This document shows, in pieces, positions 1 through 64,000 of a stretch of 64,000 bases of DNA. The position numbers and the translations under genes are program-made. This DNA is from a virus, in the IMG/VR virus record IMGVR_UViG_3300028392_000050, positions 23,294 through 87,293 of that record; one strand, 5' to 3'. Under the pieces are notes generated by a model, which worked only from the letters and a program-made list of their open reading frames with translations, searched no databases and was not told where the DNA came from. The stretch's first letter is position 1. Each line of letters starts with the position of its first letter.

Positions 1-7
1 AGATAAA

Positions 8-364
8 TTGCCTAATACCCCAAATGGTAAATATGGATTTAGGGCGTGGGATAAGCCAGTAGGCGTACCTCCACAGGCCGCCATGCCTCCGCAGGAATAT
101 ATTGGCCCATTTGCTAGCAATAACGAACGTATGCTTAGCCAGGCCCTAAAAGTAGGTAACTTGACATCTGCTGAAATCCAAGAGTATGTTCGTCCGCCAA
201 TGCCTCAAATCCAGTTATTCCCTAATAAATTTGGTTACGAAACCTCAGAATATGGCATTAAAGATATAGTAGAACTATCTGGTCGCGTTCAACAGCGCAC
301 CGATTACTCACAGCAGCCTACTACAACAGAATCAACTAGCAGAAATGCGTTAGGAAATACCTAA
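8..364 (+). CDS. hypothetical phage protein (start uncertain, window edge)
   Basis: ORF track; tightly packed with downstream genes. Confidence 0.6.
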   Translation: MPNTPNGKYGFRAWDKPVGVPPQAAMPPQEYIGPFASNNERMLSQALKVGNLTSAEIQEYVRPPMPQIQLFPNKFGYETSEYGIKDIVELSGRVQQRTDYSQQPTTTESTSRNALGNT

Positions 365-365
365 T

Positions 366-575
366 ATGGATTTAAGAATGATTGACCCAAATGGTGAGGG
401 TACAGCATTTCCTGCACCATACCCAGCAGACATGGGTCGTACACAGTATAATGGGGATAAAGGTTGTACAAGCTGCGGCCTGATTTTAAACCCAGTTCAA
501 GCCCTTAATTCGGATATCTGCCCGTCCTGTTCAAGACGTGAAGCAGTAAAACGTTTTAAAAATAAGATGGTCTAA
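366..575 (+). CDS. small Zn-ribbon protein
   Basis: CTSC...CPSC motif. Confidence 0.7.
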   Translation: MDLRMIDPNGEGTAFPAPYPADMGRTQYNGDKGCTSCGLILNPVQALNSDICPSCSRREAVKRFKNKMV

Positions 576-586
576 GGAGACACATT

Positions 587-853
587 ATGGCAAACACGCC
601 AAAACCTACTCGTAAAGTAATAAAGTCGGTTGTAGCTAGAAACGCTGATAAGCCGCGTAGTAGCAAAGGTAAGCCGTTGTTGAACCCATCTGATAACATG
701 AAGACGCCTAAAGCAACATCAGAGTATGGTAAAGTTTGGGCCGATGATAAGGCCTGGAAAAAGACCTTTTCTGCTTTAGACAAAAAACAACCGGGAAACC
801 CTAAAAGAACCGGCCCAGTTTCTTCAAAAGTACGCTCAAATAAAGGTAAATAA
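587..853 (+). CDS. Lys-rich small hypothetical protein
   Basis: AAGGAG RBS; basic composition. Confidence 0.75.
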   Translation: MANTPKPTRKVIKSVVARNADKPRSSKGKPLLNPSDNMKTPKATSEYGKVWADDKAWKKTFSALDKKQPGNPKRTGPVSSKVRSNKGK

Positions 854-855
854 TC

Positions 856-1191
856 ATGGCAGTAAAGAAAAACTTAAATAATCCGATGGGTAAAAAATCT
901 AATGCAGATGGTATTAAAAAAACAACTTCTACTAAAGAACCCGCTAAACTTGGTGGTCGTTCCTATAGAGTGGACCAACATGATGAATCATTGCGCAATA
1001 AGACTACTGTTGGCCCTAACACAAAGCGTTTTGAAGTAGGTACCGTAGCGCCTGCAAATAAGTCCGTCCGTTCCGTAAAAACAGACATTAGAAAAAATGG
1101 TGCACCTAGCTCGCCAACTAGTATAGGAAATAAAAAAGGTACAAAATTAGCACAAAATAAATTTAAAAGAAATCTTAAGAAAGGCAAATAA
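856..1191 (+). CDS. Lys-rich small hypothetical protein
   Basis: operon packing; basic composition. Confidence 0.75.
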   Translation: MAVKKNLNNPMGKKSNADGIKKTTSTKEPAKLGGRSYRVDQHDESLRNKTTVGPNTKRFEVGTVAPANKSVRSVKTDIRKNGAPSSPTSIGNKKGTKLAQNKFKRNLKKGK

Positions 1192-1193
1192 CC

Positions 1194-1400
1194 ATGGCAG
1201 TTAACGAATCACGTTCATTGAACCAGAGCCTAGAGAACGGCGCAACTGACGGTAAATACCGTAAGCGTCGCCCAAACACCGAAGTTATCCCTGGCCAAGG
1301 TGACCAGACTGTAGTAAAGAACCGTGCGGGTTTACACCCATACATGAACTACGGTTTCATTAACAGCGAAGACCCAAACAAAGTAAATCCAGGAAAGTAA
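1194..1400 (+). CDS. hypothetical protein
   Basis: operon packing. Confidence 0.75.
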   Translation: MAVNESRSLNQSLENGATDGKYRKRRPNTEVIPGQGDQTVVKNRAGLHPYMNYGFINSEDPNKVNPGK

Positions 1401-1405
1401 GTAAA

Positions 1406-1702
1406 ATGGCATTATTTAAAAATAGAAAAACAAATAAGCTAGAAGACCTAAACGGTTCATACGGAGCATACAAGGCCGCAGACGCTAGCCCTGGTCATCG
1501 CTTAAACCCAAACCTATCAGGCAAAGAGCAGATGAACAATGGTACTCGTGTTCCTGGCCGCCCAAACACTGCGGCTGACAATGGTACTCTTGTTCCTGGA
1601 GTAAACCGCCCAAACACTTCGGCTGATTATAAAGCTAAGCAAGGCACCCTTGCTAGAGTGCAAAGCGCTAAAGTCCCGGGAGTAAAGAAGCCAGGAATGT
1701 AA
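1406..1702 (+). CDS. hypothetical protein with internal tandem duplication
   Basis: NGT(R/L)VPG..RPNT(A/S)AD occurs twice. Confidence 0.75.
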   Translation: MALFKNRKTNKLEDLNGSYGAYKAADASPGHRLNPNLSGKEQMNNGTRVPGRPNTAADNGTLVPGVNRPNTSADYKAKQGTLARVQSAKVPGVKKPGM

Positions 1703-1704
1703 TC

Positions 1705-1893
1705 ATGGGTCTATTTAGAGACCGCAGGAGTAAAGGTAAAGTAGTAGAAATAGCCGATACACAAAAACCAGCTTCGAGTGATACGCCTGCGCCTCCGTAC
1801 AGTTCAAAGCATCCAGTACGTTCTCACAAACAAAATTTAGAAGTATCAAGAAGACCTAGAGAATTAAGAACATCTAACATAAATAAAGAATAA
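1705..1893 (+). CDS. hypothetical protein
   Basis: operon packing. Confidence 0.65.
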   Translation: MGLFRDRRSKGKVVEIADTQKPASSDTPAPPYSSKHPVRSHKQNLEVSRRPRELRTSNINKE

Positions 1894-1930
1894 TATGATA
1901 GGCTAATCACCTATCTACTAGGAGCACTAC

Positions 1931-2419
1931 ATGGCTAAAGAAGAACAAGAACCGTATTTCCGTTTACTTGTATGTAAGACCTGTCGTACCATTGACGAGC
2001 TTCCTCCTGCCGAGGAAGACCCAGGCGATACCCTTTTAACTATCACAGCAGAACGCCACGGCGAACTGCACTATGGCCGTTTGTGGAACGTTCCAAAGGC
2101 TATTTGGATGACCCCAGCCCTTAAAGAAGATGTTGTAAAGCAACTATCTGGTGGCGAGGGCGAAGGACTAGGTCTGCCTTTCTACAATACCCGTATGCAG
2201 TTTGCGGAAGACGCTATGTCGTGTTATAGTTTACACCTACGCCCAAAGGGTCAATGCGCTGATTACAAGTCAGACAAAAAGAAACTTTCGGCGGGTACCG
2301 AGCAAATGCGTAGAGCCGAAAAACTAGACGCATACTCAGGTCCAACTATTTACCTGTGCGATTTCTGCCCAGTTAAATCGTTTAATATGGTTAAACATCA
2401 CGACAAGACTATTAAGTAA
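1931..2419 (+). CDS. Cys-rich (Zn-binding) phage protein
   Basis: CKTC, H, C, C and CDFC motifs; AGGAG RBS. Confidence 0.8.
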   Translation: MAKEEQEPYFRLLVCKTCRTIDELPPAEEDPGDTLLTITAERHGELHYGRLWNVPKAIWMTPALKEDVVKQLSGGEGEGLGLPFYNTRMQFAEDAMSCYSLHLRPKGQCADYKSDKKKLSAGTEQMRRAEKLDAYSGPTIYLCDFCPVKSFNMVKHHDKTIK

Positions 2420-2430
2420 AGGAATAACAG

Positions 2431-2727
2431 ATGGCACTCGGAGAACAAAACGAAACCACTACACCAGAGGACGAGAAGACCCCTAGATTTGAGACTGGGT
2501 TTATTGTCTTAAAAGGCGAAAGCGGAGCTTGGCACGTACTGACAGACCTATCAGCCAAGATTGACATTGACCGTGAAGTCAGCGTTAATGAGGTAAGAGC
2601 CGCTACTACCGAAATTACCTATTCAATTGGTCAGCAGCAGCTAGCCGCCTTGGTAATTTCAGCCCTTTCACCACAACCTTCGGATATCAACCTAGAAGGC
2701 CAAACTGAGGGTACAATAAAAGAGTAA
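2431..2727 (+). CDS. hypothetical protein
   Basis: AAGGA RBS; packing. Confidence 0.75.
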   Translation: MALGEQNETTTPEDEKTPRFETGFIVLKGESGAWHVLTDLSAKIDIDREVSVNEVRAATTEITYSIGQQQLAALVISALSPQPSDINLEGQTEGTIKE

Positions 2728-2749
2728 ACCCCTTGGTTAGGAGCCCATC

Positions 2750-2959
2750 ATGTTCGCAGAAATGTCCTGTAAGTGCGGTTCAACCCTGCAACTTGATGGG
2801 CTCAATGACACCTTCACTGAGTTTACAACTATTAGATTTCTAGAGGCCCATGTTGGCTGTGGATTTGTAACCCCAGTTAAAAAAGATGAGCCAGATAAGA
2901 CCACTAAACGAGATGTTGATTTTAAGCGCATCGTGTTTAAGGATGACGACGAGGATTAA
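2750..2959 (+). CDS. small Cys/His protein
   Basis: CKC...HxxC; AGGAG RBS. Confidence 0.7.
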   Translation: MFAEMSCKCGSTLQLDGLNDTFTEFTTIRFLEAHVGCGFVTPVKKDEPDKTTKRDVDFKRIVFKDDDED

Positions 2960-3853
2960 ATGTTAGAACCAGCAGAGACATCATACTTTAGTAAGCCTTC
3001 TGTTGGACTAGACCCACGGTTATTCAGAGATGGAAACCTACAAGGTTCGGTTCGTTCAGCTATTCTGCAATTACTATTTAATCATTTAAACGGCCTTTAC
3101 ACAGGAGCAGAGTCCTGGTCCCACGTTTGGCTAGCCGGATCGGGTGTTTCGTATCAGTGGGCCGCACACCGCGACCCAGGCGATTTAGATTGCTTAATCG
3201 GAATTGATTACCCTAAATTTAGGCAATCAAATCTTAGATTTATGGGGTTAAGCGACCAAGAAATAGCCTCAATGCTTAACGAAGAGTTCCGCGAGAAGCT
3301 GCACCCTATTACTGATAGGTTCCTCGGCTCGTTTGAACTAACCTTTTATGTAAATGTTCGTAGCAACATTGTAGATATTAAACCTTACGCCGCCTATTCA
3401 GTTACCGATGATAACTGGACTGTTACCCCAAGTATGGAAACCGTTGAGGCTAACCCAGCTTGGCTAAATGCTATTGAGAACGACAGACTAATGGCAATTG
3501 ATATATTGTCAAAATACGTATCCGCTAAGAACAAGTACGAGCAGGCTAGCAACGAAGCAGTTAAAGCAAACGCCCGTTCAGAAATGCGTATGGCTATGTC
3601 ACAGGGTATAGCATTATATGAGAGCGTACATTCAGAGCGCTCAAACGCCTTTAGCCCATCAGGTGAAGGTTATTCAGATTTTGCTAACTACCGTTGGCAA
3701 GCAGGTAAGCAATCAGGAGTTATCCAGTCCCTTCGTAGTCTAAAAGAAGAGATGGACGCCGAAGACGAAGCACTAAATAAATCAAAATACGGAGTAGATT
3801 TGCCAGACGCGAATACCCTAATTCGCCGCGCTGCAACTCGTCACCAATACTAG
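2960..3853 (+). CDS. Pol-beta superfamily nucleotidyltransferase
   Basis: hLAGS-x13-DLD signature. Confidence 0.75.
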   Translation: MLEPAETSYFSKPSVGLDPRLFRDGNLQGSVRSAILQLLFNHLNGLYTGAESWSHVWLAGSGVSYQWAAHRDPGDLDCLIGIDYPKFRQSNLRFMGLSDQEIASMLNEEFREKLHPITDRFLGSFELTFYVNVRSNIVDIKPYAAYSVTDDNWTVTPSMETVEANPAWLNAIENDRLMAIDILSKYVSAKNKYEQASNEAVKANARSEMRMAMSQGIALYESVHSERSNAFSPSGEGYSDFANYRWQAGKQSGVIQSLRSLKEEMDAEDEALNKSKYGVDLPDANTLIRRAATRHQY

Positions 3854-3865
3854 AAAGACTTAATC

Positions 3866-4321
3866 GTGGCAATTGTAATGTTCCTTGACGGAGTATTGCG
3901 TTCTGATACTAAGACGCCAATATATGAGGGTGTTTCCCTATATAAAGCCCTAAATGTTAATGGGCTAGTTACCCTTGCCTGCGAAGACCAGGAAGAAGCC
4001 CAGCGTTGGTGCAAAGAGCACAAACTAAATGACGTTGATGGGTTTATTTCTAATAAAAGCGTTGGCGAATACCCAGATAAAGACTTCCTCAAAATACAGC
4101 ACCAGCAGGCTTCAGGGCCCTTGCACATGGTTGTCACAGCAGATATGGATTTGGCTGTTAAATGCCTTGAGCACGGCATTAAAACCCTTTTATGGCTACA
4201 TCCTGTCTATTTAAATGCTAAATTCAGACCAGACGGCAGAGATGGGCGCAAGAGTTGGGATGCTGTAGTTAGTGAACTAGACAGACAAGTACAACTTAAG
4301 TTAGAGGATGACCGTCTATGA
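3866..4321 (+). CDS. HAD-fold protein (first catalytic Asp apparently absent)
   Basis: N-terminal hhhFLDGVL motif I variant. Confidence 0.6.
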   Translation: MAIVMFLDGVLRSDTKTPIYEGVSLYKALNVNGLVTLACEDQEEAQRWCKEHKLNDVDGFISNKSVGEYPDKDFLKIQHQQASGPLHMVVTADMDLAVKCLEHGIKTLLWLHPVYLNAKFRPDGRDGRKSWDAVVSELDRQVQLKLEDDRL

Positions 4322-5760
4322 GAATAGTATATTTGGGTGGCGAAGTACCTAGTAATAGGACTATCCTAGACCACGGCGGAGCTAAGCGAGTTGGCGTTAG
4401 TTACTGGGGCATTGTAAAGCGTGGATTGCCAAAGACTAAAGAGTATTTGCTAGAAAACTACTTTAAAGATGATGTTGAGATATATGTACATCCAGGCATC
4501 CCAGCTGTAGCAGAGCTAACTGAGCAGGAGTTATTTGATTTTTGCGCCGATTATGAAGAGTTTATTCATAATAACCTAAAAAGAATTACCCTTTTTACAG
4601 AGGTAGTCCATCCATCGCTTCCAGATGACTTTATAGCCCAGCAGAGGGCCTCTGCGTGGCACGAAATAGATGAGGCCAAGTTTGGTGTCATCTACCGGTC
4701 AGGGAACCTTGAGAGCCTTGCTACAAGGTATTTAAATATATTTATACACGGAGATATTGCCGAACCACTATTACCTATGCTTCGTAAGTTTACCTCGCAG
4801 CACGGGACCAGCTTCCACTTGCTTAACTCTATCAAGCCTGATATGTTCCGTAATTCACCGTTTGAGACAACCAGCACTTTGGCGTGGCTATCTCCTATGA
4901 TGAGGGGCGAAACTATTGTCTGGTATGGTAACCAACTACACCGTTACCCAAAGCGTATGAAAGAGCAGGCTAGGTCTAGATACAAGGCTGCCTACGAAGC
5001 CGCTAACCTAAACTTTGATAAGATACTGGCAGATGACGCTGTGGAAATATCTAAATTAGCAATTTGGTCATACAATCAATTAGAAGAATGGGCACTAAAA
5101 ACAGGTGCAGGGCTAGTAACTAGCGCCAGTGCTTCGTCACCCGGTGATTTATCGGAAACACCCTCCTCTGATGTTACTGGTGGGGGGTCTGAACAAGGGA
5201 AACTTGTGACAAGAAATCCCGCTGAAATTCGTACTTTACCTGTGCTTGGTGTTGAAGTTTCACGAGTAATTGAGCAAGACGAAACTGGGCGCGATATCAT
5301 TAAAGAAGTGCCTGTGCTTCGCTCTAACAGCACTAGCCTACGTCAGTGTAATACCTGTTTCGTTAAAGACAATTGCCCAGCGTTTAAGGTTGATAACCCT
5401 TGTGCGTTTAACCTACCAGTTGAGGTAAAGACCAAGGAACAACTTAAGGGCTTAATTAACTCACTCCTGGAAATACAAGGGCAACGAGTGGCATTTGCTA
5501 AATTTGCCGAGGATTTAAATGGCGGATATCCTGACCCAAACACAGGTTTAGAGATGGATAGGTTCTTTAAAATGCTTAAAACAATTAAAGAATTAGACGA
5601 GTCAAAAGAGGTTATGCGGGTCACGATGGAACGCGGAAGCTCGGCTGGAGTGCTGTCTAGTTTATTCGGTGAGAGGGCTCAAAAACTAACCGAATTACCT
5701 AATAATGGGCTTAATGAAGAACAGACAAACGAAGTAATTAAGAAAATTACAGACGTTTAG
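4318..5760 (+). CDS. protein with degenerate TGT/DpdA-like N-terminal barrel and C-terminal Cys4 domain
   Basis: FHLL...PFETTSTLAWLSPMMRG resembles the TGT-family xHxLG...pFxSxDSxSW region; CNTC-x5-C-x8-C. Confidence 0.45.
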   Translation: MRIVYLGGEVPSNRTILDHGGAKRVGVSYWGIVKRGLPKTKEYLLENYFKDDVEIYVHPGIPAVAELTEQELFDFCADYEEFIHNNLKRITLFTEVVHPSLPDDFIAQQRASAWHEIDEAKFGVIYRSGNLESLATRYLNIFIHGDIAEPLLPMLRKFTSQHGTSFHLLNSIKPDMFRNSPFETTSTLAWLSPMMRGETIVWYGNQLHRYPKRMKEQARSRYKAAYEAANLNFDKILADDAVEISKLAIWSYNQLEEWALKTGAGLVTSASASSPGDLSETPSSDVTGGGSEQGKLVTRNPAEIRTLPVLGVEVSRVIEQDETGRDIIKEVPVLRSNSTSLRQCNTCFVKDNCPAFKVDNPCAFNLPVEVKTKEQLKGLINSLLEIQGQRVAFAKFAEDLNGGYPDPNTGLEMDRFFKMLKTIKELDESKEVMRVTMERGSSAGVLSSLFGERAQKLTELPNNGLNEEQTNEVIKKITDV

Positions 5761-5911
5761 GCTAGTTACTAGCCCACCCTATTTTGGCTGATTTAGGCAT
5801 AGTCTGAAATCTGCTCAAAATAACACACCCAATCTCAAATTTCTACTCAATCCCGATGAGAGATAATCTATACTAGAACATCTAACCCCCCATAAAAGAA
5901 TAGGAAATGCT

Positions 5912-7945
5912 ATGCCATTATCATTTAAATTAACATCCGACTTTGTAGAAAGTTACAAGACCAAACCAGTTCCTTGGGGGTTTAAAGATGTCGCTGGTAA
6001 CTCTGTCGGAGAGATTACCTTTCTAAGAACTTACTCCCGCCTAAAGGCTGACGGAACTAAGGAAACTTGGCTAGATGTATGTGAGCGTGTTATTAACGGT
6101 ATGTACTCACTACAGAAAGACCACTGTAAGACTAACCGACTACCTTGGAACGACGCTAAGGCACAGGCTTCTGCTAAGGAAGCATTTGACCGCTTGTTTA
6201 ACCTGAAGTGGACTCCGCCTGGCCGAGGCCTGTGGGTAATGGGTACCCCGTTGGTAAATGAGCAAAAGAATAGCGCGGCTTTACAGAATTGCGCATTTGT
6301 TTCTACTAATGAAATGTCTAAAAACAATCCTGCTAAGCCATTTGCGTTCCTTATGGAAGCCTCGATGCTGGGTGTAGGTGTAGGTTTTGACGACAAGGGC
6401 GCTGATAAAGGTTTTGATATTTATGAGCCAAAAGGCGAACAAGTGTACGAAATCCCTGACACACGCGAAGGATGGATGGAAAGTACATCTATGCTAATAA
6501 ATGCTTATTTAAAGCCAGACCAGACAAACTGGGTATTTAATTACGATAATATCCGTCCATATGGCGCACCTATCTCTACCTTCGGAGGAACTGCGGCGGG
6601 CCCTGCGCCACTTGTGAAGCTCCACGAACAAATTAAAAAACTCTTTAATGGCAGGGCTGGAAATAAGGTAACCCGAATTGATATTGCCGATATAGGAAAT
6701 ATGATTGGTGTCTGCGTCGTTTCCGGAAACGTACGCCGTTCTGCTGAGCTGTTGCTTGGGCGTATTGATGACGATAACTTCTTAAATCTCAAGAACGCTG
6801 AGCGTTTCCCTGAGCGTAACTCTTACGACCCAGAAAATCCAGGTTGGGCTTGGATGTCTAATAACTCTGTAGAAACCTCTGTGGGTACTGACCTCTCACC
6901 TATCGTGGATGGTATTGCTCTCAACGGTGAGCCTGGAGTTATCTGGATGGACGTAACTCGTAAGTATGGACGTTTGGCTGACCAACCTAACAATAAAGAC
7001 TGGCGTGCTGCGGGATATAACCCTTGTGCTGAACAATCTCTAGAAAGTTTTGAGTGCTGTACTCTTGTAGAAACCTACCTGAACAGACACGATAGCCTAG
7101 AGGACTACAAGCGTACTCTTAAGTTTGCTTATCTCTACGCCAAAACCGTTACTCTACTTCCTACTCACTGGGAAGAAACAAATGCCATAATGCAAAGAAA
7201 CAGACGCATTGGTACTTCTATGTCTGGTGTTGCTAATTTTGCGGATCTAAATGGGCTTCCAGAGCTACGTGAGTGGATGGACAAGGGCTACAACACTATC
7301 GTTAATTACGATAAAGCATATTCCGAGTGGCTTGGAATACGAGAAAGTATTAAAACCACTACTGTAAAGCCTTCTGGTACTGTATCTATTCTCTCTGGCG
7401 AAAGCCCTGGCGTTCACTGGACACCAGGTGGAGAGTACTTCTTGCGTGCCATCCGCTTTGGTAATGATGACCCTATGCTCTCTCTCTTTAAAATGGCTAA
7501 TTACCGAGTAGAACCTGCTAGCGAAAACCCTACCAAAACCTCTGTGGTGTTCTTCCCTATCAAATCTCTCGCCAAGCGCTCCGAGAAAGATGTTTCTATC
7601 TTTGAGAAAGTATCTCTCGCTGCGACTGCTCAACGCTACTGGTCAGACAACTCTGTATCTGTAACTATCTCTTTTGATGTTGAGAAAGAAATTAAAGATG
7701 TAGGTACTGTACTACATATGTACGACGGCCAACTCAAGACAATCTCTTTCTTGCCTATGGGTAACCACGTCTATCCACAAATGCCTTACTCTCAAATCTC
7801 TCAAGAAGAATACGAACAGTACGCTATGGAACTCTTCCCTATTGACTTTAAGGGTATCTATGAGGGTCTGGCTATTGACGCTATCGGTGAGGCTTACTGT
7901 ACTACTGACGCTTGTGAAATCAAACTCATCAAGGACAACCAGTAA
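5912..7945 (+). CDS. nrdJ: class II (B12-dependent) ribonucleotide reductase
   Basis: RTYSR, PPGRGLW, NCAF, GNVRRSA, NPCAEQ, TVKPSGT and C-terminal CxxxxC. Confidence 0.95.
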   Translation: MPLSFKLTSDFVESYKTKPVPWGFKDVAGNSVGEITFLRTYSRLKADGTKETWLDVCERVINGMYSLQKDHCKTNRLPWNDAKAQASAKEAFDRLFNLKWTPPGRGLWVMGTPLVNEQKNSAALQNCAFVSTNEMSKNNPAKPFAFLMEASMLGVGVGFDDKGADKGFDIYEPKGEQVYEIPDTREGWMESTSMLINAYLKPDQTNWVFNYDNIRPYGAPISTFGGTAAGPAPLVKLHEQIKKLFNGRAGNKVTRIDIADIGNMIGVCVVSGNVRRSAELLLGRIDDDNFLNLKNAERFPERNSYDPENPGWAWMSNNSVETSVGTDLSPIVDGIALNGEPGVIWMDVTRKYGRLADQPNNKDWRAAGYNPCAEQSLESFECCTLVETYLNRHDSLEDYKRTLKFAYLYAKTVTLLPTHWEETNAIMQRNRRIGTSMSGVANFADLNGLPELREWMDKGYNTIVNYDKAYSEWLGIRESIKTTTVKPSGTVSILSGESPGVHWTPGGEYFLRAIRFGNDDPMLSLFKMANYRVEPASENPTKTSVVFFPIKSLAKRSEKDVSIFEKVSLAATAQRYWSDNSVSVTISFDVEKEIKDVGTVLHMYDGQLKTISFLPMGNHVYPQMPYSQISQEEYEQYAMELFPIDFKGIYEGLAIDAIGEAYCTTDACEIKLIKDNQ

Positions 7946-7946
7946 A

Positions 7947-7967
7947 TCTCTCTCTCTCTCTCTCTCT
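7947..7967. repeat. (TC)10 microsatellite
   Basis: pure TC run directly after the nrdJ stop codon. Confidence 0.9.
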
Positions 7968-7977
7968 AAATAGCATT

Positions 7978-8011
7978 AAAGCCAATAGTTAAATACGACT
8001 ATGGGCTTTTT
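7978..8011 (+). terminator. probable intrinsic terminator of nrdJ
   Basis: AAAGCCAATAGT/ACTATGGGCTTT imperfect stem plus T run. Confidence 0.55.
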
Positions 8012-8083
8012 GCTATTTTATCTCTCTCACAATTTATCTCTCCCGCAGCGTACCTGAGCTAAGGTCCAGGGGCTTTGGGAAAT

Positions 8084-8110
8084 AAAAAAGCCCCTATTGC
8101 TAGGGGCTTT
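8084..8110. terminator. bidirectional intrinsic terminator at the convergence point
   Basis: AAAAAAGCCCCTA-TTGC-TAGGGGCTTT. Confidence 0.8.
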
Positions 8111-8127
8111 AATATTTAAATCGCTGT

Positions 8128-8604
8128 TTAATAGTGAAACGCTATTGCCAATGCGAAACCGAAGGTTAATAGCGTCAATGGAGAAAGCCTTATCACTGTC
8201 GCACGAGAGAACTTTATAGTAAAAATTGCTACAAAGACAGACAGCACTGCCAGAATTGGCAAGAACGATAGGGCTACTCCCCAAGAGAACCAGCCGAGTA
8301 TCATCATTAAAGTTGATAGCAATTTAATATCGCCCATACCTAATAGGTCATACTTCACATTTAAGAATAAGCCTAATACAGTAACTCCGATAAAGAATAG
8401 AACAGAGATACCAAACCTAGCCCACTCACCCTGCCATATGGCTAGGGTCAGCCAACTCAATAAAGTCAGAGCCATTAGGGGCAGAACTATTTTATTAGGA
8501 ACTCTGCCGTCTTTCACATCTGATAGCAGGATAGGGATTACAGCACCACCTACATACGCTAGTGGTAATAGGGTTATTAGTAATTGTATTTCGTGTATAG
8601 TCAT
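8128..8604 (-). CDS. A24 family prepilin peptidase (TadV/CpaA-like)
   Basis: multi-TM protein; SDVKDGRVPN and LGMGDIKL catalytic Asp motifs. Confidence 0.85.
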   Translation of the reverse strand: MTIHEIQLLITLLPLAYVGGAVIPILLSDVKDGRVPNKIVLPLMALTLLSWLTLAIWQGEWARFGISVLFFIGVTVLGLFLNVKYDLLGMGDIKLLSTLMMILGWFSWGVALSFLPILAVLSVFVAIFTIKFSRATVIRLSPLTLLTFGFALAIAFHY

Positions 8605-8631
8605 TTGATTTCCTTATTTATCATCTGGGGT

Positions 8632-8838
8632 TTAGTTACCCTCGTAGTAATCTTTGTGTTCATACTTGCTCTGTGGGTCAAAGATACCACCCTCGCCATT
8701 ACACTCTGGGCAGGATACTTCATCAACAGCACCCTCTCCCTCGCAAGCCTCACACTCGTTCCAGCATACAGGGCAACTCTCATCACAGCCACTCTCACTT
8801 GTGTAAGGGCTTTCTAGCCAGCCGTCATAGTCAAACAT
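8632..8838 (-). CDS. DnaJ-type zinc-finger small protein
   Basis: CxxCxGxG occurs twice. Confidence 0.75.
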   Translation of the reverse strand: MFDYDGWLESPYTSESGCDESCPVCWNECEACEGEGAVDEVSCPECNGEGGIFDPQSKYEHKDYYEGN

Positions 8839-8978
8839 TAGTTATCTCCTTTATCAAAGTCTAGTAGCACCTCGTAGCACTCTTGGCACTCAACAGCAAC
8901 ATTAGTATCGGCATAGGATACAACTTCTATATCGTGTCCTATGTGTCGGCTTAGGTCTTTGTAATCGGTAGCACTCAT
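8838..8978 (-). CDS. 46-aa hypothetical protein (not in ORF track)
   Basis: MSATDYKDLSRHIGH...CQEC; stop overlaps next start (TAATG). Confidence 0.7.
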   Translation of the reverse strand: MSATDYKDLSRHIGHDIEVVSYADTNVAVECQECYEVLLDFDKGDN

Positions 8979-9158
8979 TTATTCCTCTCCCTCAATTTCT
9001 ATAACCTCTGTGTTAGCACTTAGTAAAGTAACTGCGTCTATCTCTACTCCGTCTTGCCACCATCTCTTTTGAGAGAGGTCTAGCAGGTTGCCCCAGTCCT
9101 CTCCCTCTTTAGTATCTATCTCCCAGATTTGGCGTACCTCTACTGTGTATTTAGGCAT
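8979..9158 (-). CDS. 59-aa acidic hypothetical protein (not in ORF track)
   Basis: MPKYTVEVRQIWE...; AAGGAG RBS; abuts neighbouring genes. Confidence 0.7.
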   Translation of the reverse strand: MPKYTVEVRQIWEIDTKEGEDWGNLLDLSQKRWWQDGVEIDAVTLLSANTEVIEIEGEE

Positions 9159-9322
9159 TAGTTACTCTCCTTTAATTTCTTTAGCATAACTTCGTAGGCA
9201 TTGTAAGCACCTTCGGCATAAGCATAATCATAATCTAGGTTATGTTTATCGGCTACTTTCATATCCTTTTTAAACTCTCGCATAGCCTTTTTAATAAACT
9301 TGGTTAGTTCTTTAATTTCCAT
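9158..9322 (-). CDS. 54-aa hypothetical protein (not in ORF track)
   Basis: MEIKELTKFIKK...; TAATG overlaps. Confidence 0.65.
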   Translation of the reverse strand: MEIKELTKFIKKAMREFKKDMKVADKHNLDYDYAYAEGAYNAYEVMLKKLKESN

Positions 9323-9564
9323 TAGTTTCGCCAGTCCTCTCCGATAACTCTCATCAAAGCATTAGGGCTAACTTTTAGAACAGAACATAGGGCAGACATA
9401 GTTCCACTCGGTATCTCTCGCTGTAAATGAAAGTACCTAGACAGACTAGATTTCTGGAAACCTGTTGCTATTGCGAACTGGTTGAGTGATTTGTAGCCGA
9501 GTTTCTTGTATCTGGCTACGAACCATACCCAAGCGATTTCCTTTTGCTTATTAGTTTTTAACAT
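9322..9564 (-). CDS. XRE-family HTH regulator
   Basis: SLNQFAIATGFQKSSLSRY...LCSVLKVSP. Confidence 0.85.
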   Translation of the reverse strand: MLKTNKQKEIAWVWFVARYKKLGYKSLNQFAIATGFQKSSLSRYFHLQREIPSGTMSALCSVLKVSPNALMRVIGEDWRN

Positions 9565-9934
9565 TTGTTTCCTCTACTTCCTGATTTAAATATTCGCTAA
9601 ACTGTTTAACGAAATCTTCCTGTGTGTAATGCGTATTTTCATATTGTACCTCGCCTGTATCGGCATTAACAACGATAGGTGGGTTGTCCTCTGTGTAATC
9701 CACAGAACTAGCAGAGCCAATACCAAAGCCAGTAGAGCCTTTGTAATTACCCTCTACTATTGCGAACTCATAGAACGCCTGTGCCGTTAGGTAGGTGAAA
9801 TCACCTACTCGTTCTGTCTTGTTTAGCAGGTTGGCTACGGCAACAGCGTTATCTGTGCCTGACCAATGACCATATATCCTAATTATGCTGTCGTCAATTT
9901 CGCTAACGAGGTAGATAGAACTCCTATCGCCCAT
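9551..9934 (-). CDS. phage early protein (MGDRS...YxHWxG type)
   Basis: ORF with GAAAGG RBS; motif recognised from phage hypothetical proteins. Confidence 0.75.
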   Translation of the reverse strand: MGDRSSIYLVSEIDDSIIRIYGHWSGTDNAVAVANLLNKTERVGDFTYLTAQAFYEFAIVEGNYKGSTGFGIGSASSVDYTEDNPPIVVNADTGEVQYENTHYTQEDFVKQFSEYLNQEVEETNVKN

Positions 9935-10060
9935 TTGATTTGCCTTTCTTTCCTGATTTATTTGGCTCTGATGTGTAATGTAGCCAGACCATTAGGGCTA
10001 GTGTTTCTAGCCCGAATAGTCCAACTGGCAACAGAACTGCGTAGGTAACTAGCATAGTGT

Positions 10061-12130
10061 CTAGCCCCTAACTTTTCTACTCTTGATTTGATGTTTTACA
10101 ACATCTCTAGCAACCTTTACCAATTCGTTAGGATTTTGGATAGTTCTAAAATCGCTAGCGTTGTGTGTGTATTGAGCAAGGCTCTTAGGGTTGGATAAGA
10201 TTTGCTTAGCGTAGTCCTCGTCACCGAGCCAGACCACACTTACATAACAGCCTTGCTGTACTAGGTTAGCGATTTTCTGGTCACACACAGCAGAGTTAGA
10301 CCACTCGCCGTCTGTAAGAATAAATACTAATTTAGTTTTAGCAGTTGTATTATCCATTATTCGCTTGGTTTCGTTTAGGCTGTCTATCGGGTCAGTACCA
10401 CCACCAGCCTCAACTACACGAACGACAGAGGCATTAGCAGGGGTATCTCTGTCGTAGATTTCCTTAGCCCCATAACTAAAGGCAGATACAGACACCTTGC
10501 CGTTAATGCGTTCTATGCCACGCTTGATAACCCAAGCCGAACGGCAAGCCGAGCCGATAAGTGACCACATAGAGCCAGACTTATCTATCAAGATACTAGC
10601 CTCAATGTCGTACTCGTCGTTGCCCTCTGACCACCTATCAAACAGTCTATCTATCTGGTTGATGTCTGCGTTCATAGCCCTACGAACATTTAACTTGCCA
10701 CTAGGCTTTTCTCTATCCCACGCTGGGTCACTTTCTATGCGTAGCAGTTCTAGTTCCTGTGCGAACAGCCTACTAGCAGTCACTTCCGACATCTCTGGGG
10801 TAAAGTTTCTAGCCCTACCTTTCTCTAGGGTAGATTTGCTACTCCTATCCTTTTGGATAGCCTTGAGTGTGTCTATGACCTTACGCTGTAAAGACTTATC
10901 TGCCTTAGCACGATTAACAGCCTCGTTTAATTGCTCAACTACCTCTGACTGTTCGTTGATGAAACCAGCAGTATCAGGATTAACCTCGCCTGTTTCCTTT
11001 CCAGCCTCGTTGCCAGCAGACAGCCCACCGAATAGGTTGTCTGTCTTATCGCCGTCTAGGTCTAGCAAGCCCTCTTGTTCTTTCTCGCCAACTGGTCTGC
11101 CGTTTCGCATAGGGGCTCGGTAGGTACAGCCATTAGGGTTATCAGGTAGGTCTGGCTTGCCGTTCTCGTCTTGAGGCAACAGAGCAATTAGAACTGTGAT
11201 TAGGTCTTTGGCTCGGTCATACTGGCGAGGGAATACAAGCGTACGATATTCATTTATGATTTCGTAAATAGCCTGTGCCTTATCAAACCCATATTTAGAA
11301 ATAAACATCTGGGCAGATATCTTGCGTAGTTCCTGTGAGAAATACTTACGCCCAGCCAGCAGGATAAACTGTTCGCCTAATTTCTCGGTCTTGTTCTCTA
11401 GCAGGTAATCACCCAGCAGGGCTACCATAAATGGTCTTACGCTTGGATACTTGAGTGTTAAGAAATACTCGGCTCGGCAGTCCTCAAGGATATTAAAGAC
11501 CGAGTTTCGTCTAGGGTCTGCCAATTCCTCTGTGGTATAGGTGTGGGTTAAATCGTTTCCGTCACTATCCTTACCATACACATAAGACTTGGTTTTAGTA
11601 ACTTTCTCGCCTACCCACTTACCCAACGCTGTACCAATGCGAGGTGTAAATAGCAGGTGACCGAGTTCGTGATAGTTAAGACCCTGTAAAGATAGGACTG
11701 TGTTTTCGTCAAGTTCCTTAATCAACTTGCCAGAGAACACGATATCTTTGCCGTCATTGTAGGCAGGGGCTACCTCTGTTTCGCTAACAGACACTAGAAC
11801 ATTTAGACCAGTTAAAATCCTGTCGGCTCGTTGATAGACAGACACCACGCTATCTAGCGTGTTGTTGCGAGAGGTGATACCACCACTAGCCCTGTCTTTC
11901 TCGCCGTCTAGGTAGAGGTCATACTCCTCTTGGATTTCCATAGATAAATGTAAGCGTTCGTTATAGATTTCGTTTTCTGTTCTACCAGTTTCTTTGGCAA
12001 CTCGCTTAACAGTATCGTCATCTCTAGCCCAGTCTTGGGCTTTGTAGCCGTTTTCATTGAGCCACTCATAGAAACCCTTGCCAACGCTAATGCTTTCTAC
12101 GGACTGTCTTGTAATCTTTGGCTTAGGCAT
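10061..12130 (-). CDS. vWA-domain protein (CobT/MoxR partner) with HExxH motif
   Basis: HELGH and NILED; MIDAS DKSGS, GGT, LTDG. Confidence 0.88.
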   Translation of the reverse strand: MPKPKITRQSVESISVGKGFYEWLNENGYKAQDWARDDDTVKRVAKETGRTENEIYNERLHLSMEIQEEYDLYLDGEKDRASGGITSRNNTLDSVVSVYQRADRILTGLNVLVSVSETEVAPAYNDGKDIVFSGKLIKELDENTVLSLQGLNYHELGHLLFTPRIGTALGKWVGEKVTKTKSYVYGKDSDGNDLTHTYTTEELADPRRNSVFNILEDCRAEYFLTLKYPSVRPFMVALLGDYLLENKTEKLGEQFILLAGRKYFSQELRKISAQMFISKYGFDKAQAIYEIINEYRTLVFPRQYDRAKDLITVLIALLPQDENGKPDLPDNPNGCTYRAPMRNGRPVGEKEQEGLLDLDGDKTDNLFGGLSAGNEAGKETGEVNPDTAGFINEQSEVVEQLNEAVNRAKADKSLQRKVIDTLKAIQKDRSSKSTLEKGRARNFTPEMSEVTASRLFAQELELLRIESDPAWDREKPSGKLNVRRAMNADINQIDRLFDRWSEGNDEYDIEASILIDKSGSMWSLIGSACRSAWVIKRGIERINGKVSVSAFSYGAKEIYDRDTPANASVVRVVEAGGGTDPIDSLNETKRIMDNTTAKTKLVFILTDGEWSNSAVCDQKIANLVQQGCYVSVVWLGDEDYAKQILSNPKSLAQYTHNASDFRTIQNPNELVKVARDVVKHQIKSRKVRG

Positions 12131-13515
12131 TAGTTAGCCACCTCGTCTGCCTCAAGTGAAACATCAACAGCGATACCAAAGCCACTAGCAATACCAGCCT
12201 TAGCAGTATCAAAGACCAATTTAACAGCCTCTCGTTCATCATCAGAGAACGAGTTTAAATAGGTTTCTGTCGCATACTCAAGGTCTATGTTCTTTACATT
12301 TTTAACAAAAGCCTCAAGACCTCTGGTAGAGATAGGGGTATCTATCTCGCCTCGTTCGTGCTGTTCTCGCAACTGATTAGCAACCTCTAGCAAGGTAGCG
12401 TTTCCGATAAGTTTTTTCTCAATAGCCTTATCGTAACCAAACTCCCACTTGTGGGCAAACCTATCTTTCCACGCTTGGTTCATTGGGCGAGAGCCACGAT
12501 AGTTAGGGTTGTGGTCACCGATAACAACTAGGTCTGGGTGAGCCTTGATTACCTCACCACCATTTTCTAGCAGTTGGATTTCTCGTCTATCGTCTAGCAG
12601 ACCGAACAGAACTGTTGTAACTCGCTCTGGCATAAAATCTATTTCGTTTAATAGCAATACGCCACCATTACGAACTAGGTCTGTAACAGGTCCGTCTTGC
12701 CACTTAAACACGCCAGCCTGTTCTGTCGGTATCCACATACCGAATAGGTGGCTCGGCTCTAGTCCAATGTTGCTAGAGATGTTGTAGTAGCGATAGCCCC
12801 TAGAACTTGCCCAAGCGATAACACACATAGTCTTACCTGACCCAGCGTGACCTCTGATTAGTAGGTTCTGGTTATTTGCCTTGATGATGTCCAACATCTC
12901 AAAGTCCGTTCTGGTCTTGGTAATTTTGCGATTTAGGTAACGCTTAGCCCAAGAAATATCTGGCACGCTTGCCATTTCCATTTGTGCCTGTGGTCTTGCC
13001 ATAGTTGGTACTGGGGCTGGTGTTGTCGGGGCAGTCATTACAGGAACGAAAGCGACAGCCAACTCCTCGTCTGCCTCAACCTCAACTGGGGTAATCGGGT
13101 TAATGGTTACAGGGTTGGTTCTGCGATTATCAGACACATAGTTAGATAGGCTCTGGTCACCAGCGATTAGTCTGTCGGTTAGTTCTGTAATCCAAACCTG
13201 ATGTGCTTTGGCATTTTTTTCTGGGTTATACACATAGTCACCAGTAAGGTTGGTAAGCCTACTTGATAGGGCTGTTACATTTCCGTATTTGGCATTAAAT
13301 ACATCTGTGCTGTTGATAGCAACTGCGACAGGTAGGTTCTGTGCGACAGTCTGGGGCAAGGTAGTTACATCTGTGACCTTGTGCCAAGCCTGACCTCTGC
13401 CACGCTGTCCGTTAGATACTCGGTGAAATACTAAGACCTCACTCTCGGTTGGAACAATTAGGGTCTGTTCCTTTCCGTCTGTTACTGGGGTAGATACCAT
13501 AAGGGCAATACTCAT
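12130..13515 (-). CDS. MoxR/CobS/CbbQ-type AAA+ ATPase
   Basis: GHAGSGKT Walker A; LLLNEID Walker B variant; NPNYRG; DRF; STR. Confidence 0.9.
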   Translation of the reverse strand: MSIALMVSTPVTDGKEQTLIVPTESEVLVFHRVSNGQRGRGQAWHKVTDVTTLPQTVAQNLPVAVAINSTDVFNAKYGNVTALSSRLTNLTGDYVYNPEKNAKAHQVWITELTDRLIAGDQSLSNYVSDNRRTNPVTINPITPVEVEADEELAVAFVPVMTAPTTPAPVPTMARPQAQMEMASVPDISWAKRYLNRKITKTRTDFEMLDIIKANNQNLLIRGHAGSGKTMCVIAWASSRGYRYYNISSNIGLEPSHLFGMWIPTEQAGVFKWQDGPVTDLVRNGGVLLLNEIDFMPERVTTVLFGLLDDRREIQLLENGGEVIKAHPDLVVIGDHNPNYRGSRPMNQAWKDRFAHKWEFGYDKAIEKKLIGNATLLEVANQLREQHERGEIDTPISTRGLEAFVKNVKNIDLEYATETYLNSFSDDEREAVKLVFDTAKAGIASGFGIAVDVSLEADEVAN

Positions 13516-13762
13516 AAGATTTGATACTTTCTGTTAGTTGTGGGGCAGACCTCTTGCCTGACCTCTCTCTCCGAGTTTATGCGATAGGCACGACATTTCC
13601 TAGAGCCATAAACCTAAATAAGCATTTATTAACCTATTGTTCATCTTTGCCTATAAAGTATCGGCAGCCGATAGAAATTACGGGGCTTTGCTTATTTCTT
13701 TGTTTCTACCTCATAGAGAGAGAACTAATAGAGAGTAAGGGATAGGTGTAGCCCTAGTGACT

Positions 13763-13800
13763 AACAGGCTAGTAACTAACCAACAGGCTAGTAACTAACC
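13763..13800. repeat. 19-bp perfect tandem repeat
   Basis: AACAGGCTAGTAACTAACC twice. Confidence 0.9.
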
Positions 13801-14060
13801 AAGTTCGCAAGGTAGCCCACATCTGGGCTTACCCCTGCCTCTCTTTCTGTATTGCTAGGCAGTAGCCTAGCCATTACCACAGTTTCGGCTATTTAGCAAG
13901 GATTATAACGAAATCGTTATAATCTCTCTATTCGGCTCATAGCATACTCTCTCTCTATAGTCAATAGGGTATCTCTCTCTGTTATGAAATCGTTATAACC
14001 AAGATTAACCGGCCGTTCTCTCTCTGTTAACCAGCTGTTTACTTTGGTGTGGTAAGCGTT

Positions 14061-14154
14061 TTGTTGCGTTGGTAGCCTTTTAGCCTTAACTATGCGATTG
14101 AGCGTAGCGAGCACGCACGGCACGGCTAAGGCTAAAAGGCTACCAACTCAACAA
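14061..14154. repeat. palindromic element 1 (12-mer arms flipped relative to elements 2-11)
   Basis: TTGTTGCGTTGGTAGCCTTTTAGCCTTA ... TAAGGCTAAAAGGCTACCAACTCAACAA; 28-bp arms, 1 mismatch. Confidence 0.9.
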
Positions 14155-14167
14155 TTTCGGGTATGCG

Positions 14168-14203
14168 AAAGCCCCCAAGCCAGAGAGGGGGCTTGGGGGC
14201 TTT
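14168..14203. terminator. intrinsic terminator-like hairpin
   Basis: AAAGCCCCCAAGCC...GGCTTGGGGGCTTT. Confidence 0.75.
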
Positions 14204-14262
14204 GGGCTGGTCACAGAAAGGGGAAAAAGACCAGCCTATAGCGAGGTGGGACAAATCACCTG

Positions 14263-14400
14263 CTAATTCTTATGTTTTCCTTGTCTATACCACTTTAGAA
14301 AGTCGGTGGCACAGGTAATACATAGAGCAGTTGGGGCTACAGTTGGGTCTGTAAGTTGTGTTTTACAGACAAAACACTTCTTACCAGTATAACTACCCAT
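14263..14400 (-). CDS. 45-aa Zn-ribbon protein (not in ORF track)
   Basis: MGSYTGKKCFVC...CITC; overlaps the upstream gene end. Confidence 0.6.
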   Translation of the reverse strand: MGSYTGKKCFVCKTQLTDPTVAPTALCITCATDFLKWYRQGKHKN

Positions 14401-14731
14401 TGTTATCTAGTTTCATCTTACTAGGGTCATAGATACCTAGCAAGGCGAGTAATTCATTAGGGGTCATTAGTAGAGCATAACACAGTTTAGGCAAGAAATA
14501 CAAAGGCATTGTGCCGTTTCCCTTGAGGTAATTGCCTACAGTTCCAGCAGTTACGCCAAAGTTATTACGCCTACAAAAGTCGGCTAGGGACTTATACCCT
14601 AGGCTCTTGTATCTAGCCTCTATTAGTTGTTGCTTACGCTTGCGTTCTTGGGTGTTCCAGTCGTAATAGGCTTGTATTTTCTCATAACGAGTTTCGGCTG
14701 GCTCATTTGGGTCATACTTCGGGTATTCCAT
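14393..14731 (-). CDS. XRE-family HTH regulator (paralog of 9322-9564)
   Basis: ARYKSLGYKSLADFC...LCYALLMTPNELL. Confidence 0.85.
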   Translation of the reverse strand: MEYPKYDPNEPAETRYEKIQAYYDWNTQERKRKQQLIEARYKSLGYKSLADFCRRNNFGVTAGTVGNYLKGNGTMPLYFLPKLCYALLMTPNELLALLGIYDPSKMKLDNNG

Positions 14732-14847
14732 TATTTACTCCTCATTGTAATTAGTCGTGCTTGTAGTCGGGATAGGGCAATAATGGCTTTACTTAGTAGC
14801 CTTATTGCTATGTGGCGTGGGCTTGGGTTGTATCTGTGCTTACTCAT
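14731..14847 (-). CDS. 38-aa basic peptide (not in ORF track)
   Basis: fills the gap, overlapping both neighbours. Confidence 0.45.
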   Translation of the reverse strand: MSKHRYNPSPRHIAIRLLSKAIIALSRLQARLITMRSK

Positions 14848-15559
14848 TACAGCACTCCAAGTTACAGTAACCACGCAAATCCATACCTAAAGCGTGGGTG
14901 ATTTCAGGCTCGTTCTCATAGAACTTATCGCCGTCTAGCCATTGAGCCTCATAAGCAAAGCAGTCGCTTTCGTCAATACTGGACAGGTTTATAGTGATGT
15001 CGGGGTATTGGCTAGCCAAGTGGTCTAATGCCTCTACTGGTGGTGACCACGCACTTTCTAGGTGATAGGTAATCTCTAGAGAAACTGGCATAGTATCTGG
15101 GTCAGTATCGCCCATCTCACCTGCGAGAATAGTAGGCATTTCATAGACAATAGAGGCTTCGTCTGTTATCTCCCACTTAGTTCCCCAGTTACGGCAGTTC
15201 CAGTTATACCAGTCGTCGCTGGTCTTGCGTTCCTCTAGTATCTTGACGAGAGCCTGATTAGCGTCAAAAGGCGTGCTGGTCTTATCAGCCTTGTCTATCT
15301 CTACCAAGTCAGGGTCAGCCTTTACAATGCTGTCAAAGGCTTTCTTACCCCTCTCTAGGTAGGTATCAAGGTTACTAGGCTTTACTATGTTCCATAGCAA
15401 GAATACTCCCTCAACCTGCTCGGCTGGGGTAGGTTCGCCTTTCCAGTTAGTTTCTCCAGCCCAAGGTGTAGTATAAGGCTTAGCAAGCCTATCCTTTATT
15501 GCCATTACTGTATCGTAGTCACCAACGATAGTGACTTTACTGCTAGCCCAATTCGGCAT
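14840..15559 (-). CDS. DUF1281/YubB (Api92-like) ferredoxin-like protein
   Basis: MPNW, WYNWNCRNWGTKW and SAWSPP motifs. Confidence 0.8.
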   Translation of the reverse strand: MPNWASSKVTIVGDYDTVMAIKDRLAKPYTTPWAGETNWKGEPTPAEQVEGVFLLWNIVKPSNLDTYLERGKKAFDSIVKADPDLVEIDKADKTSTPFDANQALVKILEERKTSDDWYNWNCRNWGTKWEITDEASIVYEMPTILAGEMGDTDPDTMPVSLEITYHLESAWSPPVEALDHLASQYPDITINLSSIDESDCFAYEAQWLDGDKFYENEPEITHALGMDLRGYCNLECCNE

Positions 15560-15666
15560 TAGTCGTTCTCCTCAATACAAGTGTGGTTATTCCAGTCTTG
15601 TTCGGCTGTGTCAGAATAGTTATCCACTATAAATCCACAATGGTTACATTTAGTCCAGCGTGCCAT
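15559..15666 (-). CDS. 35-aa Cys/His peptide (not in ORF track)
   Basis: CNHC...HTC; TAATG overlaps; GAGGAG RBS. Confidence 0.65.
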   Translation of the reverse strand: MARWTKCNHCGFIVDNYSDTAEQDWNNHTCIEEND

Positions 15667-15917
15667 TAGTCGTTCTCCTCTTTCTGTTTGATAAGGAACT
15701 CTAGGTCATCAGCAAGTTCATACCCAGTCTGGGTGAACTCAATGTGACCTGATAGTGTTTGCTGTGCCTCTCCAATGAACTCTGACCATACTCTCTCTAC
15801 ATCTGCTCTATCTAAGCCTGTATCTACAAAGTAGGTCTTGTCCCAATACTCCACAATGATTTCATCATCTAGAGCATTGTCTTTTAGTATCTGTGCGATT
15901 AGGTCTTTTACCTTCAT
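15666..15917 (-). CDS. acidic hypothetical early protein
   Basis: GAAAGGA RBS; first gene of its cassette. Confidence 0.8.
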   Translation of the reverse strand: MKVKDLIAQILKDNALDDEIIVEYWDKTYFVDTGLDRADVERVWSEFIGEAQQTLSGHIEFTQTGYELADDLEFLIKQKEEND

Positions 15918-15948
15918 CTCTCAATTCCTTTCTGTGAATTGTAATACG

Positions 15949-16026
15949 AGTTTATACCTATCTCTCTCTAAATAGCAACTCTCCTGCGTGTATTCCAGGT
16001 AAACATTAGATGAACAACAGGTGAAC
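15949..16026 (-). promoter_or_regulatory. early promoter: TAAACT -10 plus three 11-bp PHO-box-like repeats
   Basis: on - strand GTTCACC-tgtt-GTTCATC-taat-GTTTACC (16026-15998). Confidence 0.75.
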
Positions 16027-16033
16027 AGCCCTG

Positions 16034-16108
16034 CCAACTCAACAATTTAGCCATTTAGCCATCCGACGATCCGGAGAAGATGGCTAAATGGCTAAATTGT
16101 TGAGTTGG
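16034..16108. repeat. palindromic element 2
   Basis: CCAACTCAACAA(TTTAGCCA)2TC ... GA(TGGCTAAA)2TTGTTGAGTTGG. Confidence 0.95.
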
Positions 16109-16109
16109 G

Positions 16110-16150
16110 AAAGCCCCCTAGCGTGATGAATGAAACGCTAGGGGGCTTTT
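16110..16150. terminator. intrinsic terminator
   Basis: AAAAGCCCCCTAGCGT...ACGCTAGGGGGCTTTT. Confidence 0.85.
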
Positions 16151-16219
16151 ATGCCAGAGAACCAGTCTGGCTTGGGTTGAGGGGCTGGGCTGGGAGAACC
16201 AGCCCCTCAAGTCTGTTGG

Positions 16220-16780
16220 TTAGTCTACCTCTACCTCTGTGTCGGAAATGTCAAATCCGTAACCAGCCTCGTCAAGGTCGCTGTTGGTAACGGTAGCTTC
16301 GGCTGTAATGTTTAGGTCGCTCTCAATGTCGTCCCAGTCATAACCTCTAGGGGCTGTTACCTCTAGTGAGCCAGTAATGGTAATGTTTACTGTCTTAGTG
16401 ACTTCTGCCTCAATGTCAAAGATTTCGCATAGTTCGTCACGAACTTCCTCGTCAATGTCGTTCCAGTTGTCGTCAAGAAATGTCTCAAGTTTGGTGACTT
16501 TCCTGATTAGTTCCTGCCACTTCACATACCACTCTTGCTTTTCGGTTTCTAAGCTTTTTAGGTTTTTGTGTAGGTGAGTGAGTTCGTGGCGAATAGTTAC
16601 CTTGTCGCCCCCAGTTACCCAGCCGTTATCTATGTAGCCATAGAACTTTACTTCTAGGTCTAAGACATCTGCTAGTGGCTTTACTGGTGTTGTTGCTAGT
16701 TCGGTCAGACCTGCCTCTGCGAGTTTTTCCTCAACAGTTAGTTCTGGCTTTGGTTCTTGGTTCTCTTGGTTCTCATACAT
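16220..16780 (-). CDS. acidic coiled-coil early protein (start reassigned to MYENQ)
   Basis: AGAAAGAGAG RBS before ATG 16780; the longer ORF runs through regulatory DNA. Confidence 0.8.
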   Translation of the reverse strand: MYENQENQEPKPELTVEEKLAEAGLTELATTPVKPLADVLDLEVKFYGYIDNGWVTGGDKVTIRHELTHLHKNLKSLETEKQEWYVKWQELIRKVTKLETFLDDNWNDIDEEVRDELCEIFDIEAEVTKTVNITITGSLEVTAPRGYDWDDIESDLNITAEATVTNSDLDEAGYGFDISDTEVEVD

Positions 16781-16823
16781 AGTAATCTCTCTTTCTGTAG
16801 GTTGTGTATTGCTATGTATTACT

Positions 16824-16901
16824 ATTATGGCAGTTGGGGGTGGCAAAACCCAAATCCTAGAGGCAAACTCTAAGTAAAGCTTTTGTGAACAACAGGTAAA
16901 C
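16824..16901 (-). promoter_or_regulatory. early promoter: CATAAT -10 plus four phased 11-bp repeats
   Basis: units at 16862, 16873, 16884, 16895. Confidence 0.65.
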
Positions 16902-16908
16902 GGATCTC

Positions 16909-16975
16909 CCAACTCAACAAAGCCCAAAGCCCGATCTTTATTAGGGGCTTCGGGCTTTGGGCTTTGTTGAGTTGG
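16909..16975. repeat. palindromic element 3
   Basis: CCAACTCAAC(AAAGCCC)2GA ... TC(GGGCTTT)2GTTGAGTTGG. Confidence 0.95.
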
Positions 16976-16979
16976 CACG

Positions 16980-17020
16980 AAAAAACCCCCCAGCGAGAAC
17001 CTTGGGAGTTCGCTGGGGGG
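16980..17020 (-). terminator. intrinsic terminator
   Basis: GC stem CCCCCCAGCGA/TCGCTGGGGGG with U tract on - strand. Confidence 0.8.
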
Positions 17021-17059
17021 CTGGTATTATCGGGCTAGACACCAACACACCCGATAAGT

Positions 17060-17410
17060 CTAACTAGGCTGGTGAGCCTCTGGCTCTACCTCTACCCACT
17101 CGCCGTCTATGAACTGTTTTTCGTTCACTAACTCACTAATAGCCCCTGAGTATAGGTCATAGTAAAAGGCGTATAAATCAACCTTTTGTAAATCCTCTAT
17201 TGTTTCGGCACTGTCATAGCCAAACTCTTTCCACCTGTTTTGATACTCAAAGTCTAGGCTAGCCCAGTCTAATTGAATGTTAGCCGTATAAACTGGAACT
17301 GCTCCGTCGGCGTATTCGTGAGCGATGTCCTCGGGATAAGGTCGCCCTAAAATCCACTCTCGGTTATCCCAGATTTCTTGGTTGATTTCTGTTTCTGTCC
17401 AAAGTGCCAT
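17060..17410 (-). CDS. Ocr-like (T7 gp0.3) DNA-mimic anti-restriction protein
   Basis: 116 aa, acidic; DIAHEYADGAVPVYTANI resembles T7 Ocr DAIHMAADNAVPHYYADI. Confidence 0.7.
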   Translation of the reverse strand: MALWTETEINQEIWDNREWILGRPYPEDIAHEYADGAVPVYTANIQLDWASLDFEYQNRWKEFGYDSAETIEDLQKVDLYAFYYDLYSGAISELVNEKQFIDGEWVEVEPEAHQPS

Positions 17411-17459
17411 TTGCTGGTTCTCTCTTTCTGTTTGGTGTAGCCCCTTTGGCTACTCTCTT

Positions 17460-17526
17460 ATACTAATGCCACCTAATGACTTATTAGGTAGCGAGCTGAT
17501 GAATGTCAGGTTAATATTAGGTAAAC
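17460..17526 (-). promoter_or_regulatory. early promoter: TAGTAT -10 plus four phased 11-bp repeats
   Basis: units at 17487, 17498, 17509, 17520. Confidence 0.75.
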
Positions 17527-17533
17527 GGATCAA

Positions 17534-17610
17534 GCCAACTCAACAAAAGCCATTTAGCCAACCCTCTTATCTAGTGGGTGTTATGGCTAAATGGCTTTTG
17601 TTGAGTTGGC
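17534..17610. repeat. palindromic element 4
   Basis: GCCAACTCAACAAAAGCCATTTAGCCA ... TGGCTAAATGGCTTTTGTTGAGTTGGC. Confidence 0.95.
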
Positions 17611-17643
17611 AAAAACCCCCTAGCAAGTCAGGTTGCTAGGGGG
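17611..17643 (-). terminator. intrinsic terminator
   Basis: AAAAACCCCCTAGCAA...TTGCTAGGGGG. Confidence 0.8.
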
Positions 17644-17658
17644 CTGGTCTTTGCCGGT

Positions 17659-18024
17659 TTATCCGTAAGTCAGTTCACCGAAAATCGCATACTGGATAAC
17701 CATATCGCCAAAGCAAGCGTCAGCGTCCTCAATGTCTAGGGAGTAAGTGCCACAGTGCTTCTGCCCTGCGTTTAGAGCCAACTGGTATCCCTTTGCTAGT
17801 TGCGCTAGCGTAACGGTGTGCCACTTGTCTTCTTCCTCGTCATACAACTTAAAGTCCTGTGGGTTAGGCTCGTAGTCTGGCAAGTGCCAAAGGCTAATCT
17901 TGCTACCATCAGGCTTACGGATTTTACTCGCCCAGTAGGTAATACCTGCGCCATCACAGCCCCAGATACCTTCCCACAAATCATCAAGCGAAACCTCTAC
18001 GCTTACAGTGATTACCTCGCTCAT
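17659..18024 (-). CDS. phage hypothetical protein (DxxxQxxxFGExxYG C-terminus)
   Basis: ORF; recurrent phage early-protein motif. Confidence 0.8.
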   Translation of the reverse strand: MSEVITVSVEVSLDDLWEGIWGCDGAGITYWASKIRKPDGSKISLWHLPDYEPNPQDFKLYDEEEDKWHTVTLAQLAKGYQLALNAGQKHCGTYSLDIEDADACFGDMVIQYAIFGELTYG

Positions 18025-18131
18025 TAGTATCCTGCCTTTTCTAGAATAGCAAGCACAGTATCTACCTGCTCGTCGGTTAGTTTCTCTATTGCTTCGGTGT
18101 TGATTACACTCTCGCCGAATAGATTTTCCAT
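18024..18131 (-). CDS. 35-aa acidic peptide (not in ORF track)
   Basis: MENLFGESVINTEAIEK...; conserved GAGAGAACCA RBS. Confidence 0.75.
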   Translation of the reverse strand: MENLFGESVINTEAIEKLTDEQVDTVLAILEKAGY

Positions 18132-18174
18132 TGGTTCTCTCTTTCTTTTAGGTAGCCCTTTTGGCTACATACTC

Positions 18175-18240
18175 ACTCTATACCACAGGCGACCAGACAA
18201 GGTAGCCGGTGAGTAAATGGCAAATGAACGTTAGGTGAAC
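18175..18240 (-). promoter_or_regulatory. early promoter: TAGAGT -10 plus four phased 11-bp repeats
   Basis: units at 18201, 18212, 18223, 18234. Confidence 0.75.
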
Positions 18241-18246
18241 AAAGCA

Positions 18247-18321
18247 GCCAACTCAACAAATAGCCAACAGCCATACATCCGATCAGGATTAGTATGGCTG
18301 TTGGCTATTTGTTGAGTTGGC
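18247..18321. repeat. palindromic element 5
   Basis: GCCAACTCAACAAATAGCCAACAGCCATAC ... GTATGGCTGTTGGCTATTTGTTGAGTTGGC. Confidence 0.95.
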
Positions 18322-18323
18322 AT

Positions 18324-18362
18324 AAAAAAGCCCCAGAGCGAAAGGGGGGTCGCTCTGGGGCT
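18324..18362 (-). terminator. intrinsic terminator
   Basis: AAAAAAGCCCCAGAGCGA...TCGCTCTGGGGCT. Confidence 0.8.
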
Positions 18363-18389
18363 GTGGTTAGAGTAGGGAAATGAGAGAAC

Positions 18390-18644
18390 CTACTCTAAGT
18401 TTGTTTCGTTGTTTAGTATGTAAAGCACATACAAAGTTTCTGTTTTTTCTGTATGAACAAAAGTATACTTAGGAAACTTTCTGCGTAAATAAGTTATTTC
18501 GGTTCGCTTTACAGGGTTATTGTAAATAGCCCATTGGTTCGGGTGTTTTGTAAGTTCTGTTAGAAACGGCTCAATGTTTCTAATAGTGCTTCCTGCTCTG
18601 CCTTTTTTTGGAACTAGGCTTTCGTCAATAAACTTGATTTCCAT
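18390..18644 (-). CDS. hypothetical protein
   Basis: GAGGAGG RBS; TAATG overlap. Confidence 0.75.
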   Translation of the reverse strand: MEIKFIDESLVPKKGRAGSTIRNIEPFLTELTKHPNQWAIYNNPVKRTEITYLRRKFPKYTFVHTEKTETLYVLYILNNETNLE

Positions 18645-18838
18645 TAGTTTTCCTCCTCATTTTCGCCAAAGGCTTCTCTGGCTTCTTCCATTAGACCCAT
18701 AGCATCTCGTAACGCTTGGTCTAGGCTGGTGAAACCCTGTATCCTAATCGGCTCAATAGGTTCTAAGCCTTTGTAGTCGTTACAGGTTGGGCATACTGCT
18801 TGCTCGGTGTGTGTTCCGTCAAATACACAAACGCTCAT
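18644..18838 (-). CDS. small Cys/His protein
   Basis: C...H...CPTC; overlap packing. Confidence 0.75.
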   Translation of the reverse strand: MSVCVFDGTHTEQAVCPTCNDYKGLEPIEPIRIQGFTSLDQALRDAMGLMEEAREAFGENEEEN

Positions 18839-19116
18839 TAGTTCTCCTCATCCTCGATAATGGTGTTATTGGTGTTGTCTGGCTCGTCGTGAGGTTCGCC
18901 ACACTCATCACATTTTTCTTCACGACACTCAAAGCAAGAGCCGTCTAGGTCTAGTTCTCGTTCGCAACCTCCACAGACCTCTTCGAAGTCGATAGACTCG
19001 GTGCCAGAGTAGTAAGAGTTCAGGTCAGACAAAAACGCCTTCTCTGCCTCTTCTTGTGTGTTGCCTTCTACTACACCCTCGTATTCATAGAGGGCTTTGA
19101 TTTTGTAAAATGCCAT
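18838..19116 (-). CDS. acidic Cys-rich protein (start reassigned to MAFY)
   Basis: three CxxC motifs; conserved GAGAGAACCAA RBS. Confidence 0.75.
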   Translation of the reverse strand: MAFYKIKALYEYEGVVEGNTQEEAEKAFLSDLNSYYSGTESIDFEEVCGGCERELDLDGSCFECREEKCDECGEPHDEPDNTNNTIIEDEEN

Positions 19117-19166
19117 TTGGTTCTCTCTTTCGTTTCTCATTTATGTAGCCTTTTGACTACTCTCTA

Positions 19167-19232
19167 ATACTAGGGTATAGGGCACGCCCACAGGTAGCCG
19201 TCAGGTAAAAGCCAGATGAACAACAGATGAAC
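19167..19232 (-). promoter_or_regulatory. early promoter: TAGTAT -10 plus four phased 11-bp repeats
   Basis: units at 19193, 19204, 19215, 19226. Confidence 0.75.
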
Positions 19233-19240
19233 AGATCGCC

Positions 19241-19307
19241 CCAACTCAACAAACAACAGCCAGCCAGCTTTTATATAGCTTTGGCTGGCTGTTGTTTGTT
19301 GAGTTGG
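19241..19307. repeat. palindromic element 6
   Basis: CCAACTCAACAAACAACAGCCAGCCA ... TGGCTGGCTGTTGTTTGTTGAGTTGG. Confidence 0.95.
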
Positions 19308-19311
19308 CAAG

Positions 19312-19347
19312 AAAAAGCCCCCCTGCTCCTAGATTTAGCAGGGGGGC
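19312..19347 (-). terminator. intrinsic terminator
   Basis: AAAAAGCCCCCCTGCT...AGCAGGGGGGC. Confidence 0.8.
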
Positions 19348-19388
19348 GGTGTTGGCGAGGGGATGAATGGAAACCTCACCAAGTCTAT

Positions 19389-19757
19389 TTAGTCCTCGCC
19401 GAAGAACTCCTCGGCTGTGAGGGTGTGAGAGCGTTGAGTTTCTTTGATACGCTCCTGCTCATCACGCTCCTTAACTAACGCCTCAATTTCGGTGTAATAG
19501 TGTTCTTGGTAATAAATCCAGAGGTCAAGGTGCATTAGGGTATAAATGCTGTCTGGCAGAGTGTCGGTCATTTCATTAAACCTATTTAGATACTCAGTAG
19601 GTAATGAGCGCCACTCGTCTAGGATTTCACTGTGCCACACTGGCACGCCACTATCGGCGTATTCACCTGCCAAGTCTTGTGGATAAGTCTGCTCCAATAG
19701 GTATTCTTTATCAGCTAAGATTTCTGCCTTAAACTGCTCTGGTGTATAAAGTGCCAT
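19389..19757 (-). CDS. second Ocr-like DNA mimic (paralog of 17060-17410)
   Basis: MALYT...YPQDLAGEYADSGVPVW...DLWIYY aligns with MALWT...YPEDIAHEYADGAVPVY...DLYAFY. Confidence 0.7.
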   Translation of the reverse strand: MALYTPEQFKAEILADKEYLLEQTYPQDLAGEYADSGVPVWHSEILDEWRSLPTEYLNRFNEMTDTLPDSIYTLMHLDLWIYYQEHYYTEIEALVKERDEQERIKETQRSHTLTAEEFFGED

Positions 19758-19805
19758 TTTGTAGTTCTCTTTCTCTCAATTTGTAGCCCCTTTGACTACT
19801 CTCTA

Positions 19806-19872
19806 ACTCTACACCCCTAGGGGGACTTACTAGGTAGCGACGAGGTGAATGTCAAATGAACAGCAAGTGAAC
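19806..19872 (-). promoter_or_regulatory. early promoter: TAGAGT -10 plus four phased 11-bp repeats
   Basis: units at 19833, 19844, 19855, 19866. Confidence 0.75.
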
Positions 19873-19880
19873 AGATCGCT

Positions 19881-19950
19881 CCAACTCAACAAAGCCACAA
19901 AGCCATACACCGATCTAGGTAAGTATGGCTTTGTGGCTTTGTTGAGTTGG
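19881..19950. repeat. palindromic element 7
   Basis: CCAACTCAA(CAAAGCCA)2TAC ... GTA(TGGCTTTG)2TTGAGTTGG. Confidence 0.95.
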
Positions 19951-19956
19951 CATAAG

Positions 19957-19987
19957 AAAACTCCCCTGCCAGTTTCGGCAGGGGAGT
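19957..19987 (-). terminator. intrinsic terminator
   Basis: AAAACTCCCCTGCC...GGCAGGGGAGT. Confidence 0.8.
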
Positions 19988-20007
19988 CCTTTTCTTGAGA
20001 GAGAAAC

Positions 20008-20586
20008 TTATCCCTCGACCTCGAGCAATACCTCGAAGCCGTATGCGTCTTTTATCCAATCAGCGTTTAGCGTGAATAACTTTTCTACAACCTCAGAATA
20101 ACCGAAATCTTCATCAGTAATCCACTCAGTTCTAGTTTCGCCGTCATTGGCAGTAAATACCTTAGCGTATTCTACGCTAACCCGATAAACCTCACCAGCG
20201 AACCTAGCGTCAAAATCCTCAGCGACAGACTCTAATCCCTTAGCATTCCATTCCTTTCTCAAGTCATAGATAACCATTGTGTGCCATTCGCCTTGACTAA
20301 ATCCCTTTAGTCCATAGATAAGGAACGGAATACCCTCGCCTGTGAAGTAATCGCTAACGGCGTCCTCAATTAGAGTGCCGTCCGAAACAATTTCCTCAAT
20401 TTCAGTCTTGGCGTCATCATCAGTGGAATAACGGGTGAAGTTGTTTGGAGCGTGGAGTGTCTGAACGCCTAAGCCAATATTGCGAGCAACCTGATCGATA
20501 GTGTCATAGTCCTCTTCATAATCAGCAACAACTCTCACGCTTGGGCTAATTTGGAATACTTGTTCTCTTTTTGTTTCTACTAACAT
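20008..20586 (-). CDS. acidic hypothetical early protein
   Basis: 192 aa; KGFSQGEW and GEVY motifs. Confidence 0.8.
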   Translation of the reverse strand: MLVETKREQVFQISPSVRVVADYEEDYDTIDQVARNIGLGVQTLHAPNNFTRYSTDDDAKTEIEEIVSDGTLIEDAVSDYFTGEGIPFLIYGLKGFSQGEWHTMVIYDLRKEWNAKGLESVAEDFDARFAGEVYRVSVEYAKVFTANDGETRTEWITDEDFGYSEVVEKLFTLNADWIKDAYGFEVLLEVEG

Positions 20587-20637
20587 AATTACTACTCTCT
20601 CTTGTGAGCAAGTCCTCTGTGCCTTGCTTCACTTACT

Positions 20638-20702
20638 ACAATACACCACGCCAAGCGTGTTAGCTAAACGCTAGGTTGATGTTAGGTGAACACTAGGTGA
20701 AT
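20638..20702 (-). promoter_or_regulatory. early promoter with four phased 11-bp repeats
   Basis: units at 20663, 20674, 20685, 20696; candidate -10 TATTGT. Confidence 0.7.
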
Positions 20703-20708
20703 AAGCCT

Positions 20709-20783
20709 GCCAACTCAACAAATTAGCTAATTAGCCGATCTAAGGTTACACCGGCGGCTAATTAGCTAATTTGTTGAGTTGGC
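20709..20783. repeat. palindromic element 8
   Basis: GCCAACTCAACAAATTAGCTAATTAGCCG ... CGGCTAATTAGCTAATTTGTTGAGTTGGC. Confidence 0.95.
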
Positions 20784-20788
20784 GCAAA

Positions 20789-20824
20789 GTTCACCCACTG
20801 TTCATCTCTGAACAGCAGGTGAAC
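20789..20824. promoter_or_regulatory. inverted pair of PHO-box-like doublets in the usual terminator position
   Basis: GTTCACC-cact-GTTCATC ... TGAAC-agca-GGTGAAC. Confidence 0.6.
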
Positions 20825-20836
20825 TCTGGCTGAACT

Positions 20837-21130
20837 TTAGTCCTCTGCTGGCACGCCGTTCTGGTAGTCCTCAATGCTGTCGTAAGATACGCCCTCAACT
20901 CTAATTGCCCCGTGGCTGTGGATGAGGTAATCAGTTTCACTTGACATCATAAGAACTTGCTGGAGGTTAGCAATTAGAGTTCTAGCCGCTTCACGGGTAA
21001 TCTCAACCTGAACTGCTGACGGCTGAACTAGCCCGTCCTCTAGGTGATAGAGGTTGCGAATGGTTAGGCTAATGTCAGCGTTTCCAGTGTGTCTGCTATC
21101 ATTTAGCAGGATGTTAGTTTCTACTCTCAC
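20837..21130 (-). CDS. hypothetical early protein
   Basis: GTG start after AGAAAGAGAACCAA RBS. Confidence 0.75.
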   Translation of the reverse strand: MRVETNILLNDSRHTGNADISLTIRNLYHLEDGLVQPSAVQVEITREAARTLIANLQQVLMMSSETDYLIHSHGAIRVEGVSYDSIEDYQNGVPAED

Positions 21131-21180
21131 TTGGTTCTCTTTCTATTTTGGGCAAACTCTCTTGGTTTGCCTCACTTACT

Positions 21181-21270
21181 AACTTACAGGATTACACCTA
21201 AACAATAGGTATTAGTTTGATGAACGGCAGATGAATTAAGAATTAACCTGCTGTTAACCTAGGGTTCACC
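21181..21270. promoter_or_regulatory. early promoter (TAAGTT -10) with 11-bp repeats in both orientations
   Basis: units at 21197, 21208, 21219, 21230; opposite-strand ATTAACC/GTTAACC/GTTCACC at 21242-21270. Confidence 0.7.
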
Positions 21271-21277
21271 CCCCGTT

Positions 21278-21340
21278 CAACTCAACAAAATAGCTGGCAA
21301 CAAACAACGTTGCCTAGCTATTTTAAATTGTTGAGTTGGC
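21278..21340. repeat. palindromic element 9 (bulged)
   Basis: CAACTCAACAAAATAGCTGGCAAC ... GTTGCCTAGCTATTTTAAATTGTTGAGTTGGC. Confidence 0.88.
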
Positions 21341-21344
21341 GGCT

Positions 21345-21373
21345 GTTCACCAAAAGTTCATCTAATGTTAACT
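21345..21373 (+). promoter_or_regulatory. three PHO-box-like 11-bp repeats
   Basis: GTTCACC-aaaa-GTTCATC-taat-GTTAACT. Confidence 0.65.
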
Positions 21374-21416
21374 TTCCCCGAAGGGAGGAGGGCTGGTTTC
21401 CCAGCCCTCCTGTTTG

Positions 21417-21776
21417 CTAAGCTTCTAGCCCTGCGATTACCTGTTCTTTGGTATCTGTTGGTTCTACCCCTGGCTTGCTGTAATCAGCAAGTAGGCAATC
21501 CTCATCACAGATAACTCTAACCTGTGCCCTGCTCCACAGCCCTTGGTGAGTATTACACCACCAATCAAATCCGTCTGCCTTGTCGCCTGTAAAGTAATCG
21601 CTTAGGTTTCTGTCCAAGGCTGGTATCCAAATTTCTGGGAATTTCCAAGGCTTTTCCAAGGCATAAGTATCAAACTTTAAACCTCGTGCCTTGTAAGCGT
21701 TTAGAATTGAGCCGATTAGGTTGAGTAGTTCTAATGAACCTAGTTCATCAATTCTTTCTAGATAACTTTTTTCCAT
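21417..21776 (-). CDS. hypothetical early protein
   Basis: AAGGA RBS. Confidence 0.75.
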   Translation of the reverse strand: MEKSYLERIDELGSLELLNLIGSILNAYKARGLKFDTYALEKPWKFPEIWIPALDRNLSDYFTGDKADGFDWWCNTHQGLWSRAQVRVICDEDCLLADYSKPGVEPTDTKEQVIAGLEA

Positions 21777-21836
21777 TTGTTTGTCCTTCTTGTTTGGAGG
21801 TTTGGGGGAGGTTGCCCTCCCCCGTCGCCTGTTTGA

Positions 21837-22103
21837 TTAGTTAGTTCTAGTGGTTAGGGAAATTGGAAATTGTGAGTAAGTTCCCTCAGTACAATAGGTT
21901 AGTTTTCCCCAAGGTGTGTGGATAGAGTAGTTGTATCCCTCGCAGTTAGGCTCGTGGTTCTTGTCGCAGTTTGTCTCCAAGTCAATTTTTACGGGTTCTA
22001 CAAACTCAATGTGGTTATTTTCCCAAATTGCCATTACATAGCCATACCATAGTTCATTTTCTGGTCCAGAGGTAATGTGTTGTTCGGTAATTCTAATTTC
22101 CAT
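21837..22103 (-). CDS. hypothetical early protein
   Basis: GAGAGAACCAAA RBS. Confidence 0.75.
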   Translation of the reverse strand: MEIRITEQHITSGPENELWYGYVMAIWENNHIEFVEPVKIDLETNCDKNHEPNCEGYNYSIHTPWGKLTYCTEGTYSQFPISLTTRTN

Positions 22104-22154
22104 TTTGGTTCTCTCTCTAATCTGGAGAGGTTCTCTTGCCCTCTCTCAATTACT

Positions 22155-22232
22155 ACATTACAGGATACTTATTTGGATCTATACCAATTCAGATGAACGT
22201 CAGGTAAATTAATTGTTCACCTAATGTTCACC
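22155..22232. promoter_or_regulatory. early promoter (TAATGT -10) with 11-bp repeats in both orientations
   Basis: GATGAAC 22192, GGTAAAT 22203; GTTCACC 22215 and 22226. Confidence 0.7.
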
Positions 22233-22241
22233 TAACCCCCC

Positions 22242-22330
22242 GCCAACTCAACAATTTATGGCAACGAAGTTGCCTATAAATTGTCAAAAAAGCCTGTTAG
22301 CTATGCTACAGGCTTTTTTGTTGAGTTGGC
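22242..22330. repeat. palindromic element 10 (branched, two inner hairpins)
   Basis: conserved arms enclose ACAATTTATGGCAAC/GTTGCCTATAAATTGT and CAAAAAAGCCTGT/ACAGGCTTTTTTG. Confidence 0.9.
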
Positions 22331-22375
22331 AAGGCTTAGCCAGCCGGGGTCTCCGGCTGGCTTGCCTAATCCCTC

Positions 22376-22705
22376 CTAGTGTCCTGACTTGTAGAGTTCT
22401 AGATACTGCTCAATGGCTTGGAGCAAAGCGTTGTGGTTGCCCTCGTAGCGTTCCACTAGATACGCAAAACGCTTAGCCCAAAGTTTGCGGCGTTCGTCTT
22501 GGATGTAGTAAACGGCAGCTGAATAGCCCTGCTCCTCTAGAGTGTGGTAGCCGACATCTTCGCAAGTCCAGCAAGCGTTTTCCATGTCGTAGCCAGCAGT
22601 GAACTTGCCGTGGCAGCAAGAGCCTTGGGCGATACGCTCACGCAAGTATGCGATTTGAGCGTTCTTGACGGCAATGGCTTCACGGGCGATTTGTGCGTTT
22701 AGCAT
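22376..22705 (-). CDS. hypothetical early protein
   Basis: GAGAGAACCAA RBS; CCH...CWTC. Confidence 0.75.
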   Translation of the reverse strand: MLNAQIAREAIAVKNAQIAYLRERIAQGSCCHGKFTAGYDMENACWTCEDVGYHTLEEQGYSAAVYYIQDERRKLWAKRFAYLVERYEGNHNALLQAIEQYLELYKSGH

Positions 22706-22749
22706 TTGGTTCTCTCTACACCCACGCCCCTTGCGTGGTGTGTCCTCTC

Positions 22750-22838
22750 AGTCTAGCAACCTAGAAATAGATCACCCTCTCTCTAAGATGAACACTTGGC
22801 AAACAACTTAGATCATTTTTATTCATCTAATGTTCACC
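22750..22838. promoter_or_regulatory. early promoter (TAGACT -10) with 11-bp repeats
   Basis: GATGAAC 22787, GGCAAAC 22798; ATTCATC 22821, GTTCACC 22832. Confidence 0.7.
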
Positions 22839-22845
22839 TAGGGGC

Positions 22846-22940
22846 CCAACTCAACAAAGGCTATTGACAGCAAAGCTGCCTAATAGCCTTATAATACCTA
22901 GGCTATGTATATCATAGCCAGGTATTATTGTTGAGTTGGC
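22846..22940. repeat. palindromic element 11 (branched, two inner hairpins)
   Basis: arms enclose AAGGCTATT/AATAGCCTT and ATAATACCT-GGCTATG/CATAGCC-AGGTATTAT. Confidence 0.9.
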
Positions 22941-23009
22941 GAGGGTCTCCTCTGCTCCCCGAGAACGCCAAGACCAGCCCCCATCGCTGGGGGCTGGCTG
23001 GCTGATTAC

Positions 23010-23255
23010 TTACATAACTTTGTGTCCGCAATCACACTTTTCATCGTGGTCGCCACCCAGTGAGCCTTCTGGCAAGCCTAGACTACGCTCCAACAAGTCT
23101 AGCCCAGTCCAGAAGGACTCACGCCATCCTGGGCTGTCATCCCAGTCCTGTTGGTGATAGTAGTCTAGAGCATACTCTATCTCGTTCACTAACTGATTAG
23201 CGGTTTTTGTAATTGGCTGGTCGGATAGGGTTGCCCAGATTTGTTCTTTTATCAT
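23010..23255 (-). CDS. hypothetical early protein
   Basis: AAGGA RBS; ATGA overlap. Confidence 0.7.
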   Translation of the reverse strand: MIKEQIWATLSDQPITKTANQLVNEIEYALDYYHQQDWDDSPGWRESFWTGLDLLERSLGLPEGSLGGDHDEKCDCGHKVM

Positions 23256-23356
23256 TTTGTGTCCTTATCTATTAGGTGATCTTGTGTGTATTGGTAAAGC
23301 CTGCCTAGTAAAAATGATACTACTAAGCCTAGTACTACAAGCCAGTGTGTTGGCAT
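23252..23356 (-). CDS. 34-aa membrane peptide (not in ORF track)
   Basis: MPTHWLVVLGLVVSFLLG...; AAAGGA RBS. Confidence 0.65.
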   Translation of the reverse strand: MPTHWLVVLGLVVSFLLGRLYQYTQDHLIDKDTK

Positions 23357-23415
23357 TTGTTTGTCCTTTGTTTAGGGGTTCAGGGGGGGATTGCTCCCCC
23401 CCGTCGCCTGTTTGT

Positions 23416-23610
23416 TTATTCTGCTGGTTCTACTTTAGCCAAGGTGATTAGTACTGTGATTAGTTCTTGGCGTTCTGCTGGTGTTAGTTCCAATGCGATT
23501 TCCACAACTGTACCAGAGCCGTTAGCCCCGAGAGTGTGAACTAGCAGGTTGAACATTCCCTTGTCGCCGAAGGTGAAACCCCCGAAGGTATAACGCTTTA
23601 CATTTTCCAT
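23416..23610 (-). CDS. first gene of the leftward early region (start reassigned to MENV)
   Basis: AAAGGGG RBS; follows the largest repeat array. Confidence 0.7.
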   Translation of the reverse strand: MENVKRYTFGGFTFGDKGMFNLLVHTLGANGSGTVVEIALELTPAERQELITVLITLAKVEPAE

Positions 23611-23655
23611 TTTGTTGCCCCTTTGTTTTGTGTGAGCCTTGTTGCTCACAAATAC

Positions 23656-23777
23656 AGACTAAGGCTCTTAGGTAAACAAACAATGCTAGTTAGGTGAACG
23701 TCAGGTGAACAATTCCAAGATCGTTAGGTTAACAGCAGGTGAACAGGGGGGGTAGGTTAGGTGAACGCCAGGTAAAC
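23656..23777 (-). promoter_or_regulatory. early promoter (TAGTCT -10) with the largest PHO-box-like array
   Basis: GGTGAAC/GGTAAAC/GGTTAAC units at 23671, 23693, 23704, 23727, 23738, 23760, 23771 (spacings 22, 11, 23, 11, 22, 11). Confidence 0.8.
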
Positions 23778-23868
23778 AGGCCGGCAGGACGCAGATACGA
23801 TTGACGACCCAAAAAAGTTAGGCAGTAGCCTAACTTCGTGCCCAAAGGGCGGGGGGAGGCGGCGCAGC

Positions 23869-23907
23869 CGTTACGGCTTCGTTACCAAATCGTTACTAAA
23901 TCGTTAT
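23869..23907 (+). promoter_or_regulatory. four CGTTAY direct repeats at 11-bp period (MtrA/GlnR-type box)
   Basis: CGTTAC 23869, 23880, 23891; CGTTAT 23902. Confidence 0.6.
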
Positions 23908-24079
23908 AATTCAAATCACCACGTGCTATGCAAACTGTATTAAATATTTGATTATCTCTTTGTTTTAATAGGAATACCTATTTAGCAGTGCTAGCTGCGC
24001 CGCCCTATGCAAAAATTACCCTCTGGATATTCTCAGCAATTAATGCTATAATCACCCACTTATCATTTATACTAAAGTA

Positions 24080-24442
24080 ATGGCAAACATTTCTAATAAG
24101 CAAAGACGTAAGATAGCTAAATCACAAACTATTATGACTCAGCGGGGTTTTAAAGCTGATAAAGAGGCTATCCTAGGCAATCCTGACGGCCCTGTTAACC
24201 AAAAATACAATAAAATGTGGTCTAAAAAAACTAGGGCAACAGAAAATGAGTTTAACAACGCTGAGACTACTATGGGTAGAACCGGGCATTTTAGAGAAGG
24301 TCTAAACTTATTTAAAACTGCTCAAGCAAAATCAAACATTAGAACCGATGCGATGTTTAACCCTAAGTTTGAAAAAATGGCAGACAAGGCTTATAACCCT
24401 GGTCCTAAGTCAGGATTCCTAAGTAAGGCGAAGAATAAGTAA
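24080..24442 (+). CDS. basic hypothetical protein
   Basis: first rightward ORF. Confidence 0.7.
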   Translation: MANISNKQRRKIAKSQTIMTQRGFKADKEAILGNPDGPVNQKYNKMWSKKTRATENEFNNAETTMGRTGHFREGLNLFKTAQAKSNIRTDAMFNPKFEKMADKAYNPGPKSGFLSKAKNK

Positions 24443-24744
24443 TGAGACCTAAGAAAACGCAATTGAAAAAAAGCGGTGCTGATACCTCACGCAACGCAGC
24501 CGGTAAGAACACCTACAGTTTTGGAAATGGTGTAACAGCTCACCTAAGTGATTCTGACCTAAAGCACATGGCCCGTACCGATATGCCGGGCCATGAGTGG
24601 CATCCAGCTGACCCTAACGCGGCTAGGGACTGGGATAAGAGTAACCCTCACCACACTTACCTGGATTATGTAAATGGCTGTAAGAAGTGTGAAGACCTGG
24701 AAAGCAAGCGGATGCACCCTAACGGCTCTAAGCCTTGGGAGTAA
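24442..24744 (+). CDS. hypothetical protein
   Basis: TAATG overlap. Confidence 0.7.
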   Translation: MRPKKTQLKKSGADTSRNAAGKNTYSFGNGVTAHLSDSDLKHMARTDMPGHEWHPADPNAARDWDKSNPHHTYLDYVNGCKKCEDLESKRMHPNGSKPWE

Positions 24745-24746
24745 AG

Positions 24747-24973
24747 TGAAACCACGCGGGCTATACGAGGAGTTTGCACACGGCCGTGCGCCCGAACTGC
24801 ATCAAGTGCTAGGTGTATTCACCCAAAATAATGCCGTTTTAGGACTAAATGTCATGGATGCACGTAGAATTAATGATGGTATCTTTACTGGTCCAAAAGG
24901 TGCCTACCAACGCTATAATGTTTCTGGACAAGCAACAAACGTTGCACAAATACCTTACGGGAGCTCACAATGA
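24747..24973 (+). CDS. hypothetical protein (GTG start assumed)
   Basis: GGGAG upstream of GTG; 3' part of the 24674-24973 ORF. Confidence 0.6.
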
Positions 24974-25272
24974 AACCAACTGATGGTCAATTTGATAAAG
25001 TACATAGTGAAACTATGGGACACCTTAGTAACGCCATTAAATTAACTAGGGGCCTTGCCGATATCTACAGCAACCCTAATATGTCTTCTTCTCAGAAAGA
25101 AGCCGCTGTAAACGCTCTAAACTCCTCTATGAGAAGCCCTGAGCAGCCTACAAGCACAGAACATGAATATAATGACGCAATGGCTAATGACCCTCGCTAC
25201 GAGACTCCTGAAGCCTCTGAGGAAAAGGGAAATGCGATGTTCAAAGCAGAACAGGAAAAGAACAATGGCTGA
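24970..25272 (+). CDS. hypothetical protein
   Basis: ATGA overlap; GGAG RBS. Confidence 0.7.
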   Translation: MKPTDGQFDKVHSETMGHLSNAIKLTRGLADIYSNPNMSSSQKEAAVNALNSSMRSPEQPTSTEHEYNDAMANDPRYETPEASEEKGNAMFKAEQEKNNG

Positions 25273-25603
25273 AAAGAAAAAGGCAACTGGTAAGAAGACC
25301 AAGACCCTGGCTGGTAAAACAGCTGACGGTAAAAAGGTTTATGGCCCATTTAAGGGTTCAAAGTCTAATGGCGGACGCCCTATGATGTCTGTTGTGAATA
25401 AGGATGGCTCACGCACATCTATTTCGGCCGCTAAATATAAATATGAAAAAACACACGGCAAGTTGCCTAAAGGCGTGGATGTTGACCACAAGGACAACAA
25501 TCACTCTAACGACAACTCTGGAAACCTACGCGCTCTAAAGCACGGTAAGAACACCGCTAAAGAAAACAAGCGTCGCGTTGGTAAGAAAGAAAACGACAAG
25601 TAA
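25265..25603 (+). CDS. HNH endonuclease-like protein
   Basis: VDVDHKDNNHSNDNSGNLRAL...N motif. Confidence 0.75.
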   Translation: MAEKKKATGKKTKTLAGKTADGKKVYGPFKGSKSNGGRPMMSVVNKDGSRTSISAAKYKYEKTHGKLPKGVDVDHKDNNHSNDNSGNLRALKHGKNTAKENKRRVGKKENDK

Positions 25604-25911
25604 TGCACCCAAAAGACGAGCAGATGCCCCGTAAATATAAAGGCCAAGGCGGAATGAGCCCTTATGATGCTTTTATTGATTACTACAATGAAGAAAACCA
25701 GCGTGAAGAAGACACCGCTAACGCTGTTAAATCAAAGCGTTCTATCAAAGATATTGATAAAGAATACAAAAAGACCGGCAAGACTCTAGAAGTAAGCGGT
25801 GATGCTATTAATAGGGCTAAACGTGGCAAGCCTTCTAAAAAAGGCTGGGATATTGCAAAAGATGTCTGGGACTCAATGTCTGAGGCAGAAGCAGCAAAGC
25901 ACAAAAAATAA
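25603..25911 (+). CDS. hypothetical protein
   Basis: TAATG overlap. Confidence 0.7.
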   Translation: MHPKDEQMPRKYKGQGGMSPYDAFIDYYNEENQREEDTANAVKSKRSIKDIDKEYKKTGKTLEVSGDAINRAKRGKPSKKGWDIAKDVWDSMSEAEAAKHKK

Positions 25912-26012
25912 TTCGGTTTAGATAAGAAATCCGAAACAACTCCCGCCATACTTAATAATATGGCGTTCCGATCAAACGTCTTTAAATCTATCTCTAGAGA
26001 AAGTACAAATTA

Positions 26013-28085
26013 ATGTCAAATAACCTAGGTGACGTGCAGGATAGCGGTACGCTATACCCTGTTACCACACAAAAAATCTCTGGTGCAGTAACTAACAGCA
26101 CTAGCGTAACTCTTTCAGCGTCTAACTCAGCTATCGTAGTTGGTCAGGTAGTTACTGGTCCTGGTGTACCAAACGCTAACGGTATCACTGCTGCTACTAC
26201 TGTAACTGCAATTAACAGCACTTCATTGACCCTAAGCAACCCTGCTACTCTTGTAGATGGTGTTGTTCTAAACTTTGCTGCTGCGTCTAACTTAAACATC
26301 CAGACTGACTTCGTATGGAAGAACATCGCTATTCAGTCAAACGACGACCGCGCAACTACTGCTGCAAACGCTATTGGTGGTGCAGGTGTTCAGTCTGTAA
26401 CTATCTCAGGTGCAAGCAGCGATGGTAAGGTTACTACCTTCACAACTTCAGCCGCTCACGGTCTAACCGTAGGTGCAACAGTAAACACTGGTATTTATGC
26501 TATCGGTGGAACTGTAGCTGCTCCAACAGCTGGTACTACCGTTCTAGCGACCACAGGTTCATCTTCATCAGTAACTCTTGCTGCAACTACCGTTACAGCT
26601 GACACTACTCAGAAGACTGTTACCCTAACCACTTCTGCTGCTCACAACATCAGCGTTGGTGAAACCGTTATCATTTCTGGTGGTCTAACCACTGCTGCTG
26701 TTTACAACGGTACTTTCACAGCTTTGGCTGGTACAACTGGAAGCACACTAGTAGTTGCTAACGCTGCTGCTGCTGTAGCATCTCCTGCTAACACAACCAC
26801 TGCTTGTACTATCGCTGTTTACCACTTCGATGTTAACCAGGCTGTAATCCTATCAGTACCTTCAACAACTACCTTCACTATTGCTCAGGCCCTTTCAAAC
26901 ATTAACTCAGTTGCCGCTTCTAATAAGACTGCATCACTAGAGGTTGTAGGAGACTCTTCATGGGGTTACACCACTCCAGTACAGAGCGCTCGTCTAGCAG
27001 TTGATTCAATCACTAAGACCATCAACGGAAACTCATACGCAACTCCTGTATATGACGGAAACCTAGTTGATTCAGCGTACTACGGCTTCCCAGCATACAA
27101 TACTGGTAAGTACAAGGCAACAGCTGCTGCTGTTGGTTCAAAGTCTGGTTCTGCTTACATTTATGTAACTGCTCCAAACAACTTGTCTGACTTTGTAACT
27201 CTAGGAACAACTACAGTAAGCATCACTGGTTTCACTGTTGCTGGCCTAAACGTAACTGGCGCTACTGTTGTTGCCGCTAACCTAGATGGTTTTGTGGTTG
27301 CTGGTACTAACGCACTTCTAGGAACTTCTGTTACTGGTCAGAACGCACTTGTACAGGTTGTCGGTTGGGGCGTTGCTAACTACAACGTTACTGCCGCTGC
27401 TGTTGACGCTACTACAAACACCAAGTACATCTACACCGCACAGAACAACCTACAGGTCGGTGACGTCGTAACCGTTACAGGTCTAACTAACAGCGTATTC
27501 AACGTTGCTTCTCAGACCGTAGCTGCTGCAACTGCAACTAGCTTCACTCTAACCAGCCAGACTGCATCAACTGCAGGTCTAACCATCACTGGTCAGGTCG
27601 GTAAGGTTGAGTACTCAGCTGCTATTACTAACGTAGATGGCGGTTACTCAAGCGGTACTTTCGGTTACCTAGTTCCTAACGTAATTGGTAAGACTGCTAC
27701 TTCTGCTGTAGATGCATTTGCTGACCGTGGTATTACCCTTACCGCAGGAAGCACTACTTCAAAGGCTAGCAAGACCGCTGATGGTGTATGGAGAACTGCT
27801 GGAAGCGCTTTGACTCAAATTGCTACTAGCGCTACTCACGGCCTTGTTGCAGGTGACACCTTCACCGCTGCTAGCATCACTGGCGTGACTGACGGTGATT
27901 ACACTGTGCTATATGTGATTGACACATCAAACTTTGTGTTTGTGTCAGGTTCAACCGCAGTTCAGACAACCGCTTCTGGTGGAACTGGAACTGTTATTGG
28001 TAAGGTAGGAACTGTACACTCTACCACCCCTGCAGGTAACGCCCGCACTACAACTGCTACTGCTACTTACAGCCTCTGGGCTTAA
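26013..28085 (+). CDS. Thr/Ala-rich virion surface protein with repeated beta modules and split C-terminal PASTA-like domain
   Basis: repeated H(G/N)LxVGxxV modules; VPNVIGKT..A...GTVHSTTPAG; own terminator. Confidence 0.75.
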   Translation: MSNNLGDVQDSGTLYPVTTQKISGAVTNSTSVTLSASNSAIVVGQVVTGPGVPNANGITAATTVTAINSTSLTLSNPATLVDGVVLNFAAASNLNIQTDFVWKNIAIQSNDDRATTAANAIGGAGVQSVTISGASSDGKVTTFTTSAAHGLTVGATVNTGIYAIGGTVAAPTAGTTVLATTGSSSSVTLAATTVTADTTQKTVTLTTSAAHNISVGETVIISGGLTTAAVYNGTFTALAGTTGSTLVVANAAAAVASPANTTTACTIAVYHFDVNQAVILSVPSTTTFTIAQALSNINSVAASNKTASLEVVGDSSWGYTTPVQSARLAVDSITKTINGNSYATPVYDGNLVDSAYYGFPAYNTGKYKATAAAVGSKSGSAYIYVTAPNNLSDFVTLGTTTVSITGFTVAGLNVTGATVVAANLDGFVVAGTNALLGTSVTGQNALVQVVGWGVANYNVTAAAVDATTNTKYIYTAQNNLQVGDVVTVTGLTNSVFNVASQTVAAATATSFTLTSQTASTAGLTITGQVGKVEYSAAITNVDGGYSSGTFGYLVPNVIGKTATSAVDAFADRGITLTAGSTTSKASKTADGVWRTAGSALTQIATSATHGLVAGDTFTAASITGVTDGDYTVLYVIDTSNFVFVSGSTAVQTTASGGTGTVIGKVGTVHSTTPAGNARTTTATATYSLWA

Positions 28086-28090
28086 TCACT

Positions 28091-28132
28091 AAATAATAAA
28101 ACCCCGGTCGTTTGGCCGGGGTTTTATTATTT
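28091..28132. terminator. intrinsic terminator (extended palindrome)
   Basis: AAATAATAAAACCCCGG...CCGGGGTTTTATTATTT. Confidence 0.85.
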
Positions 28133-28168
28133 AAACTGCTAAAATTACTAAAAAGATAGGATTTAATA

Positions 28169-28822
28169 ATGGCTGATAATATTGAAAAATCTGCTGCTGA
28201 TAGCATGGCAAGTTCCGAAAAATACGGCGGCTTTGCAAAAATGAGGAACCTTACAAACATTCTCATGGGAAGAACTAGATCAACTACTGATTCAGATGGC
28301 GGTAGCTCAACTGGAGGTAGCTCAACTGGCGGCGGAGGAAGAACCGGTAACGGCTGGACTGCAGAAGATTACAAGAACTACGGTGATTGGCAAGAGCGCC
28401 ACTATGGTCTTCACAATGACGCAGAAGATAAAAAAGTTTACCGTGAGGCTAAGGGACTTGAAGCTAGAAATGATATAGAAGATATTGCTAAAAATAGAGA
28501 CCTTGGCAGAGAGATACAAAGAAGACGACTTGATTCAGTGGGTTATGGCCCTGGTTTTCAAGGTACAAGCCAGCAACAGGCTAAACCGGGCGGTAGAAGG
28601 TCTACAACAACCGCTGCACCTGGAACAACTGCAGTAAAAACCACAACCACTCCTGTTAAAAAAACACGTGGCAAAGCTGTTGCACAAGTGGACTATAGGT
28701 CTAATCCTACATTAGATGCAAAAAACAGAGAACCAAACTTTGGTAAAGTTACCCCTAAAGATTTAACTACAACCACTGTTAAACCGGCAACTACTCGTAA
28801 AACACGTGGAAAACGAGCTTAA
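28169..28822 (+). CDS. low-complexity hypothetical protein
   Basis: AGGA RBS; G/S/T/K-rich. Confidence 0.7.
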   Translation: MADNIEKSAADSMASSEKYGGFAKMRNLTNILMGRTRSTTDSDGGSSTGGSSTGGGGRTGNGWTAEDYKNYGDWQERHYGLHNDAEDKKVYREAKGLEARNDIEDIAKNRDLGREIQRRRLDSVGYGPGFQGTSQQQAKPGGRRSTTTAAPGTTAVKTTTTPVKKTRGKAVAQVDYRSNPTLDAKNREPNFGKVTPKDLTTTTVKPATTRKTRGKRA

Positions 28823-29012
28823 AGTAGATATACGCCGTAAAGGGCCTCTAGCGGCCCGTACAGGCGCTATTACATCTACTGATGTATATGAACGCTTAGA
28901 GAGGCCTGTAGGCCGCTCTAAAGAGTTTTTTGATGCCCTTATGCGAGTGTATGCCCCTGTAGTTTCCGGAATACCTACTCATATGAAAGAGCAAGGTCGA
29001 TGGGACAGCTAA
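28806..29012 (+). CDS. hypothetical protein
   Basis: packing. Confidence 0.55.
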   Translation: MENELKVDIRRKGPLAARTGAITSTDVYERLERPVGRSKEFFDALMRVYAPVVSGIPTHMKEQGRWDS

Positions 29013-29176
29013 AAAAACACAAAGTTAAAAAAGAGTTTCAAAAAGAAGCTCTATTTAAACCTGCACAAGTAAAAGATACGCGATTCGGTATTCGTAGAAT
29101 ATATTTGGGACAAACGGAAAAGCCAACCACTTTTTCATACATGGACCCTAACACCAACTGGTGGGGCACTAGATAA
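29000..29176 (+). CDS. 58-aa hypothetical protein (not in ORF track)
   Basis: MGQLKKHKVKKE...WWGTR fills the gap. Confidence 0.55.
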   Translation: MGQLKKHKVKKEFQKEALFKPAQVKDTRFGIRRIYLGQTEKPTTFSYMDPNTNWWGTR

Positions 29177-29185
29177 TAGGATTTT

Positions 29186-29455
29186 ATGGATACCAGTCAA
29201 ATTATTGCGTCAATCTCTGGCCTCTGTGCGGCTCTTAGCCTAATTGGCTTTATAGTTGCCCGATTAATTAAAGGCCACACTAGCGAAATAGTAAATACTC
29301 TTGTAAGAGACTATTTGTCAGAACTTAAGCCAAATCACGGCTCATCTCTTAAAGATGACGTTTTATCTATTAAAAAAGACATCACAGACCTTAAAGTAGA
29401 CATTGCTACTCTAGAAGGAAAGTTTGACCAGCATATCACGGAGAACTTTAACTAA
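29186..29455 (+). CDS. membrane-anchored coiled-coil protein
   Basis: N-terminal TM; LKPNHGSSLKD motif; coiled coil. Confidence 0.75.
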   Translation: MDTSQIIASISGLCAALSLIGFIVARLIKGHTSEIVNTLVRDYLSELKPNHGSSLKDDVLSIKKDITDLKVDIATLEGKFDQHITENFN

Positions 29456-29505
29456 ATCTGTTATTATTAATTAATACACTATAAGAAGAAACTTATTACG
29501 GTCAA

Positions 29506-29721
29506 ATGAAGATAATTAAAACACAGGCTTATCAAGCCCACCCAGTACCTAGTCATGTGTACTATCCTCCGGAAGACCCACTAGAGCCAGACATTACAGC
29601 TCAACCTGAACAGGCGATGGATGATGAAGAGCCGGACTATGAAGAGCGCATATTTAGATGCAAGCATTGCCTTGACCTTGTTCTTGAATTTGATATAGAA
29701 GACCACGAGTGTGATAACTAA
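29506..29721 (+). CDS. small acidic Cys/His protein
   Basis: CKHC...HEC. Confidence 0.65.
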   Translation: MKIIKTQAYQAHPVPSHVYYPPEDPLEPDITAQPEQAMDDEEPDYEERIFRCKHCLDLVLEFDIEDHECDN

Positions 29722-30143
29722 TGGGTGACCGCGAAAATACTAGCTATTGGTTAGACGTTTTACTGCAAGGCTCTCAAGACGGGGCGTCTGCTCCAGAAGA
29801 TGAAAACTTTGAAATCGATGAGCCTGCGGCATCCATGCCCAATATGCTTCCTACTATTTCCACAAATCCTAAAAGACCCAGAACAGTAAAAGCTGGTTTT
29901 GACTACACTACATTTAAAATGATAGTAGTATTTAGAGACGGAACTTGGTGGCAATATAATGGAGTTCCAGTTCAGATTTGGGAAGGTTTTAAAGCAGCAG
30001 CGTCTAAGGGAAAGTACTTGACTTCTTCTGGCCTAGACTCTTGGCCAGACATGGGTCCCGCTGACATGGCTGCATTATCCAAGGCCCAAAGAACACAGAT
30101 AAACGATATGAAGGGTTATTTAGATAACATCTATAAAGGATAA
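29721..30143 (+). CDS. KTSC-domain protein
   Basis: GFD...VVFRDG..WQYNGVP..WEGFKAAASKGKY. Confidence 0.8.
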   Translation: MGDRENTSYWLDVLLQGSQDGASAPEDENFEIDEPAASMPNMLPTISTNPKRPRTVKAGFDYTTFKMIVVFRDGTWWQYNGVPVQIWEGFKAAASKGKYLTSSGLDSWPDMGPADMAALSKAQRTQINDMKGYLDNIYKG

Positions 30144-30148
30144 ATAAT

Positions 30149-30403
30149 ATGAAATCAGTTGGTCCACTATACATTGACACTATTAAACTAAAACACCCAG
30201 TATTCCCAATGTTTGAATGGGGCTGGAGCCAGGAAACTGAACACCCATTTAGAGCTAGCAAGGTTTGCCTAGTATTCTGGGTTCCTTTTGCCCCTAGGGG
30301 ATATGCCATCGGCCTTTGGGGTAACCCAATCGATGAAGACGAAGCCCTTAATAAAGTCTTTAAAGTTAGGAAAACCGAAGCTAAGGAGATTAGAGAATGG
30401 TAA
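30149..30403 (+). CDS. hypothetical protein
   Basis: AAGGA RBS; packing. Confidence 0.7.
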   Translation: MKSVGPLYIDTIKLKHPVFPMFEWGWSQETEHPFRASKVCLVFWVPFAPRGYAIGLWGNPIDEDEALNKVFKVRKTEAKEIREW

Positions 30404-30642
30404 AGCTTTTTAAAAAGAAGCGTTGGGACAAGCCTTTTTCTGAAAAGATATCCCGCAGAGTTAAGCGCATATCTACCCCTGACCTGAGTGTGTGGGCAGA
30501 CCAATCTATTTATGAATTAGGTAGGTTGCTTAACATTTACCAGCGCATTCGTACTCCAGAGGCGCTTAGAGAAGTGCTTTTAGGTGCTGAGGCACTTCAT
30601 GCTGTAATTGATGAATTAGATAAAAGAACAAACGAAAACTAA
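30397..30642 (+). CDS. hypothetical protein
   Basis: AAGGAG RBS. Confidence 0.7.
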   Translation: MVKLFKKKRWDKPFSEKISRRVKRISTPDLSVWADQSIYELGRLLNIYQRIRTPEALREVLLGAEALHAVIDELDKRTNEN

Positions 30643-30759
30643 CCTAGTTAATTATTTTTTTATGTTATCATTAATAAGCCAACCTTCCTTCTCTCCCGTG
30701 TGGCACTTAGTAACCCTGAGTCTTATCGGCTCAGGGTTACTTTACTATTAAGGCATAAT

Positions 30760-32337
30760 ATGAGTGAATATGACGATTTTGAAGAAGTAGATGAAGAACT
30801 CGAAGAACAACTAGAGGTCTACGAAGAGCTGTATGATGACGGCCTGGATGAACTGTCGCGTGAGTTTGTTGACCAACTAATTGATAAGATTATGATATTT
30901 ATGACTGCCTTAGTCGGTCACCCACTACGCGTTTATCAAGAGCCTTTAGCCAGACGTATTATCGAGTCTGTTGTAATTAACGAAGGTGAAGAAATTACCG
31001 CTCTGGCTTCTCGTCAGTCAGGTAAGTCTGAGACCGTGGCGGATACCGTAGCGGCGTTGATGGTTATCTTGCCACGACTTGCCAAGATGTACCCTGACCT
31101 ACTAGGTCGCTTTAAAGACGGCCTGTGGGTAGGTTTGTTTGCCCCTGTTGAAGGCCAGGCTGAAACCCTGTTCTCCCGTGTTATTTCACGACTTACCAGT
31201 GAGCACGCGTTGGCAGTCCTTGAAGACCCAGAGATTGATGATGAGGCTAAGAAAGTCGCTGGTGTGACTAAGCAAGTTAAACTTCTTAAGTCTAACTCCT
31301 CAGTTATGATGATGACAGCTAACCCTAGAGCAAAGATTGAGTCTAAGACCTTCCACCTTATCGTTATTGATGAGTGCCAAGAGGCAGATGACTTTATTGT
31401 GGCTAAGTCAATTGGTCCTATGCTAGCGTCTACTAACGGTACTATGGTAAAAACTGGTACCCCTACCACTCACAAAAACAATTTCTATCGCGCTATTCAA
31501 CTTAACAAACGCCGCGCTACTGGCCGTGGTGGTAAGCAAAATCACTTCCAATGGGACTGGCGTGACGTAGCCAGAGCTAGCGAGGACTATGGAAAGTTTG
31601 TCCGTAAAGAGATGCTTCGTATTGGCGAGGACTCTGATGAGTTCCAGATGGCTTACAACTGTAAGTGGCTTCTAGAACGCGGTATGTTCGTTACTTCAGG
31701 CGTTATGGATGAGCTTGGTGATACTTCTCAGAAGACCGTAGAAGCTTGGCACCGTACCCCTGTAGTTGTAGGTATTGACCCTGCCCGTAAAATGGACTCC
31801 ACAGTAGTCACCGTGGTTTGGGTAGACTGGGATAGACCTGATGAATTTGGGTATTTTGACCATCGCGTGCTTAACTGGCTAGAGATTCAGGGAGATGACT
31901 GGGAAGACCAGTATTTCCAAATCGTTAACTTCCTTGAGAATTACGACATTTTGTATGTAGGTGTAGACGCCAATGGTGTAGGAGATGCTGTAGCCCAGCG
32001 TCTTCGTCTTTTGCTTCCTAGAGCAGAAGTTATCTCTGTCGGAAGTAGCCAGCAAGAACAGTCTAAGCGTTGGAAGCACTTAAAGACATTGATTGAACGC
32101 CGTCTTATTGGTTGGCCAGCGCACGCTAAGACTCGCGGACTTCGTAGATGGAAGCGTTTTTACCAGCAAATGACTGACCTTGAGGTTAAGTTCCAAGGCC
32201 CTAACTTCCTTGCCCATGCCCCTGAAGAAGCCCATGCCCATGATGACTTTGCCGACAGTCTAGCCATTGCTTGTAGTTTAACTATGGATTTGACTATGCC
32301 GAACGTAGAAGTAAGTTCTTCGCCTTTTTACAGATAA
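30760..32337 (+). CDS. terL: terminase large subunit
   Basis: ASRQSGKS Walker A; IVIDE Walker B; GTP coupling motif; GIDPA nuclease; HDDFADS. Confidence 0.93.
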   Translation: MSEYDDFEEVDEELEEQLEVYEELYDDGLDELSREFVDQLIDKIMIFMTALVGHPLRVYQEPLARRIIESVVINEGEEITALASRQSGKSETVADTVAALMVILPRLAKMYPDLLGRFKDGLWVGLFAPVEGQAETLFSRVISRLTSEHALAVLEDPEIDDEAKKVAGVTKQVKLLKSNSSVMMMTANPRAKIESKTFHLIVIDECQEADDFIVAKSIGPMLASTNGTMVKTGTPTTHKNNFYRAIQLNKRRATGRGGKQNHFQWDWRDVARASEDYGKFVRKEMLRIGEDSDEFQMAYNCKWLLERGMFVTSGVMDELGDTSQKTVEAWHRTPVVVGIDPARKMDSTVVTVVWVDWDRPDEFGYFDHRVLNWLEIQGDDWEDQYFQIVNFLENYDILYVGVDANGVGDAVAQRLRLLLPRAEVISVGSSQQEQSKRWKHLKTLIERRLIGWPAHAKTRGLRRWKRFYQQMTDLEVKFQGPNFLAHAPEEAHAHDDFADSLAIACSLTMDLTMPNVEVSSSPFYR

Positions 32338-32415
32338 TTTGTGTTTATCCTGCAAAAATACTGTTTTAGTATAAAACTTGTATAGAGGCCTCAACCTTTT
32401 TATTAGGAGATATTA

Positions 32416-32814
32416 ATGTCACTTGCACCAGACCCACAGTTCCCAGAGCGTGCCCCACTAACTTACGACCGTAAGATGGCTGCAGCAGCTCCTGGCCAGC
32501 GCGGACCACTTCGTTTTGAAGAAGGTATCGCAACCGATACAGACGTTCCAGACCAGTTCATTCTTGGTGCACAGCAGGGTTACACCCCAGCTGCTGGTCG
32601 TCCAAACCGCAACGCCCCTGTCCACACCAAGACTGCTGAAGAAACCATGAGCGAACGCGCTCACGTTGGTTCAGCTGCATGGGTGGAGTCACAGGACTAC
32701 CTAAGCGAGTTCTCAGGCGCAGCCTTTGAGGACCACGGTTCAAACGTATACGAAGAGGTTATTCGTAACGGTTCACGCCAGCAGCACCCGAACCCAGCTC
32801 AGGTTCAGGACTAG
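32416..32814 (+). CDS. virion-associated hypothetical protein
   Basis: AGGAG RBS; GPLRFEEGIATDTDVP; lies between terL and portal. Confidence 0.8.
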   Translation: MSLAPDPQFPERAPLTYDRKMAAAAPGQRGPLRFEEGIATDTDVPDQFILGAQQGYTPAAGRPNRNAPVHTKTAEETMSERAHVGSAAWVESQDYLSEFSGAAFEDHGSNVYEEVIRNGSRQQHPNPAQVQD

Positions 32815-32824
32815 GTTCTAGCGT

Positions 32825-32860
32825 TTAACCCCGTCTGCCCTAATAGGTGGGCGGGGTTAA
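32825..32860 (+). terminator. terminator-like hairpin
   Basis: TTAACCCCGTCTGCC...GGTGGGCGGGGTTAA. Confidence 0.55.
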
Positions 32861-32882
32861 GCTTCTTATAAGGCGGTGAATT

Positions 32883-33200
32883 ATGGCTCTCGTTAAGGGT
32901 CAAGAAGTAAAAGAGACGCCCCAACAATACCCTGCAAACCCGCGTCTTTGGAACCTGATTACTACCCAGGCAAAAACTCGTTTTGCTAAATATCCTTCTC
33001 CAGCTGCTGCTCACTGGGTGCACACCAAGTACATACAACTTGGCGGACAATTTGTGGATACCCAAAAAGAAGTAGACCCACGTATGCGTGACCGCGCTCA
33101 AGAAGCTATGGATAAAAAAGAAGAGCAACAGAAAAACTCTATCCAAAAAGACGTAAATAAGAAAGTAACTAAAAAAGTTACTAAACCAATTGCTAAATAG
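32883..33200 (+). CDS. hypothetical protein
   Basis: KYPSPAA..W...Y..LGG motif. Confidence 0.75.
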   Translation: MALVKGQEVKETPQQYPANPRLWNLITTQAKTRFAKYPSPAAAHWVHTKYIQLGGQFVDTQKEVDPRMRDRAQEAMDKKEEQQKNSIQKDVNKKVTKKVTKPIAK

Positions 33201-33273
33201 TAAAGCCTAAAAAACACACGAACTTTGCGATACACTATAATTACTATTAAACTTACTGAAGGCGCTTTGTAGC

Positions 33274-34995
33274 ATGTCGATTGATTTTTCCCCACCGTCA
33301 TATAGAGCCGCATCGTCTGACCTTACCATCAGCATTTCCCCTCTGGGCCTTGTAGAACTTGCTGATGAAGAATTTGAGGTTCACGGTCCTCGCCTAAACC
33401 GTTACAGCCTTAACTGGGCTATGTACCTAGGTCACCACACATCTTTCCGCCGCCAAGCTGGTGAACCTTCTATTATCCTGAACTATTACCGCGCTTTTAC
33501 TGATTTTATTATTAACTTCACATTTAGCAAGGGTGTCCAGTTCCGTAGCGTTAAGGCCACAGAAGCTATCGTTCCTTCACTTCTAGAGCGTGTTTGGGAA
33601 GTAGACAATAATAAGGCTACTGTGCTTTGGGAAATTGGTCAGCAAGGCGGTGTATCTGGTGACTGCTTTATCAAGGTGGCTTATGAAGAAGCTTACACAG
33701 ATTCTGTAGGCGGTATCCACCCAGGCCGTGTTCGTATCCTACCTCTTAACTCTTCTTTTGCTTTCCCAGAGTTTCACCCTCACGACCGTGAGCGACTAGT
33801 CAGATTTAAGCTAAAGTACCGTTTCTGGGGAACATCTCTAGAAGGTACTCGTCAGGTATACACTTACACTGAGATTCTTACCGAAGACACTATTGAAGAG
33901 TACATCAACGATGAAATGATTGACTCTCGCCCAAACCCTCTAGGTATTATTCCAGTTATTCACATTGCTAACGTTCGCGTATCAGGTTCTCCTTGGGGTC
34001 TATCTGACTGTAATGAAATGATTAGCATTAACCGTGTCTATAACGAAACTGCTACAGACATTGCAGATATCATTAACTATCACGCTGCTCCTGTTACCGT
34101 AATTATTGGTGCTAAGGCTAGCCAGCTAGAAAAGGGTGCTAACAAGGTTTGGGGTGGTCTGCCAAAGGACGCTCGTGTTGAAAACCTTGAAGGTGGAGGC
34201 CAGGGTCTAAAGGGCGCTATGGACTTTATGGCACAGCTAAAGAAGTCAATGCACGAAATGACCGGTGTGCCTGAGTCTGCTCTAGGTCAGGCTATGCCTG
34301 TTTCTAACACTTCCGGTGTTGCACTTTCTATCATGTTCCAGCCTTTGATGAACCGCTACCACCAGAAGATTGTGCAGTACGCGCATGGTATTGAGCGTGT
34401 AAATGAACTAGTACTTCGCACCCTTGCACTAAAAGAACCAGAGACATTTACTCTTAACCTAGACGTAGACACCATGCCAAAGCCTGAGCAGTTGGTTCAA
34501 CTTGACCCTAACGACCCAGAGACTTACAGAACATACGCACACTTCCCTCCACCACTTCCTCTAGACAAGCTAATTATTTTGAACGAAGTTCAATCATTGC
34601 TATCACTTGGTCTACAGTCTAAAGCTGGTGCTTTGCGTGACCTTGGTGAAGAGTTCCCTGAGTCTAAGCTTCAGGAAATTCGTAAAGAACTTATTGACGA
34701 TGCAGTTGCTGATGGTGCCCTACGCCTTGTTCAAACTGAAGTTGACCAAGAAATCGCATCACTTACAGGCCAGATGGCTCCGGCTGACGGCACAACTGCT
34801 GGTGGCGGGGCTACTCCAGGTGCTGCTGCTCCTGGCCCTATGGCAGGTGGACCAGCGGCTGCTGGACCAGCCCTTGACCCAGAAACTCTTGATAATTTGA
34901 GCATGGGTGAGTCTGAACTTAGAACTCGCCTAGTGACAGAAGCTTATGGAAGTCGTCTTCCACAAAGACAAGTTCCACAAGATTATACAAAATAA
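33274..34995 (+). CDS. portal protein (SPP1 gp6-like)
   Basis: size; position after terL; IPVIH..N, G.SD and SGVAL motifs. Confidence 0.9.
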   Translation: MSIDFSPPSYRAASSDLTISISPLGLVELADEEFEVHGPRLNRYSLNWAMYLGHHTSFRRQAGEPSIILNYYRAFTDFIINFTFSKGVQFRSVKATEAIVPSLLERVWEVDNNKATVLWEIGQQGGVSGDCFIKVAYEEAYTDSVGGIHPGRVRILPLNSSFAFPEFHPHDRERLVRFKLKYRFWGTSLEGTRQVYTYTEILTEDTIEEYINDEMIDSRPNPLGIIPVIHIANVRVSGSPWGLSDCNEMISINRVYNETATDIADIINYHAAPVTVIIGAKASQLEKGANKVWGGLPKDARVENLEGGGQGLKGAMDFMAQLKKSMHEMTGVPESALGQAMPVSNTSGVALSIMFQPLMNRYHQKIVQYAHGIERVNELVLRTLALKEPETFTLNLDVDTMPKPEQLVQLDPNDPETYRTYAHFPPPLPLDKLIILNEVQSLLSLGLQSKAGALRDLGEEFPESKLQEIRKELIDDAVADGALRLVQTEVDQEIASLTGQMAPADGTTAGGGATPGAAAPGPMAGGPAAAGPALDPETLDNLSMGESELRTRLVTEAYGSRLPQRQVPQDYTK

Positions 34996-35122
34996 TTTAT
35001 ATTTAGCAACAAAAACGCTGTAGAAAGCGTAAAACTTAATATTGAAAACATAACGTGCGGCTATATGTGCTACGTGTCGAAAGACACATTCGGAAAACGC
35101 CCTAGAGAAATTAAGGATATAC

Positions 35123-35926
35123 ATGAGTACAACAGATTCACAACCAAATGCCGAAGCTTTTGAAGCTGAAGCAGGAGTAGTTCCAACAGTAGCAACGCCT
35201 GACGCTGATGCGTCAATTGCTACATCGGTATCTTCAACTGATGCGCCAGCTACAAACACCAAGTTCTATACGGACGAGGATTTGTCTAAGGTACGCACCC
35301 AGGAAAAAGATAAGCTTTACCCACAGATTGACGCACTAAAGTCTGAACTTGCAGAGATTAAACGTCAACGTGAAGAAGAACTTGCAGCAAAACGTGCGGA
35401 AGAAGACGCCAGAGCCGCTGAAGAGCGAGCAAAGGCAGAAGCTGATATGGACGTTCGTGACCTTCTAAAGCAGAAGGAAAACGAATGGCAGGAGCAATTG
35501 GAGCGTGAGCGTCAAGAACGCGAACGCGCATTTGCTGAGTTGGACCGTGAAAGGCAGTACTCAGAACTTACCAGTTACAGGCAGCAATTGCTTGAATCTG
35601 AGCGGGACAATATTATTCCCGAACTATTGGACCTTGTATCGGGTAACACCCCGGAAGAGGTTAGTGCGAGTATCGAAGGCTTGAAAGAGCGTTCCGCTCG
35701 TATCCTTGATTCGGCACAGGCAGCGATGCAGAATGCCCGCAAGGAAATGACGGGTAGTCGGGTAACCGCGCCACCCACCGGACCATTGGATATCAATTCG
35801 GAACAACGTACGCTTACGGCTCAAGAAATTGCAGCCATGCCGATGAACGAATATGCACAATATCGTCAGCGTCTATTGAGTGATAAAGCTCGTGGACGAG
35901 GACAGGGTTTGTTCGGGAACCCATAA
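35123..35926 (+). CDS. capsid scaffolding protein
   Basis: charged coiled coil directly before the capsid gene. Confidence 0.85.
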   Translation: MSTTDSQPNAEAFEAEAGVVPTVATPDADASIATSVSSTDAPATNTKFYTDEDLSKVRTQEKDKLYPQIDALKSELAEIKRQREEELAAKRAEEDARAAEERAKAEADMDVRDLLKQKENEWQEQLERERQERERAFAELDRERQYSELTSYRQQLLESERDNIIPELLDLVSGNTPEEVSASIEGLKERSARILDSAQAAMQNARKEMTGSRVTAPPTGPLDINSEQRTLTAQEIAAMPMNEYAQYRQRLLSDKARGRGQGLFGNP

Positions 35927-35963
35927 AACTAATAACGTCAATTTAATTTAGGAGCCCACACAA

Positions 35964-37052
35964 ATGGCATCAGGTATTACGGGAACCGGCAATCTAGCTG
36001 CCGCCCCAACCTCGTACTCAGGTACAAACACCCAGCTAACTCAGGCGATTCAGCAAATCTGGTCAAAGGAAATCCTTTTCCAGGCTATGCCAATCCTTCG
36101 CTTTGAGCAGTTCGCAGTTAAGAAGACAGAACTTGGTGTTGCACCGGGTCTTCAGATTAACTTCTTGCGTTACAACAACCTAGGCTTCGCTTCAGCGCTA
36201 GTCGAAGGTGTACGTATGCAGACCAACGCTCTGACTGCACAGCAGTTCTCAATCACCGTTTCAGAGCACGGATACGCACTTGCAGTTTCAGAGCTATTGC
36301 TAAACGCATCTTTCGATGACGTTATGGCTTCAGCTTCTCGTCTGCTAGGCCGTAACATGGCTCTTTACCTAGACAAGCTAAGCCGCGACACCCTATACGG
36401 TGCGACTTCTCAAATCTGGGGTGAAGACCGTACCAACCTAACCGCTATCACTAACGGAACTGGTAACTTCAACCAGTACGGATACGGTACAAATGGTACA
36501 AGCAACGCCTCAATGACTGGTAACTACTTCTTGAGCCCACGTACTGTTAAGGACGCGGTAGAGAACCTAGCGACTAAGAACATTCCAAGGCTTGGCGAGA
36601 CCTATGTTGCATTCGTTCACCCTCACCAGTCACGTCGTCTACGCGACACTGCTGAGTTCATCGAAGTAACTAAGTACGCTGCTCCAGGTAACTTCATGCT
36701 AGGTGAAATCGGTCGTCTATACGACACCGTATTCATCGAGACCACTCAGGTCCGTAAGGTTACTAACGGTGCAGGTACCGGTTGGTCTGCAGACACTGCA
36801 GTATCTAACCCAACCCCAGCTGCTGGTGGAGGCTACGTAAGCCCTGCTGAGTGGACTGGTAACGGTAACGCAGACCGCTACGACGCTATCTTCATCGGAG
36901 ATAACGCATTCGGTCACGCTATTTCACTTCCAGTTGAGCTACGTGATGGTGGTATTCTAGACTTCGGTCGTGAACACGCACTAGCATGGTACTCAATCTT
37001 TGGTCTAGGTCTAATCACTGACCAGGCTGTGATTGTAGCTTCAACCAACTAA
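35964..37052 (+). CDS. major capsid protein (N4-gp56/Bxz1-like)
   Basis: YVAFVHPHQ..LRD, GEIGRL and DFGRE.ALAWY motifs. Confidence 0.92.
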   Translation: MASGITGTGNLAAAPTSYSGTNTQLTQAIQQIWSKEILFQAMPILRFEQFAVKKTELGVAPGLQINFLRYNNLGFASALVEGVRMQTNALTAQQFSITVSEHGYALAVSELLLNASFDDVMASASRLLGRNMALYLDKLSRDTLYGATSQIWGEDRTNLTAITNGTGNFNQYGYGTNGTSNASMTGNYFLSPRTVKDAVENLATKNIPRLGETYVAFVHPHQSRRLRDTAEFIEVTKYAAPGNFMLGEIGRLYDTVFIETTQVRKVTNGAGTGWSADTAVSNPTPAAGGGYVSPAEWTGNGNADRYDAIFIGDNAFGHAISLPVELRDGGILDFGREHALAWYSIFGLGLITDQAVIVASTN

Positions 37053-37060
37053 TTGTGTTA

Positions 37061-37086
37061 GGGGGGTCAGAAATGGCCCCCCTTTT
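37061..37086 (+). terminator. intrinsic terminator after the capsid gene
   Basis: GGGGGGTCA-GAAA-TGGCCCCCC-TTTT. Confidence 0.85.
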
Positions 37087-37128
37087 ACAACCCCTGCAAT
37101 ACCGAGATACTAATTAGGAGAATACCCC

Positions 37129-37497
37129 GTGGCAACACAAAAGAAACCAAGCGACTTTACAGGTCGCCAACGAGATGCCCTCGTCGCACAGCAGTTAGAT
37201 GACCAGGCAGCACGCACAAGCGAGCTTGCAATGGCTACTGCTGAAGCTGCTATTAAAGCAGAAACAGAAGTAATCGACGCTACAGAGCCAAATCGTGCTC
37301 AGCCAATCGTAGTTGATGAAGTTGTTAAGAGCAAAGAACAGAACGCCACAGTAACTATCCGCGTGTCGGATACTATTGAGGGTATGACTTTCGGTGCTGG
37401 CAACTACTACAGCTTCAAGGCTGGTCAGAAGTACGAAGTTACTCCAGAAGTAGCTGCTCACCTTGAGCTAAAAGGTTATGTATCACAGAGATTCTAA
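37129..37497 (+). CDS. head-associated hypothetical protein
   Basis: AGGAG RBS; position. Confidence 0.75.
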   Translation: MATQKKPSDFTGRQRDALVAQQLDDQAARTSELAMATAEAAIKAETEVIDATEPNRAQPIVVDEVVKSKEQNATVTIRVSDTIEGMTFGAGNYYSFKAGQKYEVTPEVAAHLELKGYVSQRF

Positions 37498-37512
37498 ACT
37501 TCTCTTTAGACG

Positions 37513-37544
37513 GGGCAGCGGGCTTAGTGCCCGCTGTTTCGTTT
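37513..37544 (+). terminator. intrinsic terminator
   Basis: CAGCGGGC-TTAGT-GCCCGCTG then TTTCGTTT. Confidence 0.7.
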
Positions 37545-37609
37545 ATCCAGACTTTTTGCACGTTATAAGTCATCATATAAATGACGGATTTTTCTTAGGT
37601 TAGGTTAAT

Positions 37610-38668
37610 ATGGCGACTGTTTCAGACCTTGTATCTAAGGTCCGTGTTGAGCTAAACGACCAAGCTCGTCAGTTCACCAAAGTTTTTATTGGTGATGGAG
37701 TTACTAAAGACTTTACTACTGGCTATAAGCCACTAGATACAACCACTTTGATGGTTAAAGACAACAACACCGCCCTGGCTAATCCAACTACTTATACAGT
37801 TGAGCCTATTTATGGCGTTATCCACACAGCCACTGCCCCAGCAGTTGGGCACACCCTGACTATTACCGGTAACGTATACAGATACTTTACTGATGACCAA
37901 TTAACTTACTACGTTAACACCGCAGTCTTACAGCACACAAATAACCGCACAGACGGCTATAACAGGGCTATAACTATTGACACCCTACCTGAGATTGAAT
38001 CTTATCCAGTAGTCCTCCTAGCGTCCATAGAAGCCCTCTGGGCCCTAGCTACGGATGCAGCATTCGATATTGATATTCAAGCCCCTGACGGTGTCAGCAT
38101 TCCTCGTTCTGAGCGCTTCCGTCAGCTTAGTGCAATCATTGAATCTCGCAAGGAACAGTACCGCAATCTATGTTCTGCTCTTAACATTGGTGTTTGGCGC
38201 ATTGAGATGGGAACTCTACGCAGAGTGAGCCGCACTACTAATAAGCTTGTTCCAATCTACGTTGCTCAAGAGATTGATGACTCTACTAGCCCAGAGCGCG
38301 TTTACATGCAAAACGACCTTAATGGCCGCTCAGTTATACCTAGCACAGTGCCTATCTACGATATGGTAATGCAGCAGGGTGACACTTTCTCAGTTATTCT
38401 TGATTTCCCTGACACTATGAACTTTAGCACTAATACGTTTAAGGCCCAGATTAGAACCTACCCTGGCTCACCTACACTATGGGCTACATTTACCATTGCC
38501 GTTTATGACGCTAACCTTAAGAAGCTAAAGCTAAGCCTTGATGGACCTACTACCGCTATTCTGCCAGTTCGTTGCTTCTGGGATATTCAGGCTACCTCAT
38601 CTGTTGATAACAGCGTTACTACCTATCTTCGCGGACAGGTATTTACTTACCCACAGGTGACCCAGTAA
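37610..38668 (+). CDS. head-to-tail adaptor/neck protein
   Basis: VR.EL.D N-terminus; FTD.QL..Y; position. Confidence 0.7.
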   Translation: MATVSDLVSKVRVELNDQARQFTKVFIGDGVTKDFTTGYKPLDTTTLMVKDNNTALANPTTYTVEPIYGVIHTATAPAVGHTLTITGNVYRYFTDDQLTYYVNTAVLQHTNNRTDGYNRAITIDTLPEIESYPVVLLASIEALWALATDAAFDIDIQAPDGVSIPRSERFRQLSAIIESRKEQYRNLCSALNIGVWRIEMGTLRRVSRTTNKLVPIYVAQEIDDSTSPERVYMQNDLNGRSVIPSTVPIYDMVMQQGDTFSVILDFPDTMNFSTNTFKAQIRTYPGSPTLWATFTIAVYDANLKKLKLSLDGPTTAILPVRCFWDIQATSSVDNSVTTYLRGQVFTYPQVTQ

Positions 38669-39027
38669 TGACTGATACAATTATTGTTACCCCCTCACCA
38701 GTCGTAGAAGTTACCGTAACTCCTTCAGTCACTACATCTACTAATCCAGGCACTGTTAGCGTTTTTACAGGAACTCCGGGACCTACTGGACCAGTTGGAC
38801 CAACTGGACCTACAGGGCCACAAGGAACTTCTGGCGGTTCTCTAACTTTTACACAAAACTCAGTTACTACTACATGGACTATAACTCACGCTCTTGGGTA
38901 TTACCCAGCAGTTACAACAACTGATTCATCAGGAACAGTAATTGAAGGAACAATCTCTTATCCATCCATCACTTCGGTAGTAGTAACTTTTGGAATTGCT
39001 ACCAGCGGCTTTGCTTATCTATCTTAG
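38668..39027 (+). CDS. collagen-repeat fibre-associated protein
   Basis: GPT/GPV/GPQ repeats; W.I.H.LG.YP.V. Confidence 0.75.
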   Translation: MTDTIIVTPSPVVEVTVTPSVTTSTNPGTVSVFTGTPGPTGPVGPTGPTGPQGTSGGSLTFTQNSVTTTWTITHALGYYPAVTTTDSSGTVIEGTISYPSITSVVVTFGIATSGFAYLS

Positions 39028-39035
39028 GAAAATAA

Positions 39036-40802
39036 ATGGCTAGATTATTTTTAACCCCAATTGACTTAAACGGTCTTGAACTACGAGGTGCTGTAATTGG
39101 CAACCTTCCAACTGCTTCTATCGACGCTATTACTTCTGGTGCTGGTCGTATTCAATATGACTCTTCACTAAATGTGCTAAAGTATCGTGACAATGCTGGT
39201 TGGAAAACAATTAGCACTTCTGCTGGAACCGTAACTTCCGTAGCCGGCACCTCCGGAAGAATTACTGCTTCTGGTACTACTTCGGTAACCCTAGATTTAG
39301 CGGCTAATTATGGTGATAATCTAAACCCATATGCTTCAAAAAGCGCTAATACTATCCTTGCTGCTCCTAACGGCTCTACTGGTGTTCCAACATTTCGTGC
39401 TCTTGCTGCTGCTGATATTCCTAGCACTCTAAATGCAACTATTTTTAGTGGCGCTGTTGCTATGGGTACCTACAGAATTACTGGCGTTGGTGACCCGTCA
39501 GCTGCTCAAGACGCTGCTACTAAGGCATATGTAGATACTATTGCTACTGGCATTAATGCTCACGAAGCCGTGTCTTATGCTTCAACCGCTGAAATTACAG
39601 GAACTTACTCAAACGGTGTTTCTGGTGTAGGAGCAACTCTTACTGGAACTGGCTCACTGGTAATTGACGGTTACACTGTTGTTTCTGGTGATGCAGGTAC
39701 CAACGTTCAAGGCGGAACTGGACTTAGAGTTCTACTAAAAAACCAGACTACAAACACTGACCAAAACGGTATTTATACTGTAACTGCCTGTGTTTCTACA
39801 ACTAGCTGGACTCTTACTCGTGCATATGATTATGACGCTCTTGGTGAAGTGGCTGCTGGTGACTTTACCTATGTACTTCTTGGAAGCGCAAACGCTAAAT
39901 TTACTTTTGTTCAAACTAGCAAACCTGCCGCTATTAGCGGTGTTGGTACTACAGCAAACGCTATTACTTTTGGTGTCTTTGCTAACGGTAATATTAGCGG
40001 TACTGTAGCAGTTAACCAAGGTGGTACAGGGCAGACTACATTTACCTCTAACGGTGTTCTTTTGGGTAACGCTGGTAGTGCGCTTAACGTGACTGCTGCC
40101 GGAACTGCAGACCAGGTATTGCGTATTCCAGGTGCTGGAGGTGCGCCTGCGTTTGGTGCCATTGACCTAAGCAAGTCTGCCGCTGTAACTGGTTTGCTAT
40201 CCCCTACAAATGGCGGAACTGGTGTAAACAACGGTTCTAAAACTATTACCCTTAGCGGTAGCGCGACTATTGGTTCTAACACAGATACTGTTCAATTCAC
40301 TACTGCAGGTAACACTAACGTAACTTTGCCTACTACTGGTACTTTGCTTACCGCAGCAGGCGCTGTTACTTCTGTAAACGGCTCTGTAGGAGCAGTAAGT
40401 AACATAGCAGTAACTAACGCTGCTAACACCTTTACTGGAACTCAAACTGTTCAAGCCGCTGCTACACAGGATTCTGTAAAGGTTGCTGGACGTGCGGGCG
40501 GTACCTCAAGCTATGCAGTTACTTTGACTCCAGCAACACTAAACGGTAGCGTCACGCTCACCCTACCTAGCTCACAAGCTGCTCAGGGGTTCACCTTAGC
40601 GCGTACTTTGACCGGAACTGTTACAGTAGCCTCGGGTACTGGTACAATTACACATAATATGAATAACCAATATGTTCTTGTTCAGATTTTTGATAACAGT
40701 ACTAACGCTCTTGTAGATATGGACGTCACATTAGCTACCGCAAATACAGTTACCGTTGCAGCTACCACAGATGCAACATACCGTTACGTAATTATTGGAT
40801 AA
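39036..40802 (+). CDS. tail/neck fibre protein
   Basis: DP..AQDAATKAYVD; RVLLKNQT...NGIY; GGTG repeats. Confidence 0.8.
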   Translation: MARLFLTPIDLNGLELRGAVIGNLPTASIDAITSGAGRIQYDSSLNVLKYRDNAGWKTISTSAGTVTSVAGTSGRITASGTTSVTLDLAANYGDNLNPYASKSANTILAAPNGSTGVPTFRALAAADIPSTLNATIFSGAVAMGTYRITGVGDPSAAQDAATKAYVDTIATGINAHEAVSYASTAEITGTYSNGVSGVGATLTGTGSLVIDGYTVVSGDAGTNVQGGTGLRVLLKNQTTNTDQNGIYTVTACVSTTSWTLTRAYDYDALGEVAAGDFTYVLLGSANAKFTFVQTSKPAAISGVGTTANAITFGVFANGNISGTVAVNQGGTGQTTFTSNGVLLGNAGSALNVTAAGTADQVLRIPGAGGAPAFGAIDLSKSAAVTGLLSPTNGGTGVNNGSKTITLSGSATIGSNTDTVQFTTAGNTNVTLPTTGTLLTAAGAVTSVNGSVGAVSNIAVTNAANTFTGTQTVQAAATQDSVKVAGRAGGTSSYAVTLTPATLNGSVTLTLPSSQAAQGFTLARTLTGTVTVASGTGTITHNMNNQYVLVQIFDNSTNALVDMDVTLATANTVTVAATTDATYRYVIIG

Positions 40803-40805
40803 TAA

Positions 40806-41447
40806 ATGACTAAAAACATATATACTGATTTAAACGCTACTGGTCGTACAATAACTGCTGGTGGATTAAGCCTTCCTAGTACAACTTCAACCATTACTTT
40901 AAACTCTTCAGTTGGAGCATCGGGTCAAGTTCTTACTTCTGCTGGTTCTGGTTCTACCCCTACTTGGACTAACGTTGGATACACGGCTCTTGTAGGAACC
41001 CCGTATGCCATTGTTGGAACACAACCATCATTCACAAGCATACCCGCAACCTACAAAAAACTTGTTGTTCAAATAAAGTTTGATAACATAGGAAGTCTTT
41101 CTGGAACTTTTTATATGAGCGTAAATTCTAACTCCTCTGTTTCTTACACAACATACACTACTGGCTCATCTAGTGCATCAGTTTCTACAAGCAATACTTC
41201 TGGAATTCCTTTAACTACAACGTCAGCTTCACCAACAACAACTAATATATATACAGTTGAAATACCAAACTATACTTCACCAAACCCAACCATGTGGCTT
41301 TCTGGTGGAGTTGGAGGTACAACAAATGCGTCAAGATTTGGAGCAGCAAGCACTACATCAGCGATAACTCAAATATCTTTTCAAGCAGCAACTTCCAACA
41401 GTTGGACAGGTGCGACAGGAACTATTTGGATTTACGGAGTAAACTAA
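40806..41447 (+). CDS. fibre tip/minor structural protein
   Basis: G.SGQVLTS.G; FTSIP.TYK.L; C-terminal IYGV. Confidence 0.7.
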   Translation: MTKNIYTDLNATGRTITAGGLSLPSTTSTITLNSSVGASGQVLTSAGSGSTPTWTNVGYTALVGTPYAIVGTQPSFTSIPATYKKLVVQIKFDNIGSLSGTFYMSVNSNSSVSYTTYTTGSSSASVSTSNTSGIPLTTTSASPTTTNIYTVEIPNYTSPNPTMWLSGGVGGTTNASRFGAASTTSAITQISFQAATSNSWTGATGTIWIYGVN

Positions 41448-41638
41448 TGAACAGAATAACTGAAGTAAATTGTGAAACTGGAGAAGTAACCGAAAGAGAT
41501 GAAACTCCAGAAGAAATTGCGGCAAGAGAGCAAGCCGCTCAACAAGAAGCAGAAGCATTAGCCACTAGACAATCTGCTTTAGCAAAACTTCAAGCCCTAG
41601 GACTAACAGAAGAAGAAGTTAAGGCTCTACTGGGCTAA
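41447..41638 (+). CDS. small fibre-assembly-like protein
   Basis: EVNCETGEV.ER...SALAKL.ALGLTEEE; TAATG overlap. Confidence 0.7.
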   Translation: MNRITEVNCETGEVTERDETPEEIAAREQAAQQEAEALATRQSALAKLQALGLTEEEVKALLG

Positions 41639-41659
41639 ATAAACATTTAGAATAGGATT

Positions 41660-42190
41660 ATGCGTTCATATACTCCAGGCGGTCGGTTTGACGCTGACTT
41701 TGAATCAGATGCCATCAGCGATGGTATAACCGCCGACCGCACCAACCCTGTGGGTGTTTTGGCTCAATGGTGGACATTTAACTCTAGTTATGTAAATGAC
41801 CCTATTTATGACGTTGAGCCAATTGGTGTAGGCCGCGTTTGGGATGGGCCTAAGATGGTTCCTGTTGTAGCCGTATCTATCGGTGAAGGTGCTTCGGTAC
41901 TTAATGAGCGCGGTTTCTACAACGTAGACACCCTACATTTGACCTTTAATATTGATGACGCTTTTGCTGTTGCGCCTGAAATTTTTGATGATAGAGGTTT
42001 GGTTAAGTCAAGTATTGACCTAGTGGATAAGTATAGAATTGTATTTAAGAACGAAGTTTACAGGCCAAATAAGACCCAGCCTGCTGGATTAGTAGCTAAC
42101 CGCCACACCATGATTGTCATGGACTGCACACAGCTGGCACCAGATGAGCTTGTAAACGACGTTCAATTCCTTGCCTACGCACAACCATAG
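41660..42190 (+). CDS. head closure/stopper-like protein
   Basis: position and size. Confidence 0.6.
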   Translation: MRSYTPGGRFDADFESDAISDGITADRTNPVGVLAQWWTFNSSYVNDPIYDVEPIGVGRVWDGPKMVPVVAVSIGEGASVLNERGFYNVDTLHLTFNIDDAFAVAPEIFDDRGLVKSSIDLVDKYRIVFKNEVYRPNKTQPAGLVANRHTMIVMDCTQLAPDELVNDVQFLAYAQP

Positions 42191-42199
42191 GAGATATAA

Positions 42200-42517
42200 A
42201 TGCCAGATATTGGCTCAAAAGTAACACACGTAATCCAGAACCAAACTAAAGACGGTGACTGGAAGAACATGACTAAGCATGAAGGTCTTGCTGAGGCTAA
42301 GGCTCACATGGAAAACTACATCCCAAAGAAAAAGCAAGACAGTTACCGTATTAGAACTATTGGTCAAGCTGGCCTTACTAGAGATGTAGACAAAGCACCT
42401 GCTGCTAAGAAGGCTGCACCAGTCGCAAAGAAGGCTGCTCCAGTAAAGAAGGCTGCTCCTGCACCTAAGAAGGCTGCCCCAGTTGCTAAGAAAGCTGCTC
42501 CTAAGAAGGCTAAGTAA
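42200..42517 (+). CDS. protein with histone H1-like KKAAP repeat tail
   Basis: five KKAAP repeats. Confidence 0.8.
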   Translation: MPDIGSKVTHVIQNQTKDGDWKNMTKHEGLAEAKAHMENYIPKKKQDSYRIRTIGQAGLTRDVDKAPAAKKAAPVAKKAAPVKKAAPAPKKAAPVAKKAAPKKAK

Positions 42518-42648
42518 TGCCTTTTAAATCTAAGCAACAAGAAAAATGGATGTTTGCTACTAAGCCAGAGATGGCTAAGCAGTGGGCAAAAGAAACCCCT
42601 AACCAAAAAACACTACCTAAAAAAGTAAAGAAGAAAAAGAAAAAATGA
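42517..42648 (+). CDS. 43-aa basic protein (not in ORF track)
   Basis: MPFKSKQQEKWMFA.KPEMAK.W...poly-K. Confidence 0.75.
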   Translation: MPFKSKQQEKWMFATKPEMAKQWAKETPNQKTLPKKVKKKKKK

Positions 42649-42791
42649 CTATCGACCTACCTTATTACACCGGCTTAATTTTGGCTTTTGGTGCTGTTAT
42701 TATCCCTGTTGTAGCTATTTTGGCTACCGCATGGTTGAATCTGTGTCGCAAGGGTTCTGATTGCTCTTGCTCTAACGAATCTGAGTGGTAA
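42645..42791 (+). CDS. 48-aa membrane peptide (not in ORF track)
   Basis: hydrophobic helix with Cys-rich tail; ATGA overlap. Confidence 0.6.
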   Translation: MTIDLPYYTGLILAFGAVIIPVVAILATAWLNLCRKGSDCSCSNESEW

Positions 42792-42793
42792 AC

Positions 42794-42970
42794 ATGGCTA
42801 AAGAAAAGAAAGTCTGGGACACCCCAGACCCTACTAAAAAAGACAAAAAGCTGTCATCGGCTAAGAAGTCTGCTGCTAAGGCTCGCGCTAAGGCTGCTGG
42901 TAGACCTTACCCTAACCTAGTAGACAACATGGCTGCTGCTAAAAAGAAAAAGAAGAAGAAAAATGGCTAA
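42794..42970 (+). CDS. basic protein (GRPYPNLVDNM motif)
   Basis: K/A-rich. Confidence 0.75.
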   Translation: MAKEKKVWDTPDPTKKDKKLSSAKKSAAKARAKAAGRPYPNLVDNMAAAKKKKKKKNG

Positions 42971-43274
42971 AACACCTGCTTGGGAGCGTAAAGAAGGTAA
43001 AAATCCTAATGGCGGCTTAAACGCCAAGGGCCGTGCTTCGGCTAAGGCTCAGGGTCACGACCTTAAGGCCCCTGTTAAATCTGGCGATAACCCTCGCCGT
43101 GCATCTTTCCTAGCGCGTATGGCTGGTAACCCAGGACCTGAGCGTAAGCCAAACGGTGAGCCTACACGTCTGCTATTATCATTACAGGCATGGGGAGCAT
43201 CCTCAAAGGCTGATGCAAAGAAAAAAGCAGCCGCTATGTCAAAGCGTCTTGAATCTAAAAAAGGAAAAAAGTAA
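42963..43274 (+). CDS. DUF6321-like basic protein
   Basis: AW.RKEGKNP.GGLN.KGRAS...RR.SF.ARM. Confidence 0.75.
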   Translation: MAKTPAWERKEGKNPNGGLNAKGRASAKAQGHDLKAPVKSGDNPRRASFLARMAGNPGPERKPNGEPTRLLLSLQAWGASSKADAKKKAAAMSKRLESKKGKK

Positions 43275-43592
43275 ATGGCCTTATCTCAAACTTTAAACAC
43301 TGTCGGTGGAACCGCAGTAAAGCTTAGCCCTACTGTAGATGGTACTTGGGTTGCTGCTACTCTAATTGTGCAAAACAACAGCACTGCTGACACTATTTAT
43401 TTAGGTACTTCTGCAGTAACTAGCAGCGCTTATGGCTATGTTTTGCCTCCAGGCACTACTAACGTAAAAAACTCAGTTACTATCAGCCTTAATACTTCTG
43501 ATGTACTTTACGCTGTATCTAGCTCAACTTCTACCCCAGTACCTGTTATAACCTTAAAAAACACATTTACTGCGCAGGTTCCTGCTAGCTAA
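43275..43592 (+). CDS. small beta-rich structural protein
   Basis: IVQNN...IYLG...V....GY.L. Confidence 0.7.
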   Translation: MALSQTLNTVGGTAVKLSPTVDGTWVAATLIVQNNSTADTIYLGTSAVTSSAYGYVLPPGTTNVKNSVTISLNTSDVLYAVSSSTSTPVPVITLKNTFTAQVPAS

Positions 43593-43594
43593 AA

Positions 43595-43777
43595 GTGAAA
43601 CCTAAAAAGCCACAAGCCCTAAATAAAGCCGCTAAAGTGATGCGTAATATAGCATCGGCTGAATTAAATAAGAATATGGGCAAGTTTAAAACCGGACCTA
43701 ATGCCAATCCTGCCACTAAACGAAGTAAGACAAGATCGGCGGCTAAAGCTAAAGCCGTTGAAGATTTTAAGGAGTAA
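43595..43777 (+). CDS. basic hypothetical protein
   Basis: packing. Confidence 0.55.
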   Translation: MKPKKPQALNKAAKVMRNIASAELNKNMGKFKTGPNANPATKRSKTRSAAKAKAVEDFKE

Positions 43778-43834
43778 AAGCAATAATGCCTGAATGTAAG
43801 TGCGATAATTGTAAATGTCGAAAGGACCAGCCTA

Positions 43835-44029
43835 ATGGCTAAGAAAACAGCAAAAAAACCTCCTCTAGGTCAGGGTGGCCGCTTTAAGGCCATTGAAAAA
43901 AAGGCTGAGAAGTCTGGTGCAAGTAATCCCGCTGCGGTCGCCGCTGCTGCCGGTATCAAAAAGTACGGCGAAAAGAAAATGGTAAAGCTTGAGCAAAAAG
44001 GCAAGCGCGACGCTAAGAAAGGCAAATAA
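43835..44029 (+). CDS. basic protein (LG.GGRF motif)
   Basis: K-rich; AAGGA RBS. Confidence 0.75.
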   Translation: MAKKTAKKPPLGQGGRFKAIEKKAEKSGASNPAAVAAAAGIKKYGEKKMVKLEQKGKRDAKKGK

Positions 44030-44031
44030 CC

Positions 44032-44295
44032 ATGGCTAAGAAGATGGAAAAGTGCGGCAAGTGTGCCGGATGTAAAAAGGGCACTATGTGCACTAAGGAG
44101 TGGACCAATTCTAAGGCAGATAAAATTGCCGATAAGAAGATGGAAAAGGGTATGACCTCTGCTCAGAAGAAGGCCTTTGAAAAGGGCGACAAGAAGATGG
44201 ATGCTAAGAAGCCATCTAAGGCTGCTGACATGAAGATGGACAAGGCTCTAGCCGCTAAGGTTAAGAAGACTGTCCCAGCTAAGAAAAAGAAGTAA
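44032..44295 (+). CDS. Lys-rich protein with CxxCxxC
   Basis: composition. Confidence 0.75.
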   Translation: MAKKMEKCGKCAGCKKGTMCTKEWTNSKADKIADKKMEKGMTSAQKKAFEKGDKKMDAKKPSKAADMKMDKALAAKVKKTVPAKKKK

Positions 44296-44307
44296 ATAAA
44301 AAAGTTT

Positions 44308-44335
44308 AGCCCCCCGCAAGGGGGGTTTTCTTTTA
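44308..44335 (+). terminator. intrinsic terminator
   Basis: AGCCCCCC-GCAA-GGGGGGTT followed by T-rich tail. Confidence 0.8.
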
Positions 44336-44406
44336 TCCTAGAAGTAGCCCTATGCTGGGGCTGATGTAAATTTGCGCTGTATATTGCTACTCCAATGGAG
44401 ACTATG

Positions 44407-44553
44407 ATGTCAGGTATTGACAAGGACCCTAAGTCCAAGGTATCTAAGCCTTCGGACAAGAAGTTTTTTCTAGGTTTTACAGACGCATACCCAATTCATA
44501 CTGTCCCAATGTTTATAGCAATATTAAGTAACGCGGTGCGGCGCAAAAAATGA
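44407..44553 (+). CDS. 48-aa hypothetical protein (not in ORF track)
   Basis: GGAG RBS; ATGA overlap with next gene. Confidence 0.5.
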   Translation: MSGIDKDPKSKVSKPSDKKFFLGFTDAYPIHTVPMFIAILSNAVRRKK

Positions 44554-44876
44554 ATATAGAATTTAAAGCTTCCGCAGCTAAATCATTAAAAAATGTTAGC
44601 TCTGAGTTAACCGTGCTTCTAAAAGAGGACGCTGTTCGCGCTAACTGGCCTACCTACATAGTTAATAAGCTAAAAGTAGCAATTCAAGATTTAAATATAG
44701 TCATCTATTACCCTATAAAGTTTGCCGATGAGGTTGAAAACCTGGAATATGGCACACAAAGTGACTCTCCTCAATCTATATTTAGGATGTTTATCACTAA
44801 ACACGGTGACGCTATCTCTGAAAATATGGCTGAATGGTCTGTTGACTACTTAGTAGGGCAGGACTTAATACCATGA
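44550..44876 (+). CDS. neck/tail completion-like protein
   Basis: LEYGT motif; position. Confidence 0.6.
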   Translation: MNIEFKASAAKSLKNVSSELTVLLKEDAVRANWPTYIVNKLKVAIQDLNIVIYYPIKFADEVENLEYGTQSDSPQSIFRMFITKHGDAISENMAEWSVDYLVGQDLIP

Positions 44877-45490
44877 GTTTTATATTAAGTGAAGATTTGG
44901 CCCTTAAAACCCTACTTACGGGCATTGTAGTTGCTGATGAAAAGAACACCAATCGCCCTGTAGGCGTATGGTTTGCTAACCCAGACCTAGAGTCTAGAGA
45001 CCAAAGCTACCCTTATATTACTATTGAGCTACTGGATTTTGACCCAGCTACTTACCGCCAACAGTCTGGGTTATTCCAGGATAACGACGTTCAGGGAACC
45101 ATTGCCCCCAGTGGAAATACCTCTTATACGTACGAAATACCTATTGCTTGGGACTTGGTATATCAAATTACCACCTATTCTCGCCACCCTAGGCATGATA
45201 GGACTATTATTGCTTATCTTTTAAACAAGGTTTTTATATCAAAACGCGGTTATTTGGCTGTTCCTAATGATTTAGGCACCGAGACATCTTATCGCCATTT
45301 GATATTAGAAGAGTTCACAAAACGTGATACCATAGAAAATAACCGTAGGTTATTTAGAAATGTATTCACCGTGACAGTAAGCAGCGAAGGTACTGTGGCT
45401 TCATACACATCTACACCAAGCATAGTATCTACCGTAAATATTAATAAAAAAACAACATCCGATATCCCACCTGGACAACAACCTATTTAA
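44873..45490 (+). CDS. tail terminator-like protein
   Basis: YPYITI; directly before the sheath gene. Confidence 0.65.
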   Translation: MSFILSEDLALKTLLTGIVVADEKNTNRPVGVWFANPDLESRDQSYPYITIELLDFDPATYRQQSGLFQDNDVQGTIAPSGNTSYTYEIPIAWDLVYQITTYSRHPRHDRTIIAYLLNKVFISKRGYLAVPNDLGTETSYRHLILEEFTKRDTIENNRRLFRNVFTVTVSSEGTVASYTSTPSIVSTVNINKKTTSDIPPGQQPI

Positions 45491-45529
45491 TATTTGTTTA
45501 ACCTCAACTAAACCCAAGGAGAAAATCTT

Positions 45530-47575
45530 ATGGCGACATACAACCGCCCTGGAGTATACCTAGAAGAAGTACCGTCTTCCGCAGCGCTATCCTCTACCCC
45601 TACTGCTACAGTAGCCACTTTCATTGGCGCTTTTGCAAAGGGACCCACTACCACTACTCTAATAACCTCATGGAATCAATTTGTTTCTTTGTACGGTGAC
45701 ATTGTATACAACACTGCAGATACTGACGGCGCTATTGCTGTTTATCTATTTTTCTCAAACGGAGGAAGCCAGTGTTACGTAAAGCGCGTAGCAGCTTCGG
45801 ATGCAGTCGCTTCTACTGTCGCTATTAAGGGAAACGCTACAGTTGCTATTGCTACTGGCTCTACTGTTGCGCAAAGCGGAACCTCAACTACCTACACCAG
45901 TGCCGCTCACGGTCTAAAGGTTGGTCAGACTGTAGTGGTTTCAGGAGTTATAGCTTCTACTGCAACCCCTACTAACGTTTATCAGGGTACTTTCGTAGTA
46001 ACTGCTGTCCCTAGTACAACTACCTTTACCGTCACAAATGCTTCTGCTCCTGCTACTGCTGTTGCAATTACAACTGCTGGTACAGTTACATCTCAAAGCA
46101 GCACCACAGAGCTTACTCTTACTGCTAAAAACCCTGGTGCTTGGAGCAACGGACTTTACTACGAAATCTCAAGCTCAACATCAAGCACCACATACCCAGG
46201 TAAGTACTTTAACTTGGCTATCTACTCTGGCGGTACCACTTCTGGTTACATTGTAGAGCGTTTTAGCGACCTTACTTTACTGTCTTCAGAGCCGTCTTAT
46301 GCACCTACTATTATTAACGCCTCATCTAATTATGTAGTTGCTACTGATTCAAACGCAGCAAACCACACTCCAGCTAACTTTGCTAACACAAACACTCCTG
46401 TAACAACTGCTCTTGTTGCTGTAAGCGCCGTGGGTGGAAATGGTGGTACATCAGGTACAACCGTTACCCTCACCGGAACTATCCCAACAGTTAGCGTTGG
46501 AATGGCTGTAATTGGTAAGGGTATTACAAGTGGAACTACTGTAACTGCGTTCAGCAGCCCTACAGTAACTCTAAGCTCTGCTATGGCTGTAGCTGATGGA
46601 ACCTCAATTACATTTGTAAACTCAGCGCTTACTGGCGGAACTGATGGCGCATCACCTGTAAGTGATACTAACGTTGCTAGTGCTGTTTCAAGTTTGGACG
46701 CAATTGCGCAGCCTATTTTGCTAAATGCTCCTGGTATTACAGATGCTACTAACGTTAACACACTTCTTTCATACGCTTATAACCGCGGAGATGTGTTTGT
46801 AATTATTGACCCTACAAAGTCTACTTCTGACGTTACAAGCCAGCTTACTTTAACTAACTCATACACTGGTGGCTCATCCGGTTCTGCGGCACAAGGATTT
46901 GGTGCGGTTTACTTCCCTAACCTAACTATTCCAAACCCTACATCTAGCGCACCTGGTTCAACTATTACTGCTTACCCAGGTGGAGCAATTGCGGCTAAGT
47001 ACGCGACTACTGATGCATCTCGTGGCGTATTTAAGTCACCTGCTGGCCTAGAAGCTCGCCTATCTGGAGTTGTGTCAGTTACTTCTCTAACTAACACAGA
47101 GCTAGATTACCTAAACAATGGAACATCAAGCCCTGATACATTTGCTAAGGCTACTCCAGTAAACGCTATTCGCTACATCCCAGGTTCTGGAATTGTGGTA
47201 ATGGGTGCGCGTACATTGAGCAGCACTTACAACAACCGTTATATCTCAGTACGTAGAAGCCTTATTTACTTACGTAAGGTTCTTACTGATTCAACTGCAT
47301 TTGCTCTATTTGAGTCAAACGACGAACGTCTATGGAACCGTCTACAGACTACTTGTGAAGCAATCCTTATTAACTTCTGGCAATCTGGAGGTCTAAAGGG
47401 AACTACAGCGTTGGACGCTTTCTATGTTAAAGCAGACAGCTCTATCAACACCGTATCCAGCGTTGCTGCTGGTGAGGTTCACCTAGAAATCGGTGTAGCC
47501 CTTCAGCGCCCTGCTGAATTTGTGGTAATCCGTATTAGCCAGTACGACAGTGGTTCTGTTGTAACAATCCTGTAG
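45530..47575 (+). CDS. tail sheath protein
   Basis: Y.RPGVYLEE; F.NGG; RGVFK.PAG; GARTL; YISVRR; FE.ND..LW; PAEF. Confidence 0.95.
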   Translation: MATYNRPGVYLEEVPSSAALSSTPTATVATFIGAFAKGPTTTTLITSWNQFVSLYGDIVYNTADTDGAIAVYLFFSNGGSQCYVKRVAASDAVASTVAIKGNATVAIATGSTVAQSGTSTTYTSAAHGLKVGQTVVVSGVIASTATPTNVYQGTFVVTAVPSTTTFTVTNASAPATAVAITTAGTVTSQSSTTELTLTAKNPGAWSNGLYYEISSSTSSTTYPGKYFNLAIYSGGTTSGYIVERFSDLTLLSSEPSYAPTIINASSNYVVATDSNAANHTPANFANTNTPVTTALVAVSAVGGNGGTSGTTVTLTGTIPTVSVGMAVIGKGITSGTTVTAFSSPTVTLSSAMAVADGTSITFVNSALTGGTDGASPVSDTNVASAVSSLDAIAQPILLNAPGITDATNVNTLLSYAYNRGDVFVIIDPTKSTSDVTSQLTLTNSYTGGSSGSAAQGFGAVYFPNLTIPNPTSSAPGSTITAYPGGAIAAKYATTDASRGVFKSPAGLEARLSGVVSVTSLTNTELDYLNNGTSSPDTFAKATPVNAIRYIPGSGIVVMGARTLSSTYNNRYISVRRSLIYLRKVLTDSTAFALFESNDERLWNRLQTTCEAILINFWQSGGLKGTTALDAFYVKADSSINTVSSVAAGEVHLEIGVALQRPAEFVVIRISQYDSGSVVTIL

Positions 47576-47587
47576 GAGGAAATATAA

Positions 47588-48217
47588 ATGGCAACTAGCG
47601 CAATTTCACGCTTTTCAAAACTAGCTACTGACCCTTTAAGAAATTTTAGGTTCCTGGTTGATTTCCGCGTAACCGGGGATACTGGTGTTCCTGGGTCAGC
47701 TGCTCCTGGTAAAGACAGCTTCTTGAAGTTTAAGGGCGGATTTACATCTGTATCAGGACTTAGCATGACTGTAGACGCAATCAGCTATCGTGAAGGCGGC
47801 ATGAACACCTCCCTGCACATGTTGCCTGGTCGCGTAACTTTTCAGCCAATTACTTTAAGTCGCGGTGTAGTGCTTGGTCAAAAAGAAGGCATTAACTGGT
47901 TTAAGCAGCTATTTGCTGCTGCTTCTGGTGAAGGTATTGCGGGAATTGATGGCTCGTCTTTCCGCTGTGACCTAGACATTTATGTCTTAGACCACCCAGT
48001 TACCGGTGCTCCAGCTATTAGCGCATCAGACATTATTAGCAAGTCTGCGTACAAGATGAAGTTTACTGTGCACAATGCTTGGATTACTGGACTACAGTAT
48101 TCAGATTTGAGCGCATCTGATAACTCATTGATGTACGAAACCATGACACTAGTACATGAAGGACTGTCAATTCAGCTAGCTGACTTTGGTTCAAACGTAT
48201 CTACTACACTTACATAA
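47588..48217 (+). CDS. tail tube protein (T4 gp19-like)
   Basis: DPLRNFRF; GF.SVSGL; YREGG; ITLSRG; L.HEG. Confidence 0.92.
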   Translation: MATSAISRFSKLATDPLRNFRFLVDFRVTGDTGVPGSAAPGKDSFLKFKGGFTSVSGLSMTVDAISYREGGMNTSLHMLPGRVTFQPITLSRGVVLGQKEGINWFKQLFAAASGEGIAGIDGSSFRCDLDIYVLDHPVTGAPAISASDIISKSAYKMKFTVHNAWITGLQYSDLSASDNSLMYETMTLVHEGLSIQLADFGSNVSTTLT

Positions 48218-48268
48218 TTTAATAATTAAAATCTGATAAAATATTTATAACTAACTAGGAGTATAAAA

Positions 48269-49069
48269 ATGACAAATAATATGTCTACTGACCCGGCTTT
48301 GATTGCACAGTATACGCAAGACTTGGAAAAAGAGCCACCGGTCGAAATTAAAACCGTTGCACCGTCAAACTCAAACGTAATTCTTCCTGGCGGCTTTCTA
48401 GCTAAGGACGGTTCTTTGATTAAATATGGTGAAGTCCGTGAACTAAACGGCATAGACGAAGAAGCCATTTCAAAGGCCGGCTCTGCTGGTAAAGCTCTTG
48501 CTGCAATGTTGCAGCGAGGTGTTATTTCTATTGGGTCTAACCCAGTAGATAAAGCAGACCTTGACGATTTACTAAGCGGTGACCGAGACGCATTGTTAAT
48601 TGGAATTCGTCGAGTTACTTTTGGCGATACAGTTGACTTTGAATTTGCCTGCCCTCATTGTAAAACAGAATTAGAAGTAGCTGTTGATTTGATTAAAGAT
48701 GTTCCTGTAAAGGAGCTTGATGACCCAATCAATGACAGAACATTTACTTATATCTCTAAAAAGCATGGGGCAATTGTTGTAAGCCTACCTACAGGCGCTG
48801 TGCAAAAGAAACTTGTTGAAAACGCCGATAAGACAACTTCGGAGCTCAACACTGTTTTGCTTGCAGGATGTCTTAAGTCTATCAATGGTGAACCATCTCT
48901 AGGTGTTAGCACTGCGCTTACTTTGGGTATGGCTGACCGTGATGGAGTAATTAACGAGATTATTCAGCGCAACCCGGGTCCACGCCTCGGGGAGGTGAAG
49001 ACGACTTGCGAGGCTTGTGGTGAGGATATTCCTCTACCACTGTCGTTAGCCGACTTGTTTCGTCTATAA
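48269..49069 (+). CDS. tail assembly chaperone (Zn-binding)
   Basis: REL.G.DEE; L..GDRD.LL..IRR.TFG; CPHC and CEAC. Confidence 0.8.
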   Translation: MTNNMSTDPALIAQYTQDLEKEPPVEIKTVAPSNSNVILPGGFLAKDGSLIKYGEVRELNGIDEEAISKAGSAGKALAAMLQRGVISIGSNPVDKADLDDLLSGDRDALLIGIRRVTFGDTVDFEFACPHCKTELEVAVDLIKDVPVKELDDPINDRTFTYISKKHGAIVVSLPTGAVQKKLVENADKTTSELNTVLLAGCLKSINGEPSLGVSTALTLGMADRDGVINEIIQRNPGPRLGEVKTTCEACGEDIPLPLSLADLFRL

Positions 49070-49205
49070 AGAAAAAGATTACGAACAACTACTCGACGAA
49101 TATGAAGCACTATCTCGAACATTTGTTGGCTGGACGCTGTCTGACATCAGAAGCCTGTCTGTAAGAGAACGTAGAAATTGGCTCTATAGGGCCAATAGGA
49201 AATAA
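49059..49205 (+). CDS. start-less +1-frame extension of the chaperone (G/GT-like)
   Basis: YEQLLDEYEALS...GWTLSDIRSLSVRERRNW; no start codon after in-frame TAG at 49047. Confidence 0.65.
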   Translation, partial: FVYKEKDYEQLLDEYEALSRTFVGWTLSDIRSLSVRERRNWLYRANRK

Positions 49206-49217
49206 AGGTAGAGTAAG

Positions 49218-51353
49218 TTGGCTGTAAAAGACTCATTTGGTTTAGGCGGAGGTTCATCAAAATCTCGCCTAGTCGCTAACCTTACCGAAGAATACCGCAA
49301 ACTTAATAACGTTCTTAAAGATACTGAAAAACTATCTAAGAGCATTGCTAATAACTTAAAAAATTCTTCTGGTGGCAGAGGGTCAAGTGGCGGCGGAGCT
49401 AGCGCCATGAGCAGCATGACGCCTCCTCCGGGCCCAGTAGGCCCGTCAGGACCAGCAGGACCGGCAGGACCGGGAGCTCCAGGAGCTCCTGGAGGACCTG
49501 GTATGGGAGGAACAGGCGGCAGCGGCGGTTTTAGCTTTAGTTCTGCTTTAAGATCAATGGCAGGTGCCGCAGTTGACGCTCTTACGCAAGGTGTAGATGC
49601 GTCTAATTACATTACAAATGATATAGCTCGTCGCAGGTTTGGATTTTTCTCCGGAGTTTATAGCAGGCAAAACGATAACATCGGTACTATAGCTGGTGCT
49701 AAAGCGTTTGCTACTATGTCCAGTCGAGGAACTCCAATTAGTCCTATGGATGCAGCTAATGCGGCTATGTCGGGTACGTCAAGCGGTCTTATGCCCGGAC
49801 TTAAAAACTATAACACCATTATGAACAGCGCAGCTGGTATCTCTAACGTAATGCCTGGAGTAGGTCTTGAAGGCGGTATGGGTGCTGTAGCGGCACTTAA
49901 CCAAGGTTCAAGCGTTAATAAACTTCGTATGATTGGTATTCAAGTACGAGACCAAAACGGATTTATGCGTGGGGTTGAGGATATTGCTCGTGACCTCTGG
50001 AATTCTTTAAACAGAAGTAAGTCTGGAATGGGTAAGATATCAGAGTCTGACCTTTCTTACTCACTGCAGCCTGGTAACTCGGTAGCTATGCTATTAGACC
50101 AATATTTTGGTACGGATGCTGTACTTAAACAGTCTATTATTTCTTATTTATTTCAATTTGCTAAAAATAATGGTGTAAAAGTTGGTGGTGGTTATCAAAC
50201 TACTGAAGGTAAAAAAGAACTATTAACTACTGGAGCAAACCCAGGAATTACTCAAAGCATCGGTACTAGAAATCAACTTGGCCAGGCAAATATAAATGCA
50301 TATACTACTGGTGGTATTTTAGGTATTCAATCAGCAAACGACACAATTAATAACTTTACCAAAATGGCTACTGCGTTAGCGCCTGTTCTTCAAGCATTTG
50401 TTACAGCCACTACTTTTACTCAAACCCTTACAAGTGCTGGTAATGGTGCCGGCGGTATTATTACTAAAGACCTTCTTGAGGGAGCTAAAGGAGCTGCTCA
50501 AGGCACAATTGATGCCGTAAAGCCCTTTTTAAAAAATCCAACTGTATTAACTATTTTTGGAGCTATGTGGGCTACACTCAGCGGAATTTCTGCTACGCAG
50601 CAAATGCAAGATGAGTATTTAGCTGATTTAATTGCTAGTGGAAAAGCTGACCCTAACACTAAAGGGACTAATAGTTTTGGTACTAAACAGGACCAGGTAC
50701 TTAAAGACCACCCAGATTTAGCGGCGTTTTTGGGTAACCCTACTTCTTACGATTTACCTGGCACTGGTGGAAATGGCGGGTCTCCTAACCCAACCCCTAC
50801 TCCAACCCCGATGGTAACCCATAACTCTAGCGATTTGCTAAACCAAACTGTGCATCCTAAAGGATTTAAACAATCTAACGATACTATCCTAGGATGGGCG
50901 GGTTCAGTATTGAAGCAAATTGGTGCTCCAGTTACTGCTACTAACTTAGCTGCAATGGTTTCATGGGTTAATAGTGAAAGTTCTTCTGCCAATAATTATC
51001 AAACTTGGAACAACCCACTAAATACTACTCGTAAAGATGCTAACTCAGTTTCTAAAAACTATGCCGGTGTGCAAGAATTTGCAAATGAAGACGCCAGTAT
51101 TGCAGCAACTGTGGCAACTTTAAAACAAAGTAATTTTAAAGATATTTTATCTGTTTTGCAAAAAGACCAAGGATTTAGCGCTTTAAATATGGCTGTACAG
51201 GGCGATAAATGGGGAACTAATAATATTTCCCCAGCTAAAAGCGTTGTAATTAATATTAATGGTGCTCAGGATACTGTAAGTATTGTAGAGGCTATTAAAC
51301 AATATCTAGCGGATGAAGCAATTAGGGCTCACGCTTCTGGTGGAGGTCACTAA
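49218..51353 (+). CDS. tape measure protein with C-terminal lysozyme-like domain
   Basis: position; G/A-rich helical; W..SE...NNPLNT. Confidence 0.8.
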   Translation: MAVKDSFGLGGGSSKSRLVANLTEEYRKLNNVLKDTEKLSKSIANNLKNSSGGRGSSGGGASAMSSMTPPPGPVGPSGPAGPAGPGAPGAPGGPGMGGTGGSGGFSFSSALRSMAGAAVDALTQGVDASNYITNDIARRRFGFFSGVYSRQNDNIGTIAGAKAFATMSSRGTPISPMDAANAAMSGTSSGLMPGLKNYNTIMNSAAGISNVMPGVGLEGGMGAVAALNQGSSVNKLRMIGIQVRDQNGFMRGVEDIARDLWNSLNRSKSGMGKISESDLSYSLQPGNSVAMLLDQYFGTDAVLKQSIISYLFQFAKNNGVKVGGGYQTTEGKKELLTTGANPGITQSIGTRNQLGQANINAYTTGGILGIQSANDTINNFTKMATALAPVLQAFVTATTFTQTLTSAGNGAGGIITKDLLEGAKGAAQGTIDAVKPFLKNPTVLTIFGAMWATLSGISATQQMQDEYLADLIASGKADPNTKGTNSFGTKQDQVLKDHPDLAAFLGNPTSYDLPGTGGNGGSPNPTPTPTPMVTHNSSDLLNQTVHPKGFKQSNDTILGWAGSVLKQIGAPVTATNLAAMVSWVNSESSSANNYQTWNNPLNTTRKDANSVSKNYAGVQEFANEDASIAATVATLKQSNFKDILSVLQKDQGFSALNMAVQGDKWGTNNISPAKSVVININGAQDTVSIVEAIKQYLADEAIRAHASGGGH

Positions 51354-52726
51354 TGAGCGGAAATACAAGCAGTTCAGCAAGCGCACGCTCTATGGGATAT
51401 GTGTCTAGTACTAGCGCTGACAATACCATCGTTAATATCTATGTGGATAGTTCCGCGTACAGCATTGGTGACACATCTACTACCCAACCAGCTGCGGTTA
51501 ATTATGAAGTTAGTCCGGGCATAACTACTTCAATAAAAAAGAACTATAACTACATTTCTACAATCCCAAATGCTTCGGGAAAATTCTTCTTTGATTCAAT
51601 TACGCCTACTTTATCTACTAAAACAAACGCTTCATATCAGGTAATTGGTTCGCCAGTCAAACTTACTAGAGGCAACGGTGCTATCACTCCAGCTATAAAG
51701 TATGGCGATATTGCAAAAACTATTACTAAATTTGCTCAAAACCCTAGCGTTACTGCGGATAATAAATTCAATCTTAAGGTACCAGTAGCTCCGGCAAACC
51801 CTGGAGAGTACCAATGGAACCTTCCGCCTCACAAGTGGAGTATGCCTAGATTTGCCGCGTCAGACCCTAATAACATGCCATCAGGGCACAATAAGCCTTC
51901 GTCTGATGATAGATACCGCAGAGGACGTATTTGGTGGAAAGCCAGCGATACTTCGCTATCTACCGTAGACGGTAATGGAAACACTACAAAAATTGATAAC
52001 TCTGACCGAAAATACGGATTTCAATTCTTATGGAACCCTACTAGTTTTAGCACATCGGTGGCTGTTCAAATGGACGCTACCCCTAACGTTAATGACCGTT
52101 TCTTAGGCCAAGTAGGCGCTTTTCCGTCCACTGAATCTATTTCTTTTAACATTGAAATTAACCGCATAAACGACTTTGCATGTGCTAATGCCATATTTAA
52201 AAGGCCTACTAACATCAGTAGTGCACTAGGAAACCCGGGTAATAATAATTTTATTACTCCAGCTGATGTAGCCTCATTTGTTCCTTACTATTCAAACAAC
52301 GGTAGCTTTACTGCGTCTTTGCTTAGAAACGGCCGTTTAGCAAGCGTAGAAGAAAAATTAATTGATTTATTTCAAAGAGGCACTTTGGCCGATATTGAAT
52401 TTTTATACAAAGCTATCAACGGCCCTGGCCCTGGAAGCACTGCTTCTGGAGGCGATTACTGGAAGAACGGTCGTGGTATAATTACTGCTGACATTGGATT
52501 CCTTATGCCTACGCTGCTTAACATAGACATCGGGCCTTTATCCTATTTAGGGTATGTCACTAATATGGCGGTTACTCACACAATGTTTACACAGGATATG
52601 ATTCCTATCCAAAGCACTGTTCAAGTATCGTTCAACCTATTGGCAACTGCCGGCCTTAGCACCCAGTCAGCTCCGGCTAACCCTGCAGATGCCCCTGCCG
52701 GAACTTCTGTGTGGGGACCGGTCTAA
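51353..52726 (+). CDS. baseplate/tube initiator protein
   Basis: FQFLWNP...; YLGYV...V.H.MF...M.P. Confidence 0.7.
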   Translation: MSGNTSSSASARSMGYVSSTSADNTIVNIYVDSSAYSIGDTSTTQPAAVNYEVSPGITTSIKKNYNYISTIPNASGKFFFDSITPTLSTKTNASYQVIGSPVKLTRGNGAITPAIKYGDIAKTITKFAQNPSVTADNKFNLKVPVAPANPGEYQWNLPPHKWSMPRFAASDPNNMPSGHNKPSSDDRYRRGRIWWKASDTSLSTVDGNGNTTKIDNSDRKYGFQFLWNPTSFSTSVAVQMDATPNVNDRFLGQVGAFPSTESISFNIEINRINDFACANAIFKRPTNISSALGNPGNNNFITPADVASFVPYYSNNGSFTASLLRNGRLASVEEKLIDLFQRGTLADIEFLYKAINGPGPGSTASGGDYWKNGRGIITADIGFLMPTLLNIDIGPLSYLGYVTNMAVTHTMFTQDMIPIQSTVQVSFNLLATAGLSTQSAPANPADAPAGTSVWGPV

Positions 52727-52744
52727 TAATTATGGAGGTAAATA

Positions 52745-53029
52745 ATGGCTGCGCCATCTAATGATTCTAGGTATTATGCCTCAGATGTACAGTACTTTTC
52801 TCCTACTGCTGACGGGGAAAACGTACCTGTAATGTTTTATGATTTTAGCGAATTAGGTAATTTAAACTACGTAGATTATTTATGGAAAGACGGCGACCGC
52901 ATAGACACTTTGGCCGCTAAGTTTTTTCTCTACCCTACACGTTGGTGGATTATTGCTGAATTTAATCCTAAGATTTTAGACTGGCTTAACATAAAGCCTG
53001 GAACAATTATTAGGATACCTCGTGTCTAA
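52745..53029 (+). CDS. LysM/tail-X baseplate protein
   Basis: GDRID.LA.KF...WW.IA.FNP...PG..IRIP. Confidence 0.85.
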   Translation: MAAPSNDSRYYASDVQYFSPTADGENVPVMFYDFSELGNLNYVDYLWKDGDRIDTLAAKFFLYPTRWWIIAEFNPKILDWLNIKPGTIIRIPRV

Positions 53030-54332
53030 CTACGTTACCGTTAACTTTCCCACTAGCTCACAGCAGCCTAAGCGCGTGTATAGCGTTAGTCTTGTGCAAG
53101 AAATATTTGCCCATGATTATGCAACTGTAGAGTTTAGGGATTGGAACTTAGACCCGCTTAATATAAAGCCGGGGTCTTTGATGACTATTACAATCAAAAA
53201 CAAGACTTACCATGGGTACGTCCATGACCTTAAAAACTATCAGGCTTCAAATAAAAACTTTACAAAAGTTGGCTTTATTGGCGCATCTTATGTAATGAAG
53301 CAGGCTAGCCAAAGCATTTATCGCAATATGTCTGCTGACCAGATAGTTGCAGAAATTGCTAAAAAGTATAAATTTGCCTATAAAGTTACCCCGCATCCTC
53401 GTATTTATCCACAGGTGGCCCAGGCCGGTTTAACTGATTGGCAGCTTATGGTAAAGCTAGCTAAAGAATCTGGCTACTTTTTACGGGCAGAAAATACAGA
53501 AATTTACTTTCAGCCTATTACCGAAGACTTTAATAATTTAATTACTGAGGCTAATACTTTTCAAAAAGCTGATGGCGGATTTAAGCCAGTAAATCCTATC
53601 TATTCATTTAAGCCTATTATTAGTGAAACTTTAGAGCACTTTGGTTTTAAAAAAGCTGCTGTTTCTATAGCCGGTGTGAACCCTGTTAGCAGCCAAGAGT
53701 TTAAGATAACTAAGCAAGACACCTTTACGCCTAGCCGTCAATTTTCAAATCAAGAGTTTTTTGATTATCACGACACGGATAAAGTAGCAAATGACTATCA
53801 AACAGCTAAACATTTAGCTAAATCTGCAGATGAGTACAGCAGATTTCCCTATGCTGCTGATGTTCAAACAATTGGTATATCTTCTGTTAGACCATGCTTA
53901 CCAGTGTACTTAAAAAATGTAGGCAATGAGTATTCGGGTTATTGGACAGTTTTAAAGATTACTCATAAAGTAACCGAAGAAAATTTAAATCAGCAGCTTT
54001 ATACCTGTGACATCACTGTTGCTTCAGACTCTTTAGGTAAGAACTCAGACAAAAGATTGCCAACTGCTCCGGCTCTCAACCCAACAAGGCGGATTAGCCC
54101 TGACCAAAGAAACACAAATGTTAAGCCTAAAACTATTATAAATATTCCTGCTATTACCTCTAAACGCTATCAGCAAATAAAACTTATAGATAAAATAAAT
54201 AGAACTAGTGAATCCAGCCCTTTTGATGCAACCTCTCGTTGGGGCTCTACTCACAGTGATTTAAATTATGTATTGCCGGATGAACGTATGCCAGAAAGTG
54301 TTTGGGCAAAAGTGAGGTCAAATGCCGTCTAA
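53022..54332 (+). CDS. baseplate hub (GpD/gp27-like)
   Basis: IA.KY; Q.G.TDW.L...LA..G; YSG.W.V....H. Confidence 0.8.
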   Translation: MSNYVTVNFPTSSQQPKRVYSVSLVQEIFAHDYATVEFRDWNLDPLNIKPGSLMTITIKNKTYHGYVHDLKNYQASNKNFTKVGFIGASYVMKQASQSIYRNMSADQIVAEIAKKYKFAYKVTPHPRIYPQVAQAGLTDWQLMVKLAKESGYFLRAENTEIYFQPITEDFNNLITEANTFQKADGGFKPVNPIYSFKPIISETLEHFGFKKAAVSIAGVNPVSSQEFKITKQDTFTPSRQFSNQEFFDYHDTDKVANDYQTAKHLAKSADEYSRFPYAADVQTIGISSVRPCLPVYLKNVGNEYSGYWTVLKITHKVTEENLNQQLYTCDITVASDSLGKNSDKRLPTAPALNPTRRISPDQRNTNVKPKTIINIPAITSKRYQQIKLIDKINRTSESSPFDATSRWGSTHSDLNYVLPDERMPESVWAKVRSNAV

Positions 54333-55014
54333 TAATCAATATTTTGGTATTTACCGCGGTACCGTAGTTGCTAATAATGACCCTGAAGGGCTTGGTAGGG
54401 TTACTCTTACAGTCCCCCAAGTTTTAGGTAATCAAGTAACTAACTGGGCTTACCCTATTGTTGGGGGGCCTAAAAATAATAAAGTACCTTATGGTTCTTT
54501 TTATGACACTACTACTCAAACTTTAACAGGGGCTAATACGCCCAAAGCAATTACTCTTAATACAACAGATGAAAGTAACGGAGTTACTATTGGGGCACCA
54601 ACCTCTAAAATTATATTTAAATATGCTGGAACATATAATGTTCAATTTTCTGCGCAAGTAGCGAATAATGGAACTGGTATTGCAAATTTTTGGTTACGTA
54701 AAAATGGTACAGATGTGCCTTGGACCAATGGTGAAATAACGACCTCAAATCAAAACCATCACGTCCTTCCTGCTTGGAATTATGTATTAACTTTGGCTGC
54801 TAACGACTATCTTGAACTTGTTTGGATGAGCAATGATGCGGCTAATACCCTAGAGGCACAGGCGGCAACTACTTCTCCCGCATCTCCGGGGGTACCTTCA
54901 ATGATAGTTACCGCCACGCTTGTTGGTAATTTCTTACCTTCCTCCGAAGACCCATGCTGGGTCATGTTTGAAGGCGGAGACCCCAATTTCCCATTATGGT
55001 TAGGAACATTCTAA
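54322..55014 (+). CDS. baseplate spike gp5/gpV OB-fold protein with inserted beta-sandwich
   Basis: GIYRG.VV.N.DP..LGRV...VP and P....WVMFEGGDP.FP.W.G are about 140 aa apart. Confidence 0.8.
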   Translation: MPSNNQYFGIYRGTVVANNDPEGLGRVTLTVPQVLGNQVTNWAYPIVGGPKNNKVPYGSFYDTTTQTLTGANTPKAITLNTTDESNGVTIGAPTSKIIFKYAGTYNVQFSAQVANNGTGIANFWLRKNGTDVPWTNGEITTSNQNHHVLPAWNYVLTLAANDYLELVWMSNDAANTLEAQAATTSPASPGVPSMIVTATLVGNFLPSSEDPCWVMFEGGDPNFPLWLGTF

Positions 55015-55439
55015 TGGCAGTTAAAATATTAAATTACCCTTTTTCTTTTGGCAGAAACTTACCTGGAACATACATTACAGACTTATCTGCTACTACTGAC
55101 TTTAAAAAGATATGGCAGCAGCGAGTGCTACTAGTATTAGGAACTAGGCCGGGAGAACGCCTAATGCGCCCTGATTTTGGGTCTAATCTTCATACTGTAG
55201 TATTTGAGCCGGAAAGCACCGCTGGTCAGATAGCCAAAGACAGCATTACTCAAGCTTTTACAACCTGGCTTCCTAGCCTAGAGTTACGTCAAATAACCCC
55301 CTCTTTTGACCGTAGTACTGGTACTTTATCAGTAAGTATTACTTACGGACTGCCCAATGGAGAGGTAGATAGTGTTACAATTAATACTGGAATATTCAAC
55401 CGTTCTGGTGATCTAATTCAGGAGATAAACAATGGCTGA
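55014..55439 (+). CDS. baseplate wedge gp25-like protein
   Basis: LGTRPGERLMRPDFGS. Confidence 0.9.
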   Translation: MAVKILNYPFSFGRNLPGTYITDLSATTDFKKIWQQRVLLVLGTRPGERLMRPDFGSNLHTVVFEPESTAGQIAKDSITQAFTTWLPSLELRQITPSFDRSTGTLSVSITYGLPNGEVDSVTINTGIFNRSGDLIQEINNG

Positions 55440-57675
55440 TACAGTTAATGTTACTAAAAGGTATATTCCGCAAATTGACTATGTCTCACGCGACTATACG
55501 GCAATTTTAGCGGATTTAACCGCTATTGCTAAGCAATTCAACCCTACCTGGTCTGTTAGCGACCCTACTGATATTGGTGTTGCGCTACTAGAAACTTTTG
55601 CCTATTTGGGAGACATCCTAAGTTTTTACACCGACCGTATGGCTTCAGAGGGTTTTCTAGGAACTGCTAGCCAACGTTCTAGCGTTTTGCAAATTGCATC
55701 TATGCTGGGATACACGCCTACCCCAAGCAGCGCGGCTAAGGTATCTTTGTCTATTACAAACAACAACACTAGCGGTACATTAACTATCCCAGCTGGTACT
55801 CAAGTTGCTTCTACCACAACTGTAGATGGGCAAAATACTCAAGTAATATTTGAGCTTGACTCTGATGTCTCAGTGGGCTTTGGCTCATCCGTTACTACGA
55901 CTGCTACTCAAGGAGTTACTACAACTGATGAATCTTTAGGCACATCTGATGGTACTCCAAGTCAGGTATTTAAGATTGCGCAAACTAACGTTGTAATCAA
56001 CAGTACCGGTAGTAATATCCTTGTTAAAGTCGGCGGTGTTCAATATACCTATAGTTCTTCTCTCGTAGACAACAACCTATATGATTCAGTGTTTACTACC
56101 ACTATGGATGCTGAAGGTTACACTTACATTGTATTTGGAGATGGAGTCGGTGGTCGTATTCCACCTGCAACTTATTCAATCACTGTTACTTATCGTGTAG
56201 GCGTGGGCTCTGCTGGAAATATTGCAGATAAATCACTATCTCCTAATACCCTTACCGGAAACTATAACGTCACTATAGCCCAGGTTGGCGCAGGCAGTGG
56301 AGGAGCTGACGCCGAATCTACGGACTCTATTAGAATTAACGCGCCTAGAGCACTTCGTACATTGCGTAGAGCAGTTTCACTTAAAGACTATGCTTACCTA
56401 GCTTTACAGGTATCTGGAGTATCAAAGGCTAACTCTGACGCTTCAGTATGGTCAAATGTTAACCTTTACATTGCTCCATTTGGAAGCAGTGCTGTAAATA
56501 CCTATGGGCCGTTTACAAACATTACTGCTATAAATGAGACAGCAATTGATAGCACAGCAGGTACTGGATATTTAACTTACACTATTGCAACTACCGGACT
56601 GGTAGCTAATCAAAGCTACGTTACTGTTTCTGGTTGCACCTTTGCTACCTATGATATAAATACCCCTACATTAGTTACTTACGCTAGCAACTCAAAGTTT
56701 ACTGTAGCTAAACCTTCTGGACTAACTACCCTTCCTGGAGTCGTTGGTTTAGTAAGTCCTGGAACAAATGCTACGGTTAAAGTTACTGGCGGCAATACTG
56801 ATGCGTTTAACACACTGCAGTCTAACGTTGTTAATTACTTCGTAGATAAAGTTGCACCAAACGTATCTTTGAACGTTCAGCCGCCTGTCTATGTTCCTGT
56901 AGACCTAAATCTTACTTTGCACGTACTACCGCAATACAACCAGACTGCTGTAGTTACTCAAGTACAAAATGCCTTATCAAATCTAGTCTCTTACAGTAAC
57001 TCTTTCTTTGCAGATAGAATCCCGCCTCATTTTATTTTAAATTCTATAACTAACATTGATGGCGTTGATTACGCAACAGTTGACCACTTACGCAGATTAT
57101 CTAATGAACAGCGGTACTGGGTTTATTACTACACTAGAACTGCCGGAACTGCTACTCTTACTTTTCCTAATGTTCACAATATTAATGCCGGACAGTCTGT
57201 AACAATTTATAAAGTAGCGGGATTTGATGGAACATACGCAGTAAACTCTGTGACAAGTAACTCAATTACTATCACTGTTCCTACAGGAACTGCTACTCCT
57301 ACTGGAGTGACTACTAACGCTAGCTCGCCTTCTGGAGCAGCTGTAATAAATATAGCTACCCCTGCTTCTAAAAATATTGCTGTAGGCATGTACGTTACCG
57401 GAACCAACGTCCCTAGCGAAACATATAACCCTGCAGTAGTTACTGCTGTAAACGCTAGCTCTATAACTATTTCCGTAAATATTGGTACCACCATCACTAG
57501 CGGAACTGCTCTTTCATTTAGCTGGCCTCCGACTACGTATGCTAACCTAGCATCAGTTACTGCCGTAGATTCAACTACCTCTAACGGAGTCACTACCTAT
57601 GGAATCATTTGTGCTGCTAATGAGATTCCTGTTAAAAATACTTTTACTATCACCGCTATTGGCGGACTTCAATAA
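55432..57675 (+). CDS. baseplate J/gp6-like wedge protein
   Basis: DY.SRDY; D.G.ALLE.FAY.GD.L; FGDG..G.IP; GGAD.ES; RAV...DY. Confidence 0.9.
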   Translation: MADTVNVTKRYIPQIDYVSRDYTAILADLTAIAKQFNPTWSVSDPTDIGVALLETFAYLGDILSFYTDRMASEGFLGTASQRSSVLQIASMLGYTPTPSSAAKVSLSITNNNTSGTLTIPAGTQVASTTTVDGQNTQVIFELDSDVSVGFGSSVTTTATQGVTTTDESLGTSDGTPSQVFKIAQTNVVINSTGSNILVKVGGVQYTYSSSLVDNNLYDSVFTTTMDAEGYTYIVFGDGVGGRIPPATYSITVTYRVGVGSAGNIADKSLSPNTLTGNYNVTIAQVGAGSGGADAESTDSIRINAPRALRTLRRAVSLKDYAYLALQVSGVSKANSDASVWSNVNLYIAPFGSSAVNTYGPFTNITAINETAIDSTAGTGYLTYTIATTGLVANQSYVTVSGCTFATYDINTPTLVTYASNSKFTVAKPSGLTTLPGVVGLVSPGTNATVKVTGGNTDAFNTLQSNVVNYFVDKVAPNVSLNVQPPVYVPVDLNLTLHVLPQYNQTAVVTQVQNALSNLVSYSNSFFADRIPPHFILNSITNIDGVDYATVDHLRRLSNEQRYWVYYYTRTAGTATLTFPNVHNINAGQSVTIYKVAGFDGTYAVNSVTSNSITITVPTGTATPTGVTTNASSPSGAAVINIATPASKNIAVGMYVTGTNVPSETYNPAVVTAVNASSITISVNIGTTITSGTALSFSWPPTTYANLASVTAVDSTTSNGVTTYGIICAANEIPVKNTFTITAIGGLQ

Positions 57676-57689
57676 AGGAGAATAAATAA

Positions 57690-58403
57690 ATGGCAACTTA
57701 TCCAACTGGAACAAAAACTTACACCGATAAAACAGATGGTGTGGATACGGTATTAGCTGCTGATATTAACAGCGTTCAGGCTGAAATAACAGCAATTGAA
57801 ACTGAATTAGGTACTAACCCTAGAACTACAGCGCTTCCATCAGGTGCGGGTACGTACAACGGCTCTCCGACATTTACAACAGTAGCAGATAGAATTAAAA
57901 ACCTTGAAGCTGCAGTGTCTGGTGATGATACAGTCGGTACTCGTGTTGGTTATACTTTGCTATACAGCGGTAACTTTACATCAGCCCCGGGAGCTTTGTC
58001 GGTAAATGGGGTAGGATACTTTAAATTTGTAGTTGTTGTAAGAGTAACTACCCCTGGAAGTTCCGGTTCTATAACTGTAAACGTAAACAGCGCTACAACA
58101 GTTAAATATGGCTACTTTACTTACACTACTGGAGTTCCTACAGCTGGTGGCGGAAGTTTAGCTGGTGGAGCTTTTCCTATTAGTAATGGAGTTGCCCCAG
58201 CTGCAAATGACACTATAACTGCTGAAATTTTTAACGTAAATGGTACTGGAGCTAAAACAGCTACTTGGGTAAATGGTACCGGTTTTGGTTCAGGAATTGC
58301 TACGGCCGGTGGAACAGTTACTAACTCGATAAGCAGTATTACATTAGCAGCAGTTACAGCGTATCCTACATCAGCTACTTATTCAATCTATGGTGTTAAG
58401 TAA
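57690..58403 (+). CDS. tail fibre/baseplate-associated protein
   Basis: D.V.A.D.N..Q.EI.AIE..LG.NP; C-terminal IYGV. Confidence 0.7.
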   Translation: MATYPTGTKTYTDKTDGVDTVLAADINSVQAEITAIETELGTNPRTTALPSGAGTYNGSPTFTTVADRIKNLEAAVSGDDTVGTRVGYTLLYSGNFTSAPGALSVNGVGYFKFVVVVRVTTPGSSGSITVNVNSATTVKYGYFTYTTGVPTAGGGSLAGGAFPISNGVAPAANDTITAEIFNVNGTGAKTATWVNGTGFGSGIATAGGTVTNSISSITLAAVTAYPTSATYSIYGVK

Positions 58404-58414
58404 TAGGTAAATAA

Positions 58415-61039
58415 ATGACAGTATATGGTTCCAAGCCCTATGGAAGCTTTAAATACGGTGTAGCTTCTACCACTGATATAAGCATATACCCGTTTACTGC
58501 TCAGTCTTTAGACTATGGAACTATTAAGTTATCTTGGGTATATCCTACCGCAACTGCCGTTTTTACTAACTTTATAATAGTAAGAAATCCTTTAGGTTTT
58601 CCTATTACACCTGATGGCGGAGATTTAATCTATAAATCAGATAAGACTACTCTTACAACAGCCGGTCCCGGTAGCACAAGTTTATTAGGAACTACCGCGA
58701 CTTTAACTGACATTGGTTCTTTTTATGACCCAATTACTGGTGCTGCTACCCCTACTTATACTGCCACAACCACTTCCGGTACGAATGGAAGTAATTTTAT
58801 AACCCTTATATCTCTTAACTCAAATATAAAAGTTGGGCAGTCAGTAACCTATACTCCTTCGGGATACCTGACTGGAGCTAACTCTGGTAGCGGTATTGTC
58901 GGAGGAACTACCGTAACTGCTATTAATAATACTACTAAAACTTTGACGTTAAGTAATGCCGCAGCTATTCCAGAAAATACGGTTTTAAAGTTTACTCCTA
59001 CCCGGTTAACTCCTGGAAAAGTTTACTACTATTCTGCATTTGTATTGTCTAATAGCTTCTGGGTTCGTGTAGGAACCGCCTTGGGCACAGCTGTTAAAAA
59101 CTATAACACGGCTGATGTTATGTATAACTCATTGCCTCAAATCTATAAGAATGCATCATCTGTATACGATAACAATAGAAATAATGATTTATATAATTTC
59201 TTGAGAATTATCGGTATTGAGTATGATCTATTAAAAACAAAAATTGAAAATGCTAAAAATAGATACGATGTCTTAAACCTTAATGGAAAGCTACTTCCTG
59301 CACTTATGGACCAGATGGGGTTGTCTTATGAAAGCGGTCTTGGAGTTCAGCAAGGTAAAAGGTTAGTAAATAACGCTGACTACATCTACTTAAATAAAGG
59401 AACAAACCAGGGCTTAAAGCAATTTGTAAAATCTTTTACTGGGTATCCAGCAACAATTGCCCCTTTTACAAATCTTTTTCTAACTCTTGATTGTTCATCT
59501 TTTGAGGTATCAACTGGTTTTTGGGCGGCTAGAGGTACTGCAATTTTTATTGAAAAAACCACTGCGGCTATTGAGGGGGGAGCACCAACTCCTTACGCAG
59601 AAAGCAACTCCCCTACGAGCTACCCTAATAGTCAATTAGGTTATTTAAAAGCATCTGCAACCTCAGTAGCCACTGGGTCTAACTATATATTTAGATATGG
59701 CGTATCACCGGATACTCTGACTATTTCTACTTTTAGCTCAAATGATTCTACAGCAGGTTACTCTTACATCACACTAACTACCGATAAAGACCATGGATTA
59801 ATTGTAGGAGATACCGTAGTAGTTCAAGGAATGACCCCTATTTACATAAATGGTGTTTGGGATATTATTGCTACCCCTGATTCTAGGTCTTTTACTTTTT
59901 ATAACCCTTCTGCTACTACTAGTTTAACTATTTATGGCCCTGGTTCGGTAAATGCATATAACCCAGTACTTTATGGGATACCAGTTACTCCCGGAACAGC
60001 CTACACTTTTAGTATATATAGTAGCGCAAAAACTACTCTTAGAAGCATATCTGTTGGTGTCCTTTGGCATGACAAGTTGGGTAATTCAGTAGCAGGGACT
60101 ACCGTATCTTCCGCTAATAACGCAGTAGCTGCTTGGACTAGAATAATTGATGCTAATAGAATTGCACCGGATTACGCTGTATATGCTGTTCCTTATGTAA
60201 GAATAAACTCCCCTGCAAATAGCGAGGTTCATTATTTTGATGCTGCGCAATTTGAAGCCTCGGCAACAGCAACTACTTATAAAGATTCTAGACGAGTGGA
60301 CGTTTACTTAAACGCCCCTAGAGTTAATGAAATTATTAATCCTGGGTTTGAATTAGATACCGCTAACTGGTCAACTACAGGTACTAGCGCATTTGCCACA
60401 GATAGCACTGCTGGTAATGTGTACCCTACTATCGCGGTTGGTTTAGGCACAGCAGTTAGTGCAAATTCAGCTAAACTTACAGCTAATTCTACTTCTACAA
60501 CGCTTACGCCAAGCAGTACAATTGCAGTTACTGCGGGTATTCCGTATGCAATTAGCGCTTATATTAAAGCTGCGGGAACTAACACCGCCACTATAACTGT
60601 TGTTTGGAAAAATGCTGGCGGAACCACTTTACAAACAGACACTAGTTCAACAGTTACACTATCTACGTCATTTACTAGGGTTTCACTTACCCCAGTGACA
60701 GGCAGTGCTACTCAAATGTATGCCCCGGCAACTGCGGCTACTGCAACTATTACGTTTACAATTACTGGTGCAAATGGCAATGTCTATTATGTCGATTCTA
60801 TTTTGTTTGAGGCATCAGCATCTGTAAACCCTTATTTTGATGGCGGAACAGGCTACAACGTAACTGATGATTTAATTTGGGAGCAAAATGCGGCTGGAAC
60901 TAAGGGAACAGCTAGTACAGGAAGAAGCCTTTACTATCCTAACAGACTAGTTACTCAAAGCCGTTTAAAGACCGTATTATCGGAATATTTACCAATTGGT
61001 ACAAACTATGCGGCAGTTATTGGTAAAACTATTGCTTGA
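58415..61039 (+). CDS. baseplate wedge (gpI-like) with carbohydrate-binding-like modules
   Basis: LP.IY; KGT..GL; I.NPGFE...W; YFDG. Confidence 0.75.
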   Translation: MTVYGSKPYGSFKYGVASTTDISIYPFTAQSLDYGTIKLSWVYPTATAVFTNFIIVRNPLGFPITPDGGDLIYKSDKTTLTTAGPGSTSLLGTTATLTDIGSFYDPITGAATPTYTATTTSGTNGSNFITLISLNSNIKVGQSVTYTPSGYLTGANSGSGIVGGTTVTAINNTTKTLTLSNAAAIPENTVLKFTPTRLTPGKVYYYSAFVLSNSFWVRVGTALGTAVKNYNTADVMYNSLPQIYKNASSVYDNNRNNDLYNFLRIIGIEYDLLKTKIENAKNRYDVLNLNGKLLPALMDQMGLSYESGLGVQQGKRLVNNADYIYLNKGTNQGLKQFVKSFTGYPATIAPFTNLFLTLDCSSFEVSTGFWAARGTAIFIEKTTAAIEGGAPTPYAESNSPTSYPNSQLGYLKASATSVATGSNYIFRYGVSPDTLTISTFSSNDSTAGYSYITLTTDKDHGLIVGDTVVVQGMTPIYINGVWDIIATPDSRSFTFYNPSATTSLTIYGPGSVNAYNPVLYGIPVTPGTAYTFSIYSSAKTTLRSISVGVLWHDKLGNSVAGTTVSSANNAVAAWTRIIDANRIAPDYAVYAVPYVRINSPANSEVHYFDAAQFEASATATTYKDSRRVDVYLNAPRVNEIINPGFELDTANWSTTGTSAFATDSTAGNVYPTIAVGLGTAVSANSAKLTANSTSTTLTPSSTIAVTAGIPYAISAYIKAAGTNTATITVVWKNAGGTTLQTDTSSTVTLSTSFTRVSLTPVTGSATQMYAPATAATATITFTITGANGNVYYVDSILFEASASVNPYFDGGTGYNVTDDLIWEQNAAGTKGTASTGRSLYYPNRLVTQSRLKTVLSEYLPIGTNYAAVIGKTIA

Positions 61040-61063
61040 CGCCATTTAGTTTTTGTGTATACT
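61036..61063 (+). promoter_or_regulatory. sigma70/SigA-type promoter of the replication module
   Basis: TTGACG-16 nt-TATACT with extended TG. Confidence 0.7.
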
Positions 61064-61089
61064 AATACTTCCGTCACTAGGAGGTAAAC

Positions 61090-61695
61090 ATGAGACGAGT
61101 AACCATAGCGGTTATAGGTAACGCAAAAACAACACGAGCCAATGTAGAGGCTCTGATTAGCGATGTAGTAGATTCAGTTGATGAAGCTATCATCGCCACA
61201 GTATACGACCAGACCCAATCTGATGGGATTATCTGGGCTGAACAATGGGCTGCCGACAAAGGCATTCCAGTACTCCAATACTCTGATAATAACTATGATG
61301 CGCTATTTGCAGAAAATGCAAAAGAAGACATTAAGTTCTTTATGCTTTGGAGCGACGAAGACACGGAATGTCAATTAGCGGCATCTAAGGCACAAGAGGC
61401 TAAGGTTTTAGCATACGACCTTACTGATGGTCTAATCCTTATCCCACTAAACTCCGAACCAATAGTACGCCCAGTAGCCGCCGTAATACCTGAAGCGGAA
61501 ACAGTACCGCCTACTATCATTGCCCCTACGATTGAAGTGCAGACTGATGTCGAGGACTTTGAAGAAGTAGAAGACACTATCGACTATGATAGCGAGTACG
61601 ACCTAGAAGAAAATCTAGTTGTACTAGTATCTGAGATGGGTAAGATTTTTGCCCGCTCATTTGCTAAAGAATTTAAGCGCATCATTAAGGAGTAG
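61090..61695 (+). CDS. hypothetical protein (Rossmann-like N-terminus, acidic tail)
   Basis: AGGAGG RBS. Confidence 0.75.
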   Translation: MRRVTIAVIGNAKTTRANVEALISDVVDSVDEAIIATVYDQTQSDGIIWAEQWAADKGIPVLQYSDNNYDALFAENAKEDIKFFMLWSDEDTECQLAASKAQEAKVLAYDLTDGLILIPLNSEPIVRPVAAVIPEAETVPPTIIAPTIEVQTDVEDFEEVEDTIDYDSEYDLEENLVVLVSEMGKIFARSFAKEFKRIIKE

Positions 61696-61696
61696 C

Positions 61697-62569
61697 ATGT
61701 CTATAAACCTTAGTAGGCAGGCACAGGACTGCTTGGCTTTCCTATACCTAAATCCTACAATTACAATAAATCACCGTACCCTAATGGAATACAAAAGCTT
61801 AAGCAGACGTAAAAGCTTATCTGTACTGCAGGAACTACGAGACGCAAATTGCATCAAAATGACCCGCCTAGTTGGTGGCGGAACTAAAACTAAAGTGGTA
61901 ATGTCAGACGTGACCAAAATGGTATTGTCTGGATACAACCATATAGCAGTACAGCTAGTAAGCAGTATTTCTAATAGCAGTACAGCTAGTACTACTAATA
62001 TAGCTACAAATAAATTCCTCGACGAGGTCGAGGGGAAGGAAAAACAAGTGGGTTATGAGTTCTTTGAAAAGACTTCGTCTCCGGATAACGATGAGCTGGC
62101 TGACCGCGCAAAGCACGCGGCTAAAAAGAAAGCTGAGTACGCTGATGTTAGGGAAGCAAAGGCGCAGCGTCGTAAAGACCTGCACCGCTCAAAGATTGCT
62201 CCGTCAGATTGGACGTGCAAAGACGTTGCATACGAATTTGGAGACCGCATGGCCGACATCTGGTCCATCAAACCATTCAGTGTTACTCAGTCCCGGTTTG
62301 TACAGGCACTCTCGGTATTCCGGAAACAACATGATACGAACGGTGAAGTTGAGCTCAAACTTATCGAGTTATTCTTCAATACCCTCAAATCCGAGAAATA
62401 CACAGATGGAAACCACCTTTGGCGAGCTTTCCTCTACAGAGCCCCCAGTTTGCTAACCCAGGCTCGTGAGAGTATTATCACGGTAGAGCAGATGGAAACT
62501 AACATCATTCGTGACCAAGAACTAACCAGCCGTAAGCTTGCTCTGCTAGACGAGGATGAAAATGTATAA
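61697..62569 (+). CDS. putative replication initiator (N-terminal winged HTH)
   Basis: AAGGAG RBS at MSINL; HTH-like LSRRK...LQELRDA; upstream of DnaC-like gene; internal direct repeats. Confidence 0.6.
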   Translation: MSINLSRQAQDCLAFLYLNPTITINHRTLMEYKSLSRRKSLSVLQELRDANCIKMTRLVGGGTKTKVVMSDVTKMVLSGYNHIAVQLVSSISNSSTASTTNIATNKFLDEVEGKEKQVGYEFFEKTSSPDNDELADRAKHAAKKKAEYADVREAKAQRRKDLHRSKIAPSDWTCKDVAYEFGDRMADIWSIKPFSVTQSRFVQALSVFRKQHDTNGEVELKLIELFFNTLKSEKYTDGNHLWRAFLYRAPSLLTQARESIITVEQMETNIIRDQELTSRKLALLDEDENV

Positions 62570-63248
62570 ACCAAACGATTTGCCGGCCCGTAGACGGACT
62601 TGGGTAAAGATTGCTAGTATTCCCCCAGCCAAGCTTGGATGGACCCTTGAGGACTGTTCTGACGTCTCTGCGGATGTAATGACGGCTGTCACTAAGTGGG
62701 TTTCTGCAGTCAATTCCGATAGGGTCATCAGAGCCGAGGGAAAGCAGACTTGCGGGCTTGGCCTAATGTTGTACGGTCTTCCAGGTCGCGGCAAGACTAC
62801 TATGGCTAATACCCTGATTCAGGAAATCTTGCGTAAAGCCGGTCCTGAGACTCTAGGTATGACCCCAGGTAAAACAGTTTCTCGCCCAGCCTATTTCATC
62901 ACTTACAACGCATTGCTTGACCTTAAGGGAGCAATCATAGATGAGCATGACAATGATGACGAGTTGCTTTACAACGGTATTCTTGGCGAGGCTTATGATG
63001 ACGCTTACAACGTTCGAGTTCTAGTCCTAGATGACGTAGGAAAAGAACACGCAAGCGCATCTGGTTGGCAGAAGAATATGCTTCATCACGTTCTTCGCAC
63101 CAGATTTAACAATGGGTTGCCTACAATAGTAACTACTAACATCAAGATGGACGACTGGGAGGCTCACTACGGGTCTGCTACGCAGTCATTTGTTCACGAA
63201 GCTTTTATCTACGTGAACATGGATTCATCGTCTGATTTGAGGAAATAA
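62562..63248 (+). CDS. DnaC/IstB-like helicase loader ATPase
   Basis: GLPGRGKT; LVLDDVGKE; R...LPTIVTTN. Confidence 0.88.
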   Translation: MYKPNDLPARRRTWVKIASIPPAKLGWTLEDCSDVSADVMTAVTKWVSAVNSDRVIRAEGKQTCGLGLMLYGLPGRGKTTMANTLIQEILRKAGPETLGMTPGKTVSRPAYFITYNALLDLKGAIIDEHDNDDELLYNGILGEAYDDAYNVRVLVLDDVGKEHASASGWQKNMLHHVLRTRFNNGLPTIVTTNIKMDDWEAHYGSATQSFVHEAFIYVNMDSSSDLRK

Positions 63249-63556
63249 TGACTGATAAAAGACTATTGCAGGTTTTTTTAACAAATCTTTCAGACCGAGC
63301 AGATAGCCCTGGTCCAGGAATATTTGAGGTAAGCAGCGATAAGAATAAAAACTTAATTTGCACTTGCCCTGGGTTTGCATCAAAAAATAGTTGTAAGCAT
63401 ACTGCGTTAATTGAAAGTAGAATCGAAAGAAATAACGGCGTTTATCAGTTTGACTTTTCCAGTAAAGTAACTAAAGAAGAATTAGCTACCGCCATGCTTT
63501 CAGAACAAACTTTTAGAGAGCTTGTTCTAAAGCACGGCAAGGTTGAGGTTTACTAA
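63248..63556 (+). CDS. SWIM zinc-finger protein
   Basis: CTCPGF....CKH. Confidence 0.8.
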   Translation: MTDKRLLQVFLTNLSDRADSPGPGIFEVSSDKNKNLICTCPGFASKNSCKHTALIESRIERNNGVYQFDFSSKVTKEELATAMLSEQTFRELVLKHGKVEVY

Positions 63557-63963
63557 TGCAGGGTAATGATATTAGCAATTCTTTGCCACAGCGGGTTATA
63601 GTAACTGCTGATGTTATTACCGATGTTTACGAAGACAATAAAAAAGTTCTAGGATTTATACCAGTTAAAAATAAACGTAAGGAATACAACAGAATGGTCC
63701 TTAGCCATCTGTATATGACTTCACTTAAACGCGGTATTACAATGGAGCTTATTAGCTTTACCCACTCTGAAGATGAGATGGTAGAGTTAATGCTTCATTT
63801 AGACAAAGTTGGAACGAACCCGTTTCGCTACGGCTCGTCTTACAAATCGGTTGAGAAGTTAGTTAAAGAACTACCTTATCGACCAGAGGTTATCGGTGTA
63901 ATTGATATCCCATCGCGACTACTTCGGTATGGTCGATGGGGGATGGACTTTCCTTCATTATGA
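63556..63963 (+). CDS. hypothetical protein (degenerate HAD-like)
   Basis: TAATG overlap; located in the replication module. Confidence 0.7.
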   Translation: MQGNDISNSLPQRVIVTADVITDVYEDNKKVLGFIPVKNKRKEYNRMVLSHLYMTSLKRGITMELISFTHSEDEMVELMLHLDKVGTNPFRYGSSYKSVEKLVKELPYRPEVIGVIDIPSRLLRYGRWGMDFPSL

Positions 63964-64000
63964 GTACAGAAACAAAACTAATTGGTGCGGCCATTCGTGT
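63960..64000 (+). CDS. 5' end of the next gene (truncated; possibly a DnaB-like helicase)
   Basis: ATGA overlap; MSTETKLIGAAIR; function guessed from context only. Confidence 0.4.
   Translation, partial: MSTETKLIGAAIR

Follow-up and report, generated by a model that had tools for sequence, protein, structure and literature searches.

Early-gene cassettes with PHO-type boxes and constant-arm palindromes in an uncultured freshwater phage of actinobacteria

This locus raises the question of how a series of small early genes is expressed when nearly every gene or gene group has its own promoter-like repeats, and what is done by the long palindromes at their junctions. The stretch of DNA analysed (the window, 64 kb of an 87,293-bp phage genome) contains an array of ~11 self-contained expression cassettes, which forms the early-gene region of the phage, an uncultured freshwater phage that infects actinobacteria. 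The nearest protein relatives of the phage are actinophages, with TerL showing 54% identity to Streptomyces phage BRock and the AAA ATPase 43% identity to Gordonia phage proteins. WhiB is encoded in the phage's own genome (family match above cut-off), and the sequencing runs containing phage DNA are freshwater metagenomes, with no RNA run among those listed.

The modular array of repeated early-gene cassettes claimed in a preliminary description is confirmed by the anatomy of ~11 units, with all features below lying on the − strand. Upstream of the array, four MtrA-type boxes (A/G)TAACG at an exact 11-bp period (23869–23907; starts 23907, 23896, 23885, and 23874) are followed by a hairpin and T run at ~23836–23811. 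The outermost promoter (23670–23777) carries seven PHO-type boxes (GTTCACCT, GTTTACCT, GTTAACCT) running from 23777 to 23670 and, as described previously, has no palindrome; TAGTCT at 23661–23656 and a leader hairpin GTGAGC..GCTCAC at ~23649–23632 were both identified by eye. Cassette 0 (23010–23610) encodes proteins of 64 (23416–23610), 34 (23252–23356), and 81 aa (23010–23255), of which the two compared with PHROG families match none.

Palindrome 1 (22846–22939, 94 bp, a double-hairpin form inside the arms) lies before cassette 1 (22376–22839), which has inverted boxes at 22839–22821, a forward box at 22793–22786, the leader motif AGAGAGAACC at 22717–22708, and one gene (22376–22705, 109 aa). 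Palindrome 2 (22243–22329, 87 bp, also of double-hairpin form) lies before cassette 2 (21417–22233; boxes 22233–22191, AGAGAGAACC 22116–22107, genes 21837–22103 of 88 aa and 21417–21776 of 119 aa), and palindrome 3 (21277–21339, 63 bp), whose arm at 21277–21288, TCAACTCAACAA, has one mismatch to the consensus, before cassette 3 (20837–21260; boxes 21260–21229, gene 20837–21130 of 97 aa with a GTG start). Before palindrome 4 (20710–20782, 73 bp), a hairpin made by convergent boxes stands where a terminator would be expected, and cassette 4 (20008–20702) comprises boxes at 20702–20662 and a gene of 192 aa (20008–20586). Palindrome 5 (19881–19950, 70 bp) is followed by cassette 5 (19389–19872), in which four phased boxes (19872–19832), a TAGAGT −10, and a leader hairpin (19799–19783) precede a gene of 122 aa (19389–19757), a paralogue of the cassette 8 gene. 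Palindrome 6 (19241–19307, 67 bp) and cassette 6 (18390–19232) come next, the latter with boxes at 19232–19192, a hairpin at 19160–19145, AGAGAGAACC at 19128–19119, and three genes (18838–19116, 18644–18838, and 18390–18644).

Cassette 7 (17659–18240), behind palindrome 7 (18248–18320, 73 bp), has boxes at 18240–18200, a hairpin at 18168–18152, AGAGAGAACC at 18142–18133, and genes 18024–18131 (35 aa) and 17659–18024 (121 aa), the second matching phrog_2355, of unknown function. Palindrome 8 (17535–17609, 75 bp) leads into cassette 8 (17060–17526; boxes 17526–17486, hairpin 17453–17437, AGAGAGAACC 17425–17416, gene 17060–17410 of 116 aa), and palindrome 9 (16909–16975, 67 bp) into cassette 9 (16220–16901; boxes 16901–16861, gene 16220–16780 of 186 aa). 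The innermost cassette (14263–16026) lies behind palindrome 10 (16034–16108, 75 bp, with a terminator hairpin at 16109–16158 before it), and its boxes (16026–15997) are followed by a six-gene operon (15666–15917, 15559–15666, 14840–15559 with DUF1281_C, 14731–14874, the HTH-like 14393–14731, and 14263–14400). Beyond it lie palindrome 11 (14061–14154, 94 bp) and, at 13915–13996, MtrA-type boxes (ATAACG/ATAACA) with repeated TAGAGAGAG motifs, which are kept in relatives and precede an AAA-ATPase/VWA operon (12130–13515 and 10061–12130). The proposal that the cassettes carry anti-defence genes finds no support, with 15 of 20 cassette proteins having no match among PHROG families and the remaining five matching only families of unknown function or weak HTH families; nor does a role in stepwise DNA entry find any support.

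The phasing of the boxes is largely confined to the array. Boxes of the form [AG]TT[ACT]A[CT][CT]T number 29 on the − strand of 14001–23800, where 12 box pairs are spaced by 11 nt, 4 by 22 nt, and 3 by 33 nt, while in the remaining 77.5 kb, with 41 boxes on the + and 54 on the − strand, only one pair is 11 nt apart. Canonical sigma-70 −35/−10 promoters are not enriched (13 seen vs 14.8 expected). A −10 in constant register had been described for all units; this holds for four (at 19881, 19241, 18248, and 17535), in which TAGAGT or TAGTAT lies 19–20 nt past the fourth box and is followed by AGAGAG, whereas in the others a TAnnnT, read by eye, lies at a distance of 23–37 nt. Leaders are likewise less uniform than claimed: the hairpin GTAGYCAAARG+CTAC is shared by four units with different hairpins elsewhere, and AGAGAGAACC, described as an RBS-type motif, is exact in five units and present as variants in others. 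A GC hairpin (dG −23.6 to −27.9) with at least five T in its last 12 nt directly precedes only 5 of 11 palindromes, at 19951–20000 (13-bp GC stem, 7 T in the last 12 nt), 19308–19357, 18321–18370, 17610–17659, and 16976–17025; one further palindrome is preceded by a hairpin with 4 T, and the rest by T-run-less or weak hairpins, and the claim that units usually end at a terminator is therefore about half right.

The 11-bp repeats were previously assigned to a response regulator, and both their sequence and their occurrence in candidate hosts agree with this. Over 21 phased boxes, 8.5 of 11 positions match G(G/T)TCAYYYR(G/C)G, the Streptomyces PhoP PHO-box consensus as it appears in an excerpt of PMC2275107, compared with 4.15 ± 1.56 for random 11-mers. 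The exact double box GTTCACCTNNNGTTCACCT occurs at no fewer than 120 loci in genome_contigs, with 68 of the 80 loci listed belonging to Actinomycetota by title, including Ca. Nanopelagicales, Planktophila, and Nanopelagicus at 41–46% GC. Twelve loci were examined and the immediately downstream ORF scanned in nine, yielding PhoU (2), PHO4 (1), PstS-like PBP_like_2 (1), ABC permeases (3; possible, not established, PstC), and Peripla_BP_6 (2; not obviously phosphate genes). The double box thus precedes phoU and phosphate-transport genes in freshwater actinobacteria. By motif similarity, the phage promoters may be gated by a host signal. In relatives, the position of the PHO-type boxes is occupied by MtrA-type boxes, (A/G)TAACGATTTG(A/G)TAACG, or Corynebacterium PhoR-type boxes, CCTGTGAATTCCCTGTGAA, which fit the C. 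glutamicum MtrA and PhoR motifs in the excerpted PMC3353115 and were absent from the preliminary account. Each contig has one box class. An exactly phased box pair lies within 75 nt of 52 of 74 palindromes (51 on one flank, 1 on both), compared with 93 of 2000 random windows from the same loci, and 22 of 74 lack a strictly phased pair.

The presence of three box classes among relatives sharing palindrome arms would also fit phage-specified factors, as close relatives with probably similar hosts differ in box class. A protein that enters with the DNA or is produced early, perhaps an early-gene repressor or shut-off factor, might bind the boxes, their likeness to host regulator sites being convergence on the 11-bp helical repeat. 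Some boxes are inverted and some lie upstream of palindromes, and the conserved innermost operon includes a gene for an HTH-like protein; however, the HTH stretch is identical in the window phage, with PHO-type boxes, and in relative G005, with MtrA-type boxes, and family searches of the phage genome returned no OmpR-type winged helix (Trans_reg_C) and no sigma-70 region 2. All three box classes fit experimentally defined actinobacterial regulator motifs, as excerpted in the sources above, candidate hosts have the exact double box at their Pho genes, and promoters without a −35 require a factor at time zero, making a phage-specified protein unlikely.

The long palindromes with constant arms claimed for the array are borne out by 11 examples of 63–94 bp at cassette junctions, with arms CCAACTCAACAA/TTGTTGAGTTGG. 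Allowing one mismatch, CCAACTCAACAA has 24 matches in the window (0.40 expected; at most 3 in 100 shuffles), 22 of which pair as 11 inverted pairs over 14061–22939, and exact arm copies number 20 in the whole 87,293-bp genome, all within the array. The palindromes fold at −32 to −57 kcal/mol, with z-scores of −8.9 to −14.0. Palindrome 11 has one mismatched arm and the reversed arm order, TTGTTGAGTTGG...CCAACGCAACAA, which is the commonest type in distant relatives. Some 20 IMG/VR contigs hold 71 palindromes of a family spanning 62–96 bp, whose arms, TTGTT-NN-GTTGG in two polarities (a feature previously missed), are constant within a genome and vary between genomes at only the two central positions. 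Inner stems are hypervariable, with 56 distinct inner 12-mers among the 71, yet stem positions 13–24 are 95–100% paired at an entropy of 0.7–1.9 bits. In a ~90% identical relative the arms are 100% conserved and the inner stems replaced symmetrically, and the terminator stem at 17610–17659 has compensated changes relative to G003. The compensatory pairing described earlier is therefore seen in inner stems and one terminator stem and, with the family pairing statistics, upholds selection on structure rather than recent duplication.

Because 1920 of 1958 stem cells (98%) are Watson-Crick, with no G-T excess (9 G-T vs 29 other mismatches), the palindromes look like DNA-level rather than RNA-level elements, a point also missed in the preliminary description. 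Action as RNA, in which read-through hairpins are cut by RNase III or protect 3′ ends, would draw on the intergenic position between co-directional genes, comparable to the RNase III sites between early genes of T7, on the very stable predicted stems, and on the canonical terminator preceding the palindrome in only about half of units. It is nonetheless very improbable, as G-U wobble pairs are not in excess, a double-stranded RNA substrate has no need for invariant arms, inner stems keep one orientation under either arm polarity and loop centres invert between orthologous units, the palindrome sits past the terminator wherever one is present, and no Rfam family exceeds the gathering threshold.

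The invariance of the arms in each genome could instead reflect operators or roadblocks for a sequence-specific DNA-binding protein, likened to stoperators and the Cluster O 17-bp dyad repeats, which would insulate neighbouring cassettes from one another or silence the early region, with only a secondary role for the palindromic spacer. The fixed gap of 7–8 nt from the right arm to the box array in seven units is in keeping with this, as is the HTH-like protein of the conserved operon, whose helix differs between lineages with different arms, a correlation inseparable from phylogeny. Such operators would be compatible with our preferred explanation, and are unlikely, with arm-to-arm spacing not helically phased (palindromes of 63–94 bp) and a perfectly palindromic spacer needless for a plain operator pair.

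Cassette content and order vary across the six genomes compared, sustaining the proposed likeness to the PeSL cassettes that T4-type phages exchange by recombination. The first 12 bases of the palindrome 9 inner stem recur between other cassettes in G005 and G004, the entire core being near-identical in G005. Joints of co-occurring variants coincide with repeated modules, though most are from contigs that are 88% alike and have short sides, which could be relatives or repeats. Exchange is seen also within cassettes and leaders, and the palindrome is therefore not the sole joint. A dedicated mobile-cassette system, integron attC-like or MITE-like and moved by a recombinase, would likewise account for the differing order, for co-oriented cassettes each bounded by a 62–96 bp palindrome whose ends are conserved and whose centre varies, and for the genome-specific central dinucleotide of the arms. 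By eye, ACTCAAC and GTTGAGT in the arms fit the attC core-site consensus RYYYAAC/GTTRRRY. However, the palindromes are perfectly paired, while attC is defined by extrahelical bases and an unpaired spacer, every cassette has its own promoter, no target-site duplication was seen by eye at the flanks, and the phage genome has no tyrosine recombinase (the positive control was found in 14 of 14 genomes). With no palindromes outside the early array or in 301 genomes of one candidate host order, and none of standard form with the window's exact arms in genome_contigs, such a system is improbable.

From the observed anatomy, motif matches, family distribution, pairing statistics, and cassette-content differences, we favour, at a probability of roughly 55%, a PeSL-like arrangement in which a response regulator of the host switches the early cassettes on and the palindromes, capable of forming cruciforms, act as boundaries and recombination joints. 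Each promoter would lack a −35 hexamer and instead use three to four direct repeats, spaced by 11 bp, ahead of a TAnnnT −10; repeats like these are bound by response regulators of the OmpR/PhoB type, and those of this phage belong to the PHO-box type of actinobacterial PhoP. The host regulator would bind the repeats and recruit host RNA polymerase to start transcription there; activation rather than repression is predicted, with −10 geometry varying outside four units. The transcript would begin with a small 5′ hairpin and AGAGAGAACC-type start-associated sequence, carry one to three small ORFan genes or, in the innermost unit, six, and usually end at an intrinsic terminator, beyond which a perfect 62–96 bp palindrome closed by the 12-bp clamp TTGTT-NN-GTTGG/CCAAC-NN-AACAA would lead to the next promoter. 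Acting as a DNA hairpin or cruciform, the palindrome would set one cassette off from the next and provide a joint for recombining cassettes, promoter modules, and palindrome cores, and some factor may read the clamp.

The combination of PHO-like early cassettes with a constant-arm palindrome at every junction was not found described in the literature. Relatives retain the layout with different box types at the same promoters, which makes the regulator input an exchangeable module. Tying all early promoters to a starvation regulator would be risky for a lytic phage; early expression would track the phosphate-starvation state of the host, a state commonly "on" in phosphorus-poor lakes.

The cassette array lies on the genome of what we read as an uncultured freshwater actinophage. 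The window spans bases 23294-87293 of an 87,293-bp IMG/VR virus record, the two ends of which overlap by 114 bp, and the assembly is therefore circular. The phage encodes a large terminase with 54% identity to that of Streptomyces phage BRock, a portal, a tail sheath, a ribonucleotide reductase, and a CobS/CobT-like AAA ATPase and VWA pair, with the AAA ATPase sharing 43% identity with Gordonia phage proteins. A WhiB-family gene is found outside the window at genome positions 17534-17731 (E 4e-12, above the cut-off, as was one among 14 control genomes), the sequencing runs containing the phage DNA are freshwater metagenomes, with no RNA run among those listed, and GC content across the region is 44–47%. 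Searches of 50,697 phage records with bases 14000-24000 (megablast) and 15900-19400 (blastn) gave no matches, and so identified no cultured phage with shared DNA. Elsewhere in the window, a tRNA scan detected no tRNA genes, a DpdA-like protein of the queuine-tRNA-ribosyltransferase family (4318-5760, + strand) raises the possibility of 7-deazaguanine DNA modification, and a type IV prepilin-peptidase-like protein is encoded at 8128-8604 (- strand). A (GA)n run of ~11 units (7946-7966, - strand) sits just after the ribonucleotide reductase gene, where the leftward early/middle and the rightward gene blocks converge.

The array itself is organised around 11 palindromes. The motif CCAACTCAACAA, allowing up to one mismatch, occurs 24 times in the window against 0.40 expected, with 22 of these matches forming 11 inverted pairs between 14061 and 22939, and all 20 exact copies of the arm in the whole 87,293-bp genome fall within that interval. 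The palindromes are 63–94 bp in length, with computed folding energies of -32 to -57 kcal/mol (z -8.9 to -14.0). Downstream of them on the - strand lie GTTCAYCT-type boxes that repeat in an exact register of 11 bp, starting 7–8 nt past the right arm in seven units. The array holds 29 such boxes, paired at spacings of 11 nt (12 pairs), 22 nt (four), and 33 nt (three), and the 77.5 kb outside it hold a single pair at 11 nt. The preliminary description of a uniform cassette anatomy is thus borne out for the palindromes, their arms, and the 11-bp boxes, whereas the terminator, the -10 register, and the leader are less uniform than it claimed. A GC hairpin with a T run stands directly before five of the 11 palindromes, and a sixth palindrome is preceded by a hairpin with four T; predicted terminator-like sites number 20 against 10.2 ± 3.3 expected. 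A constant -10 register together with the leader hairpin GTAGYCAAARG+CTAC is confined to four units (19881, 19241, 18248, and 17535, named by palindrome coordinate), and five units have the leader motif AGAGAGAACC without mismatch. Outside the array, most genes of the phage carry ordinary AGGAG-type ribosome sites, and the AGAGAGAACC motif therefore marks the early cassettes. Consensus sigma-70 -35/-10 promoters show no enrichment (13 against 14.8 ± 4.2 expected), the -35 region of the cassette promoters being occupied by the box arrays, and the outermost promoter (23777-23670) has seven boxes without a palindrome. In contrast to these box-dependent leftward promoters, the divergent rightward operon, starting at 24080, has an ordinary extended -10 promoter at 24024-24052 (+ strand; TG-n-TATAAT, 10/12 matches).

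Both ends of the array are bordered on the - strand by box arrays of the MtrA type, at 23907-23869 and at 13996-13915, the latter preceding the ATPase operon (10061-13515). Each is followed by a conserved AGGCTACTGCCT-type hairpin (within 23811-23907 and 13850-13996, - strand). The hairpin has a T run at 23836-23811, recurs near 13870-13850 and in relatives, and may represent a short transcript or an attenuator. Repeated TAGAGAGAG motifs with CCTATTGACTATAGAGAGAGAGTATGCTATG at 13925-13990 (- strand), ahead of the AAA-ATPase operon, are also conserved in relatives and appear to form a promoter class of their own. Reading CCTATTGACTATAGAGAGAG at ~13,955 as a T7-like promoter is unsupported, with the search for a single-subunit RNA polymerase (PF00940) giving no matches in the phage genome and its control equally silent in every genome. 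Within cassettes, a second junction module at 23357-23415 and 21777-21836 (- strand), consisting of a AAACAGGCGACGGGGG..CCCCC hairpin and then AAACAAGGACAAACAAATG, links genes without a promoter.

The palindromes belong to a family with members beyond this phage. Pattern scans of IMG/VR and one protein-anchored scan gave 85 pattern hits, 11 of which were excluded as chance (singletons on unrelated contigs without inner pairing), leaving 71 single-hairpin palindromes and three double-hairpin palindromes, which were set apart, on 20 contigs. Members are 62–96 bp in length and follow the arm rule TTGTT-NN-GTTGG / CCAAC-NN-AACAA, with the central NN near-uniform within a contig and variable between contigs, being GA in the window and GG (5/5), AC (5/5), and AG (3/3) in three others. 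The standard polarity, as in the window, is CCAAC..AACAA-stem-TTGTT..GTTGG; the opposite polarity is commoner in distant relatives and is also that of the innermost palindrome of the window (14061-14154), with the orientation of the inner stem constant in both. The standard pattern gave no matches in genome_contigs, the palindrome pattern was found in 0/301 genomes of a candidate host order, and in four candidate host genomes the arm 12-mer is about as frequent as expected by chance (13 against nine for the control). No palindrome of this family is present upstream of the AAA ATPase in Gordonia phage ScarletRaider. In this cultured relative, three intergenic regions before the AAA ATPase (10929-11895) share a different start-associated repeat, comprising CTTTCATGTTTCACCAA and AAGGAACGCGA, the latter just before the start codon. 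Many related IMG/VR contigs extend no more than a few hundred bases upstream of the ATPase gene, and palindromes are where Logan contigs break; as repeated modules fragment short-read assemblies, the family is probably under-sampled. In literature searches of more general scope, no description of the clamped palindrome was found.

Whilst the arms are constrained, the stems between them vary in sequence and retain their pairing. Stem length is mostly 25–31 bp (mode 26–27), and Watson-Crick pairs make up 1920 of 1958 stem cells (98.1%), with nine G-T pairs and 29 other mismatches. Stem positions 13–24 are 95–100% paired despite an entropy of 0.7–1.9 bits, and 56 of the 71 inner 12-mers are distinct. 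RNA processing is a rival explanation for elements that fold so strongly, however selected RNA structure is expected to show an excess of wobble pairs, and since there is no such excess we infer from the pairing statistics that the palindromes act at the level of DNA. In Rfam 15, all 37 matches up to E=1 lie under the gathering thresholds, most of them to generic microRNA-precursor hairpins. Compared with a ~90% identical relative, the arms are unchanged and inner stems have been replaced symmetrically; in unit 16034 the centre alone has been exchanged, for one resembling the centre of the 16909 palindrome. Additionally, three genomes share one inner stem (AGCCCAAAGCCC...) but have it between different cassettes, and orthologous units of two relatives carry the asymmetric loop centre in opposite orientations. 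Looping between arms was considered and set aside, as their spacing is without helical phasing.

The phased boxes are putative actinobacterial PhoP-type (PHO) response-regulator sites. The repeat unit bound by PhoP in S. coelicolor is a direct repeat of 11 nt with the consensus G(G/T)TCAYYYR(G/C)G and the core GTTCAY, occurring as two to eight units near -35 (PMC2275107), and the boxes here share with PHO, PhoR, and MtrA sites their organisation as direct repeats of 11 bp in runs of two to eight, and with the PHO sites the GTTCAY core (PMC2275107, PMC3353115). The 21 phased window boxes match this S. coelicolor consensus at a mean of 8.5 of 11 positions and 7.05 of the first eight, against 4.15 ± 1.56 of 11 for random 11-mers, and the array contains the two or more consecutive 11-nt direct repeat units expected of a PHO box. 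The exact double box GTTCACCTNNNGTTCACCT was found at 120 loci or more in a search of 185,579 species genomes, with 68 of the 80 matches listed belonging, by the genera in their record titles, to what we take to be Actinomycetota. Among the listed genomes are five Ca. Nanopelagicales, Planktophila or Nanopelagicus, four at 41–46% GC and one whose locus is at 58%. The ORF just behind the double box, in nine of the 12 loci examined (two lacking an ORF of 80 aa or more in the next 400 nt and one with an 83-aa ORF being left out), encodes PhoU (two), a PHO4 phosphate transporter (one), a PstS-like PBP_like_2 protein (one), an ABC permease (three), or Peripla_BP_6 (two). The three ABC permeases are all in Nanopelagicales and are probably PstC. 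The same double box thus precedes phoU, pst, and pit genes of actinobacteria; the putative sites of the phage differ from these in belonging to a lytic phage and to no cellular regulon, and in marking eleven early promoters in succession. None of the papers listed in a literature search described PHO or MtrA boxes in the early promoters of actinophages.

Several other readings of these motifs were considered. A cyanobacterial Pho box (CTTAACCT) was dropped on the WhiB match, the actinophage protein relatives, and the genome scan. TTAGGTTGG resembles an IdeR half-site, and TTGTT a DnaA box, but both resemblances are too weak and wrongly spaced. The arm as a distal MtrA half-site (CTAACAAG) fails in the standard polarity, where the box-adjacent arm is inverted, though in some units of opposite polarity CTAACAAG keeps, by eye, an 11-bp register with the boxes. 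A protein specified by the phage itself might, less probably, bind the boxes instead of a host regulator, and a 112-aa protein (14393-14731) has a weak match to HTH repressor/regulator families (E 0.003). Against this, profile searches of the phage's own genome found neither Trans_reg_C, the OmpR-type DNA-binding domain, nor sigma-70 region 2. The same HTH protein was tried as a reader of the palindrome arms, with its helix differing between lineages with different arms in a pattern that tracks phylogeny.

Relatives with the same palindrome family carry other box classes in the corresponding position, and these too repeat every 11 bp. Boxes of the form (A/G)TAACGATTTG(A/G)TAACG, in ten contigs, fit the C. 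glutamicum MtrA site, given as (A/G)TAACAATttn(A/G)TAACAAT, and CCTGTGAATTCCCTGTGAA boxes, in one contig, are identical to the optimal C. glutamicum PhoR site, CCTGTGAAaatCCTGTGAA; the relatives' CCTGTGAA-n3-CCTGTGAA and (A/G)TAACAAT-n3 types resemble PhoR and MtrA sites respectively (PMC3353115). Classes are mixed next to palindromes in none of the contigs. Orthologous cassettes, for example that of the 186-aa gene (16220-16780) and the innermost operon (14263-15917), are preceded by boxes of the PHO type in this phage and of the MtrA type in IMGVR_UViG_3300032242_001752. A strictly phased single-class pair lies on one flank of the palindrome in 51 of 74 cases, on both flanks in one, and on neither in 22, compared with 93 of 2000 random 75-nt windows of the same loci. 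A plain operator or roadblock role is a further rival, held to be less probable.

Clustering of ORFs from six genomes shows that cassette content and order differ. The clusters F11, F12, and F13 form one cassette in the window, whereas two relatives split them as [F12 ..] and [F11 F45]; F9 occurs twice in the window, as paralogous acidic proteins of 116 aa (17060-17410) and 122 aa (19389-19757) in separate - strand cassettes, and once elsewhere; F4 is partnered by F5 in the window and by F41 elsewhere; and several cassettes are unique among the six genomes. Contigs from four freshwater runs, compared with the stretch, contain joints that skip whole cassettes and end at repeated modules, from 21369 to 23365 (two runs, side 42), from 19128 to 19963 (one run, side 45), from 22234 to 22873 (two runs, side 24), and from 17445 to 19791, the last lying between the two F9 leaders and deleting the intervening cassettes in a co-occurring variant. 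The joint contigs were taken at 88% likeness, with some sides under 30, and may come from related strains; the joints nonetheless show variation between relatives at the modules. The joint from 21369 to 23365 ends beside the second junction module. Break-points do not lie at palindromes alone but also in leaders and in the second hairpin-plus-ribosome-site junction inside cassettes. Among 20 cassette proteins, 15 have no PHROG match at E<=0.01 and four match families of unknown function, and Pfam adds only DUF1281_C, in a 239-aa protein; the anti-defence role suggested for the cargo thus finds no support either way.

Among described systems, PeSL cassettes of T4-type phages come closest. They combine a sigma-70 -35/-10 early promoter, AT-rich sequence upstream of it, and a short stem-loop of GC pairs that ends upstream transcription, with mini-circles arising via recombination between elements (PMC2839356, PMC4122927). 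As in those accounts, repeated composites of predicted terminator and early promoter flank small ORFan genes in a plastic early region, and insertions, deletions, and replacements between relatives end in the repeated modules (PMC2839356, PMC4122927). In contrast to PeSLs as described there, the promoters of the window have response-regulator box arrays in place of a -35 and are not sigma-70-like, a separate perfect palindrome of 62–96 bp with a 12-bp clamp lies between terminator and promoter, and the host is read as an actinobacterium. The array would work in a similar manner, but it lacks the defining promoter feature and adds two parts absent from PeSLs.

For the regulator part, the closest precedent known to us is host PhoB control of cyanophage auxiliary genes. 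Work by Zeng and Chisholm in 2012 reportedly dealt with phosphate genes of this auxiliary kind, such as pstS. Control of cyanophage genes by host PhoB is also the subject of PMC10976474, and the likeness lies in phage genes with sites for a host phosphate two-component regulator; the case here differs in that it would involve the whole early programme, with relatives rewired to other regulators.

For the palindromes, the ESAS of Cluster K mycobacteriophages, which accompany SAS, are inverted repeats with a variable non-palindromic spacer of 4–13 bp, and the Cluster O repeat is a 17-bp dyad found genome-wide and mostly off promoters (PMC3203893, PMC4351075). These resemble the window element as actinophage-specific short repeats at gene starts or in intergenic regions, of unknown function and conserved across unrelated genes; however the sequences are unrelated, and the window element is a long perfect palindrome restricted to the early array. 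They are analogues, not relatives. Integron attC sites have an imperfect stem with extrahelical bases, an unpaired central spacer, RYYYAAC ... GTTRRRY core ends, and a neighbouring IntI. An integron- or MITE-like mobile system would share with the window its cassette arrays and its palindromic sites, which are of comparable length, conserved at the ends and variable in the centre. By eye, ACTCAAC and GTTGAGT inside the arms fit RYYYAAC/GTTRRRY, although this match carries little information and does not extend to the GT variant of relatives. Unlike attC, the pairing here is perfect with zero extrahelical bases, the cassettes have their own promoters and terminators, and the phage is without an integrase, with the tyrosine recombinase profile PF00589 giving no matches at E<=1 in the complete phage genome and its control positive in 14/14 genomes. 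In contrast to MITE or REP-like repeats, all copies are confined to the early array, with no target-site duplication seen by eye at their flanks.

In the mechanism we favour, at a probability of about 0.55, host RNA polymerase and a host PhoP-type regulator would fire each cassette, as motif, position, and host-genome context suggest, and the predicted terminators would isolate the cassettes from one another. The 5' hairpin and AGAGAGAACC leader might, speculatively, provide a shared post-transcriptional handle, as a determinant of stability or a target of later shut-off. That the clamped palindromes are DNA-level boundary elements, where recombination would swap cassettes, regulator-input modules, and palindrome cores, is more tentative, and we consider the odds to be against it. 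Less likely still is a wider proposal, which we regard as doubtful, of a lytic freshwater actinophage lineage with a cassette platform that is recombinase-independent or uses a new recombinase. The 12-bp-clamped cruciform palindromes would then be dedicated exchange sites read by a phage protein co-evolving with the central dinucleotide, cassettes and, separately, regulator-input modules would be swapped, and each lineage's entire early programme could be re-plugged into another two-component regulator of the host (PhoP, MtrA, or PhoR-type), depending on which host and nutrient conditions it meets.

The clamped palindromes constitute a well-defined, family-wide DNA element, with 71 copies on 20 contigs, perfect pairing, hypervariable cores, and two polarities, and offer a tractable case in which to ask how phages maintain palindromes of such length and whether gene shuffling is organised by cruciforms. 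The box arrays also provide a sequence-based marker of host and physiology for uncultured actinophages. To our knowledge, there is almost no phage molecular biology for the dominant freshwater actinobacteria. If host PhoP- or MtrA-type regulators drive these promoters, the whole early programme of a lytic phage would be wired to the nutrient-sensing two-component systems of its host, related phages would have been rewired to different regulators, and infection success in phosphorus-poor lakes would be tied directly to starvation signalling in these hosts.
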